NCBI GenBank assembly: GCA_038848005.1
Contig: JAWCNZ010000005.1
Span: 1,647-65,646, forward strand
Source: Candidatus Bathyarchaeia archaeon
GTDB taxonomy: Archaea; Thermoproteota; Bathyarchaeia; Bathyarchaeales; Bathycorpusculaceae
Length of the DNA: 64,000 nt
Direction: 5' to 3'
The notes under the pieces are model-generated. The model was not told the origin of the DNA and did not search any database. It worked only from the letters and a program-made list of their open reading frames with translations. The position numbers and the translations under genes were made by a program. The stretch's first letter is position 1. Each line of letters starts with the position of its first letter. Positions 1 through 64,000 of this stretch are shown here, in pieces.

Positions 1-1167
1 CCAGAAGTTGACGAAGTTATCCAAAAGGCGAAGGAGTGCAAGCAATGCGGCAACTGCAGAAGGGCTTGTCCACAAGATTTGCCAATTCCAGAAGCCATGA
101 GCTTGGCGAAAAACGGCGATTTAAAAGGGCTTGATGACCTTTACGAGTTTTGTATTGGCTGTGGAAGATGCGAAGAAGCTTGCCCTGTTAGCTTGCAGAT
201 TCACAGCTTTATTGTTAAGGCTGGGGAGAAAAAACTGAAAGAGGAAACTTACAAAGTGCGGGCTGGAAGAGGCGCAATACAAGACGTGGAAATAAGAAAT
301 GTTGGAAGTCCAATCGTGCTCGGCGAAATTCCAGGCGTAATCGCCTTTGTCGGATGTGCAAACTATCCTAAAGGCGGAGTGGAAATAGCTGAAATGTGCC
401 GTGAATTCGCTAATAGGCGGTATATAGTTGTAACTTCTGGATGCGCCGCCATGTCAGCTGGCATGCATAAAGACGAAGATGGAAAAACGCCTTATGAGGC
501 TTTCACAGGCGAATTCACGGCTGGAGGAATCGTTAACGTTGGCTCTTGCGTTGCGAATTCGCATATTGCAGGTGCAGCCATAAAAATTGCAAGCATATTT
601 GCAAAACGGAATTTAAGAGCAAATTATGAGGAAATAGCAGATTATATATTGAACCGCGTCGGCGCCGTGGGTGTGGCATGGGGTGCCATGTCGCAGAAGG
701 CAGCGGCAATTGCAAGCGGATTCTGGCGTTTAGGAGTACCAGTAATTGTTGGTCCACACGGAATCAAATATAGACGCATGCTTTTGGGAAGGGCTGACCG
801 CGAAGAAGACTGGTATGTTTATGACGCACGCAGTGGCGAACGGGTTTATGTGGGACCAGCTCCTGAACATCTGTTTTATGCAGCGGAAACGAAAGAGGAA
901 GCTATGGTTATGATTGCTAAGCTTTGCATGCGTCCCAACGACACCACGAAGGGAAGAGCCATAAAACTGACTCACTATATCGATTTGCATAAGAGGTTTT
1001 ATGGAACAATGCCTGAAGACATAAACTTGTTTGTGCGTAATATTGGTGATATACCAATAACAATGAAGGATGAAATAGTGAAGATTTTAGAAAATAAGGG
1101 GTGGAGGGAAACCGTAATTCCAGACCCGACGCTTCTGCCTAGATTAATTAGGAAAAGGAAGGAGTGA
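1..1167 (+). CDS. cdhA: CO dehydrogenase/acetyl-CoA synthase subunit alpha (CdhA), C-terminal part; 5' end is outside the window
   Basis: Frame 1 is open from base 1 with no start in the window. Two ferredoxin-type motifs ([24 protein letters not shown]) are followed by the CODH alpha C-terminal region. First gene in the cdhABCDE order. Confidence 0.9.
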
Positions 1168-1715
1168 AAAAGCGGATGGCGACGGCTGAACCTTGGCAAA
1201 CAGCGGAAATCCCCGGACCCAAAAGGGCTTTAGTCATTACAAAACCTGAAGTTGTTGTTGCAATGATAGAAAGGGCAAAACGTCCCATTTTAGTTGTTGG
1301 GCATAAGGCTGTAGAAACAAGCCTTGAAGATAAAAAGTTGATAGACTACATTATTGAGTTGGCGAGGAAAGCCCGCATACCAGTTGTGGCTACTGCCCAC
1401 ATAGTAGGCGAATTTTTAAGGAGAGGTTTTCAGCCTGCTGGTTGGATGCCAGCGGTGGACATAGCCAACAGACTTGCCGACTCAAAATGGAATGGACTTG
1501 ACGGCGGAGGCTTATACGATTTGGCTTTGTTTGTGAGTCTTCCCTATTACATGGAGTGGACAATTCTTTCTGGGTTGAAGCATTTTGTGCCAAACCTTAA
1601 AACCATAACTTTAGACAACATGTATCAGCCACATGCAAGCTGGTCTTTCCCAAACATGAACGTTAAAGAATGGACTGAAAACCTCAAAATTATAATTGAA
1701 AAGTTGGGTGAGTAG
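1164..1715 (+). CDS. cdhB: CODH/ACS subunit epsilon (CdhB)
   Basis: 183 aa. Start overlaps the cdhA stop by 4 nt (ATG at 1176 is an alternative). Size and position between the alpha and beta subunits fit epsilon. Confidence 0.85.
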
Positions 1716-1719
1716 CAAA

Positions 1720-3123
1720 ATGTCGATGTTTAGTGACATACCAGTTAACGTGGGCGTAATCTACGAAGGCGAAAGAATACGAAAAGATGACATGTATGTT
1801 GAGTTGGGCGGTCCAAAGGTTAAGGAAAAGTTCGAGTTGGCAAGAGTGAAGAAGCCCGAAGAAATCGAGGATGGAAAAATAACCGTTATAGGTCCAGACT
1901 TGAAGGACATGCAAGAGGGAAAAAGCTATCCTTTTGGAATCCTCGTTGAAGTTGCAGGCGCAAAACTTGAGCCTGAACTTGAAGGCGTAATAGAAAGGCG
2001 AATACACGCTTACTGCAATTACATCGAAGGTTTCATGCACCTAAACCAACGCTATGACATTTGGCTTAGGCTTGGCAAAAAATCCTTCCAAAAAGGCTTA
2101 AACACATTCCAATACATCGGCAAAGTTTTGCATAGGCTTTTCAAAAGCGAACTGCCAATAATAGAGAAAATGCAAGTAACCTTCATAACAGACCCAGAAA
2201 AAATAAGGGAACTCTACAACGAAGCCTTAAAAATTTATGAGGAAAGAGACGCTAGGGCTAGGGGATTAAAAGACGAAGAAGTGGACAAATTTTATGGATG
2301 TGTCCTATGCCAATCATTCGCCCCAACCCACGTATGCGTTATTACGCCTCAAAGATACTCAAACTGCGGCGCAATAAGCTGGTTTGACGGAAGAGCAGCG
2401 GCCAACATAGACCCTAAAGGACCAGTGTTCACAATAGAGAAGGGAGAACTGCTTGACCCTGTTAAAGGCGAGTTTTCAGGTGTGGATGAAGCTGTTAAGA
2501 GGAAGTCTTTGGGAGAAATCACGCGGGTTTGGCTTTACACGGCTTTTGGTTATCCACACACGAGCTGCGGCTGTTTTGAGGCTGTAGCCTTCTACATTCC
2601 AGAAGTTGACGGCTTCGGCATAGTGCATAGGGGCTACAGAGACATAACAGTTAACGGATTAGCCTTTTCAACAATTGCAGATTCAACGGCTGGAGGACGC
2701 CAAGTTGACGGTTTCCATGGAATATCCATTGAGTACATGCGGTCTCCAAAGTTTTTGCAGGCAGACGGCGGATGGAACCGCGTGGTTTGGATGCCGAAGG
2801 AAGTTAAGGAAAGAGTGAAAAACTTTATCCCATCAGGGCTTGTTGACAAAATCGCCACAGAAGAAAATGCCAAAACAATTGAGGACTTAAAGGTTTTCTT
2901 GAGGGAACGCAACCATCCAGTTGTGGAAAAGTGGAAAGTGGAAGAGGCTGTTGCCGTTCCAGCCGAAATGAAGGAGGAGGAAGCTGCGCCGACGCCTGTT
3001 ATCACGACTGGCACATTGCCCATAACAGCTGGAGGCTTCAAAATAATATTGAAAGAAGCGAAAATATACGCTAAAAAAGTGATTATTCGCACATTAAAAA
3101 GCGAAAAAACCGATAAAGGGTGA
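1720..3123 (+). CDS. cdhC: CODH/ACS subunit beta (acetyl-CoA synthase, CdhC)
   Basis: A-cluster region CVLCQSFAPTHVCVITPQRYSNCGAISW and HTSCGCFE. I prefer ATG 1720 (after the cdhB stop at 1715) over the track start at 1696. Confidence 0.92.
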   Translation: MSMFSDIPVNVGVIYEGERIRKDDMYVELGGPKVKEKFELARVKKPEEIEDGKITVIGPDLKDMQEGKSYPFGILVEVAGAKLEPELEGVIERRIHAYCNYIEGFMHLNQRYDIWLRLGKKSFQKGLNTFQYIGKVLHRLFKSELPIIEKMQVTFITDPEKIRELYNEALKIYEERDARARGLKDEEVDKFYGCVLCQSFAPTHVCVITPQRYSNCGAISWFDGRAAANIDPKGPVFTIEKGELLDPVKGEFSGVDEAVKRKSLGEITRVWLYTAFGYPHTSCGCFEAVAFYIPEVDGFGIVHRGYRDITVNGLAFSTIADSTAGGRQVDGFHGISIEYMRSPKFLQADGGWNRVVWMPKEVKERVKNFIPSGLVDKIATEENAKTIEDLKVFLRERNHPVVEKWKVEEAVAVPAEMKEEEAAPTPVITTGTLPITAGGFKIILKEAKIYAKKVIIRTLKSEKTDKG

Positions 3124-3127
3124 AAAA

Positions 3128-4339
3128 TTGCCTGAAAAAAAGGAAGAGAGAGAGGAAAATTTAGGTTTAAAGTTGAATTCACGTTTAATGGAGCTTCTCG
3201 CAAAACTTCAAGAAATTGAACTTGAAGATTTTGAGATGGACGTTGGAGACCTGGAAATTTGGATACAACCAAGCGCCATAGCCGCCCCACCGAAAATCGC
3301 CCCCGCAGTTGAAGGAAAACCAACAAGGATAATTGAAGCAGAGTTTACACCGCCTGTTGAGGCTTATCCGGGCAAGGTTGTAGAGGTAAAGCTTGGAGCC
3401 ACAAAAAGCGAAGGTGGAACACGTGGAAAATCAATAACCATTGGAGGTGAAACAGCGCCGCCCTTCTACACTTTTGAAAAGCCGACGCCGCATCCTCCAG
3501 TTATAGCCATAGACGTTTTCGACATGAAAGTTCCACTGCCAAAAGCCGTGAAAATGCATTTAAAAGACGTTTTGGAAGATCCGGCTGCATGGGCTAAACT
3601 TGCAGTTGAAAAGTTTGGAGCAGACCTCTTAACCATACACTTGATAAGCATAGACCCGCTTGTTAAAAATGCAACGCCGAAAGAAGCTGTAAAGACCGTG
3701 GAGGAAGTCGCCCAAGCAGTGGATGTACCGCTCATAATAGGCGGATGTGGAGACCCAGTTAAAGACGCTGATGTTTTTGAGGTTGTAGCCGAAACCTTCG
3801 CTGGAGAAAGATTTTTGATAAGTTCAATAACAAGGGACATGGACGTGGAAAGATGCGCAAAATTCGTTAAAAAGAATGGGCATGTGGCGTTGTCGTTTAC
3901 TCCCATGGATTTAAATTTAGCCAGAGAGCTTAACCGTAGATTATACGATTTCCTGCCAAAAGAAGACATAATCATGGACTTAACAACAGCAGCATTGGGC
4001 TACGGCTTAGATTATGCATTCACAAACATGGAAAGAGCTAGACTCGCGGCTTTAATGGGAGACCCAGAGTTGGCTCATCCCATGTCTTCTGGAACAACAA
4101 ACGCTTGGGCAGCACGAGAAGCATGGATGGAGATGACGCTGGAATGGGAACCCCGCGAATTAAGGGGTCCACTCTGGGAAGTGGTAACAGCCCTAACGCT
4201 TCTGCTTGCAGGCGTAGACCTGTTTATGATGATGCATCCAGCCGCTGTAAAAACCATTAAAGACATCATCAACCAGCTTTTAAGTGGAAGTTCAGGCAAC
4301 GCCGAAAAACTCGTTGAGTGGGTTTCAATGAAAATTTAG
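3128..4339 (+). CDS. cdhD: CODH/ACS subunit delta (corrinoid Fe-S protein small subunit, CdhD)
   Basis: 403 aa, TTG start 4 nt after the cdhC stop. Position and length match delta. Start codon uncertain. Confidence 0.85.
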   Translation: MPEKKEEREENLGLKLNSRLMELLAKLQEIELEDFEMDVGDLEIWIQPSAIAAPPKIAPAVEGKPTRIIEAEFTPPVEAYPGKVVEVKLGATKSEGGTRGKSITIGGETAPPFYTFEKPTPHPPVIAIDVFDMKVPLPKAVKMHLKDVLEDPAAWAKLAVEKFGADLLTIHLISIDPLVKNATPKEAVKTVEEVAQAVDVPLIIGGCGDPVKDADVFEVVAETFAGERFLISSITRDMDVERCAKFVKKNGHVALSFTPMDLNLARELNRRLYDFLPKEDIIMDLTTAALGYGLDYAFTNMERARLAALMGDPELAHPMSSGTTNAWAAREAWMEMTLEWEPRELRGPLWEVVTALTLLLAGVDLFMMMHPAAVKTIKDIINQLLSGSSGNAEKLVEWVSMKI

Positions 4340-4356
4340 TTTTCGGAGGCTTACTC

Positions 4357-5793
4357 ATGAGTGAAAGAGAAGCCAAATCGAAAGTTGGCTTAAAAGAGCT
4401 AAGCCCCATCGACGTTTACAAGCTTCTTCCAAAAATAAATTGTAAGGAGTGCGGCGAAGAAAACTGTATGGCTTTTGCAACAAAAGTTGTAAACCGTGAA
4501 ATAGCCATTGAAAAGTGTCCGCCGCTTTTAACTAAGGAACGTGAAAAAGCCTATAGACAATTGAAGGAAATGTTGAAGCCAGCTGTGAAAGAGGTTGTTA
4601 TAGGCGTTGGAGAAAACGCCGTTAAAATCGGCGGAAAACTCGTAATGCACCGCCACGAACTTACGTATTTTAATCCAACAGCAATCGCCATAGACGTAAC
4701 GGACGAAATGCCCGAAAACGAAATACTGGAAAGAATAAGAAAAACTGAGAATTTCAAGTTTGAATATATCGGGCAAACTTTAAAACTTGACATGATAGCA
4801 ATACGCTCCACATCAAACAACCCAGAAACATTCGAAAAAATAGTTAAAAAAGCCGTTGAAAACACAAAACTACCCTTAATTTTATGTTCGTTAAATCCAA
4901 AAGTTTTAGAAGCTGGATTGAAAGTTGCCTCAAAATTAAGACCGCTCCTATACGCAGCTACAAAAGAAAATTGGCTGGAAATGGCTGAACTAGCCCTAAA
5001 ACACAATTGTCCACTAACAGTTTCTGCACCAAACAACCTAAAACTCCTAAAATCCCTAACAAAAACATTGCTTGAATATGGCGTTGAAGACCTTGTGTTG
5101 GACCCCGGCACTTTTCCAAGCGACGGCTTAGCGGATACACTAAACAATTTCACGATGATTCGCCGAGCCGCATGTAAAAAAGGCGATGAACTGTTGGGTT
5201 TTCCGTTAATCGGCGTGCCCATGACCGCGTGGATGGGAAGAGGCGAAGCGCCTGTGGAAGTTGCCAAATGGAAAGAAGCCTGTTTGGCGGCTATGCTTAT
5301 TGTGCGGTATGCGGACATTCTCATAATGCACAGTACCGACGGGTGGGCGCTTCTGCCAACAGTTGTACTGCGACAGAACATTTACACAGACCCACGGAAA
5401 CCAGTGGCAGTTGCGCCTGGCTTAAAGGCTTTCGGAACACCAGACGAAAAATCGCCAGTAATGTTCACAACAAACTTCGCATTAACATATTACACCGTAG
5501 CCTCAGACATAGAATCCGCAAAAATAAACTGTTACTTACTTGTTGTTGACACTGAAGGAATAGCCGTTGACAGCGCAGTCGCTGGCAGAAAACTAACAGC
5601 TGAAAAAGTCGCCGAAGCGATAAAGGCTTCTGGAATAGAAAACAAAGTCAAACATAAAAAACTTATAATTCCTGGAAAAGCAGCACGTCTAAGCGGCGAA
5701 ATAGAAGAATTAAGCGGATGGCAAGTCCTAGTTGGACCAAGAGACTCTTCGGATATACCAAAATTCCTACAAGAAAAATGGCATACACCCTAA
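4357..5793 (+). CDS. cdhE: CODH/ACS subunit gamma (corrinoid Fe-S protein large subunit, CdhE)
   Basis: N-terminal Cys cluster CKECGEENCMAFA...KCP. GGAGG lies about 8 nt upstream of ATG 4357. The track start at 4318 would overlap the cdhD end. Confidence 0.9.
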   Translation: MSEREAKSKVGLKELSPIDVYKLLPKINCKECGEENCMAFATKVVNREIAIEKCPPLLTKEREKAYRQLKEMLKPAVKEVVIGVGENAVKIGGKLVMHRHELTYFNPTAIAIDVTDEMPENEILERIRKTENFKFEYIGQTLKLDMIAIRSTSNNPETFEKIVKKAVENTKLPLILCSLNPKVLEAGLKVASKLRPLLYAATKENWLEMAELALKHNCPLTVSAPNNLKLLKSLTKTLLEYGVEDLVLDPGTFPSDGLADTLNNFTMIRRAACKKGDELLGFPLIGVPMTAWMGRGEAPVEVAKWKEACLAAMLIVRYADILIMHSTDGWALLPTVVLRQNIYTDPRKPVAVAPGLKAFGTPDEKSPVMFTTNFALTYYTVASDIESAKINCYLLVVDTEGIAVDSAVAGRKLTAEKVAEAIKASGIENKVKHKKLIIPGKAARLSGEIEELSGWQVLVGPRDSSDIPKFLQEKWHTP

Positions 5794-5939
5794 CTTTAAA
5801 TTTCAACCAACAAAATCTAGAGAGAGTATCCAACTTTGCTGATTGTGAGCATCTGCAAAATTGACATGACCTTAAAAACCAAAAAGCATAACAGCCAAAA
5901 ACAATAATAGAGTAGCGTCAGAATTGGGCGTGACTGCGC

Positions 5940-6600
5940 TTGGAAGCCTATAAAGTGAGGGTTTATGGAAGGATCCAAAGAGTCGGATTTAGAGGACAAA
6001 TTTTGGACTTAGCCCAAGAACTAATGTTAAGTGGAAACGCCAAAAACATGTCCGACGGCTCAATCGAAATATTTGTGCAAGGCGAAAAAGAACAACTTAC
6101 AAAATTTTTCGAAAGGTTAGAGCAGCCCATGCCGCCAGCAAAGATAACAGGAAATAAAAAAGGAAGAGGCAAATCCAAACCCAGAAATAAAAGAGTTCAA
6201 AATTGTTTATGGAGAGCTAGGCGAAGAACTCCAAGAAGGATTTGGAGCAATGCAAACAATATTCGCAGATTACCGAAACGAATTCAAAGACTTTAAAGGA
6301 GAATTCAAAGACTTCAGACAAGAATTTAGGGATTACAGAGAAGAATTTAGAGATTTCAGAGGAGAATTTAAAGAATTTAGGCAGGAGTTTAGGGATTATA
6401 GGGAAGAGTTTAGAGATTTTGTTAAAAGAACTGATGAAAACTTTAAGTTAATTTCGGAGAAGTACGGCGAAATTTCTGAGAAGTTGACTGTGATACTTGA
6501 AACTTTGATTAGGGAGTCAAGGGAGACCAGAGAAATGTTGAATGAAACTATGAAGGCGTTAAAGGAAACTTTGGGAAAACTGGAAGTAAGCCATACTTAG
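5940..6600 (+). pseudogene. Acylphosphatase-domain protein fused to an aromatic heptad-repeat C-terminal region; reading frame is broken by a +1 shift near 6150
   Basis: 5940-6149 encodes VYGRIQRVGFRG...DGSIEIFVQGE...PPAKIT, an acylphosphatase fold. The expected last strand (EIKEFKIVYG) and everything to 6600 continue in the next frame from 6151. The original frame turns into Arg/Lys-rich junk after 6150. Confidence 0.6.
6280..6426 (+). repeat. Seven tandem 21-bp coding repeats, with a 63-bp higher-order unit
   Basis: Units start at 6280, 6301, 6322, 6343, 6364, 6385 and 6406. They translate as EFKDFKG, EFKDFRQ, EFRDYRE, EFRDFRG, EFKEFRQ, EFRDYRE, EFRDFVK. Confidence 0.9.
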
Positions 6601-6606
6601 CGGAAA

Positions 6607-7095
6607 TTATTTAGCCATTGAGGGTTTGTATCTTTTAACATATTCTTCAAATGTTGGGGATATGGCTTTAACTCTTTCAAAACGTTTTTTTGCGCTGATG
6701 CCTTGTTGAAGCATAATGAAGTTTCTCGGCGTGCTGAAGCTTTCAACTTTGCTGTTTGGTCTTTCCCTTGAAACTTTTATGCAGTCGTCCACTATGCAGT
6801 TGATGACGCAAGCGCCGCAGTAAATGCAGAATTCTTCTGTTACGCCCACTTCGCCGGTTTTCCAGTATAAGGCGTTTGTTGGACAAGCTTTAATGCATAG
6901 TTTGCATTCAACGCCCTTGCATGTTCTTTTGTTGATGGTTATGTTTCCTTTAACGAAGAAGTCGGTTATCCCCAAAGATGCTAGAAGTTCGTCTTTCCGC
7001 TTCTTTTTCTCCTTTTCGGCAGTTTCCATTAAAATCTGGAATATATCAACGTCTGAAGGTTTAGTGGATTTGCTTTTTTTGGGCATTTTATTCAT
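6607..7095 (-). CDS. 4Fe-4S dicluster ferredoxin-domain protein with a Lys-rich N-terminus
   Basis: Motifs CKGVECKLCIKACP and CIYCGACVINC. 162 aa. Confidence 0.8.
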   Translation of the reverse strand: MNKMPKKSKSTKPSDVDIFQILMETAEKEKKKRKDELLASLGITDFFVKGNITINKRTCKGVECKLCIKACPTNALYWKTGEVGVTEEFCIYCGACVINCIVDDCIKVSRERPNSKVESFSTPRNFIMLQQGISAKKRFERVKAISPTFEEYVKRYKPSMAK

Positions 7096-7179
7096 CTTTT
7101 AAATTAATTATAACTGTTAGGGCGTATAATTATCCTTTATCGCATGTAAGCGCTTGTTAAAAGCGATTGTGACTTGAAG

Positions 7180-7187
7180 TTTATAAG
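7180..7187 (+). promoter_or_regulatory. Candidate TATA box for the CooT-like gene
   Basis: TTTATAAG lies 34 nt upstream of ATG 7222. Confidence 0.3.
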
Positions 7188-7221
7188 TAACCTTTTGTAT
7201 TAGACTGCTGGTTGAGTTGGA

Positions 7222-7401
7222 ATGTGCGAGTTTAACGTGATTATTGACGGAAAAACGGTTTTAAAGGATGTAGTTTATGCAAAAATGGAAAATAACACTG
7301 TAATTGTCAGAGATGCACTTGGAAAATCTAAAGAGTTTAGAAACTGCAAAATTGTGGAAGTTGACGTGAACACTACACGTCTTGTAATATCGAAACAATA
7401 A
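7222..7401 (+). CDS. cooT: CooT-family nickel-binding CODH accessory protein (59 aa, below the ORF-track cutoff)
   Basis: Translation is MCEFNVIIDGKTVLKDVVYAKMENNTVIVRDALGKSKEFRNCKIVEVDVNTTRLVISKQ. The N-terminal Met-Cys-Glu, the length near 60 aa and the beta-rich pattern match CooT as I recall it. Sits next to the cdh cluster. Confidence 0.65.
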   Translation: MCEFNVIIDGKTVLKDVVYAKMENNTVIVRDALGKSKEFRNCKIVEVDVNTTRLVISKQ

Positions 7402-8209
7402 AACTTGCCGTTAACCCAAACAATATTGGAAAGGGCAAGCCTGGAAAAATTCTCTTTTTACGGAGCATTTTAAAAGTTGTGATACATCCGAGTAGAATGC
7501 CGGTTATAGAGGCTAAACATATATAAAAGCCAAAATTGAAAAGCATATGTCCAGAAAGCATGGAATAAAATATCAAATCGCCTAAACCCATTTGAATTTC
7601 TTTAAAAGAGAAGCTTAAACCCCTAAGTTGTTCAAGTCCACTGCGGGCTATTTTTCCAATTGGACCTTGATAAACAGCAAACACATCGTAAACTGCCAGG
7701 AAAACTAAAATCATTATTGCACTTAAAGTTGGAATTGAAACTCCTAGAAACGCTCCTAAAGCGCCTCCTAAACAGATAACTACTACATTGTAAAGTCGGC
7801 TGTGCGTTTTAAAAATTGCGGAGTAGGCGGTTGCTGTTACAAGCAAGGATAATGGCAAAACCAAAGGTTCCATGTCGCCGAAGGCGGTTAACTCAAGCAG
7901 AGCGCTTAAATAAAAAATTGAAAGCATGAAAATTGCCGTTGTTAAGGCGAATCTTGTGATTAAATTTATTAGTTTGAGGCTTTTTCGTTGCAGAAGCACA
8001 TACAACAGAAAGGCGCCAACTCCGACGAGGACTATGAAATAGAGGGCGTTGCCAAACGACCCTACACCTTCTTGGAAAGGAGTAACAGTGTAAGTTTCCG
8101 TTTGAGATGTTTTTATCAGAAAAGCGCAGAGAAACCCAAATAGTAAACTTGCAAGGATAGGCGTTAACAACACAATTTCTTTGTCAAATTTGTCATTCAA
8201 GGTTTTCAT
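7373..8209 (-). CDS. Presenilin/signal-peptide-peptidase family intramembrane aspartyl protease homolog
   Basis: Polytopic, 278 aa, with YD (LAVYDVFAVY) and GLGD (QMGLGDLIFYS) catalytic motifs and a C-terminal PGLP segment in place of PAL. Confidence 0.75.
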   Translation of the reverse strand: MKTLNDKFDKEIVLLTPILASLLFGFLCAFLIKTSQTETYTVTPFQEGVGSFGNALYFIVLVGVGAFLLYVLLQRKSLKLINLITRFALTTAIFMLSIFYLSALLELTAFGDMEPLVLPLSLLVTATAYSAIFKTHSRLYNVVVICLGGALGAFLGVSIPTLSAIMILVFLAVYDVFAVYQGPIGKIARSGLEQLRGLSFSFKEIQMGLGDLIFYSMLSGHMLFNFGFYICLASITGILLGCITTFKMLRKKRIFPGLPFPILFGLTASFIVSILQDV

Positions 8210-8757
8210 CTCAGATTTTCAATGGCGTTTTCAACATTGAAGTGACATTTATTACAGAATAAACTTTGCTTTCTGTCAGTTTCGAATATTGAATTGGAAA
8301 AATACATAACGCAAAAAGGGTTTAAACAATGTTTCAAGCCTAAAGTGTGTCCAAGCTCATGCACAGCCTCTTTTGTCCCTCTCTCCAATAGAAGGTTCAT
8401 GTTTGGCGGTTTTCCATAAAATTCTGGCTTAAGCCTCCACAACGAGATTAAAGCCGATTTTCCCGGGCATTCCGCCTCTCCAAACACGAAGTTCAACCCA
8501 GAAACGAAAATGTCGACATCTACTATTCCTAAAATTCGGTTTAGGAATTTAACCTTTTCAGCATGCCGCCTAACAATGACTAAAATTGCTTCTGAATTGT
8601 ATTGGTTTCTTGTTTTGTTGAATGTTTCTTTTGGAACTGACAGTTCCTCGGGGATTATGACGCATGTTGTTTTTGGAAAAGCCATTTCCAAGTTTTCACG
8701 TATTATATTAGCGATGTGCTGGTCTATTTGTCCGATGCGTAATATTCCAACTTTCAT
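8206..8757 (-). CDS. amzA: Archaemetzincin (zinc metalloprotease)
   Basis: HELGHTLGLKHC followed by CVMYF...CNKC, the archaemetzincin signature. 183 aa. Confidence 0.85.
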   Translation of the reverse strand: MKVGILRIGQIDQHIANIIRENLEMAFPKTTCVIIPEELSVPKETFNKTRNQYNSEAILVIVRRHAEKVKFLNRILGIVDVDIFVSGLNFVFGEAECPGKSALISLWRLKPEFYGKPPNMNLLLERGTKEAVHELGHTLGLKHCLNPFCVMYFSNSIFETDRKQSLFCNKCHFNVENAIENLR

Positions 8758-8766
8758 GGTTTCACT

Positions 8767-10059
8767 TTAAACTTTAAATGTTTCTCCCGCCTTTGGGGCA
8801 ACAGCCTCCAAACCCAATTCGGTTCTTACCCATTTTGCAAGAAGTTCGCAGTTTCCCTCCGCACCGTGAACCACATAAACTTTGGGTTTTCCCTTAAGAT
8901 TTTTTATTGCATTTTTAAGCTGGGTTGCACCACAATGTGATGAAAAATCGAAATGTTCAACACGGGCTTTAACCTTTCGCATTTTTCCGTCTATGAGGCA
9001 TATACCCTTTTCCAACAGTTCCCTTCCCGGCGTGCCTGGAATTTGATAGCTGACTAGGAAAATGGCGTTATGCGCTTTTTTTCCGATTTTTGAAGTGTAA
9101 AAGACAGCTGGACCGCCTTTTAGCATTCCAGCAGGCGAAATTATCACGCCCGGCGTTTTTATAGCCTTTCTTCGGTCTCTCCACCCTTCAACCCAGTCAA
9201 CCGAGTGCATGGCATCCATAAACAGTTTTGGATCTCGGAGAAACTCTTTGTAGTTCATCATTATTCGGCTTGCTTCACGTGCCATTCCATCCATTGTGAT
9301 GGGATATTCAAAATGGTGAGCTGTTAGGATGCATGCAATTTCTTGTGACCGCCCAACTCCGAAGGCTGGAACGAGAACCGTGCCGCCCCTTTCAACAACA
9401 TCCGTAACGGCTTCCACAAAACGTTTTTCAAGTGTTAGGCGTTCAGTGTGGTCTTCATCTGCATAGGTGCTTTCGGTTATTACTACATCCAATTCGCCGT
9501 AATCCATCTTTGCACCTTCCAAAAGCCTGGTGTCATCCGTGTTAAAATCGCCAGTGTAAAGTATCCGTTTTCCTTCAGCCTCAACCAACACCTGCACGCC
9601 GCCGGGAATATGCCCAGAACTGTAAAGCCTAATTTTCATGTCGCCCACAATTTCTTCCACGCCAAAATCCAAGTGTTTGCTGCTTCGCATCATAGACCTT
9701 AACTCTAAATATTCATATGGCAAATAATAGCTGGAAAGATGGATAAAATCGGAAATCAATATTTGCGTTAATTCCATGTTTAGTTTGTTTGTGTACAACG
9801 GCTTTTTTTCGTGAATATAAAAGATTGGAGCAGCTCCAGAATGGTCTAGGTGGCTATGCGTTAAAATCAGCGCATCCACGGCTTTGGGAGGTATATGCAT
9901 GGGAAAGCCGGGCTCATGATTTAACATGACTCCGTAATCCAGCAAAACCTGAGCCTTTTCAGTTTTCACTGTTATGGCGATTCTGCCAACCTCTTGTGTT
10001 CCGCCCAGAAAACCAATTTGCACCGAACCCATAGTTTCATCCACTAACGCACTAAACAT
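8767..10059 (-). CDS. Beta-CASP metallo-beta-lactamase ribonuclease (aCPSF2-like, no KH domains)
   Basis: HSHLDHSG motif, TESTY, SSHCG and VVHG beta-CASP motifs. 430 aa; M10 is a possible start. Confidence 0.85.
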   Translation of the reverse strand: MFSALVDETMGSVQIGFLGGTQEVGRIAITVKTEKAQVLLDYGVMLNHEPGFPMHIPPKAVDALILTHSHLDHSGAAPIFYIHEKKPLYTNKLNMELTQILISDFIHLSSYYLPYEYLELRSMMRSSKHLDFGVEEIVGDMKIRLYSSGHIPGGVQVLVEAEGKRILYTGDFNTDDTRLLEGAKMDYGELDVVITESTYADEDHTERLTLEKRFVEAVTDVVERGGTVLVPAFGVGRSQEIACILTAHHFEYPITMDGMAREASRIMMNYKEFLRDPKLFMDAMHSVDWVEGWRDRRKAIKTPGVIISPAGMLKGGPAVFYTSKIGKKAHNAIFLVSYQIPGTPGRELLEKGICLIDGKMRKVKARVEHFDFSSHCGATQLKNAIKNLKGKPKVYVVHGAEGNCELLAKWVRTELGLEAVAPKAGETFKV

Positions 10060-10073
10060 TTTTCACTGCCATT

Positions 10074-10679
10074 TTAAAAATGTATTGACTTTCCAGTTGG
10101 AACTGCCCTTACAAAACCCCTTTTTATTGCTTTCAAAATTTCGTCAACGTCGGAGGAGGCTTGAACTTCGTTGTAGACGCTCCATAACTCGTCAACATGG
10201 TGGGCGTCGCTTCCGGCAACGCCCGGCAACCTCAACTGTTTAGCTAGTTTTTCAGCCATGTGGTTAACGTGGCTTGGCGAAACGCCGTTTAAAATTTCTA
10301 TGGCGTTAACATCGTATTTTTTGGTTAGGTCTCCGAGACCGTGCGCACGGTAGGGATGGGCGGCGACGGCTAAGCCGTTGTTTTCCCTTGCAAAGTCAAT
10401 AACGTTCGCCACAGTACATTCTTTAGGTGGTAATTCAGCCACTCCTAGAAGGATTAGGTCGCCTTCAAAAGTTGTTATTTCAACTCCTGGAATTATTAAA
10501 ATGTCCGGGTATGCAGAAGCCAACTGTTTCACTTTGTAGTAGCCTTCCACTCTGTTGTGGTCTGTGATGGCTACAGCCTTAATAAACGGGTGCATGTAAA
10601 GCCTTTCAACTATGGTTTTCGGCGGAATTGTTGAGTCAAATGAATAGTTTGTGTGAACGTGCAAGTCAACATAAATCAA
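10074..10679 (-). CDS. PHP-domain phosphoesterase
   Basis: N-terminal VDLHVHTNYSFDS and later AITDHN, AAHPYR, GSDAHH metal-ligand motifs. TTG start overlaps the tgtA stop. Confidence 0.8.
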   Translation of the reverse strand: MIYVDLHVHTNYSFDSTIPPKTIVERLYMHPFIKAVAITDHNRVEGYYKVKQLASAYPDILIIPGVEITTFEGDLILLGVAELPPKECTVANVIDFARENNGLAVAAHPYRAHGLGDLTKKYDVNAIEILNGVSPSHVNHMAEKLAKQLRLPGVAGSDAHHVDELWSVYNEVQASSDVDEILKAIKRGFVRAVPTGKSIHF

Positions 10680-12277
10680 ATTTGCTCACTCAACGCCTCA
10701 GAGAGCTTTTCCAACTCTTTATTGTGGAAAAATTTAAACTTAACCTTCCTTTTCAAAAATGCTTTCCTACATCTTTTAAGAACTGTTTTATTCCAGTTTT
10801 CAGCGTCGTGAAGCAAAATAACCATATCATAGTTTGTGTTGGCTATGTACTCGGCAACTTGATTCGCCACGTACTCCACAGTTTCCTTATCAAGTGGAAA
10901 AACCGTTTCATATTGCGAAAGCGGGTAAACTTCGTCCAGTTCTAATGGTGTGACGCCGAAAGGTGCAGCGTAAAAGCAAACGTGAACTTTTTCTGAAAAC
11001 TCTTTTGGCATGTGTTTAAGCGTCTTCAAAAATTGTTTATATTCCCGTGATTTGTGAAAGGGCTTTGCTTGGGTTTGAGGCACAAGCACAAGAATTTTTG
11101 ATTTTTCAGGCGGCGAATACCTTTCAAATAGTTTCTTTCTGTGCCGAACAACCTCTGGTCTGCTAAGCCCAACAGAGTTGAAAAAGAAAATTCCGCTCTT
11201 CTTCACCGCTGGACTGTGTTTTTCGATAAAATCCTCATATTTCTTCAGTTTTTTAAGGGCTTGAAGCAACGTTGGATGTCCATGCGCCCTCAACTCCAAA
11301 TGTTCCCATAATCTGCCGTCTTTTATGGCTTGTTTGATGCGTTTTAGCTCCGCAAGGCAAACGTAAAGGTTATGCTCAGCAAGAAAAGTTTGCCGTTCTT
11401 TTTGTGTCATTTCTAAAACTTCTTTTGGTGTTGTTTTTAGGCATTTTGGGCATGTGCAAGGGAAATGTTCAAGTTCGTCCAGCTTAGCCGTGCCATACTC
11501 GGTCATGTAACGGTTTTCTCTGGCGTATATGGCGTAGGCTGCAGAATCAAAAAGGTCGCATCCGAGGGCTACAGCCAAGGCGAAAACAAGCGGATGTCCA
11601 GCGCCGAAAAGGTGAAGGGGCTTTTCAATGGGCAAATTAGCCTTAGCCGCCATAATCATGTCCACTAAAACATCAAACCGATAGTTTTCCATAACCTCTG
11701 TTGGACTTCCCAAAGCGTATATGTGGAAGGGCAGCTTGCCCATTTCAACAGCGGATTCAGCCACCAAATCAAGGAATTTACCTCCTTGAACTGGACCAAC
11801 CCAGAGAATGTCATTCCGAGTTTTAATTTTGAAAAGCTTTTCCGCCCTCCTCAAAGTTTCATCTACTGTTTGCTCCGCATGTGCCCTTGAAACTTTCCAG
11901 CCTGTGGGCAAATCTAAAATTGTAGCTATGTCCGTGTTTATGCGCTCTTGATATTCCACAATCTCTTCGGGCTTTGTTTCTATGTCGCCGTAAACAAGGA
12001 TTTGATAAGCGCCCGAATCAGTCATTATAACACCTTCGTAATCCAAAAATTTGTGTAAGCCCTCTTCTGCGGGTTTTCCGCCGAAACGCTTCTTTAAAAT
12101 GTAGGCGTTTGTTATTAAGGCTTTAAAGCCGAAATCCTCCAAAATTTTTCTAGGAGGAACTGCTTGTATTGTTGGGTTAACAACTGGAAACAGCATTGGG
12201 GTTTCCACTGTGCCGCTTTTGGTTTGTAGTTTGCCGATTCTTGCAAGCAAATCTTTCTCTTTCACTTCAAAAAACAT
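10676..12277 (-). CDS. tgtA: Archaeosine tRNA-guanine transglycosylase
   Basis: MFFEVKEKDLLARIGKL...VETP N-terminus, MTDSGAYQ, and the zinc site CTCPKC. I prefer ATG 12277 over the track start at 12298. Confidence 0.85.
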   Translation of the reverse strand: MFFEVKEKDLLARIGKLQTKSGTVETPMLFPVVNPTIQAVPPRKILEDFGFKALITNAYILKKRFGGKPAEEGLHKFLDYEGVIMTDSGAYQILVYGDIETKPEEIVEYQERINTDIATILDLPTGWKVSRAHAEQTVDETLRRAEKLFKIKTRNDILWVGPVQGGKFLDLVAESAVEMGKLPFHIYALGSPTEVMENYRFDVLVDMIMAAKANLPIEKPLHLFGAGHPLVFALAVALGCDLFDSAAYAIYARENRYMTEYGTAKLDELEHFPCTCPKCLKTTPKEVLEMTQKERQTFLAEHNLYVCLAELKRIKQAIKDGRLWEHLELRAHGHPTLLQALKKLKKYEDFIEKHSPAVKKSGIFFFNSVGLSRPEVVRHRKKLFERYSPPEKSKILVLVPQTQAKPFHKSREYKQFLKTLKHMPKEFSEKVHVCFYAAPFGVTPLELDEVYPLSQYETVFPLDKETVEYVANQVAEYIANTNYDMVILLHDAENWNKTVLKRCRKAFLKRKVKFKFFHNKELEKLSEALSEQI

Positions 12278-12352
12278 GGCGAAACCCAACAAAAACATAC
12301 AAACAAACTTATAAAATACATTCCTCCAAATCTGCCTATAGGAGCGCCCAAA

Positions 12353-13105
12353 ATGGTTTGCACAGTGGAAATTTACGAAAAACCAAAACTTGAAAACCCT
12401 GTCTTAATTGAGGGCTTGCCTGGAATAGGTTTTGTGGCTAATATTGCAGCTTTACATTTAATCCACGAGTTGAAGGCAAAGCTTTTCGCCGAAATTTTCT
12501 CAGACGCATTTCAAGATTTGGCGGTAACCACCGAAACTGGAGGTACACGTTCGCCGATAAATGAGCTTTACCATTGCAAGGCTGTTAAGGGCGGTAGAGA
12601 CTTGATAATATGGTATGGCAACACGCAAGCGCTTACAACTTTTGGGCAGTATGAACTTTGCGGACGCATTTTGGACATGGCTGAAGAGTTGGGTTGCCGT
12701 TACATAATAACGTTGGGCGGCTTCAAAAAAGACGAAGTGAAAACGCCGCCTGAAATTTACTGTGCAGCTTCAGATCATGAAACGTTAAACGAAATTTTAA
12801 GTTTGGGTGCGAAGGTTATGGTTGGGCAAATTTTCGGTGTGGCTGGCATATTGATAGGGCTTGGAAGGCTTAGGGGTTTCAGGGGTTTTTCGCTTTTAGC
12901 TGAAACGTTGGGCATGTATCCAGATGCAAACGCTACACGCCACGCATTGGCTGTTTTGGACAAATTCTTAAAATTAAATTTGGATTTGTCAAGGTTGGAT
13001 GTTGCAGCCGAAAAAACCGAAAAAATACTGGAATCTTTCGGTTTGATTAGAATGGCTGGAGAAGAAAAGAAAAAGGAAGAGCAAAGGTTTCCATGGTTTG
13101 TTTAA
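12353..13105 (+). CDS. PAC2-family proteasome assembly chaperone-like protein
   Basis: ENPVLIEGLPGIGFVANIAALHLI N-terminus is typical of the archaeal PAC2 family. 250 aa. Confidence 0.7.
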   Translation: MVCTVEIYEKPKLENPVLIEGLPGIGFVANIAALHLIHELKAKLFAEIFSDAFQDLAVTTETGGTRSPINELYHCKAVKGGRDLIIWYGNTQALTTFGQYELCGRILDMAEELGCRYIITLGGFKKDEVKTPPEIYCAASDHETLNEILSLGAKVMVGQIFGVAGILIGLGRLRGFRGFSLLAETLGMYPDANATRHALAVLDKFLKLNLDLSRLDVAAEKTEKILESFGLIRMAGEEKKKEEQRFPWFV

Positions 13106-13107
13106 CC

Positions 13108-15090
13108 TTAGCATGTTTCCACAAAGGTTTTAATTCTGTTTAGGATTTTCTCTATGCGCAAGTGCGTTTTCATTTCATTTCGCCATTCTTTTGGAAGTTT
13201 ATACTTGAATTTTCCAGCAGTGCGCCCGTCCATGATTATGATTACGCCTTTGTCTTCTGGACTTCGCAGAAGCCTTCCAGCGGACTGCGCCAAAGCATTT
13301 AGGCATGGAATGTCATTTGCATATTTCACGGCTTTATTTCCAAATTTTTCCCTAAAATACTCGTAAAGTGCGTCTTGCAGTTCCGTACGTTTGGGGTATG
13401 GCAAACCAACAATAACAACGGCGGAAAGCATGCTTCTCCCACCAGTTGACATGTCAACTCCCTCGCTTATTTTTCCCCTAGCCACTCCAAAAACCACGCA
13501 TTGTCTGTTGCTTTTCAGAAATTGAAGCACATCTGAAATCTTTGTGTTCCTCTGTTCGATTAGGAATGGCATGTTAAACTTCGCCAAGTTTGCGATTTCC
13601 TGCATGACTTCGTACGATGGAAAGTAAACGGCTACTCGCCCATTAACTTGTTTAACGATTTGCGTGAGGTGTTCAGCTATTCTTTTCCATTGTATTTTAC
13701 CACGCTTTTCAAATTTTGTGGTAACAGCCCTATCCACAACAATAAGCCTGTTTTCAGGCGGAAACGGACTTGGAAGCTCCATACATTCACATCGTTTATG
13801 GTCAATTCCTAAAACGTCCATGTAATAGTCCATGTGCCAAAGCGTTCCAGACATTAAAATGGCGGAGCGAAGCTTATTAATCACGTTTGCGGCTAATGCT
13901 GGGTCCAAACAGCGGATTCCAAGCTTCACGCTTTTTCTTCCGTTTCTGTCAGCTTCAACTTTTACGTATCGAACGTAGCTGGAACCAGTAAGGCTGACAA
14001 AACCTGAAAGGAAACTTGCACATCTGGAAAGGTAGGAAATTGGGCTTTTGCCAACCTCAGCCCTTTTATATCGGATAAGCTCGCCCTTATCCGACAGGTC
14101 TGAAATATACTCCAAAAGCCTATCAGCGTTAACTTCCAAATTTTTTAGCAAGGCATTAACGATTGTTTCCATTTTAACAACATGCTCTACATCCAACCCA
14201 TACTTTTTATAAACTTTCCTTCCAAACTCAATCATCACCCTTCGCAAAGCATCCAAAAAACCATAATCATCCAAACCGAAATTTTGAACTTCTTTCAGGG
14301 CTCTTCTAACAGACACTGAAGAAAGCTCGTCTGAAAATATGCCACTGGCATAATAGGGTAGGCTGTGGGCTTCATCAAAAACGCAGTTAATCGCATTTAG
14401 TCGCCATCCAGCCTTTCCAAGAACAGAGCCTCTAACAGCATCTACAAGAATGTAATTGTAATTGCCAATGATTATGTCGGCGTATTTTGCAAGGATTTTC
14501 GTGGCTTCGTATGGGCAGATTTCCCCTTCACGGCAAACAGCATAAACTTCATCAGGCATAAGCGGACCAGCTTCTCTAATTTTGTTAATGATGCCGCGAG
14601 CTTGCCAGCTTGGTTTCCATCCGTCATATGTTTTGTCATAGTAACTGCATGTTTTTCCAAAAGCACCTTCTTTTAACCCCTTACAGTAATGTAGGAAGTC
14701 ACTGTAGCCAACGCCTTCAAGCTTTGAATCCTCTTGGACATAGGGACACATTTCCTTTTTACTTTTAAAAACAGAAGCAACAAAACTGGCGCCGCAATGT
14801 TCTTTAATGCTTTTTAGCTCTCTACAGTAAATTTCAAGCTGGTTTCTGGTTCTTGTTAAAATTAGGAGTTTACCTATTGAGCTAAAGTTTTCTTTAGCCA
14901 TAAAAAAGGCTGTTAACACGGAAATGGATTTTCCAGTTCCACAAGGAGAAGAAAGCAAACCAATCCTTCCATTCTTAAAAACTTCAAAGTTGAATTTTAT
15001 GGCGTTAACTTGAAATGAACGAAAGGTTGGGTAAGGGAAAAATTTTCTGACAAGCACCTTAAAGTCAGCGTCTTCTTTTGCCACAACCAT
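13108..15090 (-). CDS. xpd: XPD/Rad3-family Fe-S DNA helicase
   Basis: Walker A SPCGTGKS, DEAH box (FDEAHSL), and a four-Cys Fe-S insertion between them (MCPY...YCKG...TCSY...ICPY). Confidence 0.85.
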   Translation of the reverse strand: MVVAKEDADFKVLVRKFFPYPTFRSFQVNAIKFNFEVFKNGRIGLLSSPCGTGKSISVLTAFFMAKENFSSIGKLLILTRTRNQLEIYCRELKSIKEHCGASFVASVFKSKKEMCPYVQEDSKLEGVGYSDFLHYCKGLKEGAFGKTCSYYDKTYDGWKPSWQARGIINKIREAGPLMPDEVYAVCREGEICPYEATKILAKYADIIIGNYNYILVDAVRGSVLGKAGWRLNAINCVFDEAHSLPYYASGIFSDELSSVSVRRALKEVQNFGLDDYGFLDALRRVMIEFGRKVYKKYGLDVEHVVKMETIVNALLKNLEVNADRLLEYISDLSDKGELIRYKRAEVGKSPISYLSRCASFLSGFVSLTGSSYVRYVKVEADRNGRKSVKLGIRCLDPALAANVINKLRSAILMSGTLWHMDYYMDVLGIDHKRCECMELPSPFPPENRLIVVDRAVTTKFEKRGKIQWKRIAEHLTQIVKQVNGRVAVYFPSYEVMQEIANLAKFNMPFLIEQRNTKISDVLQFLKSNRQCVVFGVARGKISEGVDMSTGGRSMLSAVVIVGLPYPKRTELQDALYEYFREKFGNKAVKYANDIPCLNALAQSAGRLLRSPEDKGVIIIMDGRTAGKFKYKLPKEWRNEMKTHLRIEKILNRIKTFVETC

Positions 15091-15174
15091 TTGACGGACA
15101 TCACCACCTTTAATATTCCCCTTTCGATTATATTATTCTGCAGGGTTTGTCGAACGTCTTTGCGGTGTGTGAAA

Positions 15175-15828
15175 ATGCCAGAAAATTTTAAGCCAACAGT
15201 GTTTGCGGATACCCGTGAAAGTTTGGATGTTAAGGATTCGCTGGTTGAGTTGGGCTGTCAGGTTGTGGAGAAAGTTTTGGCTCCAGCGGATTACGTAGTT
15301 TCAGAAGGCTACGCAGTTGAAAGGAAGGAGCTTCACGACTTTTTCCGTTCAGTTTTTGATGGACGACTTTTCGAACAAATTGAAAGGTTGGCTGAAGCAT
15401 ATGAAAACCCGCTTTTGGTGGTGGAAGGCGACGTTATTAAGGCTGTGAAAACCATTCAGAATCCAATGGTGTTTTGGGGTGCACTGGCAAAAATCGCCGT
15501 GGACCGCCACATATCCATAATATTTACGCCGGACGAGTGGAACACAGCTATGTTCCTGTACAGCCTAGCCAAAAAACTTCAAGAAGAAAAAGGCGGAAAA
15601 ATAACGCTTAAACATAAACCAAAGGTTTACAGTCAAAGGCAACTTCAACTTTTAGCCGTGCAAAGCCTTCCAGGAATAGGCCCAGAAAGGGCTGAGGTGT
15701 TGCTTAAAAAGTTTGGAAGCGTCAAGCGTGTTTTTCAAGCTTCAAAGGTGGAGTTGATGTCCGTAAAGGGAATTGGCGAAAAAACTGTTAGGAAAATACT
15801 GGATTTCCTTGACGCCAAATACCAATAA
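15175..15828 (+). CDS. xpf: XPF/ERCC4 nuclease, short form (nuclease plus tandem HhH, no helicase domain)
   Basis: ADTRE and GYAVERKELHDF (ERK motif), with a C-terminal LPGIGPERA...VKGIGEKT double HhH. ATG 15175 is preferred; the track extension from 15091 is Cys/Arg-rich and abuts the xpd start. Confidence 0.85.
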   Translation: MPENFKPTVFADTRESLDVKDSLVELGCQVVEKVLAPADYVVSEGYAVERKELHDFFRSVFDGRLFEQIERLAEAYENPLLVVEGDVIKAVKTIQNPMVFWGALAKIAVDRHISIIFTPDEWNTAMFLYSLAKKLQEEKGGKITLKHKPKVYSQRQLQLLAVQSLPGIGPERAEVLLKKFGSVKRVFQASKVELMSVKGIGEKTVRKILDFLDAKYQ

Positions 15829-15846
15829 AAAGGATGGAAAAACGTT

Positions 15847-16272
15847 TTAGCTTCCCTTTACTTCGCTGATAAATTGCTCATAAACTTTTTGCACTCGTTC
15901 AGCCGCTGGACCTGAACCTTCAACAACGCCTTTTTCGGTTACTTTCACTTTGTCCATAACCCAGATGAACCCTTTATCCTCGTAAAGTTTAACCATTGTT
16001 GGAAAGACTTTTTCGAGGCGGTCAGCCAAAGCTTTCAAGTTAAAGGGTTTTTCCACGCTTAATATTTGAGCGACAACATTCCCGTTTAGGAACACTCTAT
16101 GCAAAATTTTTCCCTCTTCATCTTTAGCTTCTGAAAGAACAAGGCTTAAAGTGTCAGGGTTAATTCCCGCTAAAATTCCACTGTAGGTTTTGCCAGTTGT
16201 TGTTGCAACAATAACATTTTTATCCACTAACGATGTTATTTCGGTGAAAAATTTTCTCTGAGCCACCGACAA
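15847..16272 (-). CDS. Sm-like (LSm) protein with a C-terminal extension, SmAP3-like
   Basis: Sm1-like GKTYSGILAGINPDTLSLVLSEA and Sm2-like VFLNGNVVAQI. 141 aa. Confidence 0.55.
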   Translation of the reverse strand: MSVAQRKFFTEITSLVDKNVIVATTTGKTYSGILAGINPDTLSLVLSEAKDEEGKILHRVFLNGNVVAQILSVEKPFNLKALADRLEKVFPTMVKLYEDKGFIWVMDKVKVTEKGVVEGSGPAAERVQKVYEQFISEVKGS

Positions 16273-16337
16273 CTTTCAACCTCCGTTATTCACTTTAAAT
16301 TGTGAAACAAGTATTTAGGATTTTAACAGTTACTGCA

Positions 16338-17672
16338 TTACGCCTTGTACTCCTCAAGCTTTTCCGCCAGTTCACGTCTTTGCTGAGGAGAAACAGTTAG
16401 GGTGTTTTCCTTCACCAAATAACTTTTCTTGTCTATGAAAATCACTTTGCAAGGCTCAAGGTTTTCCTGCAAGCATACACCAGCTCCAACTATGCTGTGC
16501 GGTCCAGCTTTTACGCCGGGTAAAAGACAAGCGTTAACGCCTATCTTGCATGAGTCGCCAACGATTGCGCCAAGTTTGTTTCTGCCAGAATCTACACTGT
16601 CTTTTCCAACGGCAACTTGAACTGTTTTTGCGTCGAATCGGAAGTTTGCGGTTACGGCTCCAGCTCCGAAAAGGCAGTTATCCGAAATTATTGAGTTGCC
16701 TATATAGTTCATGTGAAACCAACAGTTGTCACCTACAAGCGAATGCTTGATTTCGCTTGAAAAACCAACTACGCAATTATCGCCAACAGAAGCGTAATCA
16801 CGAATTAGGGTGTTGTTGCCGACGATGCTGTTTAAACCGATATAGCATGGCCCTTTAATACAGGCGCCATCAAAAATTTTGGCTCCCCGCCGAATCCAAA
16901 CTTTGCCTTCAACATGCGCCCTCTCCGAAATTTCCACGTTTTCCTCGATGATTTCTCTGTCAACAAACCTATCCATTAAATACTCGTTTATTGTGAAGAG
17001 GTCCCATGGATATTTGTAGCCAGCGAAAAAGCCGTTGTACCTAACGGCTTTGACTGCGCCTTTATCTTGAATAAACATTTGGATTGCGTCTTCGTATTGA
17101 CGGTCTGAAACCGGAATTTTTTTGTAGTACTCGAATATTTTTTTGGTCATTATGTAAACGCCTATTACGGCTAGGTTGCTCGGCTCTTGTCCTTTAGGTG
17201 GTTTTTCAACGAACTTTGTTACTTTGTCGTTTTCAATTTGGATTATGCCGAACTTCCACGTTTCCTCGACGGGTTTGCATGAAAGCACTATTTCCGCATC
17301 GCCTTTCCTGAACTCTTTTAGCATTTCATTTATTAATTGGCTTTCGAAAATGTCGTCGGCGTTAACAACGAAAAAGTTGTCTTCAACCAAATCCTTAGCC
17401 GTTTCAAGGGCGTTAGCCATGCCTAAAGGCTTTTTCTGAACCGTATATGTTACGTTAACGCCGAGCTTTTCTCCATCAGCCAAATAACTCCTAATTTGTT
17501 CGCCGTTGCGACCAACCACAACTATGAAATCCGTTAAACCAGCATTTTTTAAAATGTCAATGACGTGGTGAATCAGCGGTTTACCTAAAATTTTAAACAT
17601 TGGTTTTGGTTTCTCCACTGCCAAGGGAAAAACCCTTCTTCCACTTCCACCCGCAAGTATAACAGTTTGCAA
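16338..17672 (-). CDS. Bifunctional sugar-1-phosphate nucleotidyltransferase / left-handed beta-helix acetyltransferase (GlmU-like)
   Basis: N-terminal ILAGGSGRR...KPM nucleotidyltransferase motif. The C-terminal half has hexapeptide repeats (VGDNCVVG, IGNSIISDNC and similar). Confidence 0.8.
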   Translation of the reverse strand: MQTVILAGGSGRRVFPLAVEKPKPMFKILGKPLIHHVIDILKNAGLTDFIVVVGRNGEQIRSYLADGEKLGVNVTYTVQKKPLGMANALETAKDLVEDNFFVVNADDIFESQLINEMLKEFRKGDAEIVLSCKPVEETWKFGIIQIENDKVTKFVEKPPKGQEPSNLAVIGVYIMTKKIFEYYKKIPVSDRQYEDAIQMFIQDKGAVKAVRYNGFFAGYKYPWDLFTINEYLMDRFVDREIIEENVEISERAHVEGKVWIRRGAKIFDGACIKGPCYIGLNSIVGNNTLIRDYASVGDNCVVGFSSEIKHSLVGDNCWFHMNYIGNSIISDNCLFGAGAVTANFRFDAKTVQVAVGKDSVDSGRNKLGAIVGDSCKIGVNACLLPGVKAGPHSIVGAGVCLQENLEPCKVIFIDKKSYLVKENTLTVSPQQRRELAEKLEEYKA

Positions 17673-19040
17673 TTAACAGCCCTTCATGGTTTGCTTTAAT
17701 TCCTTTTCAGCGAATTTGTAGAGTTCATCAAGTTTCTTTTCAGTTTTTGCTTCGGCGGAAACCCGTATGAGGGGTTCAGTGTTGGACGGCCTTAAAAGAA
17801 TCCAACCGTCCTCGTCCAAGAGTTTTACGCCGTCTATGTCCAGAAACTTTAAGCCACGCTCTTTGAATTTAGCCTTCAACTTTTCAATAACAGCAAATTT
17901 CAGATGGTCTGGACATTCAAAGTTTCTTTCATGAAAGGCGAGATATTTGGGCAGGGAATCCACAATTTCTGAAAGGCTTTTGTCGCTTTTGGATAGTATT
18001 TCAGCCATTTTTAGACTGGCGAAAACTGCGTCGTCCATTCCGCCGCATTCTGAAAAGTAAAAGTGACTGCTTGTTTCTCCGCCTACAAGGGCTTTTTCCC
18101 TGATCATCCTATCCATAATAAAGGTGTGACCAATCCTTTCAACCAGCGGAATCCCGCCGTTTTTCCTTATAAACTCTTCAACAGCCATGGAACAACTTAA
18201 ATCATAAATTATTTTTCCACCCTTGCTTTTTTTAAGGGCGTCCCCAGCGAAGATCATTAAGGTTAAATCGCCTGGGATTACCCGTCCCTTACCGTCAACG
18301 AAAACGGCTCTGTCGCCGTCTCCGTCGTAGCCAACGCCGAAATCCGCCTTGTCGTTCACCACTTCCCTTTTTAATTCAGTAAGCGTTTCCTCTTTTGGTT
18401 CGGGTAAATGCGCTGGAAAGTTTCCATCGGGCTTTTCATTTAAAACTTTAACTTCACAGTTTAACTGTTTAAAGAGGGATGAAACTAGCAGTCCGCAAAC
18501 GCCGTTGGCGGTGTCGGCAACCACTCTAAGCCTTTTTTCAACTTTAACTTTTCCCAGAACAAAGTTCATGTAATCTCGGAGGATCCCATCGTACTTGGCG
18601 ATTTTACCATTTTTTTCACCTAAGTTTTTTAGGATTGCAGCTTTTGCCATTTCCTTTATCTGAGCAATTTCACCGCTGGAAAGGCACATTCCACGTTTGA
18701 AAAGTTTAAATCCGTTCCATTTTGGAGGGTTGTGGGAGGCAGTAATCATTATGCCAGCGTCGCTTTTCAGGTGGTTGACTGCAAAATAAAGCACGGGTGT
18801 GGGAGCCATGCCCACATCGGTGACGTTGCAGTTGGAGATTAACCCTGAAACCAAAGCGTTTTTGAGGGTTTCCCCGCTTAGTCTGGCGTCTCTGCCGACA
18901 ACCACCGTCCTGTTTTTCCCAACAAAAAGGCTGAAAGCCGCTCCAACAGCGGTTGCAACATCCTCCGTTAACGTTTCGCCATAAACACCCCTAATGTCAT
19001 AAGCCCTAAAAATGCTGTCAAATTGTCCATGAGCTGCCAA
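17673..19040 (-). CDS. glmM: Phosphoglucosamine/phosphohexose mutase
   Basis: Active-site ITASHNPPKWNGFK, GYDGDGDR metal loop, GGETSSH sugar loop. Confidence 0.85.
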   Translation of the reverse strand: MAAHGQFDSIFRAYDIRGVYGETLTEDVATAVGAAFSLFVGKNRTVVVGRDARLSGETLKNALVSGLISNCNVTDVGMAPTPVLYFAVNHLKSDAGIMITASHNPPKWNGFKLFKRGMCLSSGEIAQIKEMAKAAILKNLGEKNGKIAKYDGILRDYMNFVLGKVKVEKRLRVVADTANGVCGLLVSSLFKQLNCEVKVLNEKPDGNFPAHLPEPKEETLTELKREVVNDKADFGVGYDGDGDRAVFVDGKGRVIPGDLTLMIFAGDALKKSKGGKIIYDLSCSMAVEEFIRKNGGIPLVERIGHTFIMDRMIREKALVGGETSSHFYFSECGGMDDAVFASLKMAEILSKSDKSLSEIVDSLPKYLAFHERNFECPDHLKFAVIEKLKAKFKERGLKFLDIDGVKLLDEDGWILLRPSNTEPLIRVSAEAKTEKKLDELYKFAEKELKQTMKGC

Positions 19041-19098
19041 CGTCTTTATCCTCGCTGAATTTCCAGATTAAGTTATCAACGGTTTTTAATAAACCATA

Positions 19099-20211
19099 CT
19101 ATGTTTTGGCTTTTGCCGTTAACCCCTCACAGAATTTCATCAGTTGTTTTCGCGTTGGATGCTGCCCATAAGGGTTTGAAATGTAGTAGGCGGCTACTGC
19201 GTTTGCCAACGCAAGCCGACAAGCGTCTGAAAGTGCGTAGGCGTCTCCTAAAATGTTTCCAGCAGTCCAAGCGTCCCCAGCGCCCGTCGCCCTCAAAACT
19301 GGAACTTTAAAGGCTGGAACAACGGTTTCGCCGTTTTTTGTGAATGTTGCTGAAAACTCTGTTGTGTGCAGGTCAATTCTTGCCGAAAGCTGCGACGCCA
19401 ATATTTTAGCGGATTCCATTGCCAACTCGTCAAACCGCAAACTTTCACGGAATTTATCCACTTTTTCGCTTATTTGCGATGCGTAGCACACGGCTTCGTT
19501 TTCGTTTACGCCTAAAATGTCTATGTGTTTTCCCATCAAAACTTTTTTCACTAATTCTGGAATTTTTTCTTTGTTGGGGTAGGGATCCGCCGTGTCATAG
19601 TAGGTTTTGCCTTTCCCATTGGTTTTTACGTGACGGAAAACTGTTTCGGCTAGTTCAGTGCCGAAATTTCTTGTTCCAGCCCAGTTGAAAAGGCATACGT
19701 AATCGGCATTTTCAATTACGCTGAAGTCTTTGTCGCTTAAATGTTGGGGTCCGAAATCCGCCAGTGAGCCCACGTCTCGGAGCATGACGTTTACTTTTCC
19801 ATCGCCTATTTGGAATTCCATGGCTGTTGTTACGGATGGTTTCTCCATGATTTTAACGTGGGAGAAGTCCACCCGTTTTGATTTGATGTAGAACTTGAGC
19901 AGGTGAAATCCAAACTTGTCGGTGCAAATTATTGGTGTAACGTTTACGCCTAAACTTGCCAATGCATTAGCCACGTTAACCGAGTTTCCGCCTCTAATGT
20001 CTGTTTGGGCTATTCCATCTATGCTTCCGCCTTTTCTTTGGGCTACGCCCCTAACGTTTTCGCAGGTGGCTTCAACGTTCCACGGCAAGTTTATGAAACG
20101 GTCAAGGAAAAAATCGGGCATAACAACAACGTTAAGTTCCTCTTTTATTTCGCCTTTAAGAAAGTTTTTCAGCTCTTCCATGTATTCAACCAAGGTTTTG
20201 GTTTCCTCCAT
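19099..20211 (-). CDS. PfkB/ribokinase-superfamily sugar kinase
   Basis: GGNSVNVANALASLG, GVNENEA and GAGDAWTAG motifs. 370 aa. Substrate not determinable from the sequence. Confidence 0.7.
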   Translation of the reverse strand: MEETKTLVEYMEELKNFLKGEIKEELNVVVMPDFFLDRFINLPWNVEATCENVRGVAQRKGGSIDGIAQTDIRGGNSVNVANALASLGVNVTPIICTDKFGFHLLKFYIKSKRVDFSHVKIMEKPSVTTAMEFQIGDGKVNVMLRDVGSLADFGPQHLSDKDFSVIENADYVCLFNWAGTRNFGTELAETVFRHVKTNGKGKTYYDTADPYPNKEKIPELVKKVLMGKHIDILGVNENEAVCYASQISEKVDKFRESLRFDELAMESAKILASQLSARIDLHTTEFSATFTKNGETVVPAFKVPVLRATGAGDAWTAGNILGDAYALSDACRLALANAVAAYYISNPYGQHPTRKQLMKFCEGLTAKAKT

Positions 20212-20267
20212 AACGAAGCTGGCTGTTAAGGTATTTTAGGGTTAAGTTTAATGTGAATTAAAATTTT

Positions 20268-21077
20268 CTATCCGAAAATGAAGCTGATGAAATTCCACAC
20301 TAAATCGCCTAAAAACAAAGCGAGGATTAGCGCCGCCGTCATGAAGATTAGCATGGGCAAGCCAGGCGTCGCCCAAACTTTGTTTTGGATTTTGCCGTTT
20401 TCAACGGCTTTGGCTAGGCGTTCAACTATGGCGTTTCTGCCTTCATCTTTTGGTACAACAACAAGTTTCCGTTTAAAAGTGCCTTCAGCGTTTTCTTCGA
20501 CATCTTCTAGGGGATATAAATGCCATTTTTCCTTTAATTTATCAACAGAAATTTTATAGCCAGTTATTAAAACTACAAGTTTTTTCCAGACGGATTCTTT
20601 TTGGTGGTTTTCTTCAAAGAGTTTCTCGCCTGTTTTCACGTGCCAGAACACGTTGTGAAGCAACATGTAAACAGTTGTTGCCGCCGCCAGCAAAACGGAG
20701 TTGCTGAAAACGGTTATTGGAAAGAAAAACTGTGATGTTGGCGAAACCTCGCCTAGTAAAGGCGTAAACACGTTGGGATGAAACGGTAAGGCGAGAGCCA
20801 AACACATTAGGGCTTTTGCGTCTGCCCCGCCGAAACCTCCAGCGTAAAAGAGCGCCACGGCGAAAGCTGAAGTTAAACCGAAACATAAGCCATAAAGGAG
20901 CAACAATTCAAAATTGAACATTAAAAAAAGTTCAGTGAATGTTAATGTGAAGGCTGTTGGAGCGAAGAAAACCCAAACTTTGTTTCTTACTTCACGAGTT
21001 TTATAATCGCTGTAGGAAGCATAAAATAGAAAGGATAAGGCTAGTGCTGTTCTAGCCGTGCCAAGTATTGTTTGCAT
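20268..21077 (-). CDS. A24-family prepilin/preflagellin peptidase (PibD/FlaK/EppA-like)
   Basis: Two catalytic Asp contexts, YSDYKTREV and GGFGGADAKAL. Polytopic, with a soluble insertion. Confidence 0.8.
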   Translation of the reverse strand: MQTILGTARTALALSFLFYASYSDYKTREVRNKVWVFFAPTAFTLTFTELFLMFNFELLLLYGLCFGLTSAFAVALFYAGGFGGADAKALMCLALALPFHPNVFTPLLGEVSPTSQFFFPITVFSNSVLLAAATTVYMLLHNVFWHVKTGEKLFEENHQKESVWKKLVVLITGYKISVDKLKEKWHLYPLEDVEENAEGTFKRKLVVVPKDEGRNAIVERLAKAVENGKIQNKVWATPGLPMLIFMTAALILALFLGDLVWNFISFIFG

Positions 21078-21233
21078 TTCTTAAAACTCCGTTTTTATGG
21101 TACACTTATATTCTATATGAAGTTTTCTGGTTGTGCGCACGTTTTGGCGGGATTTCATGGATTAGAAGTTAACCTTACTAAAATTTTGAAGTGGAGAATG
21201 TGCAAGTTTAGAAAATGGAAAGGGTGTTAGCGT

Positions 21234-21677
21234 TTATTTTGCTTGAACTGGCACGTCGCCTGTTGTTGCGCCAGTTGTCGTCGTAACTTTGATTGTATAT
21301 CGCGAATTAGCAACAAAATCGAATCCAGCCCCTGTGCCGTTTACGGTTATTATTGCTCTCCCTCCAACGGCTATTGTGTATGGCAACGTGGGTTGTTTAA
21401 CGCAGTATGTAACGTCTGTTCCGTCGATGTATACTGCGTCTATGGTTGCGGGTTCTGTGCCGGTGTTTCTGACGTAAATGGTCACTGTATCATTTGCAGC
21501 GTTGATTGTTGCGGAGTCTATGCGTATCCATGTGCCTGCTTGTGTTCCTGCGCTTGTCATGTACGTCATTATCCAAGCGTATGTTACAACTATGGCGGCT
21601 ACGGCTATAACTATTAGCAGAAGCGTAGCCAGTATAGGCGATATTGCCCTTTTAGACTTTAACATTTTTTTAATCAT
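21234..21677 (-). CDS. Archaeal type IV pilin (class III signal peptide)
   Basis: N-terminus LKSKRAISPILATLLLIVIAVAAIVV, then a beta-rich Thr/Gly domain. 147 aa. Confidence 0.75.
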   Translation of the reverse strand: MIKKMLKSKRAISPILATLLLIVIAVAAIVVTYAWIMTYMTSAGTQAGTWIRIDSATINAANDTVTIYVRNTGTEPATIDAVYIDGTDVTYCVKQPTLPYTIAVGGRAIITVNGTGAGFDFVANSRYTIKVTTTTGATTGDVPVQAK

Positions 21678-21926
21678 TCGCTTTTCACCTTTTACTATAT
21701 TGAAAATTGGAGATTTCTTATTTAACCTCTATGAACCCAAAATACACATTTAAAATAATTTAATGGGAATATAAAGTGAAAATTTTGGTTATTTTCCATC
21801 TTTAGCGTCGGCAAACGTCAATTTCGCTGGTGGTTGGCAACCGCCGCTCTAGTTTTTGTTGTTGTGGTGATAAACCGTAACTCTTATTAGGGGTGAATTG
21901 CCATTTTTATTCGGTGAGTCGAATAA

Positions 21927-22160
21927 ATGGTTGAAAGTCGAGTTGGTTCGAAAGGCGAGTTGTTTCCGCCTAAGGAGATTAGGGAGAAGCTTGGGCTTCA
22001 AGCTGGTGAAAAAGTCGTTTATAGGGTTGAGGATGGAAGGCTTGTGGTGGAACCCGTTCCAAAACTTGAGGATGTTTTGAGGGAGCCGTCTCTTGTTGAG
22101 TTAACGCTTGAAGAGTTTCATGGGTTTAGGAGAGAGTTTTCTCGGAAGGTTGAAGCTTGA
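21927..22160 (+). CDS. vapB: AbrB/SpoVT-type antitoxin (VapB-like)
   Basis: KGELFPPKEIREKLGLQAGEKVVYRVEDGRLVVEP swapped-hairpin motif. 4-nt overlap with the downstream PIN gene. Confidence 0.7.
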   Translation: MVESRVGSKGELFPPKEIREKLGLQAGEKVVYRVEDGRLVVEPVPKLEDVLREPSLVELTLEEFHGFRREFSRKVEA

Positions 22161-22618
22161 ATTTGCTTTTGGACACTACGTATCTTTTGCCAGCTATAGG
22201 AGTTTCCATTAAGGGCTTTCCGAAAGATGCGCTTTTTAGGTTGATGAAGAAGGGACATCAAATTGCAATAAGTGACATAAGCATTTTTGAGCTTTCAGCT
22301 GTTGGTGCTAAGCAAGTTTTTGTTGGAACGCTTCCAGCTGAAAGAGTGGCAAAAGGCATAAGAGCAATAGTTTATGATGAGCGTATGTCTGTGATTCCGT
22401 TTTATGATAGTTCGGTTTTGCTTATGGCTTTCAAGCTTAGAAAATTGCTGAATGATTTTATAGATTGTTTGATTCTTTCTTCGGCTGTGAACCAGTGCGA
22501 CGCCATATTAACGGAAGACGAGGACATTCAAGATTTAAAGAGGAACAAAGAGTTTGCTGGGTTTGTAGCGACTGTGAATCCGAAATTTGAAATTCAAAAG
22601 TTAACGGATATACTTTAG
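22157..22618 (+). CDS. vapC: PIN-domain toxin (VapC-like)
   Basis: Acidic residues at LLDTT, IFEL, DCLIL and TEDED. 153 aa. Confidence 0.65.
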   Translation: MNLLLDTTYLLPAIGVSIKGFPKDALFRLMKKGHQIAISDISIFELSAVGAKQVFVGTLPAERVAKGIRAIVYDERMSVIPFYDSSVLLMAFKLRKLLNDFIDCLILSSAVNQCDAILTEDEDIQDLKRNKEFAGFVATVNPKFEIQKLTDIL

Positions 22619-24594
22619 CTTTCAGTTGTTACGGTGATTGTCGGCGGATATTCAACGAGCACCCACAAGCCAGTGGCGCTGGCGCCTCCGCCCTTATAAA
22701 TCGGCGTGTAATTCGTGTTGAAAGTCACCACTGCACCATACCAGCAAATATCTGATGCGCTGGCGAAGTTGTTTACCAAAGCAAGTGAACTTACCGGAAG
22801 AAGCTCTATTATTCTGTAAGTGGGCCAGCCTGTTGTTGTTTGGTTTATCCGCAAAGCACCAGTTGGATTTCCATTGGTGGTCATGGCATCAAAGTAATAC
22901 AGCATTTTATTGGAGGCGTCTGGAAACATTATTCCAAACCCTCCAGAAGAAGCGTTTAACTGGCTCCAGCGATGTTGCCAAACACCAGACATATTATAAA
23001 ATAGATTGTAGCCTGAAGAAACCATTGGATAACCGCTTGGTAATGTGCCGTTTTCGGTAAAAGCATAAACGTTTGCCGTTGTGCTAAGTCTAATCAAGCA
23101 TAAATCGTTAATGGTTCTTGGTTTATCTGCGGAGTCCAAGAATATTAGGCGCAACTGATATGTGTAGTATGTGGCGTTAGCTGGCAAAGTAATGACAACA
23201 TGCGCATAAAAATTGTAGCATGCGGGGTTACTGACGCCGCCTCCATACTCTGGCTCGCCTTGCACAATATCTCTTACAACACCACTATACAGAGTCCAGC
23301 CCCACTCTGGGTCGGTATTGTCCTCCTCACCGTTTATGCGCATTAGATTTGCCGTATTTGACACGCCGCCACCTACAGTTGCAGTAACTGTAAAACCGCT
23401 AGACGAAAACTGAAGGGTAAGTATGCGGTTGCTCAGCCTTCTATTGTTGATGTCATCGTTAAAGTACCTATTAACGTATGCGTATGGCGTTTGTACCGTG
23501 GTGTCGCTTCCGTTCCACCATATTGTAACTTTCGTAACGTTTGGGTTTACTAGGAAAACGAGCATGTGTCTGTTGCTGAATATGCTTGCGTTGCTTGTTA
23601 AGCCCAACGGGATTTTGTAGTCTGAAGCCCAATCTTCTATTTGGAAGGGCACTTCCTGGTTTACGCCGTTTATGGTTGTTTGGTTTACACGTATAGCCTT
23701 TACTGGTATCGGCGGGACCGGTTTAGCTTGTGTTGTCAACTGCAAGTTTTGTCCAAGCCAACGCATCGTGCCGTTCTGCAACAACTCAACGACAATTGTG
23801 GCGTCAATTGCGTTTCTCAGCGGCGCATAAAGCGTGCTGTTCCAACTTAACGTAAGCGCATACCGGCTGAAGGATGAAACAACAGTCAATAAGCCTCTTG
23901 GATCTTCAACCTGCACTACATAGGAGTACTTGTCAATGTTGGCTAGCGCTGGATCGTTCATGTCGATCGTGTACGTGCCGTTTGTGTCGGCTGTTGGTTC
24001 ACGGCTTGGGTTCACCAGCACCCAAGTGGAATTTCCATAACTGTAACTGTAAAATTTGAAGTTTTGTTTTGTAAGGCTTAACAATGGTTCGCCTCCTTCC
24101 CTTGTTACCAAAAGCCTTGTCTGGTTAGTTGACAACTCTTTCACTTGCACTTTTAACTCGCATGAAGTTTCGTAACGCATCCCATACAATCCCAAACCGG
24201 CAAGGCTGTAGTTTACGGCTAAGCGTCCACGACTCCAACTGCAGTTGCTATACCAATAAATGCTTAGGTCTACACTGCTCAAATTAAATGAAGCGCCAAG
24301 TTCCGGATGCATTCTGGAAATGCTTTCCAACCCGCTTTTAGCGTAGTTTATGGCTAACTCTTTAGCGTAAGTGGAGTTTCCAGTAACCTTCAAAACAGAA
24401 CCATAATAACCAATCGTGAAACCCAAAATCTCCTTTAAAGCCAAGTTCGTCTCGTCTATTGTGCTTAATATTTGGGGTTGAACTTGTATTGGACTTATGC
24501 GCAACATGGAATAAGTCATCACGAGAGTGGCTACAAGCACGGCAGCCACAAGCAAAGCCGCAATAATCGAAAACTGACCTTTACCGCCGTTCAT
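22615..24594 (-). CDS. Giant pilin-like secreted protein (659 aa), last gene of the filament operon
   Basis: ATG 24594 is preceded by GGAGGTG and lies 4 nt after the upstream stop. N-terminus MNGGKGQFSIIAALLVAAVLVATLV is a class III-type signal. The body is sequon-rich and beta-rich. Confidence 0.6.
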   Translation of the reverse strand: MNGGKGQFSIIAALLVAAVLVATLVMTYSMLRISPIQVQPQILSTIDETNLALKEILGFTIGYYGSVLKVTGNSTYAKELAINYAKSGLESISRMHPELGASFNLSSVDLSIYWYSNCSWSRGRLAVNYSLAGLGLYGMRYETSCELKVQVKELSTNQTRLLVTREGGEPLLSLTKQNFKFYSYSYGNSTWVLVNPSREPTADTNGTYTIDMNDPALANIDKYSYVVQVEDPRGLLTVVSSFSRYALTLSWNSTLYAPLRNAIDATIVVELLQNGTMRWLGQNLQLTTQAKPVPPIPVKAIRVNQTTINGVNQEVPFQIEDWASDYKIPLGLTSNASIFSNRHMLVFLVNPNVTKVTIWWNGSDTTVQTPYAYVNRYFNDDINNRRLSNRILTLQFSSSGFTVTATVGGGVSNTANLMRINGEEDNTDPEWGWTLYSGVVRDIVQGEPEYGGGVSNPACYNFYAHVVITLPANATYYTYQLRLIFLDSADKPRTINDLCLIRLSTTANVYAFTENGTLPSGYPMVSSGYNLFYNMSGVWQHRWSQLNASSGGFGIMFPDASNKMLYYFDAMTTNGNPTGALRINQTTTGWPTYRIIELLPVSSLALVNNFASASDICWYGAVVTFNTNYTPIYKGGGASATGLWVLVEYPPTITVTTES

Positions 24595-24598
24595 TTGC

Positions 24599-25927
24599 CT
24601 ATACACCTCCCACAACGCCCAACTGCAAAACAACAAGCCTAGTAGCGTTAGTAGCCGTATACTCAGAACAGTAAAGCCTAGGCTTATAATAAGACAAAAG
24701 CCCAATAGCAGTCAACCGAATATCAGGAGTACGCGTTACACCCAAAGCCAAAAGAGAACCTTCAACCCGTGTACCTCTAATATGATGATACAACGCGCCT
24801 GGATTATACCATTGGTTTTGAACACTAAAACTGTTAAATATGTATAGTTTGGGAAACAGGTTGTAAGAGGCTAGTGTGGAATTGCTTAAAGCTCTTTTCG
24901 AAGTCTGAATTGGATAGGGATATATACCATAATAGTTGCAACAATCCAAAACTTGAGGTGAAAGAGTAACAATGACATCTCCTGTATAAACAACGCCCGC
25001 AGTATTGCGACTGTAATTTCTATTGTCTATTCCTTGAAGAAAGGCGTTCATCCCCGCTGGACCAGTTTGGTTCATCCCCCAAATTCCCCAGCCATTTTGG
25101 TTATTGAGACTTTCTGTGTTTGAAACGTAGTAGAACGGGTAGCCCACTATGCTTACCCAAGTCCAATTGTAAAGGCGCGTCATATTACCTAAAAAATGAA
25201 AATAGCGAGCATAATCGTTGGAATATGGTGTTGTGCAGTACGCTGATGGTATTGGCACCGCTTCGCCAAAGGTGTTTATGACTACGGCGTTTTGCACTGT
25301 TTCGCCTTGCAAACTTTGGTTGTTCAATATCAGCCCTAGTTGCGCCGTGTTTTGCACCATTACTGTTTTTTGGAAGTAAGGCGATAATAGGTTGTATAGG
25401 TCTTGGGCGAGGCTGTGTGCTGAGTAGCCCGTAATCCACCATCCACGGGCATCACTACAATTCAATATATACAATGTTCCGCCAATTCCGGTTTTTTCGC
25501 CAACTTTTTCGGGAATCACATTAAAAGTCACATTTGAAGAAGCAACCAAAAGCGAAGCCGCATCTGAACCAACACCTAAACTTTCAGCATTAGAAACAGA
25601 CCAGCAATAAGCATAAAGCTCAGAGCCGCCTCCGCCCAAAACCTGATAAACAGTCAAATTATAGATTATGTTCGGCGGCAAACAAGCGGAAAGCGCAACC
25701 CGAAGCCGACTTACAACCTCAGCAAAATCCGTATCATTCCTATTCACAAACGCTATTTCGCTTAGGCTGTAATCGCTATCCAAAACCTCAAGAGTTGACA
25801 ACGCTAATCGCCTAAGGTTTAAAGGCGAAACTTCCCGTGGCGAAGGCAAAACAGCAAAGAAAGAAGCCAACACGAAAGCTCCAAAAATAATAATTATTAC
25901 GAGCATAACTTCAACCGTACGCATCAT
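24599..25927 (-). CDS. Pilin-like protein (442 aa) with N-terminal hydrophobic helix
   Basis: MMRTVEVMLVIIIIFGAFVLASFF N-terminus. ATGA overlap with the upstream gene. Confidence 0.5.
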   Translation of the reverse strand: MMRTVEVMLVIIIIFGAFVLASFFAVLPSPREVSPLNLRRLALSTLEVLDSDYSLSEIAFVNRNDTDFAEVVSRLRVALSACLPPNIIYNLTVYQVLGGGGSELYAYCWSVSNAESLGVGSDAASLLVASSNVTFNVIPEKVGEKTGIGGTLYILNCSDARGWWITGYSAHSLAQDLYNLLSPYFQKTVMVQNTAQLGLILNNQSLQGETVQNAVVINTFGEAVPIPSAYCTTPYSNDYARYFHFLGNMTRLYNWTWVSIVGYPFYYVSNTESLNNQNGWGIWGMNQTGPAGMNAFLQGIDNRNYSRNTAGVVYTGDVIVTLSPQVLDCCNYYGIYPYPIQTSKRALSNSTLASYNLFPKLYIFNSFSVQNQWYNPGALYHHIRGTRVEGSLLALGVTRTPDIRLTAIGLLSYYKPRLYCSEYTATNATRLVVLQLGVVGGV

Positions 25928-27162
25928 TTAGCCATCACCCCATAACCCTCCAAACTCCACAGGGCAAGCCTAGCCTGATAAGCAACGCCATTAACAATAA
26001 CTTGGCGAATATCAGCGGCAACCCACTCCTGCCCAGAAGGGTCACCGCCAAAAACAACAGACAAACCAACAACGCCGATACCCCAAGGCATAACAACCAT
26101 ACCATACTCGTTTCCGTGACGATAAGCCACAACCAGAAAACCCGCTTTTGAAGTGGGAATTTGTATGACAGAGTAGTTTATTGCTCCATAATTTACAGTT
26201 CCCGTCAAATTCCACAACGACGGCACTGGCACAAAGTTTTCCGACAAAACATAAAAAGTAGCGTTAAAATGCAAAGCACCTTGGTTTCCACCGGGGTCGT
26301 TTTTGCCCCATTTATGAGCAAGCAAAACCGTTCCATCCTCAAAACTTTCAACAAAAGGTATAATATTTCCAGCACTTGTTGTAACGTCCCGCGCTTTATA
26401 ACCCACACCGCAAAGCCCACTAAGCTGTACTTTAACGATAAAAACATAGGCAGTCTTGTTGTTGTCAACTCTTATGTATGGAAATTCTTTGTAGGCTATG
26501 CCTAAAGAATCTGTTTCAATGAAATCTCCATTAATATCGCTTGAAGTGAAGTTCAAAATGGGAAAGTCACCATATGCTGTGTTTGACCAAAACATTAGGT
26601 AGGTTAGGTTTGCGTTACTAAGCGGAGACCCAAAACCGCTAACTTGGATTTTAAACTTTAACGGATTTTCCCGAACCTCTGTTATATCCACCGTTAAAAT
26701 GGGCGTAATCGTCAATTGAAAACCATAAGTTCCATTCACACCCAAAAGCTTAGAAGCCAAATCATAAGTGACGCATTCGCTTTCCCTTAAAAGAAAGTAT
26801 CCGCCATTGACGCCCCAAGACACGTTGCTGTAATAATTTCCAGTCCTAGCGTAATATACCAAGTCGCCGGAAGAAGAAAGAAGCCTCATTAAAGAAAATG
26901 GGTTAAGCCTGTACTGCGTCGTAAAGTTTCGGTCTTGCAAACCAAAAACAGACGGCACAACACCGCTTTCACCCCAATCCGTCGGTATGCCAGGATTCAA
27001 CAGTATATTGTCAAGTAAATCACTGCATTTTGTTGCGAGGAACCTGTGACGCTGATATAAAATGGCTGTTTGAATTGTCTGGTTGAAAAGGCTCATGAAA
27101 ACAAGCAGAGCCCCTATAAAAATTATCAGCGAGATTAAGTGGTCTATGGTGGAACCCGCCAT
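25924..27162 (-). CDS. Pilin-like protein (412 aa) with N-terminal hydrophobic helix
   Basis: MAGSTIDHLISLIIFIGALLVFMSLF N-terminus. 5-nt gap to the upstream gene. Confidence 0.5.
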   Translation of the reverse strand: MAGSTIDHLISLIIFIGALLVFMSLFNQTIQTAILYQRHRFLATKCSDLLDNILLNPGIPTDWGESGVVPSVFGLQDRNFTTQYRLNPFSLMRLLSSSGDLVYYARTGNYYSNVSWGVNGGYFLLRESECVTYDLASKLLGVNGTYGFQLTITPILTVDITEVRENPLKFKIQVSGFGSPLSNANLTYLMFWSNTAYGDFPILNFTSSDINGDFIETDSLGIAYKEFPYIRVDNNKTAYVFIVKVQLSGLCGVGYKARDVTTSAGNIIPFVESFEDGTVLLAHKWGKNDPGGNQGALHFNATFYVLSENFVPVPSLWNLTGTVNYGAINYSVIQIPTSKAGFLVVAYRHGNEYGMVVMPWGIGVVGLSVVFGGDPSGQEWVAADIRQVIVNGVAYQARLALWSLEGYGVMAK

Positions 27163-27167
27163 TGCGT

Positions 27168-27635
27168 TTAGCCTCCGAAACCTAGCCGTATGGTTCCATC
27201 AGCAAGTTTCTCAGCTGTTATGCAAGCGTTTGTGGAGTTGCTGATAAAAGTTGAAGGCTTCCAAACGGCGTTTGGACCGAGAATAACAGTGGCTTTTGCG
27301 GTTATTCCAGCGCCAACCAGCCTAAACGTTAATTCCAAAAGCTTACTTGCATTTAATGGTTTGAGAGTTGCATTTCCAACATAATGATGATTTTCTATGA
27401 ACGGTGGAACATCCAAATTGTGTCTTACATTGTCGGCGGTTACAGCAGTGTGGTTCAAAGCAAAATACAATTGTTGTATGCTGCTTCCAATGTGGCTTGT
27501 AACTTCCTGAAGCGCCAGCGTCCTCCGTGAATCAATCCATACGTTCATAAGCAAACTTGCAGATAAAGGAAAAAGGAAAATCTGCAAAATCAAAACTGGA
27601 AGCAAAATGACATATTCAATGGTTATGTGAGGCAT
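27168..27635 (-). CDS. TadE-like pseudopilin (155 aa)
   Basis: MPHITIEYVILLPVLILQIFLFP resembles the bacterial TadE/TadF N-terminal motif (xxxEFALVLPVLLL). AGGAGG lies 8 nt upstream of the ATG. Confidence 0.55.
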   Translation of the reverse strand: MPHITIEYVILLPVLILQIFLFPLSASLLMNVWIDSRRTLALQEVTSHIGSSIQQLYFALNHTAVTADNVRHNLDVPPFIENHHYVGNATLKPLNASKLLELTFRLVGAGITAKATVILGPNAVWKPSTFISNSTNACITAEKLADGTIRLGFGG

Positions 27636-27648
27636 TCACCGCTCCTCC

Positions 27649-28473
27649 TTAAACCCTCCCCAACGAAACCATCACTTCACCCACGTAAAACTCAACAACA
27701 CCGCCGCCCGTTGGCACAGTCACTGTTTCGTTGACGAAGTTGAAGAAAAACTTGTCAAATCCGAGGCTTTCGTTCGGAAAAGAAACACGTAAAACAACGT
27801 TGGCAACGTTTCCCGCTGTTTTAACTGAAATTTTTTTTCCAGTAAGCGTTATACGCTGCGAAAGACGTGGAGAAGTTCCATTCGAGAGAACAGGCAAATA
27901 GAATTTGTAATTTGTCGTTGTAGTCTTCAAAACTCTTATCGTTGGGACGATGACAACCCTAATGAAATTTCCATCGTACATAGGCAATTTTTCAACGACA
28001 TACACATAGCTGACAGGCGCCGACGTTCCATTGTTAAGGAAAGACCTGCTTGAGGGGTAAACGCTTCTGTAATAGTTGTTTCCAAGCGAGTAGCAGCTTA
28101 GCGGCATGTTGAATAGGAGTATGCCCGTAGTGAAGTTCCACCATTCGCCGTTCACGTAAACGCTGTAGTTTAAAACTTTAGTTTCAAAGTTCACATATCC
28201 ATACTTGCTTGCGTAACGGATTGTCCGCGTGCTTCCGGGAATCCACGCTACATCGTCTATTTGAAGCCCAACGTTCTGCATAAACTGTTCCATGGCGCTG
28301 AACTCGTTTTCAGCCATCCGCAAATTTAAAAAGTTGTTTGCAAAAACGATTGTTACAAGCAAGAGCACCACAACAGCGCCCGTCAATATTGTTGTTGAAA
28401 TTGCTGGACTAACAGCTTTCGTTTCTCTCCTCAAATTTTTATGTGGTGAACGTTTAAGCTTCAAATTTTCCAC
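27649..28473 (-). CDS. Archaeal type IV pilin-like protein (274 aa)
   Basis: RRETKAVSPAISTTILTGAVVVLLLVTIVF is a class III signal peptide. Confidence 0.7.
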   Translation of the reverse strand: MENLKLKRSPHKNLRRETKAVSPAISTTILTGAVVVLLLVTIVFANNFLNLRMAENEFSAMEQFMQNVGLQIDDVAWIPGSTRTIRYASKYGYVNFETKVLNYSVYVNGEWWNFTTGILLFNMPLSCYSLGNNYYRSVYPSSRSFLNNGTSAPVSYVYVVEKLPMYDGNFIRVVIVPTIRVLKTTTTNYKFYLPVLSNGTSPRLSQRITLTGKKISVKTAGNVANVVLRVSFPNESLGFDKFFFNFVNETVTVPTGGGVVEFYVGEVMVSLGRV

Positions 28474-28475
28474 TC

Positions 28476-30170
28476 CTAACCAAACTTTATAAATATGGGC
28501 ACAAGCTCAGCAGCTAAAGCGGCAATTATCACCAATATCGACGCATGTTTAAAGCCAGCCGCTATGGATTCCTCACTTATTTTTCCAGCCACTATACCTA
28601 TCAAATAGCTGTGGAAAATGGCTGAAGTGACAAACGTGGTTATCATTGGACTCAAATCTTTTTGTTGTCCAGTTGCAGCCACGCCTAAAGTGCCAGAGGT
28701 GAATCCAATCATCATTGTTGTTGTCGCCACAAGCAAAATCGCAGCGAAATAGGGCATCAAAATGTATGGGCGCACAGCCATTTTCTTTTCCTTTTCAACT
28801 TCCTGCGTTAAATTGTTAAATCTCGCCAGTGATTCAATCATGGCTATTGTGCCGCCGCCTACGTCTATGGTTTCAACAAGCAGGAACATGACGATTTGAG
28901 CCATCCAACTTCGCATTCGCTTGACAAAATCCATTATTACTTTCCGCGCGGGAACACCCCAAGAAATTTCTGAGCTTATTTTACGCAGTTCCTTGCTGAA
29001 CTCGCCGTAATCACGGTTTGAAAGGCTTTCAATGCATTTTTCAGGGGATAAACCCGTCTTTCTAACTTCTGTTAAGTCTCTTAGGAAACTGTTTATGCCC
29101 CGTTCAATGCTTTCCTTTTTCTTTGAAAGTTTAGCGTGAACCACAGCGGCTGGCGCCGTCGCAACAAAAAGCGCTATGGCTATTGCTATTGGCAACTTGA
29201 CAGCGTTTTGACTGAAAAATGGAATTTGCCCGTATCCCATAAAGTTCGTCATCAACAGAAACAGTATTATGGCGATTATGCTGCAAACTCCGAAAACCTT
29301 GTAGGGACGCATTTCCACAACTGGACTTTTGGGCTGCATGCTGTGGGCTAAATAAATGAACATCAACGAAAGCATAGGCGTAAACAAGTAAGTGTATAAG
29401 ATTATGCCGGAAAACGATGAGATGCCGACGCTGTAGATGGATTCTACACTGAAAAGTATGTAAAAGCAAAGCGACATCAAAACCATCACGATTATGAAGG
29501 TTTCCAAGAGCATGCCGAGCCTTTCAGCTGCAGCCTTAACACGCAAAGCCCTAGTTTTAAAAATGTCCTCAGCTTTTCTTTCAAGGAAATGTCCGATGTC
29601 TCCGCCTATGATAACTGTTGAAGCGTAACCGGAAAGAAAGTCCCTGTAAATGTCAAGCGGGTTTTTCTTGGCGGCGTTTTCTATGGCTGTAAGCGGGTCT
29701 ATCCCGAAAATTTCCACGTCCTTTAGGATTTCTCTTGCTTCGCTTCGCATGGCAGGCATCAACTCGACTTCGGCAAGCCGCTTAAAACTTGTGTAGGGCG
29801 CTATGCCCCCAGAAGCCATAACGCTAATGTAAGCAGCTGCAAAGGGCATTTCCCTTTCCAGGTTGCTCGCCCTTTCGCCAGCCCGTGATATGGGTATTAA
29901 AAGGAAACCAATCATTACATAGGCTGGAAGCGGCACCAAAAAAACCAACGGCATAAAACCGTAAAGGTACACAAGCACTATGGAAACAATTGAAACTGGA
30001 GCGGTTAAAGCTGCAATAAAAAACATCAGTGAAACGTAGGTTTCAGGGTAAATTTTGATTCTCGCCCTTTCCAGATAATCCTTAAATTCGAAAACGTTTC
30101 GCAGAAACGAAGGCGCTAATTTGCCGAAAATGCGGAACGACCAAGCTTCAAGGCTTTCTAGGAGCGGCAA
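28476..30170 (-). CDS. Type IV filament platform membrane protein (TadB/TadC/FlaJ-like)
   Basis: 564 aa, polytopic, with two cytoplasmic helical blocks. Overlaps the ATPase gene by 23 nt, the invariant position for this family. Confidence 0.75.
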   Translation of the reverse strand: MPLLESLEAWSFRIFGKLAPSFLRNVFEFKDYLERARIKIYPETYVSLMFFIAALTAPVSIVSIVLVYLYGFMPLVFLVPLPAYVMIGFLLIPISRAGERASNLEREMPFAAAYISVMASGGIAPYTSFKRLAEVELMPAMRSEAREILKDVEIFGIDPLTAIENAAKKNPLDIYRDFLSGYASTVIIGGDIGHFLERKAEDIFKTRALRVKAAAERLGMLLETFIIVMVLMSLCFYILFSVESIYSVGISSFSGIILYTYLFTPMLSLMFIYLAHSMQPKSPVVEMRPYKVFGVCSIIAIILFLLMTNFMGYGQIPFFSQNAVKLPIAIAIALFVATAPAAVVHAKLSKKKESIERGINSFLRDLTEVRKTGLSPEKCIESLSNRDYGEFSKELRKISSEISWGVPARKVIMDFVKRMRSWMAQIVMFLLVETIDVGGGTIAMIESLARFNNLTQEVEKEKKMAVRPYILMPYFAAILLVATTTMMIGFTSGTLGVAATGQQKDLSPMITTFVTSAIFHSYLIGIVAGKISEESIAAGFKHASILVIIAALAAELVPIFIKFG

Positions 30171-31776
30171 CTGCTTTTACCTCCTCCCCCGCAACAACCT
30201 TTTCATAAATTTGCTGCGGTCTAGCGTAGTATTCCGCTATGATTGCAGCTACATCCCTGTAGCTTCTTATGTTGCGTTCACGCATCCAATGTAAAACGTT
30301 TCGGCGTCTCTCCATTTCTTCAAGCAGGTCTTTTTTGCTTAAGCCTTTACGCTCCTCAATTGACGCTAACATTATGCTTTCGTCAAGCGACGGTGCATGA
30401 ACGTCCTTGGCTGGTTGCCACTTAAACGGACACCGGTAATCTTCATAATCTGCAATTTCGTTAACGGTGATGACACGCCTATACGCTTTTCTTTCTGTGC
30501 CTTTTATCAGATGGACCCTCTGAACTGACAATACAATGTTCATGAGGGGAATGTAAGCTGGTGAAATATCCATGGGTTTAGAAGTTAAACGTTTGATGGC
30601 TGAATCCAGATTTTCAGCGTGCATCGTGCACATGCCACCGTGACCAGTGGCTAAAGCCTGAAACAGCACATAAGCCTCTTGACCTCGCACCTCGCCTACA
30701 ATTAATATGTCTGGACGGTGCCTCATGGAAGTTTTAACCAAGTCGAAAAGCGTCACTTCGCCAACGCTGCTTCCGCCTAAGCCGTAACTTTGTCTGGCTA
30801 TCAGCGAAACCCAGTTTTCATGCGGCAAATTAAGTTCAGCTGTTTCCTCAATCGTGATTATTTTGCTTCCAGGCCTGATTAGGCAGGCTAAAGCGTTTAA
30901 TGCTGTTGTTTTTCCAGCGGCTGTTCCGCCTAGAACCATTATGGAAGCTCTGTTTTCGAGGCAAAGCCAGAAGTACGCTGCCATTTCCTCTGAAAAAGTG
31001 CCTAGGTTTATTAAGTCTATTATGGAGTAGGGGTCCTCCCTGAATTTTCTTATGGTGAAGGCTGTTCCAAATGGCGTAACTTCACGTCTGTAGCATACCG
31101 CCAGCCGGTGCTTGCCAGGCAAAGAAGCGTCAACTATGGGGAAGGCTGAGCTTACGTGCTTTCCAGCCATGTGCACGAGCTTGACAACCATGTTGTCAAG
31201 TTCCTCGTCGGTTTCAAATTCTATGTTTGTTTCGATGCTTTCGTAGTTTCTATGCCAAACGTAAACTGGCTTGTTAACTCCGTCGCATGAAATGTCCTCG
31301 ATGTTTGGGTCTCTCATTAAGGGGTCAATTCTGCCGAAGCCTACAAGGTCTCTTTCGGCGTGATAAAGAATTTTGTACCATGAAACGTCTGGAAGCCAAC
31401 CGAGGCTTATGCGGTATTTACCAACAATTTTTCTGGCTTCTTCAGCAAAGAATTTTCTAGGGTCGACTATTTCTTCTTTTGGCGATTCTATTTCTGCAAG
31501 CAATATTTCTAAAATGCGATTGTAAACGCTTCTTTCCAACGGGTCAAGCTGTAACTCGTCTAGGATGTATTTGTATTCGCCTGTTTTTGGGTTTTGCACT
31601 ATCGCCACGTGGGCGAACGGTTCATAAAGTGGATATTTTTCGACAACTTTGAATCCTCTGGGCATTGGTTTTGGTGGAGGTGGTGGAATGGCTACTTTCT
31701 GGCGTTTTCCAATGTTGAGTTTTATCTTCACTTTTTTGAGTTTTGCTAATGTTTCTCTGAACTGCGGTTTTTTCAT
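30148..31776 (-). CDS. Type II/IV secretion-family ATPase (TadA/PilB/ArlI-like)
   Basis: Walker A GGTAAGKTT, Walker B/Asp box ILIVGEVRG, His box GHGGMCTMHA. 542 aa. Confidence 0.88.
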   Translation of the reverse strand: MKKPQFRETLAKLKKVKIKLNIGKRQKVAIPPPPPKPMPRGFKVVEKYPLYEPFAHVAIVQNPKTGEYKYILDELQLDPLERSVYNRILEILLAEIESPKEEIVDPRKFFAEEARKIVGKYRISLGWLPDVSWYKILYHAERDLVGFGRIDPLMRDPNIEDISCDGVNKPVYVWHRNYESIETNIEFETDEELDNMVVKLVHMAGKHVSSAFPIVDASLPGKHRLAVCYRREVTPFGTAFTIRKFREDPYSIIDLINLGTFSEEMAAYFWLCLENRASIMVLGGTAAGKTTALNALACLIRPGSKIITIEETAELNLPHENWVSLIARQSYGLGGSSVGEVTLFDLVKTSMRHRPDILIVGEVRGQEAYVLFQALATGHGGMCTMHAENLDSAIKRLTSKPMDISPAYIPLMNIVLSVQRVHLIKGTERKAYRRVITVNEIADYEDYRCPFKWQPAKDVHAPSLDESIMLASIEERKGLSKKDLLEEMERRRNVLHWMRERNIRSYRDVAAIIAEYYARPQQIYEKVVAGEEVKAVAAPRKP

Positions 31777-31924
31777 CGGGTTTTCTCCTATACAGTTATG
31801 ATAGGTACGGTCTATTAAATATTACGTCTCACGAAACGCAAAGCGTTAAACACATAAACAAAACATCCACCCAACCCAAACGTTGTTGTCGCAAAGTTCT
31901 CCAAAACCAACAACATTTAAACCA

Positions 31925-34591
31925 TTACTCCTCTGCCTCTTCCTCCCCACCCAAAGAAACCACAATAATTTTCAGCTTAACCAAAACAACAAACACAACA
32001 ACAATCACTATTGGAATAAGAACCAAAAGTATAGTCAGCCAAGGCAAACCCTCACTGGGCTTTTCAATTTGAGGATTCACAGTTATCGAAATCTGTTCTT
32101 CACCACTTGCATATCCAAACTTGGTTGCACTAGCCGTAATATTCACAGACAAAAACGTTGTTGTTTGCGGAGCAGTGAAAACAAACGTGCAAACACCATC
32201 TGCACCAGTCAAGTTTGCCGTTGGATAAGCCGTTCCATCAGTGCATGAAAGGCTAACTGAAGCATTAACAACAGGAAAGCCCTCGCAAATAACATAAACA
32301 GTCACAAGGACTGTTCCTTCAGAAGCGACAGACGACCGCTCAGCGGTGACTTCAACATCAAGCACTCCTGGGTTAACACCTATTTTAATCATGTTCTCCC
32401 CGTTTGCATATCCAGTTTTTGCTGCCACCGCCCAAAGCGTTATATTGCTTGGCGTGTCCACACAAGGCGCCGTGAAAGTGAAGGTTGCATAGCCATTGTA
32501 ATCGCTTAACATAAATTCAGGAGAGAAACTTCCAGCTTCTGGGATTAACGTAACATTTGCCTCTGCAACTGGACTTTCGCCATATGTCACTTGAACGGTT
32601 ATGGTTACTATTCCTTCGGAAACCGTAGCGCTGGGTTCCGCTGTCAACTGAACAAAAAGTATTCTTGGGACAACCGTTACAACAGCGTAGCCACTGCCGT
32701 CCATGTATCCACTTTTAGTTGCATTCACCGTAATAATCCCAGTAACCCCATCTTTTGTTGTTACTTGTGGCGCTGTGAAAACGAAAACGGCGTTGCCATC
32801 CGCATCCGTGGTTGCCACTGTTTTGTTAAAGTTTCCTTCGATGGTTGATGAAATTGTAACTGTAACGTTTGAAACAGGAACATAATCAAACGTCACATAA
32901 GCCTTTATGGTGGACGCTTCCTCTGAAAGTACAGTAGACGGTTCAGCGGTTACTTGAACAACAAGCGGCGGAATAACACTCAAATATTTGTGGTCTGAAC
33001 CGTCAGCAAAAGAACTTTTAGAGGCTCTTGCAATTATTCTAACATTCGTCGTTTCAGTGACGTTTGGCGCCTTAAAAGTGGCGGTGAAATAGCCGCTTGA
33101 GTTCGTCAAGCCAGAAGCGAAACTTCCACCTTTCACCGAAAGCAACGTAACGTTTGCGTTTCCGACGGCGTTTCCGCCATACGACACATAAACTGTGACT
33201 TGAACTTCCCCGTTGTAGGCTACGGTGTAACTGCTAAGGGTGAGGGACACTTGCAAAGAGGGCAAATTAGTAACATTTATCACCACGAAACTTTTAAGGC
33301 TTGAAGTGTTGAAGTCGTCCCTAACCGTTAAGCCTGCAGTGTACAGTCCAGTTAAACTGTAACTGTGAGTGAAAAGCGAAAGGGTTGTCCAGCCGCTGCT
33401 GTTTCCATCCCCAAACTCAAATAGGTACTCGTTAACTTTTCCATCATCGCTTGAGTTGGTACCCACAAAAGTGATGGGCTGATTTGGCGCAACAACAACT
33501 TTATCTGTCCAGAGAACCGCCGTCGGCGCAACATTGCTATGATTAATGGGATGGGTTAAAAAGAATATGAAATTGACGTTCGCCCCTTCTCCCTTTACGG
33601 GATTTCCTTCTCCGCGTGGATTCAAGGATTCATGGTAGGGTCCACTTGCGCTTCCCCAGTAGTTGTATGTTGCATCCACGAAAGCCCCAGACGAAACATC
33701 CACGCCAACAGCGTTACCATATATATCGTTGAAGTGTGCTGTATGTCCCGTTCCCTTCTCGTAGCAGACTCCCACATCGTTATTTATAATGTAATTTCGG
33801 GTTATGTGAGTTGCAACGTCGCTTGAAACGTAAAAGCCGTTGGCGTTCTTTGAAATTGCATTATTTATAATTATGATAGTGTCGTAAGTGCTTACATCAG
33901 AAAGCATTATTCCGCTGTGAGTGTTAAACTTTATTTCGTTATAGCTTATGTTTATTTCAGATGTTAAATCTCCAGTTAAGACTATGCCGTCTCCGTTGTA
34001 GGCTATGGAGTTTTTTGTACAGTTAACTTGTCCGCCAGCTATGAAAATTCCATTTTTAGTATTATTCACAATTTCACTGTCTTTGACAGCCACGTTGCCG
34101 CCTAAAACCGTAATTCCACTTTCAGAGTTGCACTGTACCGTGCTGTTTTGAATGTTTAAGGAACCGCTTTCCACAGTTATTCCATTTGTCCCATACTCCA
34201 CAATGCAGAACAAAAGCGAAGAATGCTGTGCGGAGTTAAACTTTATTGTTACCCAACTTCCAGCTTCTCTTTGAAGCTTGTTTGAAGCGAACTTTATGGG
34301 CTTATCCTTTAAACCCTCTGCAATAAGCCTTCCCTCAACAGTTATCGAGAAGCTTCCTCCAAAACGCACTTCAACCCCAGGCTCAATCGTCAACGTTGCA
34401 CCTTCCAAAATGGTTAAATCACCAGAAACTACAAATGGACTGTCAACAAGAGTCCACACAGTGTCCTGCACAATGGAACCTTCAACATAAGTCGCATTTA
34501 CAACAGAAACCAACGACACGTTTATAAAACTGAGAACGCTACTAAAAGTTAAAGCAAATAAAATAAATGACGCTTCAACCTTAACTTTCAT
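31925..34591 (-). CDS. Large surface protein: signal peptide, right-handed beta-helix (NosD/PbH1-like), PKD domain, four Ig-like repeats, C-terminal TM anchor
   Basis: Beta-helix repeats (NGITVESG, SGITVLGG, NGIFIAGG, DGIVLTG), the YNYWGS motif, PKD core FEFGDGNSS...HSY, and the C-terminal anchor LTILLVLIPIVIVVVFVVLV with an acidic tail. Confidence 0.7.
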   Translation of the reverse strand: MKVKVEASFILFALTFSSVLSFINVSLVSVVNATYVEGSIVQDTVWTLVDSPFVVSGDLTILEGATLTIEPGVEVRFGGSFSITVEGRLIAEGLKDKPIKFASNKLQREAGSWVTIKFNSAQHSSLLFCIVEYGTNGITVESGSLNIQNSTVQCNSESGITVLGGNVAVKDSEIVNNTKNGIFIAGGQVNCTKNSIAYNGDGIVLTGDLTSEINISYNEIKFNTHSGIMLSDVSTYDTIIIINNAISKNANGFYVSSDVATHITRNYIINNDVGVCYEKGTGHTAHFNDIYGNAVGVDVSSGAFVDATYNYWGSASGPYHESLNPRGEGNPVKGEGANVNFIFFLTHPINHSNVAPTAVLWTDKVVVAPNQPITFVGTNSSDDGKVNEYLFEFGDGNSSGWTTLSLFTHSYSLTGLYTAGLTVRDDFNTSSLKSFVVINVTNLPSLQVSLTLSSYTVAYNGEVQVTVYVSYGGNAVGNANVTLLSVKGGSFASGLTNSSGYFTATFKAPNVTETTNVRIIARASKSSFADGSDHKYLSVIPPLVVQVTAEPSTVLSEEASTIKAYVTFDYVPVSNVTVTISSTIEGNFNKTVATTDADGNAVFVFTAPQVTTKDGVTGIITVNATKSGYMDGSGYAVVTVVPRILFVQLTAEPSATVSEGIVTITVQVTYGESPVAEANVTLIPEAGSFSPEFMLSDYNGYATFTFTAPCVDTPSNITLWAVAAKTGYANGENMIKIGVNPGVLDVEVTAERSSVASEGTVLVTVYVICEGFPVVNASVSLSCTDGTAYPTANLTGADGVCTFVFTAPQTTTFLSVNITASATKFGYASGEEQISITVNPQIEKPSEGLPWLTILLVLIPIVIVVVFVVLVKLKIIVVSLGGEEEAEE
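32072..33256 (-). repeat. Four tandem protein repeats of about 95-100 aa (Ig-like) inside the 888-aa surface protein
   Basis: Recurring pattern VxVTAEPS...V...NVTL...DG.ATF.FTAP....T..I.A.A.K.GY..G across aa 446-840. Confidence 0.7.
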
Positions 34592-34765
34592 GTGTATTCA
34601 CTCCAGTCTAATCGAAATATCGCTGTACAATAACAGCTTAAACATTATGAATTTCGAATAAAACTTCAAAATCCATACTGGCAAGCGCATCTCATTTTCA
34701 CCGAAGTTCAGCGGTTAAATACCAAAAATTTAAGTTTTCAAAAGAGAAACTAAGCTGGGAGAAAG

Positions 34766-34972
34766 TTGAAACTACAAGAAATTGAGGAAGCGTTTAACAG
34801 CTTCAGAACTTGCCCTAAATGCAACTCAACACAAGGCTTTTGGCTTGGATTAAAACATGATAATGCTTACGTCCAATGTAAAGAGTGTGGAGCAAAATTT
34901 GAATTACACGAAGTCTACGTTTTTGGTGAAAAAGGCAAAACCCCTGAAAAGCTGAAATTCTTTAGAAGATAA
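34766..34972 (+). CDS. Small zinc-ribbon protein (68 aa)
   Basis: CPKC...CKEC four-Cys pattern. TTG start. The only plus-strand ORF between the surface-protein genes. Confidence 0.4.
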   Translation: MKLQEIEEAFNSFRTCPKCNSTQGFWLGLKHDNAYVQCKECGAKFELHEVYVFGEKGKTPEKLKFFRR

Positions 34973-35003
34973 AACCTTAATGACCAACAGAAAAAATGGG
35001 AAT

Positions 35004-36668
35004 TTATCGAAACTTCTGTTCTTTTCTTTTCACTGCAGCTGTAACCGCCGCAAGCGTTAACAGCGTTATTAATGTTGCCAGCACGTTGAATTCTGGTACT
35101 ATGTGGGATTGGAAGTAGTTTCCAGCTGTTAGGGTTTGCGCTGTGTTATCTGCGTTGTCAATTGCCCTTATATAATAGACTATTGTGGTGCATACTGGAA
35201 AGTTGCTTGATGGTATAGTCGCCGCATACTCATCGCCCAATGTTTTCTGCATTGTAATGTTTATCCATTCTGTGGCGGAAATGTTGTAGGTTAGGGTTAC
35301 CTCCTTTATGGCGCTTAGGGCATCTGTAACATTTACTCTTACTGTTATGTTTTGACCTACGTCAACACTTACTATTACGTTTGGCTGCATCGTTGCTCCG
35401 GGTGGTGTTTGGTAGGGACTACTTATTGTTGGCGATGTGCCGTCAACTATTACGGCGTCTGTTTGGGTTGCCGTTGCGCTTAAACCGTAAATGTTGAATA
35501 TTGTTACGTCTAGGCTGTATTTTCCATCTGGCGCTGATTCTGGAATGGCTATTGAAACGGTTAGGGTTATGTCGGTTCCGGGGGTTATGGCTGTTTGGTT
35601 TGCCCCTTGTAGAACCGTGTACGTTGCGTTGTAAATTTTTATTGTTCCGTTTAGGGGATTAAGCTCTGTGTATTTTAATGTTAGTTCAAATGTTTGTCCT
35701 GGTTTTGTGTAGGCTGGATTATCGGTTGTTGGGCTTAGTATTTCAATTGTTGGAGCTGTCGGCGTGGTCGGTTGGACTGTTATGTAGTTTTGTTTTGTTT
35801 TTGTGTTGTCGTCGCCGTCTTGTTCTGTTACTGTTAGCGAAACCGTGTAAGTTCCAGCCGTGGTGTAGTTGTGCGTTGGGTTTTGTTGTGTGCTGTTTGT
35901 TCCGTCTCCGAAGTTCCAGAACAGCGATATAATGCCATCGTAGGATGTAGAGTTATCGTAGAAATTAACTGTTAACGGCGCTGTTCCGCTTGTGGGGGTT
36001 GCGTAGAAATCTGCTGTTGGCTTTGAATCGTAAACCGTAATATAATTTGGTTTTGTTGTTGTTGAGGTTATGTTTTCCCCAGCTTTGGTTCCGTTTACCG
36101 TAAGCGAAACCGTGTATGTTCCGTTTTGGAGGTAGGTGTGGGTTATGTTTGCGTTTGTTGTTATGGTTGTGTTTCCATCTCCGAAATTCCATGTATAGGC
36201 GGTTATGATGTCAAAAAATTTTGATTGGTCTATGAATTTGACTGTTAATGGTTCAGTTCCGCTGGTTACGTCAGACGTGAAATCTGCGTAGGCGGTAGGC
36301 ACAGCAACTGATAGGTTTAGTTGGGTTATTTCGCCAATGGTAAATGTGTAGTTTGTAGCATAAGTTTTTGCTACATAAAAGTGGATTAAATCGCCATTTC
36401 TGCCTCCCTCAATTGTCGGCGTGTCTGGGTCGTCGGCTGGAACCTGTAAATCGTAGCTTCCATTTGATGTTGTTGTACTTGCAAAAGTGACACTGTTGAT
36501 TACCGCTTCAATTAATGTTCCGTCTGGGGCAGGCGCCCCGCTTATTGTGACTGAACCCCAAAATCTATGGGGCATTTGAGGAACAGCGTTAATGTTTAGG
36601 AAGCTGACGGCGAATGCCAACAGCAGAATTATTATGCAGTATGTTATGGCTTTAATTTTTTGGGTCAT
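35004..36668 (-). CDS. Secreted protein with two PKD domains and a PEF-CTERM sorting signal
   Basis: Signal peptide, two WNFGDGN/WNFGDGT PKD cores, and the C-terminal PEFNVLATLITLLTLAAVTAAVKRKEQKFR. Confidence 0.7.
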   Translation of the reverse strand: MTQKIKAITYCIIILLLAFAVSFLNINAVPQMPHRFWGSVTISGAPAPDGTLIEAVINSVTFASTTTSNGSYDLQVPADDPDTPTIEGGRNGDLIHFYVAKTYATNYTFTIGEITQLNLSVAVPTAYADFTSDVTSGTEPLTVKFIDQSKFFDIITAYTWNFGDGNTTITTNANITHTYLQNGTYTVSLTVNGTKAGENITSTTTKPNYITVYDSKPTADFYATPTSGTAPLTVNFYDNSTSYDGIISLFWNFGDGTNSTQQNPTHNYTTAGTYTVSLTVTEQDGDDNTKTKQNYITVQPTTPTAPTIEILSPTTDNPAYTKPGQTFELTLKYTELNPLNGTIKIYNATYTVLQGANQTAITPGTDITLTVSIAIPESAPDGKYSLDVTIFNIYGLSATATQTDAVIVDGTSPTISSPYQTPPGATMQPNVIVSVDVGQNITVRVNVTDALSAIKEVTLTYNISATEWINITMQKTLGDEYAATIPSSNFPVCTTIVYYIRAIDNADNTAQTLTAGNYFQSHIVPEFNVLATLITLLTLAAVTAAVKRKEQKFR

Positions 36669-36703
36669 TATTTTTCATCTCCGTGAAATAAAAAGGGGAT
36701 GGT

Positions 36704-39067
36704 TTATGGGTATATCCAACCCTCTGTTCTCGCTGCCACCCAATAGCCTAAACCTATCGCCATGTTGCCGCTTGGTAGGACGTACTGGTAAGTTTGGGTT
36801 GTCGCGTTAAACATGTATAGCCGTACCCAGTCCACGCCACTTAGGTATGTTGAAGCGTTTACTACATCAAGTCTCTTGTAGCCTATTAGGTTCCATCCTG
36901 GCACAACATGGTAAACTCTTGGAATTGATGGTGGAGGTGGCTGTTCTGTACCTTGTATTATGAGTACGTTGTAGGCTGTTACTTTTATGAAGTAACCTTT
37001 GCCATCCACCATTGTTGTTAAGTCTTGTGGAGCGCCTGGAGCGTACGAATGCCATGAGCTTGTTTCTGCATCGTAATGCCAAACACTTACAAGTGTTTCC
37101 GCTTTTAGCAGTAATGAAAGGACGTTTGTTATTGAAGAGTTTGCCGGCACCAACGGAAGCGAAATTAGGTTCCAGTCCTTTTGAAGCACTATTGGATACC
37201 AAAGTCCTTCTGGGATTAAGCCTGTGTATACTATTGTTTTGTTGCCTTCGTTATATCCGTAGTCTCTCGCTGAAGCCGTTACGTTAACGTACTTTCCAGC
37301 ATAGGAAGTCATATTTAAAACTGTAATGTTGAGGAAAGCACCGTATTTGGCAGTTTCTTGCCATGTGGTTGCTATTAAGTGTGTGTACGTTACGTTTGCA
37401 ATGTTTGTGCCGTTAACGTATATTCTGTAGTCTTGAATTCCCACGGTGTCTCTGGCGTAGAGCCCATAGATTATAAGACCGCCACAGATTGGTTTTGCGG
37501 ATGTGAAACCGATTTCGTATGGTGGAATGTGGTCCCTCTGAATGTACACTGTCATTTCACTTGTGTGATTCTTTGGATGTGCAGTGTCAGTTACATTTAC
37601 GTAGATTATCCAATAGTTCTTTTCGAGTGTGAGGGCATAATTAGTTTCTATACACGCCCAAACAGTATATCCATTGTATTTGTTGCCAGTATCTGTGAAT
37701 GCCCATCCACTCTGCAGTGTACCGTTAATGTATATGCCAGTAAGCGGTCCGATGCTTTCGAGTTGGTAATCTGCAACAGTAACGTTTATGTCCACCTTGT
37801 CCAGGTCTTTTCCAATCCAGAATGTTGAGCCTACCGGAGTAGCGGGTGTCACTGTTATCCATATGAACGGTGGGACGTTATCCACAGTTGTGGAAACAAT
37901 TTTCGGATATTCTATTGCGCTATTTCCAATGTGGTCAGTTACATTTATTTGAATGGCTAAAGGTCCGTCGGATATTGCCGTGTTATTACGGTAATAAAAC
38001 TTGAAGTCGTAGGTACCGCTCACCGAGGGGTCAGCGGACAATGTAAATCTTGTGTCATTCAACACAACAGTAGGCACTTGATTTAGGTCATCGTGAACTG
38101 TGATGTTGAGCCACATGTAATTGCCATGACCAACAGAATAATGGCTCACTGCTGGAGCAGTTACACTTACTGTTGGCGGGGTATTGTCGCTTGTAACAAT
38201 TAGGTCCATCGTATCTGTTGCGTCAGCGGTGTTCTTAACATCCACAGTCCAAGTATAATCATTGGTGCTTCCAGCATTTCCGCCAGTCGTCATCTTAACC
38301 TTAAAGACAGCTGAGTATCCCTTGGCAATTTCATACCCACCAGTCGCTTTAAAGGATATCTTGTAATTCGTATGTGACTCTATCATCCATCCTGCTGGTG
38401 CAGTAACACCTTCAAACGTCCATCCATGTGTAGATGGATAAGTTACATTTACTTGATAAATTTGTGGAGTTGAGGCGTTGTTCTTCACTGTAATCTGAAA
38501 CTCTATGCTTTGACCCCTTCTCACTATGGTCGGCGTTATTGTAGCATCAAACCAAGGAGTTACATAAACATTTACACTTGCTGTACCGACTGATGTCCAC
38601 CCCTCCACATCTGTTCCATTATAACATTCAATTTGCCATGTTGCGCTTCCGGATTTTTGAACTATCATAGTCACGTTAAGTAGCGTCCAATTACCCATAT
38701 ACAGAGCGCCAGCCACAGTCGCATTTTGAAATGTAACAGTTCTACTGCCTGTGTTTACGTCTGTTACATTCCAATCTGTGCCGTTATCACCACTAACGTA
38801 TGCCCAACCTTGAGGCCATGTTATCGCCGTTTTGTTTATGAAAGTTGGTGATGTAACGTTGCTGGTTATGTTAAACAGAAACTTAACTTGCGGGTATGGA
38901 TATGCGCCTGAAACCGTCTCAGGCGTTAGTGTGCCATAAAAATTCTGAGATGTTCCGGTGAAACTAACGCTTTCCGCTGTTGGCGTGTATGTAAGTATTA
39001 GTGTTGATAGTAATAGTAGGCTTATGAACACTAACGATGTTGGTTTTTTCTTGTTCATGTTTTTCAC
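36704..39067 (-). CDS. Large secreted sequon-rich glycoprotein candidate (787 aa) with no C-terminal anchor
   Basis: Signal peptide MKNMNKKKPTSLVFISLLLLSTLILTY. About 28 N-x-S/T sequons by my manual count. No recognisable catalytic motif. Confidence 0.55.
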   Translation of the reverse strand: MKNMNKKKPTSLVFISLLLLSTLILTYTPTAESVSFTGTSQNFYGTLTPETVSGAYPYPQVKFLFNITSNVTSPTFINKTAITWPQGWAYVSGDNGTDWNVTDVNTGSRTVTFQNATVAGALYMGNWTLLNVTMIVQKSGSATWQIECYNGTDVEGWTSVGTASVNVYVTPWFDATITPTIVRRGQSIEFQITVKNNASTPQIYQVNVTYPSTHGWTFEGVTAPAGWMIESHTNYKISFKATGGYEIAKGYSAVFKVKMTTGGNAGSTNDYTWTVDVKNTADATDTMDLIVTSDNTPPTVSVTAPAVSHYSVGHGNYMWLNITVHDDLNQVPTVVLNDTRFTLSADPSVSGTYDFKFYYRNNTAISDGPLAIQINVTDHIGNSAIEYPKIVSTTVDNVPPFIWITVTPATPVGSTFWIGKDLDKVDINVTVADYQLESIGPLTGIYINGTLQSGWAFTDTGNKYNGYTVWACIETNYALTLEKNYWIIYVNVTDTAHPKNHTSEMTVYIQRDHIPPYEIGFTSAKPICGGLIIYGLYARDTVGIQDYRIYVNGTNIANVTYTHLIATTWQETAKYGAFLNITVLNMTSYAGKYVNVTASARDYGYNEGNKTIVYTGLIPEGLWYPIVLQKDWNLISLPLVPANSSITNVLSLLLKAETLVSVWHYDAETSSWHSYAPGAPQDLTTMVDGKGYFIKVTAYNVLIIQGTEQPPPPSIPRVYHVVPGWNLIGYKRLDVVNASTYLSGVDWVRLYMFNATTQTYQYVLPSGNMAIGLGYWVAARTEGWIYP

Positions 39068-39184
39068 GCTCGGTTTGTGATGTGTTGTTTTTGAAACAAT
39101 TATTAAAAACTTTTTAGGGGTTCAGATTCCGAACAAGAACAACACAAACTCCAATAAACGGAAAATGCCCCTCTAGAAATATAG

Positions 39185-39576
39185 TTAAGGTTCAACGCGC
39201 GGTATTTTTAAATTCTCAAAGTGTTTGTCGAAAGACACTATTGCTTCCGCATTTATCGCAAGTGCAGATGAATATTGAAGAGCATCATCCATGCTAAGAT
39301 TTTGATTTCCCGCAATTTCTATTGCGTTCACCTCATCCTTTATTGTTGTATAGTATATGTGGAGCCCCTTGTAGGCGGATAGGCTCAAAAGAAATTTTTA
39401 AGAGCTTCCAGCCCGCCCAGTCCGTCCAAGATGACGATTATGGAGTGAATGGAGAAATCCGTGACAACAGCGCCCTTTTTTCCATCTCTAAGCTCCCTCA
39501 AGAATTCTTTACATCTCTCTTTCCCAGCTCTACCCAAAAGAACCTCTAAGAAAATGTTAGTGTCAACCAGATACAT
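39185..39576 (-). pseudogene. vapC: PIN-domain toxin (VapC-like) split by a frameshift near 39385-39397
   Basis: The 63-aa N-terminal half (MYLVDTNIFLE...) and 67-aa C-terminal half (...DALQYSSALAINAEAIVSFDKHF) together make one PIN domain. The frames meet in an A5/T4 homopolymer stretch. Confidence 0.65.
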
Positions 39577-39841
39577 TTTTCAGCACTTTTGACATCCAAA
39601 ATTTTACGGCTTCATGTTGAAGGGAAACAGAGTCCAAATCAACATCCGATAATAATCCATCAATGGCTTCCACGGGGTCTCCATCAAACGTTAAGGCTTC
39701 AGCATCAACAGTTGAAACCCATTTTAAAATGGCTTCTTCAGCAGCCCTACTTAAAGCACCCTTTCCATAGCCGAACATTTTCATGGCTGTTTCCCTAAAT
39801 TTACGCTCAAGCCTTGCATCAATTTTAATGCGTAATGACAT
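39563..39841 (-). CDS. Putative antitoxin (ribbon-helix-helix-like) upstream of the broken PIN gene
   Basis: 92 aa, overlaps the PIN start by 14 nt. The N-terminus RIKIDARLERKFRETAMKMFG is RHH-like. Confidence 0.5.
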   Translation of the reverse strand: MSLRIKIDARLERKFRETAMKMFGYGKGALSRAAEEAILKWVSTVDAEALTFDGDPVEAIDGLLSDVDLDSVSLQHEAVKFWMSKVLKNVSG

Positions 39842-39993
39842 GCTTCATTGCCATCTGCTTATATCACTAAAAGGATATATATCCTTTTTGCCATAAGCCC
39901 TTTTGTCCAAAACAGCACATCCAAAAGGACAATAAAGAAATAAGTTTTTATCCATCCCAACCTTAATACAGCAAAACCAAAAGGAAAAACAAT

Positions 39994-41052
39994 ATGAACG
40001 AAACACCAATTGCCCAACAAACAAGTTTTGAACAAATAACTACGCTTGTTTCTGCACAATTCCAAATAGAAGAAGCTCTACTGGAACATGGCATACCAAC
40101 ATACTACCTAAAACAACCACAAGAAACAAAACAGGCATTTCTGAGACTTTTAAAAAGTTTGGAGCCAATAGGCTTTATTGGGTTTCTACGGAAAAGAAAT
40201 GGAAGAATTATTTTAAAGGTAATTCCGAAACTCCAGGCAAAACCAAGCGACACCAAAATCAATTGGCTGTTATTCTTCGCCACCATAGGTACAACCTTCA
40301 TTACTGGATATTGGCTCTCTGAACGCCTAATAAATCCCATAATCGGCGGAGCCACATTCACCATAGCCATAATGACTGTACTTGGCACGCATGAAATGGG
40401 ACACAAACTAACAGCGAATAAGAAGGGAATAGACGCAACCTTGCCATACTTTATTCCTGGACCACCACCATACGGAACATTCGGCGCAGTTATAATGCAA
40501 AGGTCTCTTCCACCGAACAGAGATGCAATGTTCGATGTAGGCGCTAACGGTCCAATTTCAGGCTTTATCATAGCAACAATTGTTAGTACAATAGGTTTGA
40601 TGATGCTTATTCCCTCATATCCAATTCAAGATTCATCTCCAATTCAAATTCCAATACTGTGGTTTTTGCTTGAACACTTGCTTTTAAGTTTGAATGCTTT
40701 TCCTCAACCCTCAAGTGGACAAGAATTGTATTTGCATCCCGTTGCCTTCGCTGGGTGGGCTGGAATCGTTGTCACAATGCTTAACCTTCTTCCAGCGGCA
40801 ATGCTTGATGGTGGACATGTGGCGCGTGCAGTTGTAGGTGAAAAACTAAGTACAATTCTAACTTTCTTGTCAATTTTATTTTTGCTTTTTGAAGGAGTTT
40901 GGTCTATGGCATTTTTCGTACTATTCTTGTCATTATATAGGCATCCAGGACCGCTGGATGACGTTTCCAGTCTTTCCGCAAGCAGAAAACTTTTCGCAAT
41001 GGTTTTAGTAGCAATTTTTGTTTTATGTTTTTTCCCATTTGGAATTTTTTAG
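39994..41052 (+). CDS. M50-family site-2 intramembrane metalloprotease
   Basis: HEMGHKL and NLLPAAMLDGGH motifs in a polytopic protein. Confidence 0.8.
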   Translation: MNETPIAQQTSFEQITTLVSAQFQIEEALLEHGIPTYYLKQPQETKQAFLRLLKSLEPIGFIGFLRKRNGRIILKVIPKLQAKPSDTKINWLLFFATIGTTFITGYWLSERLINPIIGGATFTIAIMTVLGTHEMGHKLTANKKGIDATLPYFIPGPPPYGTFGAVIMQRSLPPNRDAMFDVGANGPISGFIIATIVSTIGLMMLIPSYPIQDSSPIQIPILWFLLEHLLLSLNAFPQPSSGQELYLHPVAFAGWAGIVVTMLNLLPAAMLDGGHVARAVVGEKLSTILTFLSILFLLFEGVWSMAFFVLFLSLYRHPGPLDDVSSLSASRKLFAMVLVAIFVLCFFPFGIF

Positions 41053-41105
41053 CTTTCTAATTATTGTATTTTTGTTGAACGTGTAAACAGCAAAGTTTAT
41101 TAAAT

Positions 41106-41390
41106 ATGCCGATATCCGATACATATTCGGCAAAAAACATATCAACAAAAAACGGTGACCCTCACATGAGAGGATTACCAATCTTAATAACTTTCTTCAT
41201 GCTTTTCGCAGTTGCGTCTCTGCTGATTCCAGCGCCAATGTTTCCAGGAAACATTTTCTGCACATTAATCGGAGGGGCAATAAGCGAATATTCCGATTAT
41301 TTAAGCGCCATTTTCAACGGCGTTTTTTACAGTGTCATTTTATGGTTAATTTTCGTTTTAATAAGCAGAAGACTGCTTGAGGAAAAATAA
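41106..41390 (+). CDS. Small membrane protein, function unknown
   Basis: 94 aa with two predicted TM helices. Codon usage looks coding. No recognisable motif. Confidence 0.35.
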   Translation: MPISDTYSAKNISTKNGDPHMRGLPILITFFMLFAVASLLIPAPMFPGNIFCTLIGGAISEYSDYLSAIFNGVFYSVILWLIFVLISRRLLEEK

Positions 41391-41392
41391 AC

Positions 41393-41671
41393 CTAAGTTT
41401 CTGGTTGTAAAAGGAAGCCTACAAGCCTAATTTTGCTTTTACATTTGTTGCACATCAAAACCAACTCTGCAAGCTCATCGCCCTTAACCTTTGTTTCAAG
41501 AATTTGATAAACCTCTTCAGTTTCATCATCTGGAGATATTATAACTCCACATTTGGGGCATGGAAAAGCTCCGTCCCCATCGATTTTTGTCAAATCAATA
41601 GTGTAAGCCTTGCCTTTTTTGGCTGTTGCTTTATTCACGACGTTGGACACGGCAAACACCTTGAAAGCCAT
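41393..41671 (-). CDS. Zinc-ribbon protein, function unknown
   Basis: CPKC...CNKC pattern. 92 aa. Confidence 0.45.
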   Translation of the reverse strand: MAFKVFAVSNVVNKATAKKGKAYTIDLTKIDGDGAFPCPKCGVIISPDDETEEVYQILETKVKGDELAELVLMCNKCKSKIRLVGFLLQPET

Positions 41672-41797
41672 GGTTAAACGAGAACATAATTAACAATTAT
41701 GAATTTTCAATAAATATTGTAGGTACAACTGGCAAAATTTTATGAACTTTGCCCAAAAGTAACCTTTATTTATCGTTTATTTATATAAAAATTGCAT

Positions 41798-42301
41798 ATG
41801 AACGCCAAATTGGATGAAAAAGATTTAGCGATTTTAGCTTTGTTGCAGCAGAATTGCCGAATGACCGCACGGGAAATAGCCCAAAAAATCGGCTCGCCGA
41901 TAACAACGGTTTTTGCGAAAATGAAAAGGATGGAGCAACAGGAAATTATAAGGGAGTACAGAGCCGTTTTAGACGCTAAAAAACTTGATTGCGGCGCAAC
42001 AGCCTTTATCCTAGCGTCTTTCTCATACGGAAACGGAGAAAAACCCCTTTCGCAGAGGGAAATCGCCGCCCAAATTGCCAAGTTCCCAGAAGTGCAGGAA
42101 GTTCACATAATATCGGGGGATTGGGATATACTCATAAAAGTTAGGGAGAAAGATGTGGACGCTGTTGGAAAATTTGTGGTGGACAAATTGAGAACTGTTA
42201 AGGGGATAGAGAAGACCCTGACATGCATGGTTTTTGACACTCAAAAGGAAACAACAGAAATACCTCTACCATTAAACAAGAAAATGTTGAGTAAAATTTA
42301 A
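41798..42301 (+). CDS. lrp: Lrp/AsnC-family transcriptional regulator
   Basis: LDEKDLAILALLQQNCRMTAREIAQKIGSPITTVFAKMKRMEQQEII HTH, followed by a RAM-like C-terminal domain. TTG 41792 is an alternative start. Confidence 0.85.
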   Translation: MNAKLDEKDLAILALLQQNCRMTAREIAQKIGSPITTVFAKMKRMEQQEIIREYRAVLDAKKLDCGATAFILASFSYGNGEKPLSQREIAAQIAKFPEVQEVHIISGDWDILIKVREKDVDAVGKFVVDKLRTVKGIEKTLTCMVFDTQKETTEIPLPLNKKMLSKI

Positions 42302-42644
42302 TGAAGGCTTTATTGCTCCAAGATTTTAGAAATGTTTTTTTGAATCTTGGAAGTTTGTTTTTAATGACATCCCAAATGACTTCTAAATCTACTCCAAAGT
42401 ATTGATGAATGAGAATATCTCTTAATCCAGCTATCTTTTTCTATTCAACATTTGGATATTTTTCCTTTATGTTTTCTGGTATTCGCTTTACTGCCTCTCC
42501 AATGATTTCAAAGTTTCTTATTATGGCGTCAAGCACCATTTCATTCCTTGTGAACTCTTCAAAACTTAGGTTGGCAACGTATCTTTCGATTTTAGCAATT
42601 GCCTCCATGATGTCTTCAAGGTAAACCTTATAGTCCCGTGGCAT
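42198..42644 (-). pseudogene. hepT: HepT (DUF86) toxin interrupted by an in-frame TAG at 42441-42443
   Basis: The N-terminal 67 aa end at ...KYPNVE. TAG sits where the family has a conserved Trp. The conserved KKIAGLRDILIHQYFGVDLEVIWDVI continues in the same frame. The 3' end is uncertain; the frame stays open to 42198. Confidence 0.6.
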
Positions 42645-42944
42645 ATTCCACTTCTCTCATTATGTAGGGTTTTATTCTATGTTTTAAGGCATCTGAAATA
42701 ACTAAATCAACCTTGCATTTAAGCAGATTTTCGAGGAAAAATTTGAGTTCCATATAATTGTCAAAGGTTTTTTCCCTTTCTCAAATTCAACGAGAATGTC
42801 AATGTCGCTTTCATCTTTCTGTTCACCTCTAACAAAAGAACCAAACAAACCAAGCTTCTTTACGCCAAATTCTCTAATTTCTTTCATGTTTTCCTCAAGA
42901 GCCTTGAGAATTGCTTCTTTTGTAAACATTTTCATGCTCAACAC
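42628..42944 (-). pseudogene. mntA: MNT minimal nucleotidyltransferase antitoxin, frameshifted in a T6/A6 run at 42768-42773
   Basis: GLFGSFVRGEQKDESDIDILVEFEKGK is followed, in a shifted frame, by the expected TFDNYMELKFFLENLLKCKVDLV...EVEYATGL. That frame ends by overlapping the hepT ATG. Confidence 0.65.
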
Positions 42945-42969
42945 TAATTAACTTGGGCTCTTTTATGGT

Positions 42970-43401
42970 TTATAGTTTTCTGCTTGAATAGTATAGTAGG
43001 GGTAATGCAAGCAGTACAGTGTCTTTTCCTTTTTGTGTAAGGGTATATTTCACTCTTAGGGGCGGTCCAGCCTCAACAACTCTTTCGATATACGCGTGTT
43101 GTTTTAGGCTTTTTAGTTTGTCTGATAATGTGCGGGAGTTTACACCTAAAATTTTCTTTAGTTCGCCAAAGCCAATGGCGTCTCTGAGAAAGAGCGTGTA
43201 AAGTATTTCGAGGTTCCATTTTCTGGACAGTAAAGTGAAGCTTTCTTCTAGACTTTTTATGTCTGCCTTCAAGTCTTTTAGGCTTAAAGTCTTTTTCTCC
43301 AAAACATGCTTTAAAGTGTCTTCTATTCCTTCAAGTGTATGTTGGATGCGTGTTTCCACAAGTCTGCGGAGTTCATCGCTTAATGTTATTTGCGGGTTCA
43401 T
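42970..43401 (-). CDS. HxlR-type winged-helix transcriptional regulator with an N-terminal coiled-coil extension
   Basis: RKWNLEILYTLFL...FGELKKILGVNSRTLSDKLKSL...RVKYTLTQKG. Confidence 0.7.
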   Translation of the reverse strand: MNPQITLSDELRRLVETRIQHTLEGIEDTLKHVLEKKTLSLKDLKADIKSLEESFTLLSRKWNLEILYTLFLRDAIGFGELKKILGVNSRTLSDKLKSLKQHAYIERVVEAGPPLRVKYTLTQKGKDTVLLALPLLYYSSRKL

Positions 43402-43486
43402 TTCGCTATACCTAGTGTGGACGAGGTTACTTCATAATTTATAAAGGTTTACAAATACAACAAGGTATAGAAAATATATCTGTGAA

Positions 43487-44854
43487 GTGAGAAGTTTGCG
43501 GTTTGACGTGGTTGTTGTTGGAGCTGGAACAGGCGGATGCCTAGCGGCGAAAACCTTGGCTGAAGCGGGTTTAAAAGTTTGTTTGGTTGAGCGGAAACCA
43601 AGCGAAGAAATTGGCGAAAAAATCTGCGGGGACGCCCTTGGGGAACACCACCTAAAAAATGTTGGTTTGGAAAAACCGCAGGGCGGCGAATTCGAAAAGA
43701 GGATTGGGGGCATAAAGATTTATTCGCCGGATTTGGAAACTGTTTTCACTGTGGAGCATGAGGATTTTGTTGGTTACACGTTGAATAGACGGCTTTTTGG
43801 TCAGTGGCTGTTAAAGAAAGCATTAGATAAAGGCGCTGTTCTTTTAGATTCAACGCAGTGCCTAGAGCCAATTGTTGAAAAAGGTTTTGTAACTGGCGTT
43901 TTTGCTAAGAACATTAAAAATGGCGAGAATATCCGTTTGGACGCCAGCGTTGTCGTGGACGCCAGCGGTTTCGTAGCTGTTATTAGAAGGAAGCTTCCGA
44001 AGGAAATGGGAATAGAAAACACAATTGCAAACGAGGACGTTGAAGCCTGTTATAGGGAGATAAGACAAATTAAAAGGGAAAATGCCGATGCGGAATACTG
44101 CGAAATTTATTTGAACCAAAAGGTAACGCCTGGAGGCTACACTTGGATTTTCCCGAAAGGCGAAGGCAAAGTTAACGTTGGTTTAGGCGTTTGTATGCGG
44201 GGCGAATTTCCAAACCCGAAAAGTCAACTTTACAGTTATGTGTTGACAAAACCGCTTTTTGAGGGCTCTCGGCTTCTAGATGGCGGAGCTTGGTATGACC
44301 CTACACGCAAGCCGTTGAGCAACATGGTTGGAAACGGCGTCGCCATAATAGGCGATGCTGCTTGCCTCGTAAACCCAATCCACGGCGGCGGCATAGGACC
44401 ATCCATGCTAAGCGGTTATTTAGTTGGAAAAACAATAGTTGAGGCTTTGGAAAAGGGCGACGTAAGCAAAAAAGCGTTGTGGCATTACAATTGTAGGTAT
44501 ATGGCTATGTACGGAACGAAACAGGCGGGATTGGACGTTTTTCGCATGTTGCTTTTAACTTGCCGAGACGAAGACTTGAATTACGGAATGAAATATAAAT
44601 TGTTGGTGGAGGAAGACGTTTTAAAAGCTGGTTTAGGCGAGGATTTCCACCTAAAAATAACGGAAACAGCCAAACGTGTTTTCAGAGGGTTAAAGCGGCT
44701 GCGTTTCGTTAATAGGCTTAGGCTTGCAGTTAACCTCATGAAACAAGTTAAAGCCCACTATAGGAATTATCCTGAAACGCCGGAGGGCTTCGCAGAATGG
44801 CAAACGAAAACAGAGGTTTTGTTTGAAACTGCAAGGGCGAAACTTATGGATTAG
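43487..44854 (+). CDS. Geranylgeranyl reductase-family flavoprotein (digeranylgeranylglycerophospholipid reductase-like)
   Basis: FAD motif DVVVVGAGTGGCLAA, ICGDALG and GDAACLVNPIHGGGI. GTG start. Confidence 0.85.
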   Translation: MRSLRFDVVVVGAGTGGCLAAKTLAEAGLKVCLVERKPSEEIGEKICGDALGEHHLKNVGLEKPQGGEFEKRIGGIKIYSPDLETVFTVEHEDFVGYTLNRRLFGQWLLKKALDKGAVLLDSTQCLEPIVEKGFVTGVFAKNIKNGENIRLDASVVVDASGFVAVIRRKLPKEMGIENTIANEDVEACYREIRQIKRENADAEYCEIYLNQKVTPGGYTWIFPKGEGKVNVGLGVCMRGEFPNPKSQLYSYVLTKPLFEGSRLLDGGAWYDPTRKPLSNMVGNGVAIIGDAACLVNPIHGGGIGPSMLSGYLVGKTIVEALEKGDVSKKALWHYNCRYMAMYGTKQAGLDVFRMLLLTCRDEDLNYGMKYKLLVEEDVLKAGLGEDFHLKITETAKRVFRGLKRLRFVNRLRLAVNLMKQVKAHYRNYPETPEGFAEWQTKTEVLFETARAKLMD

Positions 44855-44865
44855 TTGGCTTTACC

Positions 44866-45546
44866 ATGCGTGTTGCAGTTTTAGCCACAGGTGGAAAAGA
44901 CTCTACACTAGCGCTTCAAAAGGCTTTAAGCGAAGGCTACGAAGTAAAATGCCTAGTGAGCATGATTCCCTTGAGGGAGGACAGCTGGATGTTCCATTAC
45001 CCAAACATTCGTTTGGTGGATTTGTTTGCGGAAGCCGTGGAAATTCCGCTTGTGAAAGCCGAGACAGCGGGAGTTAAAGAAAGCGAAGTTGAAGATTTGA
45101 AGCGATTGGTTGAGGGGCTTGACGTTGAAGCGCTGGTTTCAGGTGCGATAGCCTCAAACTACCAAAAAACAAGGGTTGAAAACGTCTGCAGGCGGTTGGG
45201 GCTTAAATGCTTAACGCCGCTTTGGCACAAAAACCCAATGGAAATTTTATGGGAAACTGTGAACTTGAAATTCAACGTTGTAATTACTGGTGTTTACGCT
45301 TATGGTTTCAGTGCGGATTGGCTTGGAAGAAAAATTGACGGAGAAACCATAAAGGCGCTTGTGGAGTTGAATGAGCGGTATGGCGTTTCAGTTGTCGGCG
45401 AAGGCGGAGAATACGAAACCCTCGTGGTTGATGCGCCCTTCTTTAAAAAGAGGATAAGGATTCTGGAAACGGAAAAAGTTTGGAAAAACCAGAGCGGTTA
45501 CCTCTTGATTAAAAAGGCGAAACTTGAAGGCAAGCGTTCCCGATAG
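44866..45546 (+). CDS. dph6: Diphthine-ammonia ligase (Dph6/MJ0570-type ATP pyrophosphatase)
   Basis: PP-loop ATGGKDS and EGGEYETLVVDAPFF. Confidence 0.8.
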   Translation: MRVAVLATGGKDSTLALQKALSEGYEVKCLVSMIPLREDSWMFHYPNIRLVDLFAEAVEIPLVKAETAGVKESEVEDLKRLVEGLDVEALVSGAIASNYQKTRVENVCRRLGLKCLTPLWHKNPMEILWETVNLKFNVVITGVYAYGFSADWLGRKIDGETIKALVELNERYGVSVVGEGGEYETLVVDAPFFKKRIRILETEKVWKNQSGYLLIKKAKLEGKRSR

Positions 45547-45549
45547 TTT

Positions 45550-45586
45550 AAATGTCGTCGTCGAAATTTCGGAGAAAACGACATTT
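45550..45586. promoter_or_regulatory. Nested palindrome/hairpin between dph6 and the KaiC-like gene (terminator or operator candidate)
   Basis: AAATGTCGT (45550-45558) pairs with ACGACATTT (45578-45586). They enclose the perfect palindrome CGAAATTTCG (45562-45571). Confidence 0.3.
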
Positions 45587-45639
45587 GAAAGCGTGAACTT
45601 TATAGTTTCCAAAACACACGCTATTATATTGGGAAGTTT

Positions 45640-46887
45640 ATGGTTGAAGAAAAAGAAATAATAAAATTTCTCAAAACCCACGAAAACAAGGCTTCACTAA
45701 ACGAAATCGCAGAGGGACTCAACATACCAAAATATGGACCAAACTCGGCTTACGCCATCCTTCAAACGCTGAAAACAAAGGGCGTTGTGGAACGCCGAGG
45801 TGAACTTTGGGCGTTAACCGAAGAAGCGAAAATTGTGGAAACGCCCACGTCAGCCCCGGCGCAACTGAAAACAGAAGCAGCTGTTCCAGACGTGGAAACG
45901 CTCATGAAAGCCGTGGCAAAAACCCTTGCAGAGGCAATGAAAGGCGCGCAGGCTCCGCCAGACGAGTGGGAACTTGCGGCGAAACCGATGACAACGAAAA
46001 TTGAAAGGAAAGAGGATAGGCTAAGCGTTTTTGTTTTGAAGCCCGACGAAGCGCCGGAAGCCAAAAAGCCGCTGATAGGATTTCCAACAGGAACCTACAT
46101 AGACAACCTATTCCTAACACCCGAAGGGAAACCCCTAAACGGACTGCCAATATGTGGACAATTTGCAATAACTGGTTTGCCCGGCGCTGGAAAATCCATT
46201 CTCGTTGAGGAAATAGCCGTTAGGGTTGCGGCTTCTGGAAGAAAAGTTTTGTATGTAACGGCTGAGGACACGTGGAAAAGCGCGACTCCACGCTTTGACC
46301 TTCAATCCCGCCTAAAACAGAAAGCCGAAATTTTAGGTTTAGACTGGAATAGGATACGCGAGAACCTTTTTGTGCTTGACACTGTGGCTTTTCCGGAGCT
46401 CCGCGACTGGAACACGTTTGCGGAAACGTACAGGTACGTTGCCGAAAAAGAAAAGGTGGAGCTTGTTATAATTGATTCTGTAACGGTGCTGGAAGCCTAT
46501 CGAGGCGCATTGAAATATCGTGTTATGGAGTTAGCCCGTTACAACCAAGTCCACGGCGTAACGGCGCTTTACGTTAACCAGCGAAGCTCAGAGGTTTGGG
46601 ACAGCTACGACATGGCTGGAGGCATAGGCTTAGCCCACAACCTAGACGGAACAATAATAGTGGATTACGGACGCGTTTACTGGCAGGACCAACAGGTGGA
46701 TTTAGCCGCGGAAAGAGGCGAATTCGTGCGCATATCAAGGGTTTTAGATTGTAGAATTTGTAATTTTGAAAGGAGAAGGATAAGGGTTGACATAACGCCA
46801 GAAGGCTTTTTAAGGGCTGTGGAACCCATACCGAAAACTGCACAACCAAAAATAATAACAGAGAAAAACGAAAATGTCGCTGGTTAA
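45640..46887 (+). CDS. wHTH plus KaiC/RecA-superfamily ATPase (aRadC-like)
   Basis: N-terminal winged-helix (LNEIAEGLNIPKYGPNSAYAILQTLKTKGVVERRG), an Ala/Pro/Glu linker, Walker A GLPGAGKS and Walker B LVIIDSV. Confidence 0.75.
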   Translation: MVEEKEIIKFLKTHENKASLNEIAEGLNIPKYGPNSAYAILQTLKTKGVVERRGELWALTEEAKIVETPTSAPAQLKTEAAVPDVETLMKAVAKTLAEAMKGAQAPPDEWELAAKPMTTKIERKEDRLSVFVLKPDEAPEAKKPLIGFPTGTYIDNLFLTPEGKPLNGLPICGQFAITGLPGAGKSILVEEIAVRVAASGRKVLYVTAEDTWKSATPRFDLQSRLKQKAEILGLDWNRIRENLFVLDTVAFPELRDWNTFAETYRYVAEKEKVELVIIDSVTVLEAYRGALKYRVMELARYNQVHGVTALYVNQRSSEVWDSYDMAGGIGLAHNLDGTIIVDYGRVYWQDQQVDLAAERGEFVRISRVLDCRICNFERRRIRVDITPEGFLRAVEPIPKTAQPKIITEKNENVAG

Positions 46888-48670
46888 ACCGCCGTCGTTT
46901 GAAGAATTAACCAAAACATACGGCTCAGAAGAAAAGGCGGTGCTACGCCTAATCGAAACGGGCTTCTCACCTGAACAAATAGAGTGGAGAACGGGCGTAC
47001 CATACTATCGCATAAGGCTTTACATGGAAGGCGTAAAACCAAACATAAAAACGCCGTTCACGAAAATAGTTGAGGTTTACGAGCGCCTAGCAATTTTACG
47101 TGGAAAAAAGGGCAAAGAAACAGAACTCGCCAAATTCTTCCAAAACCAAGATTTACCCTTGGGAATTAAAGCCCGCTTTGCACTTGGAATTTTAACAGAA
47201 GAAAACTTGAAGGTCGGTCCGGGACTAATTGAAAAATGCATAAGCCACGCAACGGGAACAGCTTTAAGCGAAGTTAGAAAACTACTAATTGATTATGGAG
47301 AACACGGCGAAGTTGCTTACCTGCTTGGAAAACCAGCGGATCCACAGTTAACCGTCGGAGAAGTTTACGAGGCGGTTAGGCTTCTGCCAAAACTTAAAAA
47401 GGTTTTGGAACGTGAACTCCACATTTCAAGCCTTCTGCGGATAAGCACGCCGACAGAAGCCAAATACATCGTTAGGCTTTTGCTTGGAGATTTAAAGCTT
47501 GGCTATTACGTCAGCGCGGTTGTCAGAGCCGTGGCAAAAGCCTATGGAGTACCGCCTGAACTAATCGAAAAGGCCGGCGCAATACTTGGTTTGCCAGAAG
47601 CCCTCACGTTGGCGTCGGAAGGCGCACTCAAAATTTCAGAGGTTAAAATGCGTCCCGGACAATTCATTAAGCCCCAACTTGCCCATCTTTACGAGCCGGA
47701 CAAAGTTGTTTATCCAGCCAGAGCTGAATACAAGCTTGACGGAAGCCGACTGCAAATTCACAAGTGGGGCGCAAAAGTTTGGCTTTACTCCAGAAGAGGA
47801 ATAGAAAAATCTCAGACACTGCCGGAAATCGTGCAAACCGCCGAAAAATTCAACGCTCATAGCTGCATCGTCGACGGTGAAGTTTTAGCTGTAGACCAGT
47901 TTGGAAATCCATTGCCCTTTCAGTTTTTGCTTGAAAGAACCGTTCCGAAGGAGCTTACACCGGAAGAGCTGGAAAAACGCAAGGGCAAAGTTGGCGTTAC
48001 GTTTAAGGCTTTTGACATACTTTTCCTAAACGGTCGAGAACTTGTTGGTTTGCCGCTTTCGGCTAGGCGAAATTACCTTTTAAGCGTTGTTCCAGCCGAA
48101 AACGTCGTTGAAGGCGTGGACTGCCAAAACGAAGTTGAACTTATGCGTTTTTACGAGGAAGCCTTAAACAAAAAGTTTGAGGGAATAATCGTCAAAAACT
48201 TGAATTCGCCATACGAAATTGGACAGCGCACCTACACGTGGCTTAAGCTAAAGCCCGAACGCGACACAATAGACTGCACAATAGTAAAAGCCCTATACGG
48301 AAAAGGCAAAAGAGCAGGTTTATACTCCTCCTTCCTTTTGGCGGTTAGGGACCCAACGGAAAAAAGGCTTTACACAATTGGAAAAGTTTCAAACTTGCCA
48401 GAGGAAACCATGGATGCCCTTGCCACAATAATTGAAAACAACAGGAAAAGCGAAGATGTGGAAGGCGTATTTGTAAAGCCAACATTGGTTGTGGAAGTTA
48501 CATACCAAGAAATTCAAGAAACAGACGAGTACACAAGCGGTTACGCTTTAAGAGTGCCAAAAATAGTGAGGTTCAGAACGGACAAAACAATAAACGAAAT
48601 AGACAGCACAGAAAAACTGAAGAGGCTTTACGAGTTGCAGTATGAACGCTATCCAACACAGACAATTTAG
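46874..48670 (+). CDS. lig: ATP-dependent DNA ligase with an N-terminal extension of about 55 aa
   Basis: Adenylation motif AEYKLDGSRLQIH, EGIIVK, and a C-terminal OB domain. ATG 46874 overlaps the upstream stop by 14 nt; ATG 47024 is an alternative start. Confidence 0.9.
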   Translation: MSLVKPPSFEELTKTYGSEEKAVLRLIETGFSPEQIEWRTGVPYYRIRLYMEGVKPNIKTPFTKIVEVYERLAILRGKKGKETELAKFFQNQDLPLGIKARFALGILTEENLKVGPGLIEKCISHATGTALSEVRKLLIDYGEHGEVAYLLGKPADPQLTVGEVYEAVRLLPKLKKVLERELHISSLLRISTPTEAKYIVRLLLGDLKLGYYVSAVVRAVAKAYGVPPELIEKAGAILGLPEALTLASEGALKISEVKMRPGQFIKPQLAHLYEPDKVVYPARAEYKLDGSRLQIHKWGAKVWLYSRRGIEKSQTLPEIVQTAEKFNAHSCIVDGEVLAVDQFGNPLPFQFLLERTVPKELTPEELEKRKGKVGVTFKAFDILFLNGRELVGLPLSARRNYLLSVVPAENVVEGVDCQNEVELMRFYEEALNKKFEGIIVKNLNSPYEIGQRTYTWLKLKPERDTIDCTIVKALYGKGKRAGLYSSFLLAVRDPTEKRLYTIGKVSNLPEETMDALATIIENNRKSEDVEGVFVKPTLVVEVTYQEIQETDEYTSGYALRVPKIVRFRTDKTINEIDSTEKLKRLYELQYERYPTQTI

Positions 48671-48680
48671 CCAAAAACGC

Positions 48681-49202
48681 CTAAAACCTTCTTACGCCAA
48701 AAAATGAAGCGTACGGCTGGAGAAAGCCCATGTCCGCCGTGGTTTTAAGCTGTTGACCGCGCTTTCCCAAAGCGATTTCCACAAACTCTTTTAGGGTTTG
48801 GTTGGCGAACTCCCAAGTTGGCGTTCCAAACTGCAAACCATTACACGCAGAATCAGCATAAACGTAAAATTTGCTTTCGCCATAACAGTATTCGGCTTCA
48901 CGTGCATAACCAAATTTCGGCTTGCCGAGAACCTTGAAAGGCCAAAGCTTACAAGCTTTTGGCTTCATGTGCTGCAACCCGCATAAGTGCATGTTTGAAA
49001 GGCGATGTAAGAAAACGCATGAGCCGTCGCTGTTCTTTTTAAGGTAAAGCTTATCCAAACCAGAAACCGTTTTCTCCACGCCATAGTTTTTAACAATTGT
49101 CAACCATTCTGGAAAAGTTAAAACAACAACGTAAGCTTTACAACATACGCCGCATGCGGTGCATTTCCAGTCTGCAATGTACCGCCACGGAACAAACAAC
49201 AT
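48681..49202 (-). CDS. YkgJ-family Cys-cluster protein (CxxCxxCC)
   Basis: CTACGVCCK motif near the N-terminus plus further Cys residues. Confidence 0.65.
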   Translation of the reverse strand: MLFVPWRYIADWKCTACGVCCKAYVVVLTFPEWLTIVKNYGVEKTVSGLDKLYLKKNSDGSCVFLHRLSNMHLCGLQHMKPKACKLWPFKVLGKPKFGYAREAEYCYGESKFYVYADSACNGLQFGTPTWEFANQTLKEFVEIALGKRGQQLKTTADMGFLQPYASFFGVRRF

Positions 49203-49241
49203 TTCACATCAAAATTTTAGGAACAGCCTTTTCTTAAAAAT

Positions 49242-49715
49242 CTATTTCCTATACAGATAAATCGTGTGGGAAGGATACCCTAAACTTGGGTTTTCACAGA
49301 AATTCACAACTTTAACTGGTTTCCACCCCACAATTTCATAATCATGCGAAACAACGCGCACTCCGGGCTTAAGTTCAGCTTCAAGTTTAGGCTTAATCTT
49401 TTCGTTTGCGCTTGTAGTCAAATACAAGAAAACAACGTCGGCGGAGTTCAAATCCACATTAAACATGTCATCGTTAACTATGGTTACTCTGTCCTGCAAA
49501 CCCTGCTCGTAAACTGCGCTTAAAGCCTTTTTCACAAGGTCTTCCCGTAGTTCAACGCCTATGGCTCTTGCGCCGAAATCTTTTGCAGCCATTATGACGG
49601 TTCTGCCGTCTCCAGCGCCTAAATCAAAGAAAACTTCTCGGGGTTTTAATTCAGCCAAAATAAGCATTTGACGAATAACTTGCGGTGGACTTGGAACATA
49701 CGGCGCCACATACAT
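49242..49715 (-). CDS. Class I SAM-dependent methyltransferase
   Basis: Motif I VFFDLGAGDGR. 157 aa. Confidence 0.75.
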   Translation of the reverse strand: MYVAPYVPSPPQVIRQMLILAELKPREVFFDLGAGDGRTVIMAAKDFGARAIGVELREDLVKKALSAVYEQGLQDRVTIVNDDMFNVDLNSADVVFLYLTTSANEKIKPKLEAELKPGVRVVSHDYEIVGWKPVKVVNFCENPSLGYPSHTIYLYRK

Positions 49716-49790
49716 TTCAAACGCCCCGCACAGTTTGGCTGGTTCTGGTTTAAATCCAATTACGGCTACTCATTTAAAGATTTTCCGCAT

Positions 49791-50117
49791 TTAAGCAACA
49801 TAAGTCGCCTTTTTAGGTGTCGGCCTTCTAGATTCTCCACATTTCATGCAACTTTGAGCGCACAATTCCAGATACTTTACCTCATCGCCAGAGCCTATGC
49901 TTTCAGCAGCCTTACGGCACAGCTCACTTGCATCTCGGCACTCACGCTCTTGACAAAGTTTTGATATGAAAAGGCAAGCTTCCTGAACATCTTTAGGCTC
50001 TAACACAGCCCTATTCGTACGGATGAGTAGGCAAAGTTCCCTAGCCAAAACACATGTTTGAATGTACTTGAACCTTTCAAGAACCTCTTCCCGCAGTCTT
50101 TTTCGGCTTACTTCCAA
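49791..50117 (-). CDS. Cys-rich helical protein, function unknown
   Basis: 108 aa with roughly evenly spaced Cys residues in predicted helices. No confident family assignment. Confidence 0.35.
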   Translation of the reverse strand: MEVSRKRLREEVLERFKYIQTCVLARELCLLIRTNRAVLEPKDVQEACLFISKLCQERECRDASELCRKAAESIGSGDEVKYLELCAQSCMKCGESRRPTPKKATYVA

Positions 50118-50200
50118 ACTGTCATTCTCCTAGTAACGGCAAACGTTACTCACGCAGAAGTAAGCAAGCTTTCATTTAAAAGTTGTTGTAAGTCGCAACG

Positions 50201-53077
50201 TCACCAGAACCTTTTAGTGAGCGCTTTGCGTTCAGCTTCGAGGACAAGCTCATAAAACCTTTCATTAAGTCCTTCCTCCTCTTCAAGAATTTCCTTAACG
50301 TCTGATGGCTGAACCTTTTTGGCACACAACGCAACAACAGCAGCCTTTCCATGCTTCGCTATTAACTGTGCTGTTTGTAATGCTTGCCTATGGAGTTTTT
50401 CCTCGCTTTTTGTAAGTTTTTCGCCCTTCTTCTCTATGAGGGGAAGCGCTTTTTCCTCTTCAACCTTCAAAAGCCCAATGGCGTGTGAGCCACACCTTGG
50501 ACATTTCGGTTTGTCCGGCAAATCTTTTACACGTATCATCTCCATGTAACCCCAACAGTTTGTACACACGAAATTGCATGTTTCGTTAAGCAGCCTAGCC
50601 TTCACAGACTCTACAAGCACGGCGCGCATCCTTTCGGGAGGAATCAAATCCGTTTTCATGCTGACACGTTCAATGCCGACGCGGGCGACAGGCGTTGCAG
50701 TTCCGCCAGTTTCAACCTTTTGCAACTGAATTTCGCCGCTTCGAATTTTATCCAAAACATAAACAAGCCTTTCCACATCCAAATCCTTAGTGAAAACTTC
50801 TTTGAGAGCTTCCTCAAAAATGGGCGTATCCTCAAAACTTTTAATCAGTTTTTGAAGGCTCACGTTGCTGAAGTCAGCCCATTTCTGCAAAGCTCCAAAA
50901 CGCCTTGCCACGTGAATCATTCTCCTCTTGAAAAGTCCAGTTTTCACGGTTGCCCTTGTCAAAGTGTCCCTTACGGTTTGATCCGACATCGCACAAATCT
51001 CATTGAATAAGGCGAGTATTTGGTCTGCGCTTACGGCGCCCATGGTCTGCACAAAAATGCGGTATGGATCGTGTTGAACGACGACGCTGTACCCAATTTT
51101 TTCGGATAGGAGTTGCCCAACCAGTTGGGCTAGGGCTCTGTTCGTAAGCGAACCGAAGTTGGCGTGGATTATCACGAACTCCTCCCAATCTTCGACTATT
51201 ATTCGCTTATCCGTCGGCACTGGAAGCCCAGCGCTTATTTGCTCTATGGTTTCAGCTAAAGCACGTAGAAGGGTATCCCTATCAGCGGGATACTCTTCGC
51301 CTAGCTTGGCGGCTATTTCCTCTGGAGAACAGCCACTATGCATTTGCTCTTCAACAAAACCTCTGATTGCGCCGACTTCCTGCGCCACTTCAAAAGGCAC
51401 GGGAATTTCCTCGCCTATCCAGCTTGGTATAGCCCCAGTTGGATCGTCAACTGGTTTAACATACACTTTCTCCTCTGAAACATGGAGAATCCGCCAGGGG
51501 CTTCCCCTAATAATGAATTTTATTCCAGGCTTGCCATACTCTGCCATAAAAGCCTCGTCCAAAACTCCTATGGCGGAATCAGACGAGTCATCAACAACTA
51601 AAAACTGTTTTTCTTCGGGTATCATAGACAAATTGTCAAAGTAATATTCGAAAAGGGCTTTTGTTCGCTTAGGCTTTAAAACAACTTTGTCCTCAAAGGA
51701 AACCCAAGCCAAACGTGGAAAACGCTGATGCATATACCTAAGGATTTTTTCAATGTCTTTTAGGGTTAAATCCTTGTATGGATAAGCGTTTCGGAAAATT
51801 TCCAGAATTTCGTTGAACTCAAGTCGCTTATTCTTTAGCAGTAAACCAGCTATTTGATGGGCTAAAACATCGTAGGGCTTATGTGGAATTTCAACGGGCT
51901 CCAAATCCTCTTTTAAGGCTTTTTGGGCTATGGCTAAAGCCTCCAAAGTGTCGTCGGAATCCATCGCAACAACAACGCCTTCGGCTATGTGTCCAACCCT
52001 GTGCCCGCTTCTGCCAACACGCTGAATAAGACGGGTAACCTGCCGCGGACTCATATACTGGATTACTAGGTCGATCCTGCCGACATCTATGCCCAACTCG
52101 AGACTGCTTGTGCAAACAAGCCCCTTCAACTCGCCGTTTTTCAAGCCTCTTTCAGCGGCTATGCGCGAGGGCTTCGCAAGCGAGCCGTGATGGATTGAAA
52201 CTGGAAAGTCTATGTCCCAAACCTTGAACCTGCTCGCCAAAACCTCAGATATAGCGCGGGTGTTCGTGAACAAAAGCACAGACCTATGCCCACTAATATA
52301 GTCACGGATTATCCTTAATCTAGCGGCAACTTCAGGATGCGTATAAAGTTTTTCTGCAAGCCTAAAATCTTCATCTGTTGGTTCTGGAAAAACAATTTTT
52401 AGCTGCATCATCCTCGCAACTGGAACACGGACAATTTCGACGTTTTTGCCATTGCCGACGAGAAAATGCGCCACTTTTTCGGGACTGCCAATAGTGGCGG
52501 ATAAACCAATTATTTGAAAGTCTCTGCCAATCATCGCCCTAAGCCGTTCCAAAGCCAACGCAAGCTGGCTCCCACGTTTACTGTCAGCCATCTCGTGAAC
52601 TTCGTCAATTATTACCCAACGCACTTGCTGCAGATGTTGACGCATAATCCAACCAGACAATATAGCCTGCAAGGTTTCAGGCGTTGTTATTAAAATGTCA
52701 GGCGGGCTTCTGGCTTGTCTTGTTCGCTCTCTTGTTTCGGTGTCGCCGTGCCTAACAGCCAATTTAATGTCTAAATTGTTACACCACCACTCAAGCCTCT
52801 CCAACATATCACGGTTCAAAGCCCTTAAAGGAGTAATATATAAAACTTTAATGCCTGGCGTTCTTTGTTCCTGCAACAGCATACTTAAAACTGGTAGGAA
52901 AGCGGCTTCAGTTTTGCCCGTAGCCGTCGGCGAAATAAGCAGAACATTTTTGCCCTCAAGAATTTTTGGTATGGTTCTTTCTTGAGGTTCTGTAGGTTTA
53001 GAGAACCCCCGCTGCTCAACGAGCCTTCGAACGGGCTTAACAAGCATGTCAAAAGCATTTTGGGATGTGTCTTTCAA
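50201..53077 (-). CDS. lhr: Lhr-family superfamily-2 DNA/RNA helicase
   Basis: SPTATGKT Walker A, DEVHE box, TSSLELGID, QRVGRSGH, and a C-terminal zinc ribbon (CTNC...CPRC). 958 aa. Confidence 0.88.
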   Translation of the reverse strand: MKDTSQNAFDMLVKPVRRLVEQRGFSKPTEPQERTIPKILEGKNVLLISPTATGKTEAAFLPVLSMLLQEQRTPGIKVLYITPLRALNRDMLERLEWWCNNLDIKLAVRHGDTETRERTRQARSPPDILITTPETLQAILSGWIMRQHLQQVRWVIIDEVHEMADSKRGSQLALALERLRAMIGRDFQIIGLSATIGSPEKVAHFLVGNGKNVEIVRVPVARMMQLKIVFPEPTDEDFRLAEKLYTHPEVAARLRIIRDYISGHRSVLLFTNTRAISEVLASRFKVWDIDFPVSIHHGSLAKPSRIAAERGLKNGELKGLVCTSSLELGIDVGRIDLVIQYMSPRQVTRLIQRVGRSGHRVGHIAEGVVVAMDSDDTLEALAIAQKALKEDLEPVEIPHKPYDVLAHQIAGLLLKNKRLEFNEILEIFRNAYPYKDLTLKDIEKILRYMHQRFPRLAWVSFEDKVVLKPKRTKALFEYYFDNLSMIPEEKQFLVVDDSSDSAIGVLDEAFMAEYGKPGIKFIIRGSPWRILHVSEEKVYVKPVDDPTGAIPSWIGEEIPVPFEVAQEVGAIRGFVEEQMHSGCSPEEIAAKLGEEYPADRDTLLRALAETIEQISAGLPVPTDKRIIVEDWEEFVIIHANFGSLTNRALAQLVGQLLSEKIGYSVVVQHDPYRIFVQTMGAVSADQILALFNEICAMSDQTVRDTLTRATVKTGLFKRRMIHVARRFGALQKWADFSNVSLQKLIKSFEDTPIFEEALKEVFTKDLDVERLVYVLDKIRSGEIQLQKVETGGTATPVARVGIERVSMKTDLIPPERMRAVLVESVKARLLNETCNFVCTNCWGYMEMIRVKDLPDKPKCPRCGSHAIGLLKVEEEKALPLIEKKGEKLTKSEEKLHRQALQTAQLIAKHGKAAVVALCAKKVQPSDVKEILEEEEGLNERFYELVLEAERKALTKRFW

Positions 53078-53324
53078 GAGTAGTTAAACCTCGAATGCCA
53101 AAAGAATAAGCATAAACTCACAAGTAAAAGCATTTTGGAAAACGCTTTGAAGGTGAACGTCTACTTCCATCAACGCAAAGAAATTACTGTAATTATTACA
53201 TTTTATAACATGTATATTGGTGTTATTTGAAAAAATTCCAAAGCTTTTCATAAAAAGTTTATAACATAGACTGCACTTTAATCAAAAAGGTGAAACGAGG
53301 AGGCGATAAACCATCCAAAAAAGC

Positions 53325-54296
53325 TTGCCAATAATTAAAGGCAAAGTTAACGAGATACCGAAGCCGTTGGAACAGCTTTCAGAAGAAGAGCTCATGAGGA
53401 AAAGGTGTATAGGCAAGGTTATGACACATACGCTTAACTATTTAACATGTGAATTCATCAAAAACGGGTTCGAATGGCTGTTGCCCGTAATATTTTCCAA
53501 ATCAACAGACCCCTTGTGGCCAGATCCGGGAGCGTCTCTTGAAAAGCGTGTTGAAGTGGAAATTTACGGTGAAACCGTTAGGACAACCTTAAGCATGATT
53601 GTTCATAAGATGGTTGCTTGTTCTTTGGCTTATCCAAAACTTTTCATTTTATCCCCAAACGTGAGAATTGAGAGGGGTGACAGGGCAAATAGCGGAATTC
53701 ACGCCTACGAGTTTACACAATTTGATTTTGAAGTTAGAGAAGCCACCTCAGACGACATCAGAAGCCTCACCGAAAAAGCACTTTGCGGACTAATAGAAAG
53801 TTTAAGGAGAGATTTACGTGAAGAGTTAACCTATCTTGGACGCCATAGCAGTTTAAATGTTCCGAGCATGCCGTTTAAGGTTTATGATAGAAAGGAGCTT
53901 GAGTTTGAGTATGGAAATGATTGGGAAACCAAACTGACAGTTGAGGCTAAAAACCCAGTTTGGGTTACAAACATTCCAAGAGAGTTCTATGACTTTGAAG
54001 ATTTTGAAAGTGGAAAATGGGACAATTATGATTTAATCCTCCCAAAATATGGCGAGGTTATGTCTGGCTCCAAAAGAGAATGGGACTATCAAAAAATCGT
54101 CAAAAAAATGGAAAGAGACGGCGTTAAAAAGGAAAACTTTAAAACACTCTTGACATTGGCAAAAGAGGGAAAAATTCGTCCTTCAGCGGGTGCAGGAATA
54201 GGAATGGAAAGACTTGTCAGTTGGATTGTTGGAGCCAAACACATAGGCGAAACTCAACTGTTCCCCAAAATTCCAGGGATAATCTATGATTTATAG
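53325..54296 (+). CDS. Class II aaRS-like catalytic-core protein (archaeal asparagine synthetase A-like)
   Basis: Motif 2-like VRIERGDRANSGIHAYEFTQFDFE and motif 3 GAGIGMERLV, with no anticodon-binding domain. The TTG start is uncertain. Confidence 0.65.
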   Translation: MPIIKGKVNEIPKPLEQLSEEELMRKRCIGKVMTHTLNYLTCEFIKNGFEWLLPVIFSKSTDPLWPDPGASLEKRVEVEIYGETVRTTLSMIVHKMVACSLAYPKLFILSPNVRIERGDRANSGIHAYEFTQFDFEVREATSDDIRSLTEKALCGLIESLRRDLREELTYLGRHSSLNVPSMPFKVYDRKELEFEYGNDWETKLTVEAKNPVWVTNIPREFYDFEDFESGKWDNYDLILPKYGEVMSGSKREWDYQKIVKKMERDGVKKENFKTLLTLAKEGKIRPSAGAGIGMERLVSWIVGAKHIGETQLFPKIPGIIYDL

Positions 54297-54308
54297 GGTG
54301 TTAATGAA

Positions 54309-56201
54309 ATGCAGAAACTAAGCACATGCCTCGACGCATTGCGACCAAAACTAAGCCAAAATGACTACGAGAAACTATGTGCAATAGCAAACCCAAAAGT
54401 CCACCAGTTTATAGCCGAAGCTGCTGAACTCTGCAACCCAGATAAAATCTTTGTCTGCAACGATTCTCCAGAAGACATCGCTTACATTCGGCGTCAAGCA
54501 ATCGCCACAGGCGAAGAAAAACAGTTGGCTATTCCTGGACACACAGTCCACTTCGACGGACCCTACGACCAAGGTAGAGACCGTGAAGCCACCAAATACT
54601 TGGTGCCGAAAGGAGACCACCTTAGCAAAGCCCTAAACCAAATCGACAGAGATGAAGGCCTAGCGGAAGTGAAAACTCTGCTTAAAAACTCCATGAAGGG
54701 ACGTACAATGATTGTTCAATTTGTCTCTTTGGGACCGGCTAACTCCATATTCACAATTCTCGGTTTGCAGTGCACCGACTCATGGTATGTGGCACATTCT
54801 GAGCATCTCCTCTTTAGGGCTGGCTATGAAGTTTTCCGCCAAGCAGAACCGAACAGAAACTTTTTGCGTGTTCTGCATTCTGCTGGAAAGTTGGACGAAA
54901 ACATGGTTAGCGTGGAACATGAAAAGAAATGTGTTTATATTGATTATAGCGAGGACACCATCTACAGCGTTAATACGCAGTATGCGGGCAACTCTGTTGG
55001 CTTTAAAAAACTTGCTTTTCGCCTTGCTATTCGCAAAGCCAACCAAGAAGGGTGGCTGGCTGAGCACATGATGATTGTGGGCGTTCATGGTCCAGGCGGA
55101 CGCAAAACCTATTTTGCAGGTGCTTTTCCAAGCGCTTGCGGTAAAACCTCCACGGCTATGCTTCCAGGGGAAACAATACTCGGCGACGACATAGCCTATA
55201 TCCGCAATATTGGTTCAGTTGCCCGCGCAGTGAACGTTGAATGTGGAATATTTGGCATTATTCAAAACATCAACCCGAAGGACGATCCTGTAATCTTTAA
55301 AGTGCTTACAAGCCCAGGCGAAGTTATCTTCTCAAACGTGCTTGTTAAGGATGGAAAGCCGTACTGGCTTGGCATGGGCTGTGAACTTCCAAAGGACGGC
55401 GTAAACTATACTGGTTATTGGTGGGAAGGCAAAACGGATGATCATGGCAACCCCATCCCGCCAGCCCACAAAAATGCTCGTTACACAGTGGCGCTTAAAG
55501 CGTTGGAAAACTGTGACCCAGAGTTGGATAATCCTTTAGGTGTGGAATTGGGCGGCATAATGTACGGCGGACGTGACGCTAAGGCTTATGTTCCTGTCCA
55601 GCAAAGCTTCAACTGGGAGCACGGGATTATCTGTTATGGAGCTTCGTTGGAGACTGAAACAACCTATGCCATAGTCGGCGAAGAGGGAATACCAGAAATA
55701 AACATGATGAGCATCCAAGATTTTGTTTCAATTCCCCTTGGACAGAACATACGCAACAATTTAGCGTTTGGAAGGAAACTTAGGAAGCCGCCAATCATTT
55801 TTGGAGTTAACTATTTCTTGAGGGATAGGGAAACTGGCAAATTTTTGAATGCTCCAAGGGACAAGCATGTTTGGGTGAAATGGATGGAACTGAGAGTGCA
55901 TGGAGATATTGGAGCGTTAAGGTCGCCTACTGGTTTACTTCCAAAATACGAGGATTTGCGTTTGCTTTTCCGCCAAGTGTTAGGCAAAGAATATAGAAGG
56001 GAGGATTACATTAAACAATTCACCATTCGTGTCCCTGAAAACTTGGCAAAAATTGAGCGGGCGGAACGGTTTTACCGAGAAAAAGTTGCAGATACACCAG
56101 AAGAGCTATTCGAAATATTAGACCAACAACGCAAGCGTCTGCTCGAAGCAAAAGAAAAATTTGGCGATTACATTCCACCAGAAAAATTTGAAGAAGAATA
56201 A
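54309..56201 (+). CDS. pckG: Phosphoenolpyruvate carboxykinase (GTP)
   Basis: Kinase-1a FPSACGKTS, GDDIAY, NARYT. 630 aa. Confidence 0.92.
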   Translation: MQKLSTCLDALRPKLSQNDYEKLCAIANPKVHQFIAEAAELCNPDKIFVCNDSPEDIAYIRRQAIATGEEKQLAIPGHTVHFDGPYDQGRDREATKYLVPKGDHLSKALNQIDRDEGLAEVKTLLKNSMKGRTMIVQFVSLGPANSIFTILGLQCTDSWYVAHSEHLLFRAGYEVFRQAEPNRNFLRVLHSAGKLDENMVSVEHEKKCVYIDYSEDTIYSVNTQYAGNSVGFKKLAFRLAIRKANQEGWLAEHMMIVGVHGPGGRKTYFAGAFPSACGKTSTAMLPGETILGDDIAYIRNIGSVARAVNVECGIFGIIQNINPKDDPVIFKVLTSPGEVIFSNVLVKDGKPYWLGMGCELPKDGVNYTGYWWEGKTDDHGNPIPPAHKNARYTVALKALENCDPELDNPLGVELGGIMYGGRDAKAYVPVQQSFNWEHGIICYGASLETETTYAIVGEEGIPEINMMSIQDFVSIPLGQNIRNNLAFGRKLRKPPIIFGVNYFLRDRETGKFLNAPRDKHVWVKWMELRVHGDIGALRSPTGLLPKYEDLRLLFRQVLGKEYRREDYIKQFTIRVPENLAKIERAERFYREKVADTPEELFEILDQQRKRLLEAKEKFGDYIPPEKFEEE

Positions 56202-56298
56202 AAGGAAAAGCTGTATTTTCAAGCTTTAAACCCAGCAATTTTCATTAAAATCGCTTTTTATTGTTTGAGGCACACTTAAATTAATGTTTAAGTAAAGG

Positions 56299-56327
56299 CT
56301 TTCCACTTAAACAATGGAAAGTTTTTT
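56299..56327 (+). terminator. Hairpin plus T-run downstream of pckG
   Basis: CTTTCCA (56299-56305) pairs with TGGAAAG (56315-56321), followed by a T-run. Confidence 0.35.
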
Positions 56328-56377
56328 ATGTATAATCATATGAAACCATGATAATCGAGAATGTTGGAGGAAATTAA

Positions 56378-56548
56378 ATGGGTAAATGTCCAAAATGCGG
56401 AACAGTTGTTGGCACACCTAAAAAGAAGTGGACAATGGCGGGACGCCCAGACAAGTCAGGCAAAAGGATGCAGTTAGAAATTGGACTTTTCGATTGTCCA
56501 AAATGCAAGAAACCATTCCGAGAAGTCTTAAGCAAGAAGAAGGTTTAA
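56378..56548 (+). CDS. Small zinc-ribbon protein (56 aa, below the ORF-track cutoff), paralog of the next gene
   Basis: Translation is MGKCPKCGTVVGTPKKKWTMAGRPDKSGKRMQLEIGLFDCPKCKKPFREVLSKKKV. GGAGG lies 8 nt upstream. Confidence 0.5.
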   Translation: MGKCPKCGTVVGTPKKKWTMAGRPDKSGKRMQLEIGLFDCPKCKKPFREVLSKKKV

Positions 56549-56571
56549 ACTGAAAAGTACGGCGAATACCC

Positions 56572-56787
56572 ATGCCAAAAAGCCAAACAAAAGAACATCT
56601 CTGCCCCGAGTGTGGAACAGAAGCAAAGGAACCATACAAAACATGGGAGCTTATAGCCCCCTTCCCAGACAAAAAAATGCGGATAACCCTAACAATCTTC
56701 GGCATGTACGAATGCCCAAAATGCGGCAAAAAATTCAAAGATATTGTTAGTAAAGCCAAACTGGGCGCAGAGGGCATAGAAGTTTAG
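56572..56787 (+). CDS. Small zinc-ribbon protein (71 aa)
   Basis: CPECGT...W...FGMYECPKCGKKFKDIVSK, the same architecture as the preceding 56-aa ORF. Confidence 0.5.
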   Translation: MPKSQTKEHLCPECGTEAKEPYKTWELIAPFPDKKMRITLTIFGMYECPKCGKKFKDIVSKAKLGAEGIEV

Positions 56788-56900
56788 GCTTGCCATTTTC
56801 CATCCCCTATTTTTCCAATTATCATTTTTAACCGTTAAGTTTTAAAACATAAACGCCTAAATCAACAAGAACCCATCAGCAAAAGAAGGTTTAACCATTG

Positions 56901-57908
56901 ATGTTGGAAACTCTTAAAAAAATTTGGAAAAACGAGTACATACAAACAATAATAACAATTGTCATATTAGTCGCTTTTGTTTTCGGTTTTTGGCGCATAA
57001 TCCAATTCGCATTAGGAACGGAATATCCAGCCTTAGCAGTGGCTTCCGAAAGCATGTTGCCAACATTAAACGTAGGCGACCTCATAATAGTCCAAGGAGT
57101 AAACCCAGAACAAATAAACGCGAAGCCAACAACTGGCGACATTATTGTTTTCAAAAAGTCAAATAACGACCTTGTAGTTCACAGAGCAATCGACTGGGAT
57201 GGTCATTCGTTTACAACAAAGGGAGACAACAACCTAAGCCCAGACGCCGAAAAAGTTGATAAAAGCGCAGTTGTTGGGAGGGTTATAGAAAAAATACCTT
57301 ACGTGGGGAACTTGGCATTAATCATGCACACAGCAGAAAACATGTACTTATTTATCATTATACTCATCATATTAATGGCGATAATTATTATTTTTCCATT
57401 TGAGGAAGAGAAAGCAAGCAACACAACAGAAAAAGCGAGCTTTTGGAAGCGCATTCCCACTAAAACAATTTATTTCGCAACTGTAAACGTGCTTCTCATC
57501 TGCCTCATAATTTTCAGTTTGTGGGGAGCCTTCACGTTTTGGAATCCAGGTGCTGGTCAAAACGGTCGAGGCGAATACGTAAGCCTTTATGGCATGTACT
57601 CTGATGTGCAGTTTCATGAAAGCTTCAAAAACACGCAACAAATCAGCAGAGTAGAGCTCACTCAAGGTTTTTTGGTATATGCTATTAACTGTGAGATAAA
57701 CGGCGAATTGCGAACGGGTGTTCCAACTTTTTCGTGGGCTCAAGCCGCAGTAATCGGTCTTTTGGCGTTTGACATTTGGGAGTTGATTAAAATTTTAAAA
57801 AAGCGAAAGCTGGAGTTTAAAATTAAATGGAGAAAAAGTGTTTCTGCAGCGCTTCAACCTCAGCAAATAGCAATCCTAACCCAAAAGACACGAAAAAGCT
57901 TACCATAG
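56901..57908 (+). CDS. Signal peptidase I (archaeal Sec11/S26B type) with a long C-terminal membrane extension
   Basis: Catalytic contexts SESMLPTL, VVHRAI and KGDNN. Two further TM segments after the peptidase domain. Confidence 0.75.
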   Translation: MLETLKKIWKNEYIQTIITIVILVAFVFGFWRIIQFALGTEYPALAVASESMLPTLNVGDLIIVQGVNPEQINAKPTTGDIIVFKKSNNDLVVHRAIDWDGHSFTTKGDNNLSPDAEKVDKSAVVGRVIEKIPYVGNLALIMHTAENMYLFIIILIILMAIIIIFPFEEEKASNTTEKASFWKRIPTKTIYFATVNVLLICLIIFSLWGAFTFWNPGAGQNGRGEYVSLYGMYSDVQFHESFKNTQQISRVELTQGFLVYAINCEINGELRTGVPTFSWAQAAVIGLLAFDIWELIKILKKRKLEFKIKWRKSVSAALQPQQIAILTQKTRKSLP

Positions 57909-57910
57909 GC

Positions 57911-57917
57911 TTTATAA
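57911..57917 (+). promoter_or_regulatory. Candidate TATA box for tbp
   Basis: TTTATAA lies 35 nt upstream of ATG 57953. Confidence 0.3.
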
Positions 57918-57952
57918 GGGATATTTAAACATTCATATAAGAAGTGGTGTTT

Positions 57953-58513
57953 ATGCCGAAAGTTAAAGCCATAGTAAACATCGAAAACGTTGTTGCTTCT
58001 GCAACATTGAACCAGAAAGTTGATTTAAACGCTGTTGTTAAGGGTTATCCAGGCGTGGAATACCGTCCAGAGCAGTTTCCAGGGCTAGTGTTTAGGCTTA
58101 AAAGACCGAAGACAGCAACTTTGATTTTCAATTCTGGGAAGATGGTTTGCACAGGCGCAAAATCGGAGAAGGAAGCGCGCAGAGCCGTCATGAAAGTAAT
58201 TAAAGAGTTAAAGAAAAGCGGGATAATCATTATTAGCAAGCCAGAACTGCGAATACAAAACATTGTGGCTTCCGCAAGCCTAGGCGGAATGATAGACTTG
58301 GAGAAGTCAGCGTATACACTTGGAAAAACAATGTATGAACCAGAACAGTTTCCAGGCTTAATTTACAGGATGGATGAACCGAAAGTGGTGATACTGTTAT
58401 TTGCAAGTGGAAAACTTGTTTGCACCGGAGCCAAAAAGGAACAGGACGTTTACGACGCCGTCCAAAAACTTCACAAAATACTAGAGGAGCAAGAACTCAT
58501 ATTTTACGAGTAA
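57953..58513 (+). CDS. tbp: TATA-box-binding protein
   Basis: Two direct repeats, IENVVASA...EQFPGLVFRL...GKMVCTGAKS and IQNIVASA...EQFPGLIYRM...GKLVCTGAKK. Confidence 0.92.
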   Translation: MPKVKAIVNIENVVASATLNQKVDLNAVVKGYPGVEYRPEQFPGLVFRLKRPKTATLIFNSGKMVCTGAKSEKEARRAVMKVIKELKKSGIIIISKPELRIQNIVASASLGGMIDLEKSAYTLGKTMYEPEQFPGLIYRMDEPKVVILLFASGKLVCTGAKKEQDVYDAVQKLHKILEEQELIFYE

Positions 58514-58520
58514 GCTTATC

Positions 58521-59177
58521 CTATCCCTTTTTAGTTTGCCTCAAAATTGTTTTCAACTGCTCCTCGTCTATCACTCCAACCTCATAGAGTTTGTCAGCTA
58601 CTTCTCTTACGCTAAGCAAAGCATGAAGCCTTATCCCGCTTCTTTCAAGTTTTTCTTTTCCGCCTTCTTCTCTGTCTAAAAGCACAACAGCGTCTGTTAC
58701 CACGCCGCCTTCGGCTGTTATGGCTTTAGCCGCTTTTTTAAGCGATAAGCCAGTTGTTATTAGGTCGTCAACAAGCAAAACATGGTCGCCGGGGTTTATG
58801 ATGCCCTCTATCCTTCTTTGTCTTCCATGAAGGCGAACGCCCTTGCGTACGTAAAGGAACGGCTTTTTTAGATGGTAAGCGATTAAAGATGCGAAGGGAA
58901 TGCCTGCAACTGCTATTCCAGCTATGCGCTCAAAATTTTCCGCGCCTATCTCTGCCTTTATAAAGTTTACATAGAAGTCGCATACTTTTTGGAAAGCGTC
59001 TGGAAAGCTTGGAATTATTCTTAGGTCTATGTAGTAAGGGCTTATTTTTCCGCTTGTAAGTTTGAATGTGCCGAACTGTAATGCGCCTATCTTGTTTAGG
59101 ATTCTGCAAATTTCAAATTTCACGTTCTCAACTGCCAAGGTTTCACGTCCTCTTTGAAATTTGGTATATTTTGCCAA
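58521..59177 (-). CDS. pyrE: Orotate phosphoribosyltransferase
   Basis: FKLTSGKISPYYIDLR and the PRPP loop VLLVDDLITTGLS. The start is uncertain; it overlaps the upstream gene by 35 nt if ATG 59177 is used. Confidence 0.8.
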   Translation of the reverse strand: MAKYTKFQRGRETLAVENVKFEICRILNKIGALQFGTFKLTSGKISPYYIDLRIIPSFPDAFQKVCDFYVNFIKAEIGAENFERIAGIAVAGIPFASLIAYHLKKPFLYVRKGVRLHGRQRRIEGIINPGDHVLLVDDLITTGLSLKKAAKAITAEGGVVTDAVVLLDREEGGKEKLERSGIRLHALLSVREVADKLYEVGVIDEEQLKTILRQTKKG

Positions 59178-59835
59178 CTTCAGGTATTTGGCAATTGACC
59201 TTTGGCATTTCCCTCTTCAAAATTTCACAGAACCTTTTCTGGTCTGCTGTTGAACCAGTATGGTAGGGAACAGCCACAATAGGCTTTGTTAACCTTGCAA
59301 TTTCAACGCCTGTTTCAGGCGAAGTTCCAGGGGCAATCCCCACGGTGCAGAAAACAACATCAAACTTTTCCTTTTCGCCTATTTCCGCCATTTCTGGAAA
59401 TGGCAAGCTGTCTGCCGTATGGAAAATTTTCACGCCGTCCTCGCTTGTGATTATGAATGTTACTGGCGTGGACGCTGGTGGATGATTACACTTTTCAGCT
59501 TTCACCAAAACTTCGCCGAGCTTCACCTCTGAACCAGGCTTAACCTCCTGCAGTTTTTCAGGTGGAATAATGTTTCGCAGTCTTCTGGCGGATGTGGGGT
59601 CAGCTATAACTACGCATAAGGTTTGCTTGTGTATTTCCGCAACAAGCGACTGGTCTAAATGGTCGTAATGCTCATGTGTAATTAAAATTGCATCCACATT
59701 TTTGAAGCTTCGAGGCTTAACTTCCACAGGGTCTATTACGAGGGTTTTCGACGGGGTTTTTATGGATACTCCAGCGTAACGGTTAAACCAAACAAACAAA
59801 ATCTCATTTTTTGCTGGGGTTTTTTCAATCGCCAT
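59143..59835 (-). CDS. MBL-fold metallo-hydrolase
   Basis: ILITHEHYDHLD. ATG 59835 is preceded by GAGGTG, so I prefer it over the track GTG at 59850. Confidence 0.7.
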   Translation of the reverse strand: MAIEKTPAKNEILFVWFNRYAGVSIKTPSKTLVIDPVEVKPRSFKNVDAILITHEHYDHLDQSLVAEIHKQTLCVVIADPTSARRLRNIIPPEKLQEVKPGSEVKLGEVLVKAEKCNHPPASTPVTFIITSEDGVKIFHTADSLPFPEMAEIGEKEKFDVVFCTVGIAPGTSPETGVEIARLTKPIVAVPYHTGSTADQKRFCEILKREMPKVNCQIPEVGKIYQISKRT

Positions 59836-59948
59836 AGCGGTACACCTCACAGTGTTATAGTTAGCGTTTAGGTTTTAAAGAACTTGTGCTTGCCTTGGTA
59901 AAGGTTAATAGTTTTGTTCGAGTTTTTCATACTTAATAGTGATGTGTC

Positions 59949-61223
59949 ATGGTGGATGTTTGGCTTCCCTACGGGAAAACTGAGGTTTGCGCGCGGATTC
60001 CAACGCGGAATTTTCTGGGCGTCATAGAGCCTAAAGAAAAGGCTGGTGTGCCAGACGCTAAAATGGAAATTGAAAGAGCCTTAAAAGAGCCAATAGCCTC
60101 CAAAAGGCTAAGTGAAATTGTTAAACCAGAAAGTAAGGTGGCAATAGTCGTTGATGACTTCACGAGACCAGCGCCGAGTCATTTGATGGTGCCACCTTTG
60201 TTGGACGAGTTAAATGCGGCTGGCGTTAAAGATGAGAACATAACAGTTATTTTTGGTTGTGGAACCCATAGGGCAGTTACGCCCGAAGAAGCCGTTGCGT
60301 TGTTAGGTGAAACGGTTGTTAAACGTGTAAAAACCGTAAGCCACAACTGCAAAGCGCAAGACTTGGTTTATGTTGGCACCACGCAAAAGCATGGAACAAA
60401 AATTTATTTGAACCGCATCTTCGCCGAGGCTGACGTGAAAATTTTAACTGGCGATGTCGACTTTCACTATTATGCTGGTTATGGCGGGGGGAGAAAAAGC
60501 GTTTTGCCAGGAGTTTCAGGTGAAGAAACTATAAAGCATAATCATGCTTTGCTTTTGCATCCAAACGCGAAAACTGGAGTTTTGGATGGGAATCCAGTTC
60601 ACGAGGATATGGTTGAAACTGCAAAAATGGCGAGGGTGAATTTTATTTTGAATGTTGTAATGAACAGCAAAAAAGAAGTTGTGAAGGCTTTTGCAGGTGA
60701 TTTAGAGCAAGCCTTCCATGAAGGAGTTAAGCTTGTTGATGAAATGTACCGCATACCAGTAGACCGCAAGGCAGACATAGTTGTCGTCAGCCCAGGCGGA
60801 TACCCAGCGGACATAAACCTTTTCCAAGCGCACAAGGCTGTGGACAGCGCCCTTGAAGTTGTTAAACGTGGCGGCGTAATTGTTCTGGTGGCTGAATGCA
60901 TTGAAGGACATGGAAACCAAGTTTTTTATGATTGGATGGTTAAGTTTAAGGATTTGAAAGCTGTTGAGAGGGAAATAAAGAACAATTTTGTTTTAGGCGG
61001 ACACAAAGCCTACTACCTTCTAAAAGCTTTGCAGAAAGTTAAGATAATTCTGGTTTCAACAATGCCAGATTATTACGCCACAAACGTTTTCAAATTGAAA
61101 ACGGCGAGGGCAGTGAACGACGCCTTAAACGAAGCCTTCAACATTGCTGGAAGAAACGCAAAGGTTTGGGCTATGCCCTACGGAAACTTTACACTGCCAG
61201 AAGTTAAAACAAGCGAGGAGTAA
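59949..61223 (+). CDS. larA: LarA-family nickel-pincer-dependent racemase/epimerase
   Basis: VVDDFTRP, FGCGTHR and HYYAGYGGGRKSVLPG motifs. Confidence 0.82.
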   Translation: MVDVWLPYGKTEVCARIPTRNFLGVIEPKEKAGVPDAKMEIERALKEPIASKRLSEIVKPESKVAIVVDDFTRPAPSHLMVPPLLDELNAAGVKDENITVIFGCGTHRAVTPEEAVALLGETVVKRVKTVSHNCKAQDLVYVGTTQKHGTKIYLNRIFAEADVKILTGDVDFHYYAGYGGGRKSVLPGVSGEETIKHNHALLLHPNAKTGVLDGNPVHEDMVETAKMARVNFILNVVMNSKKEVVKAFAGDLEQAFHEGVKLVDEMYRIPVDRKADIVVVSPGGYPADINLFQAHKAVDSALEVVKRGGVIVLVAECIEGHGNQVFYDWMVKFKDLKAVEREIKNNFVLGGHKAYYLLKALQKVKIILVSTMPDYYATNVFKLKTARAVNDALNEAFNIAGRNAKVWAMPYGNFTLPEVKTSEE

Positions 61224-61249
61224 ACGTTTAAAAGGCGATTGGCTTTTCT

Positions 61250-61756
61250 TTGATTCACGCATCGGAGCGAAACGGAAACTTGCAAGAAACCTTTAAACTG
61301 CGGAAATTCGCGTTAAGTGACCTGCAAAAAGTAATGTATATAAACCGTGTTTGCCTACCAGAAAACTACACAGACTCCTTCTTCACTGAGCTATATTGCA
61401 GATTCCCAGAAACATTTATTGTCGCTGAAGAAAACGGGGAAGTCGTCGGTTACATAATGTGCCGCATAGAAATGGGCTTATCAAACTTCGGGTTCGGCGG
61501 CTTAATCAAGAAGGGACACATCGTTTCCATAGCTGTTCTCGAACATTATAGACGCAAAGGGATAGGAAAAGCCCTAATCAATAGGGCTATTGAAGGCATG
61601 CGCCTATACAACGCAAAACAATGCTTTTTAGAAGTTAGAGTTTCAAACACTTCAGCAATAGAATTATACAAAAAATTGGGGTTCCAAATAACACGCACAA
61701 TACATGGATACTACTCGGACGGAGAAGACGCCTACCTAATGACAAAAAAACTATGA
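61250..61756 (+). CDS. GNAT N-acetyltransferase (RimI/Ard1-like)
   Basis: Acetyl-CoA site HYRRKGIGKALI. The TTG start is uncertain; TTG 61280 is an alternative. Confidence 0.78.
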   Translation: MIHASERNGNLQETFKLRKFALSDLQKVMYINRVCLPENYTDSFFTELYCRFPETFIVAEENGEVVGYIMCRIEMGLSNFGFGGLIKKGHIVSIAVLEHYRRKGIGKALINRAIEGMRLYNAKQCFLEVRVSNTSAIELYKKLGFQITRTIHGYYSDGEDAYLMTKKL

Positions 61757-62200
61757 ATATTTAGGTTCTGCTTTTTCGTTTAGGAAGTTTATTGCTTGAA
61801 GCACGGATTTTGCAAAACCCAACAAACTTAGAAACATAGCAATTGTAAGAACCAAACGGAGGTCAACAACCAAACAAACATTTCGGTATGAAATGGCAAA
61901 TAATCCACCTTTCAAATACAAAATCAAATAAGAAATAGCGAACAAGAATTTAGTTGCTTCGAGGAAATACCTAAAAATCGTTCCAGAAGTGAACTCTCCA
62001 AGAACTATTAAAACCGTGTACACCATAACAAAAGTTTCAACTGTTTGGCGAAAATTGGGAACAAACTCCGAAATGGGAGCAATAAATATCCACAGTATAA
62101 AGTATAAAGCGTAAAAAAGAACGCCTTTCACAGTTGCCCTTAAAGTTTTGAACGCCAAACGCTTGAGCTCAGCTTTAAAACCATTCTTTCCCTCAGCCAT
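61751..62200 (-). CDS. Four-TM membrane protein, function unknown
   Basis: 149 aa, hydrophobic helices, 8-nt overlap with the upstream gene. Confidence 0.4.
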   Translation of the reverse strand: MAEGKNGFKAELKRLAFKTLRATVKGVLFYALYFILWIFIAPISEFVPNFRQTVETFVMVYTVLIVLGEFTSGTIFRYFLEATKFLFAISYLILYLKGGLFAISYRNVCLVVDLRLVLTIAMFLSLLGFAKSVLQAINFLNEKAEPKYS

Positions 62201-62972
62201 AAGGAAATCTCAACCCTTCAAAACTGAATATGGGAGTGCAAACGTTTACCTCAAAAACTCCTGTGGGGGTTACGCCGTCTATTCGAATATAAAACTCGAC
62301 AAATCCATTATAGGCTGTGTGTTGTGGAGCGTCAATTGTTGTTTGACCAAAACCAACAAGCGCACCAGCATCATTATACATTTGCATTTGTATGTTTCCA
62401 ACAACATCAAAAAATGCGTGGTTTTCAAAGCTTATGGGCAAAACAACCAAGAAGTGGGTTAAATTAAAATTTGAATATTCTGGTTTTCCAATCATAAAAT
62501 TGTATAGGGGTGCACCCCAAAACACTGAAAGGTTTGTTGAAGCTTGCACGGGGATTATCTCAGCAATTTTCATGCCAACAACCACGTATATTTGCAGTTC
62601 AGTATCATTAAACAGGAAGTTGCTGTTGTTTTCCAGCAAACTGGTGAAATTTACCGTCATGTTGTGAGCCGCTGTTACCATTTCGCCCTTTTTTATGATT
62701 GGTATAAAGGTTGTTGCATTCGTAATAACAAAGCCATCTTTCTCGGATATTTCAGTTGCCATACTAAGAGAACCTATGTTGTAAAATGCATTGTTTGTTA
62801 TCGTTATTGGCAAGGAAACAACAAAGTTGTTATCTGCAGTTAAACCCGTTTGGGGGTCGCCGAGGTTGAAGTGTAAATCTTTAACCGAATAAACTGCGGA
62901 AACAAAAAAGGCTATTAGAAAAATCCAGAAAAACGTTGTTGCCATACCCATAACTCGAATCGGCATTCTCAT
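62193..62972 (-). CDS. N-terminally anchored beta-rich extracytoplasmic protein, function unknown
   Basis: TM segment ATTFFWIFLIAFFVSAVYSV followed by about 230 aa that are beta-rich and sequon-containing. Confidence 0.4.
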   Translation of the reverse strand: MRMPIRVMGMATTFFWIFLIAFFVSAVYSVKDLHFNLGDPQTGLTADNNFVVSLPITITNNAFYNIGSLSMATEISEKDGFVITNATTFIPIIKKGEMVTAAHNMTVNFTSLLENNSNFLFNDTELQIYVVVGMKIAEIIPVQASTNLSVFWGAPLYNFMIGKPEYSNFNLTHFLVVLPISFENHAFFDVVGNIQMQMYNDAGALVGFGQTTIDAPQHTAYNGFVEFYIRIDGVTPTGVFEVNVCTPIFSFEGLRFPYG

Positions 62973-62998
62973 TTTGCCACTTTCCGGTCTGCACGATT

Positions 62999-63505
62999 TT
63001 AACTGGAAGATTTTTCGGGCATTTTCTGTTCAGAAGGCGGCTGTGAAACTTGTTCTGGAGGGATAACCACAATTTCTGGTTCTGACGGTTTAACCTCTTC
63101 TTTAGGCTTCTCAGCCTTTGGCTTTTGAGGTTGCAGTTTCTGCACAACAGCCTCTTTTTGCGGAATAGTTGGCATAGTTTGAGGTACATGGGCTATTATT
63201 GTCACGCCTCTTATTGTTAAGAGCGAACCCACCCAACCCATAACGCCCAAATACATCAAGCGTATACAAGTCACAATCAATGGGGAAAGCGCCTCGCCGA
63301 ACGTCCGCACTAAATCCTCGGAAGTGAGTATTTGGAGACTCTGAGTTAGAAAGCCATATGCACTTACAAAAGTGAACATGAGGAGGGCTACGCCTATGCC
63401 TAACACTGTAATTCCGGAAAGGGCTATTTTATCTCTAAAGTTTATGCGCATTTTCTCCGCCCATTTTAATAGAGAAAGCGAAAACAATATTAAATCTTCT
63501 GACAT
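62999..63505 (-). CDS. Membrane protein with a Pro/Lys/Glu-rich tail, function unknown
   Basis: Two or three TM helices, then the tail PQKPKAEKPKEEVKPSEPE. Confidence 0.4.
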   Translation of the reverse strand: MSEDLILFSLSLLKWAEKMRINFRDKIALSGITVLGIGVALLMFTFVSAYGFLTQSLQILTSEDLVRTFGEALSPLIVTCIRLMYLGVMGWVGSLLTIRGVTIIAHVPQTMPTIPQKEAVVQKLQPQKPKAEKPKEEVKPSEPEIVVIPPEQVSQPPSEQKMPEKSSS

Positions 63506-63556
63506 GCTAAATAGAATCCAAGTTACCTATCAAAAATCCAACACTAAAATAAAAAG

Positions 63557-64000
63557 TTAAAATTCACGGCGGAAAATTTTCCGCCTGTTTTCCTCGGCTT
63601 GCCTCTGGACTTCTAAATAAAGGTTGTTTCCATGCGAGTCGATGGCAACCGTTAACGGACCGAAGTCCTCAACATCGAAAACCCACATGGCTTCGGGCAT
63701 TCCCAAATCAAGCCATTCAACACCCTTAACACCTTTTATGGCTTTTGCAGCCAAAACCGCCGCTCCACCCGTAAAAGCACCGTAAACAGCGCCATATTTC
63801 GCCATGACATCCGTTGTTTTCCTGCCCATTCCACCCTTGCCAACAACTACACGAACCCCAAAATTTTTTATAAAATCAGCTTCGAAAATTTCCATGCGGG
63901 TGCTTGTTGTTGGACCAGCCGCCACAACAACCCAGCGGCTGCCTTCTCGCCTCACAATCGGACCGCAATGATAAATGGCCAAGCCATTAAGTCTTATGGG
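63557..64000 (-). CDS. fumB: Class I fumarate hydratase / Fe-S hydro-lyase beta subunit; N-terminus probably outside the window
   Basis: GKGGMGRKTTDVMAKYGAVYGAFTGGAAVLAA motif. The frame stays open to the window edge. Confidence 0.8.
   Translation of the reverse strand, partial: PIRLNGLAIYHCGPIVRREGSRWVVVAAGPTTSTRMEIFEADFIKNFGVRVVVGKGGMGRKTTDVMAKYGAVYGAFTGGAAVLAAKAIKGVKGVEWLDLGMPEAMWVFDVEDFGPLTVAIDSHGNNLYLEVQRQAEENRRKIFRREF

Follow-up and report, generated by a model that had tools for sequence, protein, structure and literature searches.

Three pilin-like proteins with a conserved N-terminal acid and no apparent class III leader in a type IV pilus locus of Bathyarchaeia

A charge of the Glu5 type is held to be a bacterial feature of pilins. 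The bacterial TadE-TadF-TadG, GspH-I-J-K and FimU-PilVWX sets consist of pilin-shaped proteins of unequal size that are encoded together beside an ATPase and a platform protein; these minor pilins and pseudopilins have a long hydrophobic N-terminal helix and a beta-rich head, most carry a conserved acid a few residues from the mature N-terminus, and in all examples a prepilin peptidase cuts the leader at G/(x4)E. The archaellum stator proteins ArlF and ArlG (FlaF/FlaG) are related to pilins and archaellins; they have a beta-sandwich ectodomain, and their N-terminal membrane helix does not undergo class III signal processing. In the accepted view, pilins and minor pilins function only once a dedicated peptidase has cut their class III leader (e.g., PMC12075869); Tad pili are primed by a tip complex of the minor pilins TadE, TadF and TadG (PMC12075869). 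Subsystem 4A of the archaeal type IV filaments, present in Thermoproteota and some Bathyarchaeota, combines a large adhesin with accessory genes that follow the platform gene; the surveys that describe it make no mention of leaderless N-termini or of a conserved acid (Makarova 2016; Sivabalasarma and Albers 2026 preprint). In Halobacteria, a pilB-pilC-linked cassette, the pil-2-type locus of Halobacterium (PMC4292770), has five pilin-like genes (DUF7287-DUF7288-DUF7261-DUF7266-DUF7289) immediately after those for the ATPase and the platform protein.

The window analyzed here, a 64,000-nucleotide stretch of the Candidatus Bathyarchaeia contig JAWCNZ010000005.1, contains a type IV pilus locus that resembles subsystem 4A by its gene order (Table 1). 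Like the haloarchaeal cassette, from which it differs in gene order and sizes, a five-gene cassette follows the ATPase and platform genes and codes for a class III protein of 274 aa, three leaderless proteins of 155, 412 and 442 aa, and a class III protein of 659 aa. ATPase, platform protein and A24 peptidase are encoded together with the three leaderless proteins, and this synteny is kept in a related locus (L015), where all five cassette genes are fully syntenic and show the same N-terminal pattern. The candidate major pilin, with a syntenic 143-aa counterpart in L015, matched the NCBIfam model arch_flag_Nterm (1e-7, above the 20-bit cut-off); the ATPase and the platform protein matched the FlaI (2e-113) and UpsF (1e-35) models, each below the model cut-off, and the A24 peptidase obtained its top NCBIfam score with the FlaK model. 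None of the five cassette proteins could be placed in an NCBIfam family. Hundreds of metagenome contigs of Bathyarchaeia carry the cassette, as does one distant hot-spring lineage, represented by a contig (L004) in which the ATPase gene is not adjacent; here the three central proteins begin with MADVVIGN, MVSEMIDY and MMRTIEV, and the flanking ones carry ..KSA/ISPV and ..RRG/QFII. Class III sites are likewise present in the orthologs of the 274-aa protein (..NKWA/ISPAIS in L015, ..RRKSA/ISPVIA in L004) and of the 659-aa protein (MNNRG/QFSII in a 1094-aa protein of L015, ..ARRG/QFII in a 705-aa protein of L004). A genome-contig search with the single 412-aa protein returned only three close loci, and tblastn of a distant member of the 155-aa family against plasmids gave no match. 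The initial annotation of this DNA had described class III signals in the other three pilin-like genes of the locus, and all of them (KA/VSPAIS, KG/QFSII and RA/ISPIL) are present; its view that two kinds of pilin-like N-terminus occur side by side in one archaeal locus is borne out, and the near absence of a leader and the acidic residue are both conserved in orthologs. Two of the three outcomes that it had listed as refuting thus did not arise.

Table 1. Features of the type IV pilus locus in window coordinates.
Feature	Position	Strand	Signals and supporting matches
Class III signal (prepilin) peptidase, A24	20268..21077	-	Pfam Peptidase_A24 4.3e-12, Arc_PepC_II 1.7e-22; syntenic in L015
147-aa candidate major pilin	21234..21677	-	class III signal ..SKRA/ISPILATLLL
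659-aa protein, last cassette gene	22615..24594	-	class III signal MNGGKG/QFSIIAAL; ATG 24594, GGAGGT upstream
442-aa leaderless protein	24599..25927	-	MMRTVEV..., E6 codon 25910-25912
412-aa leaderless pilin-like protein	25924..27162	-	MAGSTIDH..., D7 codon 27142-27144
155-aa leaderless pilin-like protein	27168..27635	-	MPHITIEY..., E7 codon 27615-27617
274-aa pilin-like protein, cassette gene 1	27649..28473	-	class III signal ..RRETKA/VSPAISTTIL
Platform protein (PilC/TadC/FlaJ-like), single gene	28476..30170	-	Pfam T2SSF 1.7e-24, two T2SSF regions
Assembly ATPase (PilB/FlaI-like)	30148..31776	-	Pfam T2SSE 2.5e-36, PilB3_C 2.2e-8
888-aa beta-helix/PKD surface protein, C-terminal membrane anchor	31925..34591	-	Pfam Beta_helix, NosD, PKD

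The three reading frames singled out in the initial annotation are found where it places them, on the minus strand, with the translated N-termini MPHITIEYVILLPVLIL (155 aa), MAGSTIDHLISLIIFIG (412 aa) and MMRTVEVMLVIIIIFG (442 aa). Their upstream frames are closed, each start being the first ATG, GTG or TTG downstream of an in-frame stop; in the 155-aa gene, a TGA (27638-27636) stands immediately 5' of the ATG, and the 442-aa start codon and the 412-aa stop codon overlap (ATGA). Shine-Dalgarno-like sites (GGAGGA, GGAGG and GGTGAT for the 155-, 412- and 442-aa genes, respectively) lie 6-8 nt 5' of the starts. A survey of 84 loci at the DNA level located a canonical start codon at the conserved position in 46/46 (155 aa), 49/49 (412 aa) and 69/69 (442 aa) related loci, accompanied by Shine-Dalgarno-like sites in 42/46, 42/50 and 66/69 loci; the 442-aa family has ATG ATG in all 69. 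Upstream starts are ruled out by the closed frames, by this survey, and by the out-of-frame nature of the apparent extensions: the longer gene calls of the 155-aa family ('MEPY/MEQY') are an artefact that arises when the conserved end of the 155-aa gene (..[DN]GT[IV]..) is translated in another frame, and the 'TTG GTT AAA' that seems to extend the 442-aa gene belongs to the end of the 412-aa gene, 1-2 nt from the Shine-Dalgarno site. A class III signal was not detected in the three proteins, which have no [KR]-[GAS] motif and whose primary products begin 5-6 residues before the acid; the near absence of a leader is conserved among the orthologs of all three families.

The conservation of the acidic N-terminal pattern far exceeds chance. 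The N-terminus reads M-[PAT]-H-[IV]-T-I-E-Y in the 155-aa family (507 homologs, of which the named ones are all Bathyarchaeia), M-[AT]-G-x-T-I-D-H in the 412-aa family and M-M-R-T-[IV]-E in the 442-aa family, and the acid is invariant in the ortholog alignments as E7 (n=46), D7 (n=42) and E6 (n=49), respectively. G3, I6 and H8 are likewise invariant among the 42 orthologs of the 412-aa protein, as are M2, R3 and T4 among the 49 of the 442-aa protein. In the 155-aa family, 47 of 52 distant cluster representatives retain the glutamate, which is replaced by G, S or T in the most distant relatives, so that the acid is not indispensable everywhere. The acid thus occupies residue 7, 7 and 6 of the primary products, within the range of residues 6-7 given in the initial annotation, whose assignment to position +5 was off by one. 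Because position 2 always holds a small residue in the 155- and 412-aa families, these are expected to lose Met1, which moves the acid to +6; in the 442-aa family, with its Met-Met start, Met1 is expected to stay. Applying the Met-excision rule to four sets of sequences placed the acid at +6 in 115/117, 49/52, 98/99 and 106/113 members. Three representatives of the 155-aa family with Gln at residue 2 are one residue shorter, so that their acid stays at position 6.

The haloarchaeal family DUF7266 (PF23928; gathering score 27.6 bits) was matched by 8 of 46 orthologs of the 155-aa family (best 4.4e-4) and by 7 of 10 distant relatives (best 2.9e-5, 24.3 bits), all below gathering; the matches are colinear over ~100-130 residues, and the 155-aa window protein itself was unmatched at E <= 1. 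Judged from these profile matches, the 155-aa family is probably a remote relative of DUF7266 of Halobacteria. Comparison by hhalign of the three families with haloarchaeal DUF families of two sequences each, which are too shallow to be informative, gave no significant match to DUF7266. Repeated sub-threshold Pfam matches to the haloarchaeal cassette are confined to the 155-aa family; the 442-aa family has weak matches to DUF7262 (best E = 0.019), which occurs in neither haloarchaeal locus examined. Class III leaders (R-[AG]/), 3 to about 35 residues long, set the haloarchaeal proteins examined, among them both DUF7266 members (MRDERA/AATTLGY and ..DDTRG/VSSPVSY), apart from the Bathyarchaeal ones. 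By the Pfam profile offsets, haloarchaeal DUF7266 +1 corresponds to residue 2 of the Bathyarchaeal relatives, a register argument that extrapolates two profile positions and draws on a pair of haloarchaeal sequences for each family. In the DUF7288 proteins of Halobacteria, the N-terminal pattern is R-[AG]/xxxTLE, with the same T4-L5-E6 register and E at +6. A literature search on the DUF72xx names found no paper.

Structure predictions agree with a pilin-like topology. The AF2 model of the 155-aa protein (pLDDT 86) consists of a helix from residue 6 to 60 and an 8-strand beta domain, and that of the 412-aa protein (pLDDT 89.5, pTM 0.86) of a helix from residue 3 to 54 and tandem Ig-like beta sandwiches, and both models combine the features by which type IV pilins are recognized, an N-terminal helix of about 50 residues with a hydrophobic first half and a beta-rich globular domain behind it. 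In Foldseek searches against the PDB, the 412-aa model matched only generic FN3/Ig tandem domains (E ~1e-5), and the 155-aa model had no significant pilin match (best E = 0.17), so that 'pilin-like' refers here to topology alone; PDB sequence searches with profiles of the 155- and 442-aa families and with the 659-aa protein gave no matches. N-glycosylation sequons reach 2.2-2.9 per 100 aa, compared to 0-0.45 in cytoplasmic neighbors, and sequon columns are kept in 70-100% of orthologs; the 274-aa protein has 2.2 per 100 aa. Dense and conserved sequons indicate that the C-terminal domains are likely extracellular. The N-terminal tails of the 155- and 412-aa proteins have no K or R, and basic residues follow the helix, a charge distribution that runs against the positive-inside rule for the N-in topology of pilins; the cytoplasmic C-terminal domains (N-out topology) that these charges would suggest are ruled out by the sequon density and the Ig-like fold. 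A P-x-P motif follows the membrane helix of the 442-aa protein.

The resemblance to TadE/TadF that the initial annotation had pointed out holds at the level of a motif, [IV]-E-[YF]-x-[IL]-x-x-P-x-L, common to the 155-aa family and bacterial TadE, and fails at the level of homology. The Pfam model TadE (PF07811) is one of only two weak Pfam matches of the 155-aa window protein, yet its score (E = 0.32, 11.6 bits) is far below the cut-off of 22.9, and among 46 family members just five were matched at E <= 1 (best 0.2), none significantly. Alignment by hhalign with five bacterial TadE proteins from plasmid Tad loci (L010-L014) covered 17 hydrophobic columns at a probability of 2.2% for the 155-aa family and gave no match for the 412- and 442-aa families; in profile-profile comparison, the N-terminus of the 155-aa protein matches the neighboring 412-aa protein better than TadE. 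Membership in TadE is ruled out by these Pfam and hhalign results, and the lack of a significant TadE match is an outcome that the initial annotation had itself named as refuting. The plasmid-encoded TadE proteins have G/xxxxEF N-termini, whereas the 155-aa family has no basic leader ending in Gly (position 3 is H/Q/N) and places its acid at +6, not +5; a profile search of 1.84 billion representatives found no protein that combines a bacterial TadE leader with a G/xxxxE[FY] N-terminus. The window also differs from a tad/cpa-type locus, which in diderms includes CpaB/secretin as well, in having a single platform gene in place of a TadB/TadC pair and a globular pilin of 147 aa in place of a Flp-like one, which leaves the proposed bridge between Epd-like and Tad systems unsupported, and the nearest detectable relatives are archaeal DUF7266 proteins. 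It is highly improbable that the three proteins are archaeal TadE/TadF homologs marking such an evolutionary bridge; the bridge reading is largely refuted, and the locus has no bearing on the origin of Tad pili.

The three proteins could also be membrane-anchored accessories with an uncleaved signal anchor, outside the filament proper, that surround the platform as a complex for base formation, anchoring or alignment in the manner of the ArlF/ArlG stator or of bacterial PilN/PilO/GspL/M; their acid might then help the helices to pack within the membrane or make contact with the platform protein or the ATPase. Untraceable accessory components of crenarchaeal clade 4A have been interpreted by analogy with the archaellum (Makarova et al., 2016; PMC4858521). 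The lack of a class III signal, the 412-aa beta-sandwich ectodomain reminiscent of ArlF/G, and the absence of an ATPase gene next to the L004 cassette are consistent with this role, which we nevertheless consider rather unlikely: none of the three proteins matched the NCBIfam ArlF/ArlG models at E <= 1, the continuous helix of 52-55 residues in the 155- and 412-aa models is a pilin hallmark, the remote DUF7266 homologs bear class III leaders, and the three genes are co-transcribed in fixed order between two class III proteins. The locus further differs from the archaellum in being a pilus locus without archaellum genes that holds three such proteins of 155-442 aa. A distinctly less probable reading makes them normal substrates of a prepilin peptidase, with ultra-short leaders (e.g., MAG/STIDH) that would be cut by the A24 enzyme of the locus, whose gene is apparently intact and syntenic. 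The invariant G3 of the 412-aa family is compatible with a -1 Gly of a 3-residue leader, and PibD cleaves engineered leaders of 3-4 residues (PMC4187195, citing Ng 2009); FlaK-type enzymes require a minimum of five residues, and the locus peptidase scores best against the FlaK model. Position 3 is H/Q/N/S/D in the 155-aa family, and the 442-aa family has M-R-T in this place; neither has K/R followed by G/A/S at -1, and no single cleavage site suits all three families. Residue 2 is always permissive for Met excision, and the acid falls at a constant +6 only when counted from residue 2.

The reading that we favor, for which the case is evenly balanced, is that the three proteins are leaderless minor-pilin-like subunits of the priming or tip complex of a Bathyarchaeia type IV pilus. 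Translation would begin at the equivalent of the mature +1 in related archaeal pilin-like proteins, methionine aminopeptidase would excise Met1 in the 155- and 412-aa families and leave it in place in the 442-aa family, and the prepilin peptidase would cleave none of the three; the resulting common register would be x1-x2-x3-T4-[I/V]5-[E/D]6 ahead of the hydrophobic helix. With the 274- and 659-aa class III proteins on either side, they form a conserved five-protein cassette that would most likely assemble on the platform protein and prime or tip the filament of the 147-aa pilin; the buried acid is proposed to pair with the N-terminal amine of a neighboring subunit, in the manner of Glu5 in bacterial pilins. 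Any acetylation of the N-terminus would eliminate the amine on which this charge-pairing model depends. The unequal sizes, helix-and-head topology, N-terminal acid and gene neighborhood are common to the bacterial tip-initiation complexes, and by analogy a priming or tipping role is likely; the Bathyarchaeal proteins differ from bacterial minor pilins in lacking a leader, in carrying the acid at +6, and in having no significant sequence or Foldseek similarity to them. More tentatively, and less likely than not, such subunits may bypass the prepilin peptidase by encoding the mature N-terminus directly, with Met excised and E/D at +6 in the role of Glu5, and may lie at the heart of an ancient priming cassette of five proteins common to Bathyarchaeia and other Thermoproteota that is derived from, or ancestral to, the leader-bearing relatives in Halobacteria. 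Subunits of this kind would break the rule that all type IV filament subunits need class III processing. The cassette offers a natural test of the roles of leader and acid in membrane orientation, assembly timing and charge pairing within the helix bundle, and yields functional hypotheses for DUF7262, DUF7266 and DUF7288, families that are now without any.

The 659-aa protein, with 19 sequons, is probably an adhesin-like large subunit; the longest open reading frame would start this gene at TTG 24705, an over-extension. Directly upstream of the ATPase gene, the 888-aa gene has a 1023-aa counterpart in the same place in L015, the locus of a distant relative.

The 155-, 412- and 442-aa proteins, each with 100% identity to NCBI entries of a Candidatus Bathyarchaeia MAG, are encoded within a type IV pilus locus on the minus strand of the window (20.2-34.6 kb), in the middle of a cassette of five genes. 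The whole neighborhood is syntenic in a Bathyarchaeon that is only 51% identical (locus L015); since the MazE/PIN pair is absent there, it is a local insertion. At the position of the 888-aa surface protein, which may be a functional part of the pilus system, L015 carries a 1023-aa counterpart.

Features of the pilus locus, in locus order, and a gene junction in two related loci
Feature	Position	Strand	Remarks
888-aa beta-helix/NosD/PKD surface protein, C-terminal membrane anchor	31925-34591	-	directly upstream of ATPase gene
PilB/FlaI-type ATPase		-	T2SSE + PilB3_C; after 888-aa gene
Platform protein, one gene		-	T2SSF; between ATPase gene and cassette
Cassette, five closely spaced genes (274, 155, 412, 442, 659 aa)		-	after platform gene
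155-aa gene	27168-27635	-	leaderless
412-aa gene	25924-27162	-	leaderless
442-aa gene	24599-25927	-	leaderless
MazE/AbrB-type antitoxin (77 aa) + PIN-domain toxin (153 aa)	21927-22618	+	between cassette and pilin/peptidase genes
147-aa pilin		-	after toxin-antitoxin pair
A24 class III signal peptidase		-	last, after 147-aa pilin
'MEPY/MEQY' junction of 155-/412-aa genes	L001 ~6960-7000; L003 ~6960-7000

The three middle genes start exactly where the initial annotation had placed them. In the window, each begins at the first ATG, GTG or TTG after a stop (TGA is the codon immediately 5' of the 155-aa ATG), with no alternative start upstream, and GGAGGA, GGAGG and GGTGAT lie 6-8 nt 5' of the 155-, 412- and 442-aa starts, respectively. 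The 274-, 659- and 147-aa proteins have class III sites, K/R-[AG]/ ("/" marking predicted cleavage), and two classes of pilin-like N-termini do coexist in one locus, as had been proposed. For the 659-aa gene, the longest ORF (from TTG at 24705) runs 107 nt into the 442-aa gene; translation almost certainly begins instead at the ATG at 24594 (minus strand), which is preceded by GGAGGT and gives MNGGKG/QFSII. At the DNA level, across 84 related loci, a canonical start codon stands at the conserved position in 46/46 (155-aa), 49/49 (412-aa) and 69/69 (442-aa) cases, usually accompanied by an SD-like site; the minimal leader is thus kept in orthologs. The longer N-termini in 4-11% of database gene calls were rejected as artefacts: the 'MEPY/MEQY...' starts of 412-aa orthologs are over-extensions from an ATG within the conserved ...[DN]-G-T-[IV]... 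codons that close the 155-aa gene, read in another frame, and 'TTG GTT AAA' 5' of the 442-aa start is the final stretch of the 412-aa gene, only 1-2 nt from the SD and hence too near it to act as a start. Two database starts elsewhere look truncated, 'MEFALILP' of a bacterial TadE (Sulfitobacter plasmid, L014 13218-13586; upstream frame ..RNEDG/AVAMEFAL) and 'VDFGIGAG' of a haloarchaeal DUF7287 protein (Halobaculum plasmid, L007 12914-13474; upstream frame ..RSRAQ/TTVDFG); in contrast to these open frames with normal leaders, the frames upstream of the Bathyarchaeal leaderless genes are closed.

The acidic residue described in the initial annotation proved to be conserved. Metagenomic homologs number hundreds to thousands per family, those with a named source nearly all labelled Bathyarchaeia, and their N-termini are almost fixed: M-[PAT]-H-[IV]-T-I-E-Y-x-I-x-x-P-x-L (155-aa), M-[AT]-G-x-T-I-D-H (412-aa) and M-M-R-T-[IV]-E (442-aa), with no variation at E7, D7 and E6, respectively, in the ortholog alignments (A1-A3). 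Searched with a profile, 1.84 billion cluster representatives yielded 104 sequences related to the 155-aa family, almost all of them small proteins or fragments, with a few very large multi-domain proteins matching the C-terminal domain only; the acid is retained in 47 of the 52 alignable full-length relatives and becomes G, S or T in the most distant ones. Methionine aminopeptidase removes Met1 when residue 2 is small, as it always is in the 155-aa (P/A/T/V/G) and 412-aa (A/T/V) families; the 442-aa family has Met at residue 2 and should therefore keep Met1. With the expected mature N-terminus as +1, the acid occupies +6 (115/117, 49/52, 98/99 and 106/113 sequences), one position beyond the +5 originally assigned, and the three families share the register x-x-x-T-[IV]-[E/D]; three 155-family representatives with Gln2 are one residue shorter, which leaves the acid at 6.

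Matches of the 155-aa family to haloarchaeal DUF7266 (8/46 orthologs, 7/10 distant relatives) are colinear and all sub-threshold (best E = 2.9e-5), and the 442-aa family matches DUF7262 weakly. Two haloarchaeal plasmids place DUF7266 among as many as five pilin-like genes that follow pilB-pilC, ordered DUF7287-DUF7288-DUF7261-DUF7266-DUF7289 in one locus and represented by DUF7288, DUF7266 and DUF7289 only in the other; this cassette corresponds to the pil-2-type locus of Halobacterium (PMC4292770). The examined DUF7266 proteins have class III leaders (MRDERA/AATTLGY, ..DDTRG/VSSPVSY), which the Bathyarchaeal 155-aa family lacks; leaders also occur in DUF7288 (MRA/QAHTLEG, ..DDRG/LQWTLEA), where T-L-E at +4 to +6 repeats the register of the three Bathyarchaeal families. 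By Pfam offsets, haloarchaeal +1 equals profile position 6 and residue 2 of the Bathyarchaeal relatives, as extrapolated over two profile positions from two haloarchaeal sequences. Judging from such sequences, archaeal accessory pilins may in general carry an acid close to the N-terminus. In one or two haloarchaeal sequences per family (L007 13477-16291, L008 13832-15253), the acid, counted from the predicted mature end, is E at +6 in DUF7288, D at +3 in DUF7289 (DRA/VSDTL) and D at +4 in DUF7287.

Confident AlphaFold2 models built with ortholog alignments predict a type IV pilin layout for the 155-aa protein (55-residue helix, 6-60, then an eight-strand beta domain; pLDDT 86) and the 412-aa protein (52-residue helix, 3-54, then beta domains; pLDDT 89.5, pTM 0.86). 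In Foldseek searches, the 412-aa beta domains match tandem FN3/Ig sandwiches (E ~1e-5), and the 155-aa model has no significant match in the PDB; the pilin assignment is for this reason based on architecture and context instead of structural similarity. N-x-S/T sequons number 2.2-2.9 per 100 residues in each of the five cassette proteins, a density equal to that of the neighboring surface protein (0-0.45 in cytoplasmic neighbors), and several sequon columns are kept in 70-100% of orthologs; by this pattern, the C-terminal domains are almost certainly extracellular and glycosylated. Together with the Ig-like folds, sequon density implies an N-in/C-out topology, for which the charges around the first helix are the opposite of the positive-inside rule: the 155- and 412-aa proteins have no K/R ahead of the helix, and basic residues follow it (window 25924-27635; D-S-R-R, invariant in the 155-aa family, Q-R-H-R, and P-R-E..L-R-R).

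TadE, whose motif was initially likened to the 155-aa N-terminus, was rejected as a relative on a Pfam score below cut-off (E = 0.32; 11.6 against 22.9 bits; E <= 1 in only 5/46 orthologs) and on an hhalign comparison with five TadE proteins encoded by Tad loci on plasmids (17 hydrophobic columns, 2.2% probability); the 155-aa N-terminus matches its 412-aa neighbor more strongly (E = 0.0018). At motif level there is a genuine likeness, [IV]-E-[YF]-x-[IL]-x-x-P-x-L, of the kind that two pilin helices with an acid and a proline can have in common. The proposed evolutionary bridge between Epd-like and Tad systems is judged wrong, with very little probability left to it; the initial observation is confirmed and strengthened, and its interpretation partly right.

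In the favored reading, given about an even chance of being correct, the 155-, 412- and 442-aa proteins would be leaderless minor-pilin-like subunits. They would join the two class III proteins (274 and 659 aa) in a complex that primes or tips the filament of the 147-aa pilin, and their buried acid would neutralize the N-terminal amine of a neighboring subunit, the role of Glu5 in bacteria. In the processed pilins encoded here (VSPAIS.., QFSII.., ISPIL..), the N-terminal region is free of acidic residues, so that their charges would be complementary to those of the leaderless proteins. It is rather unlikely that the three instead stay uncleaved and serve as accessory proteins anchored in the membrane, like ArlF/ArlG or PilN/O. 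A role as true substrates of the peptidase, with leaders of 3 residues, would agree with the G3 that never varies in the 412-aa family and with the leaders of 3-4 residues that PibD tolerates (PMC4187195); start sites and the +6 count suggest a leader of one residue or none, within the 1-2 residues (or none) originally envisaged, and cleavage after residue 3 is considered improbable.

The gene order of the cassette (class III, three leaderless, class III), with its N-terminal pattern, recurs in L015 and on a distant hot-spring metagenome contig (L004 7061-13335), there as the cassette alone, with no adjacent ATPase or platform gene. The L004 N-termini read, in order, ..RRKSA/ISPV, MADVVIGN, MVSEMIDY, MMRTIEV and ..ARRG/QFII; at position 7, Gly replaces Glu in the 155-family member, and D7 (412-family) and E6 (442-family) are kept. 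CBS- and LexA-type genes and an IS605 element adjoin this cassette. The available text of two surveys of archaeal type IV filament loci describes, for clade or subsystem 4A (Thermoproteota, Bathyarchaeota), a PilY-like adhesin and accessory genes that follow the platform gene, and makes no mention of missing leaders or the acidic residue (PMC4858521; bioRxiv 10.64898/2026.04.22.720090); 'a minor pilin set' was proposed there by Makarova et al. for accessory components (PMC4858521).

Downstream of the peptidase gene (window 16338-20211, minus strand) lie a PfkB-type sugar kinase gene and then phosphoglucomutase/phosphomannomutase-like and nucleotidyltransferase-like ORFs, the latter two named from Pfam-annotated L015 counterparts in the same order; a role in sugar-nucleotide supply for glycosylation of the sequon-rich pilus proteins is possible.
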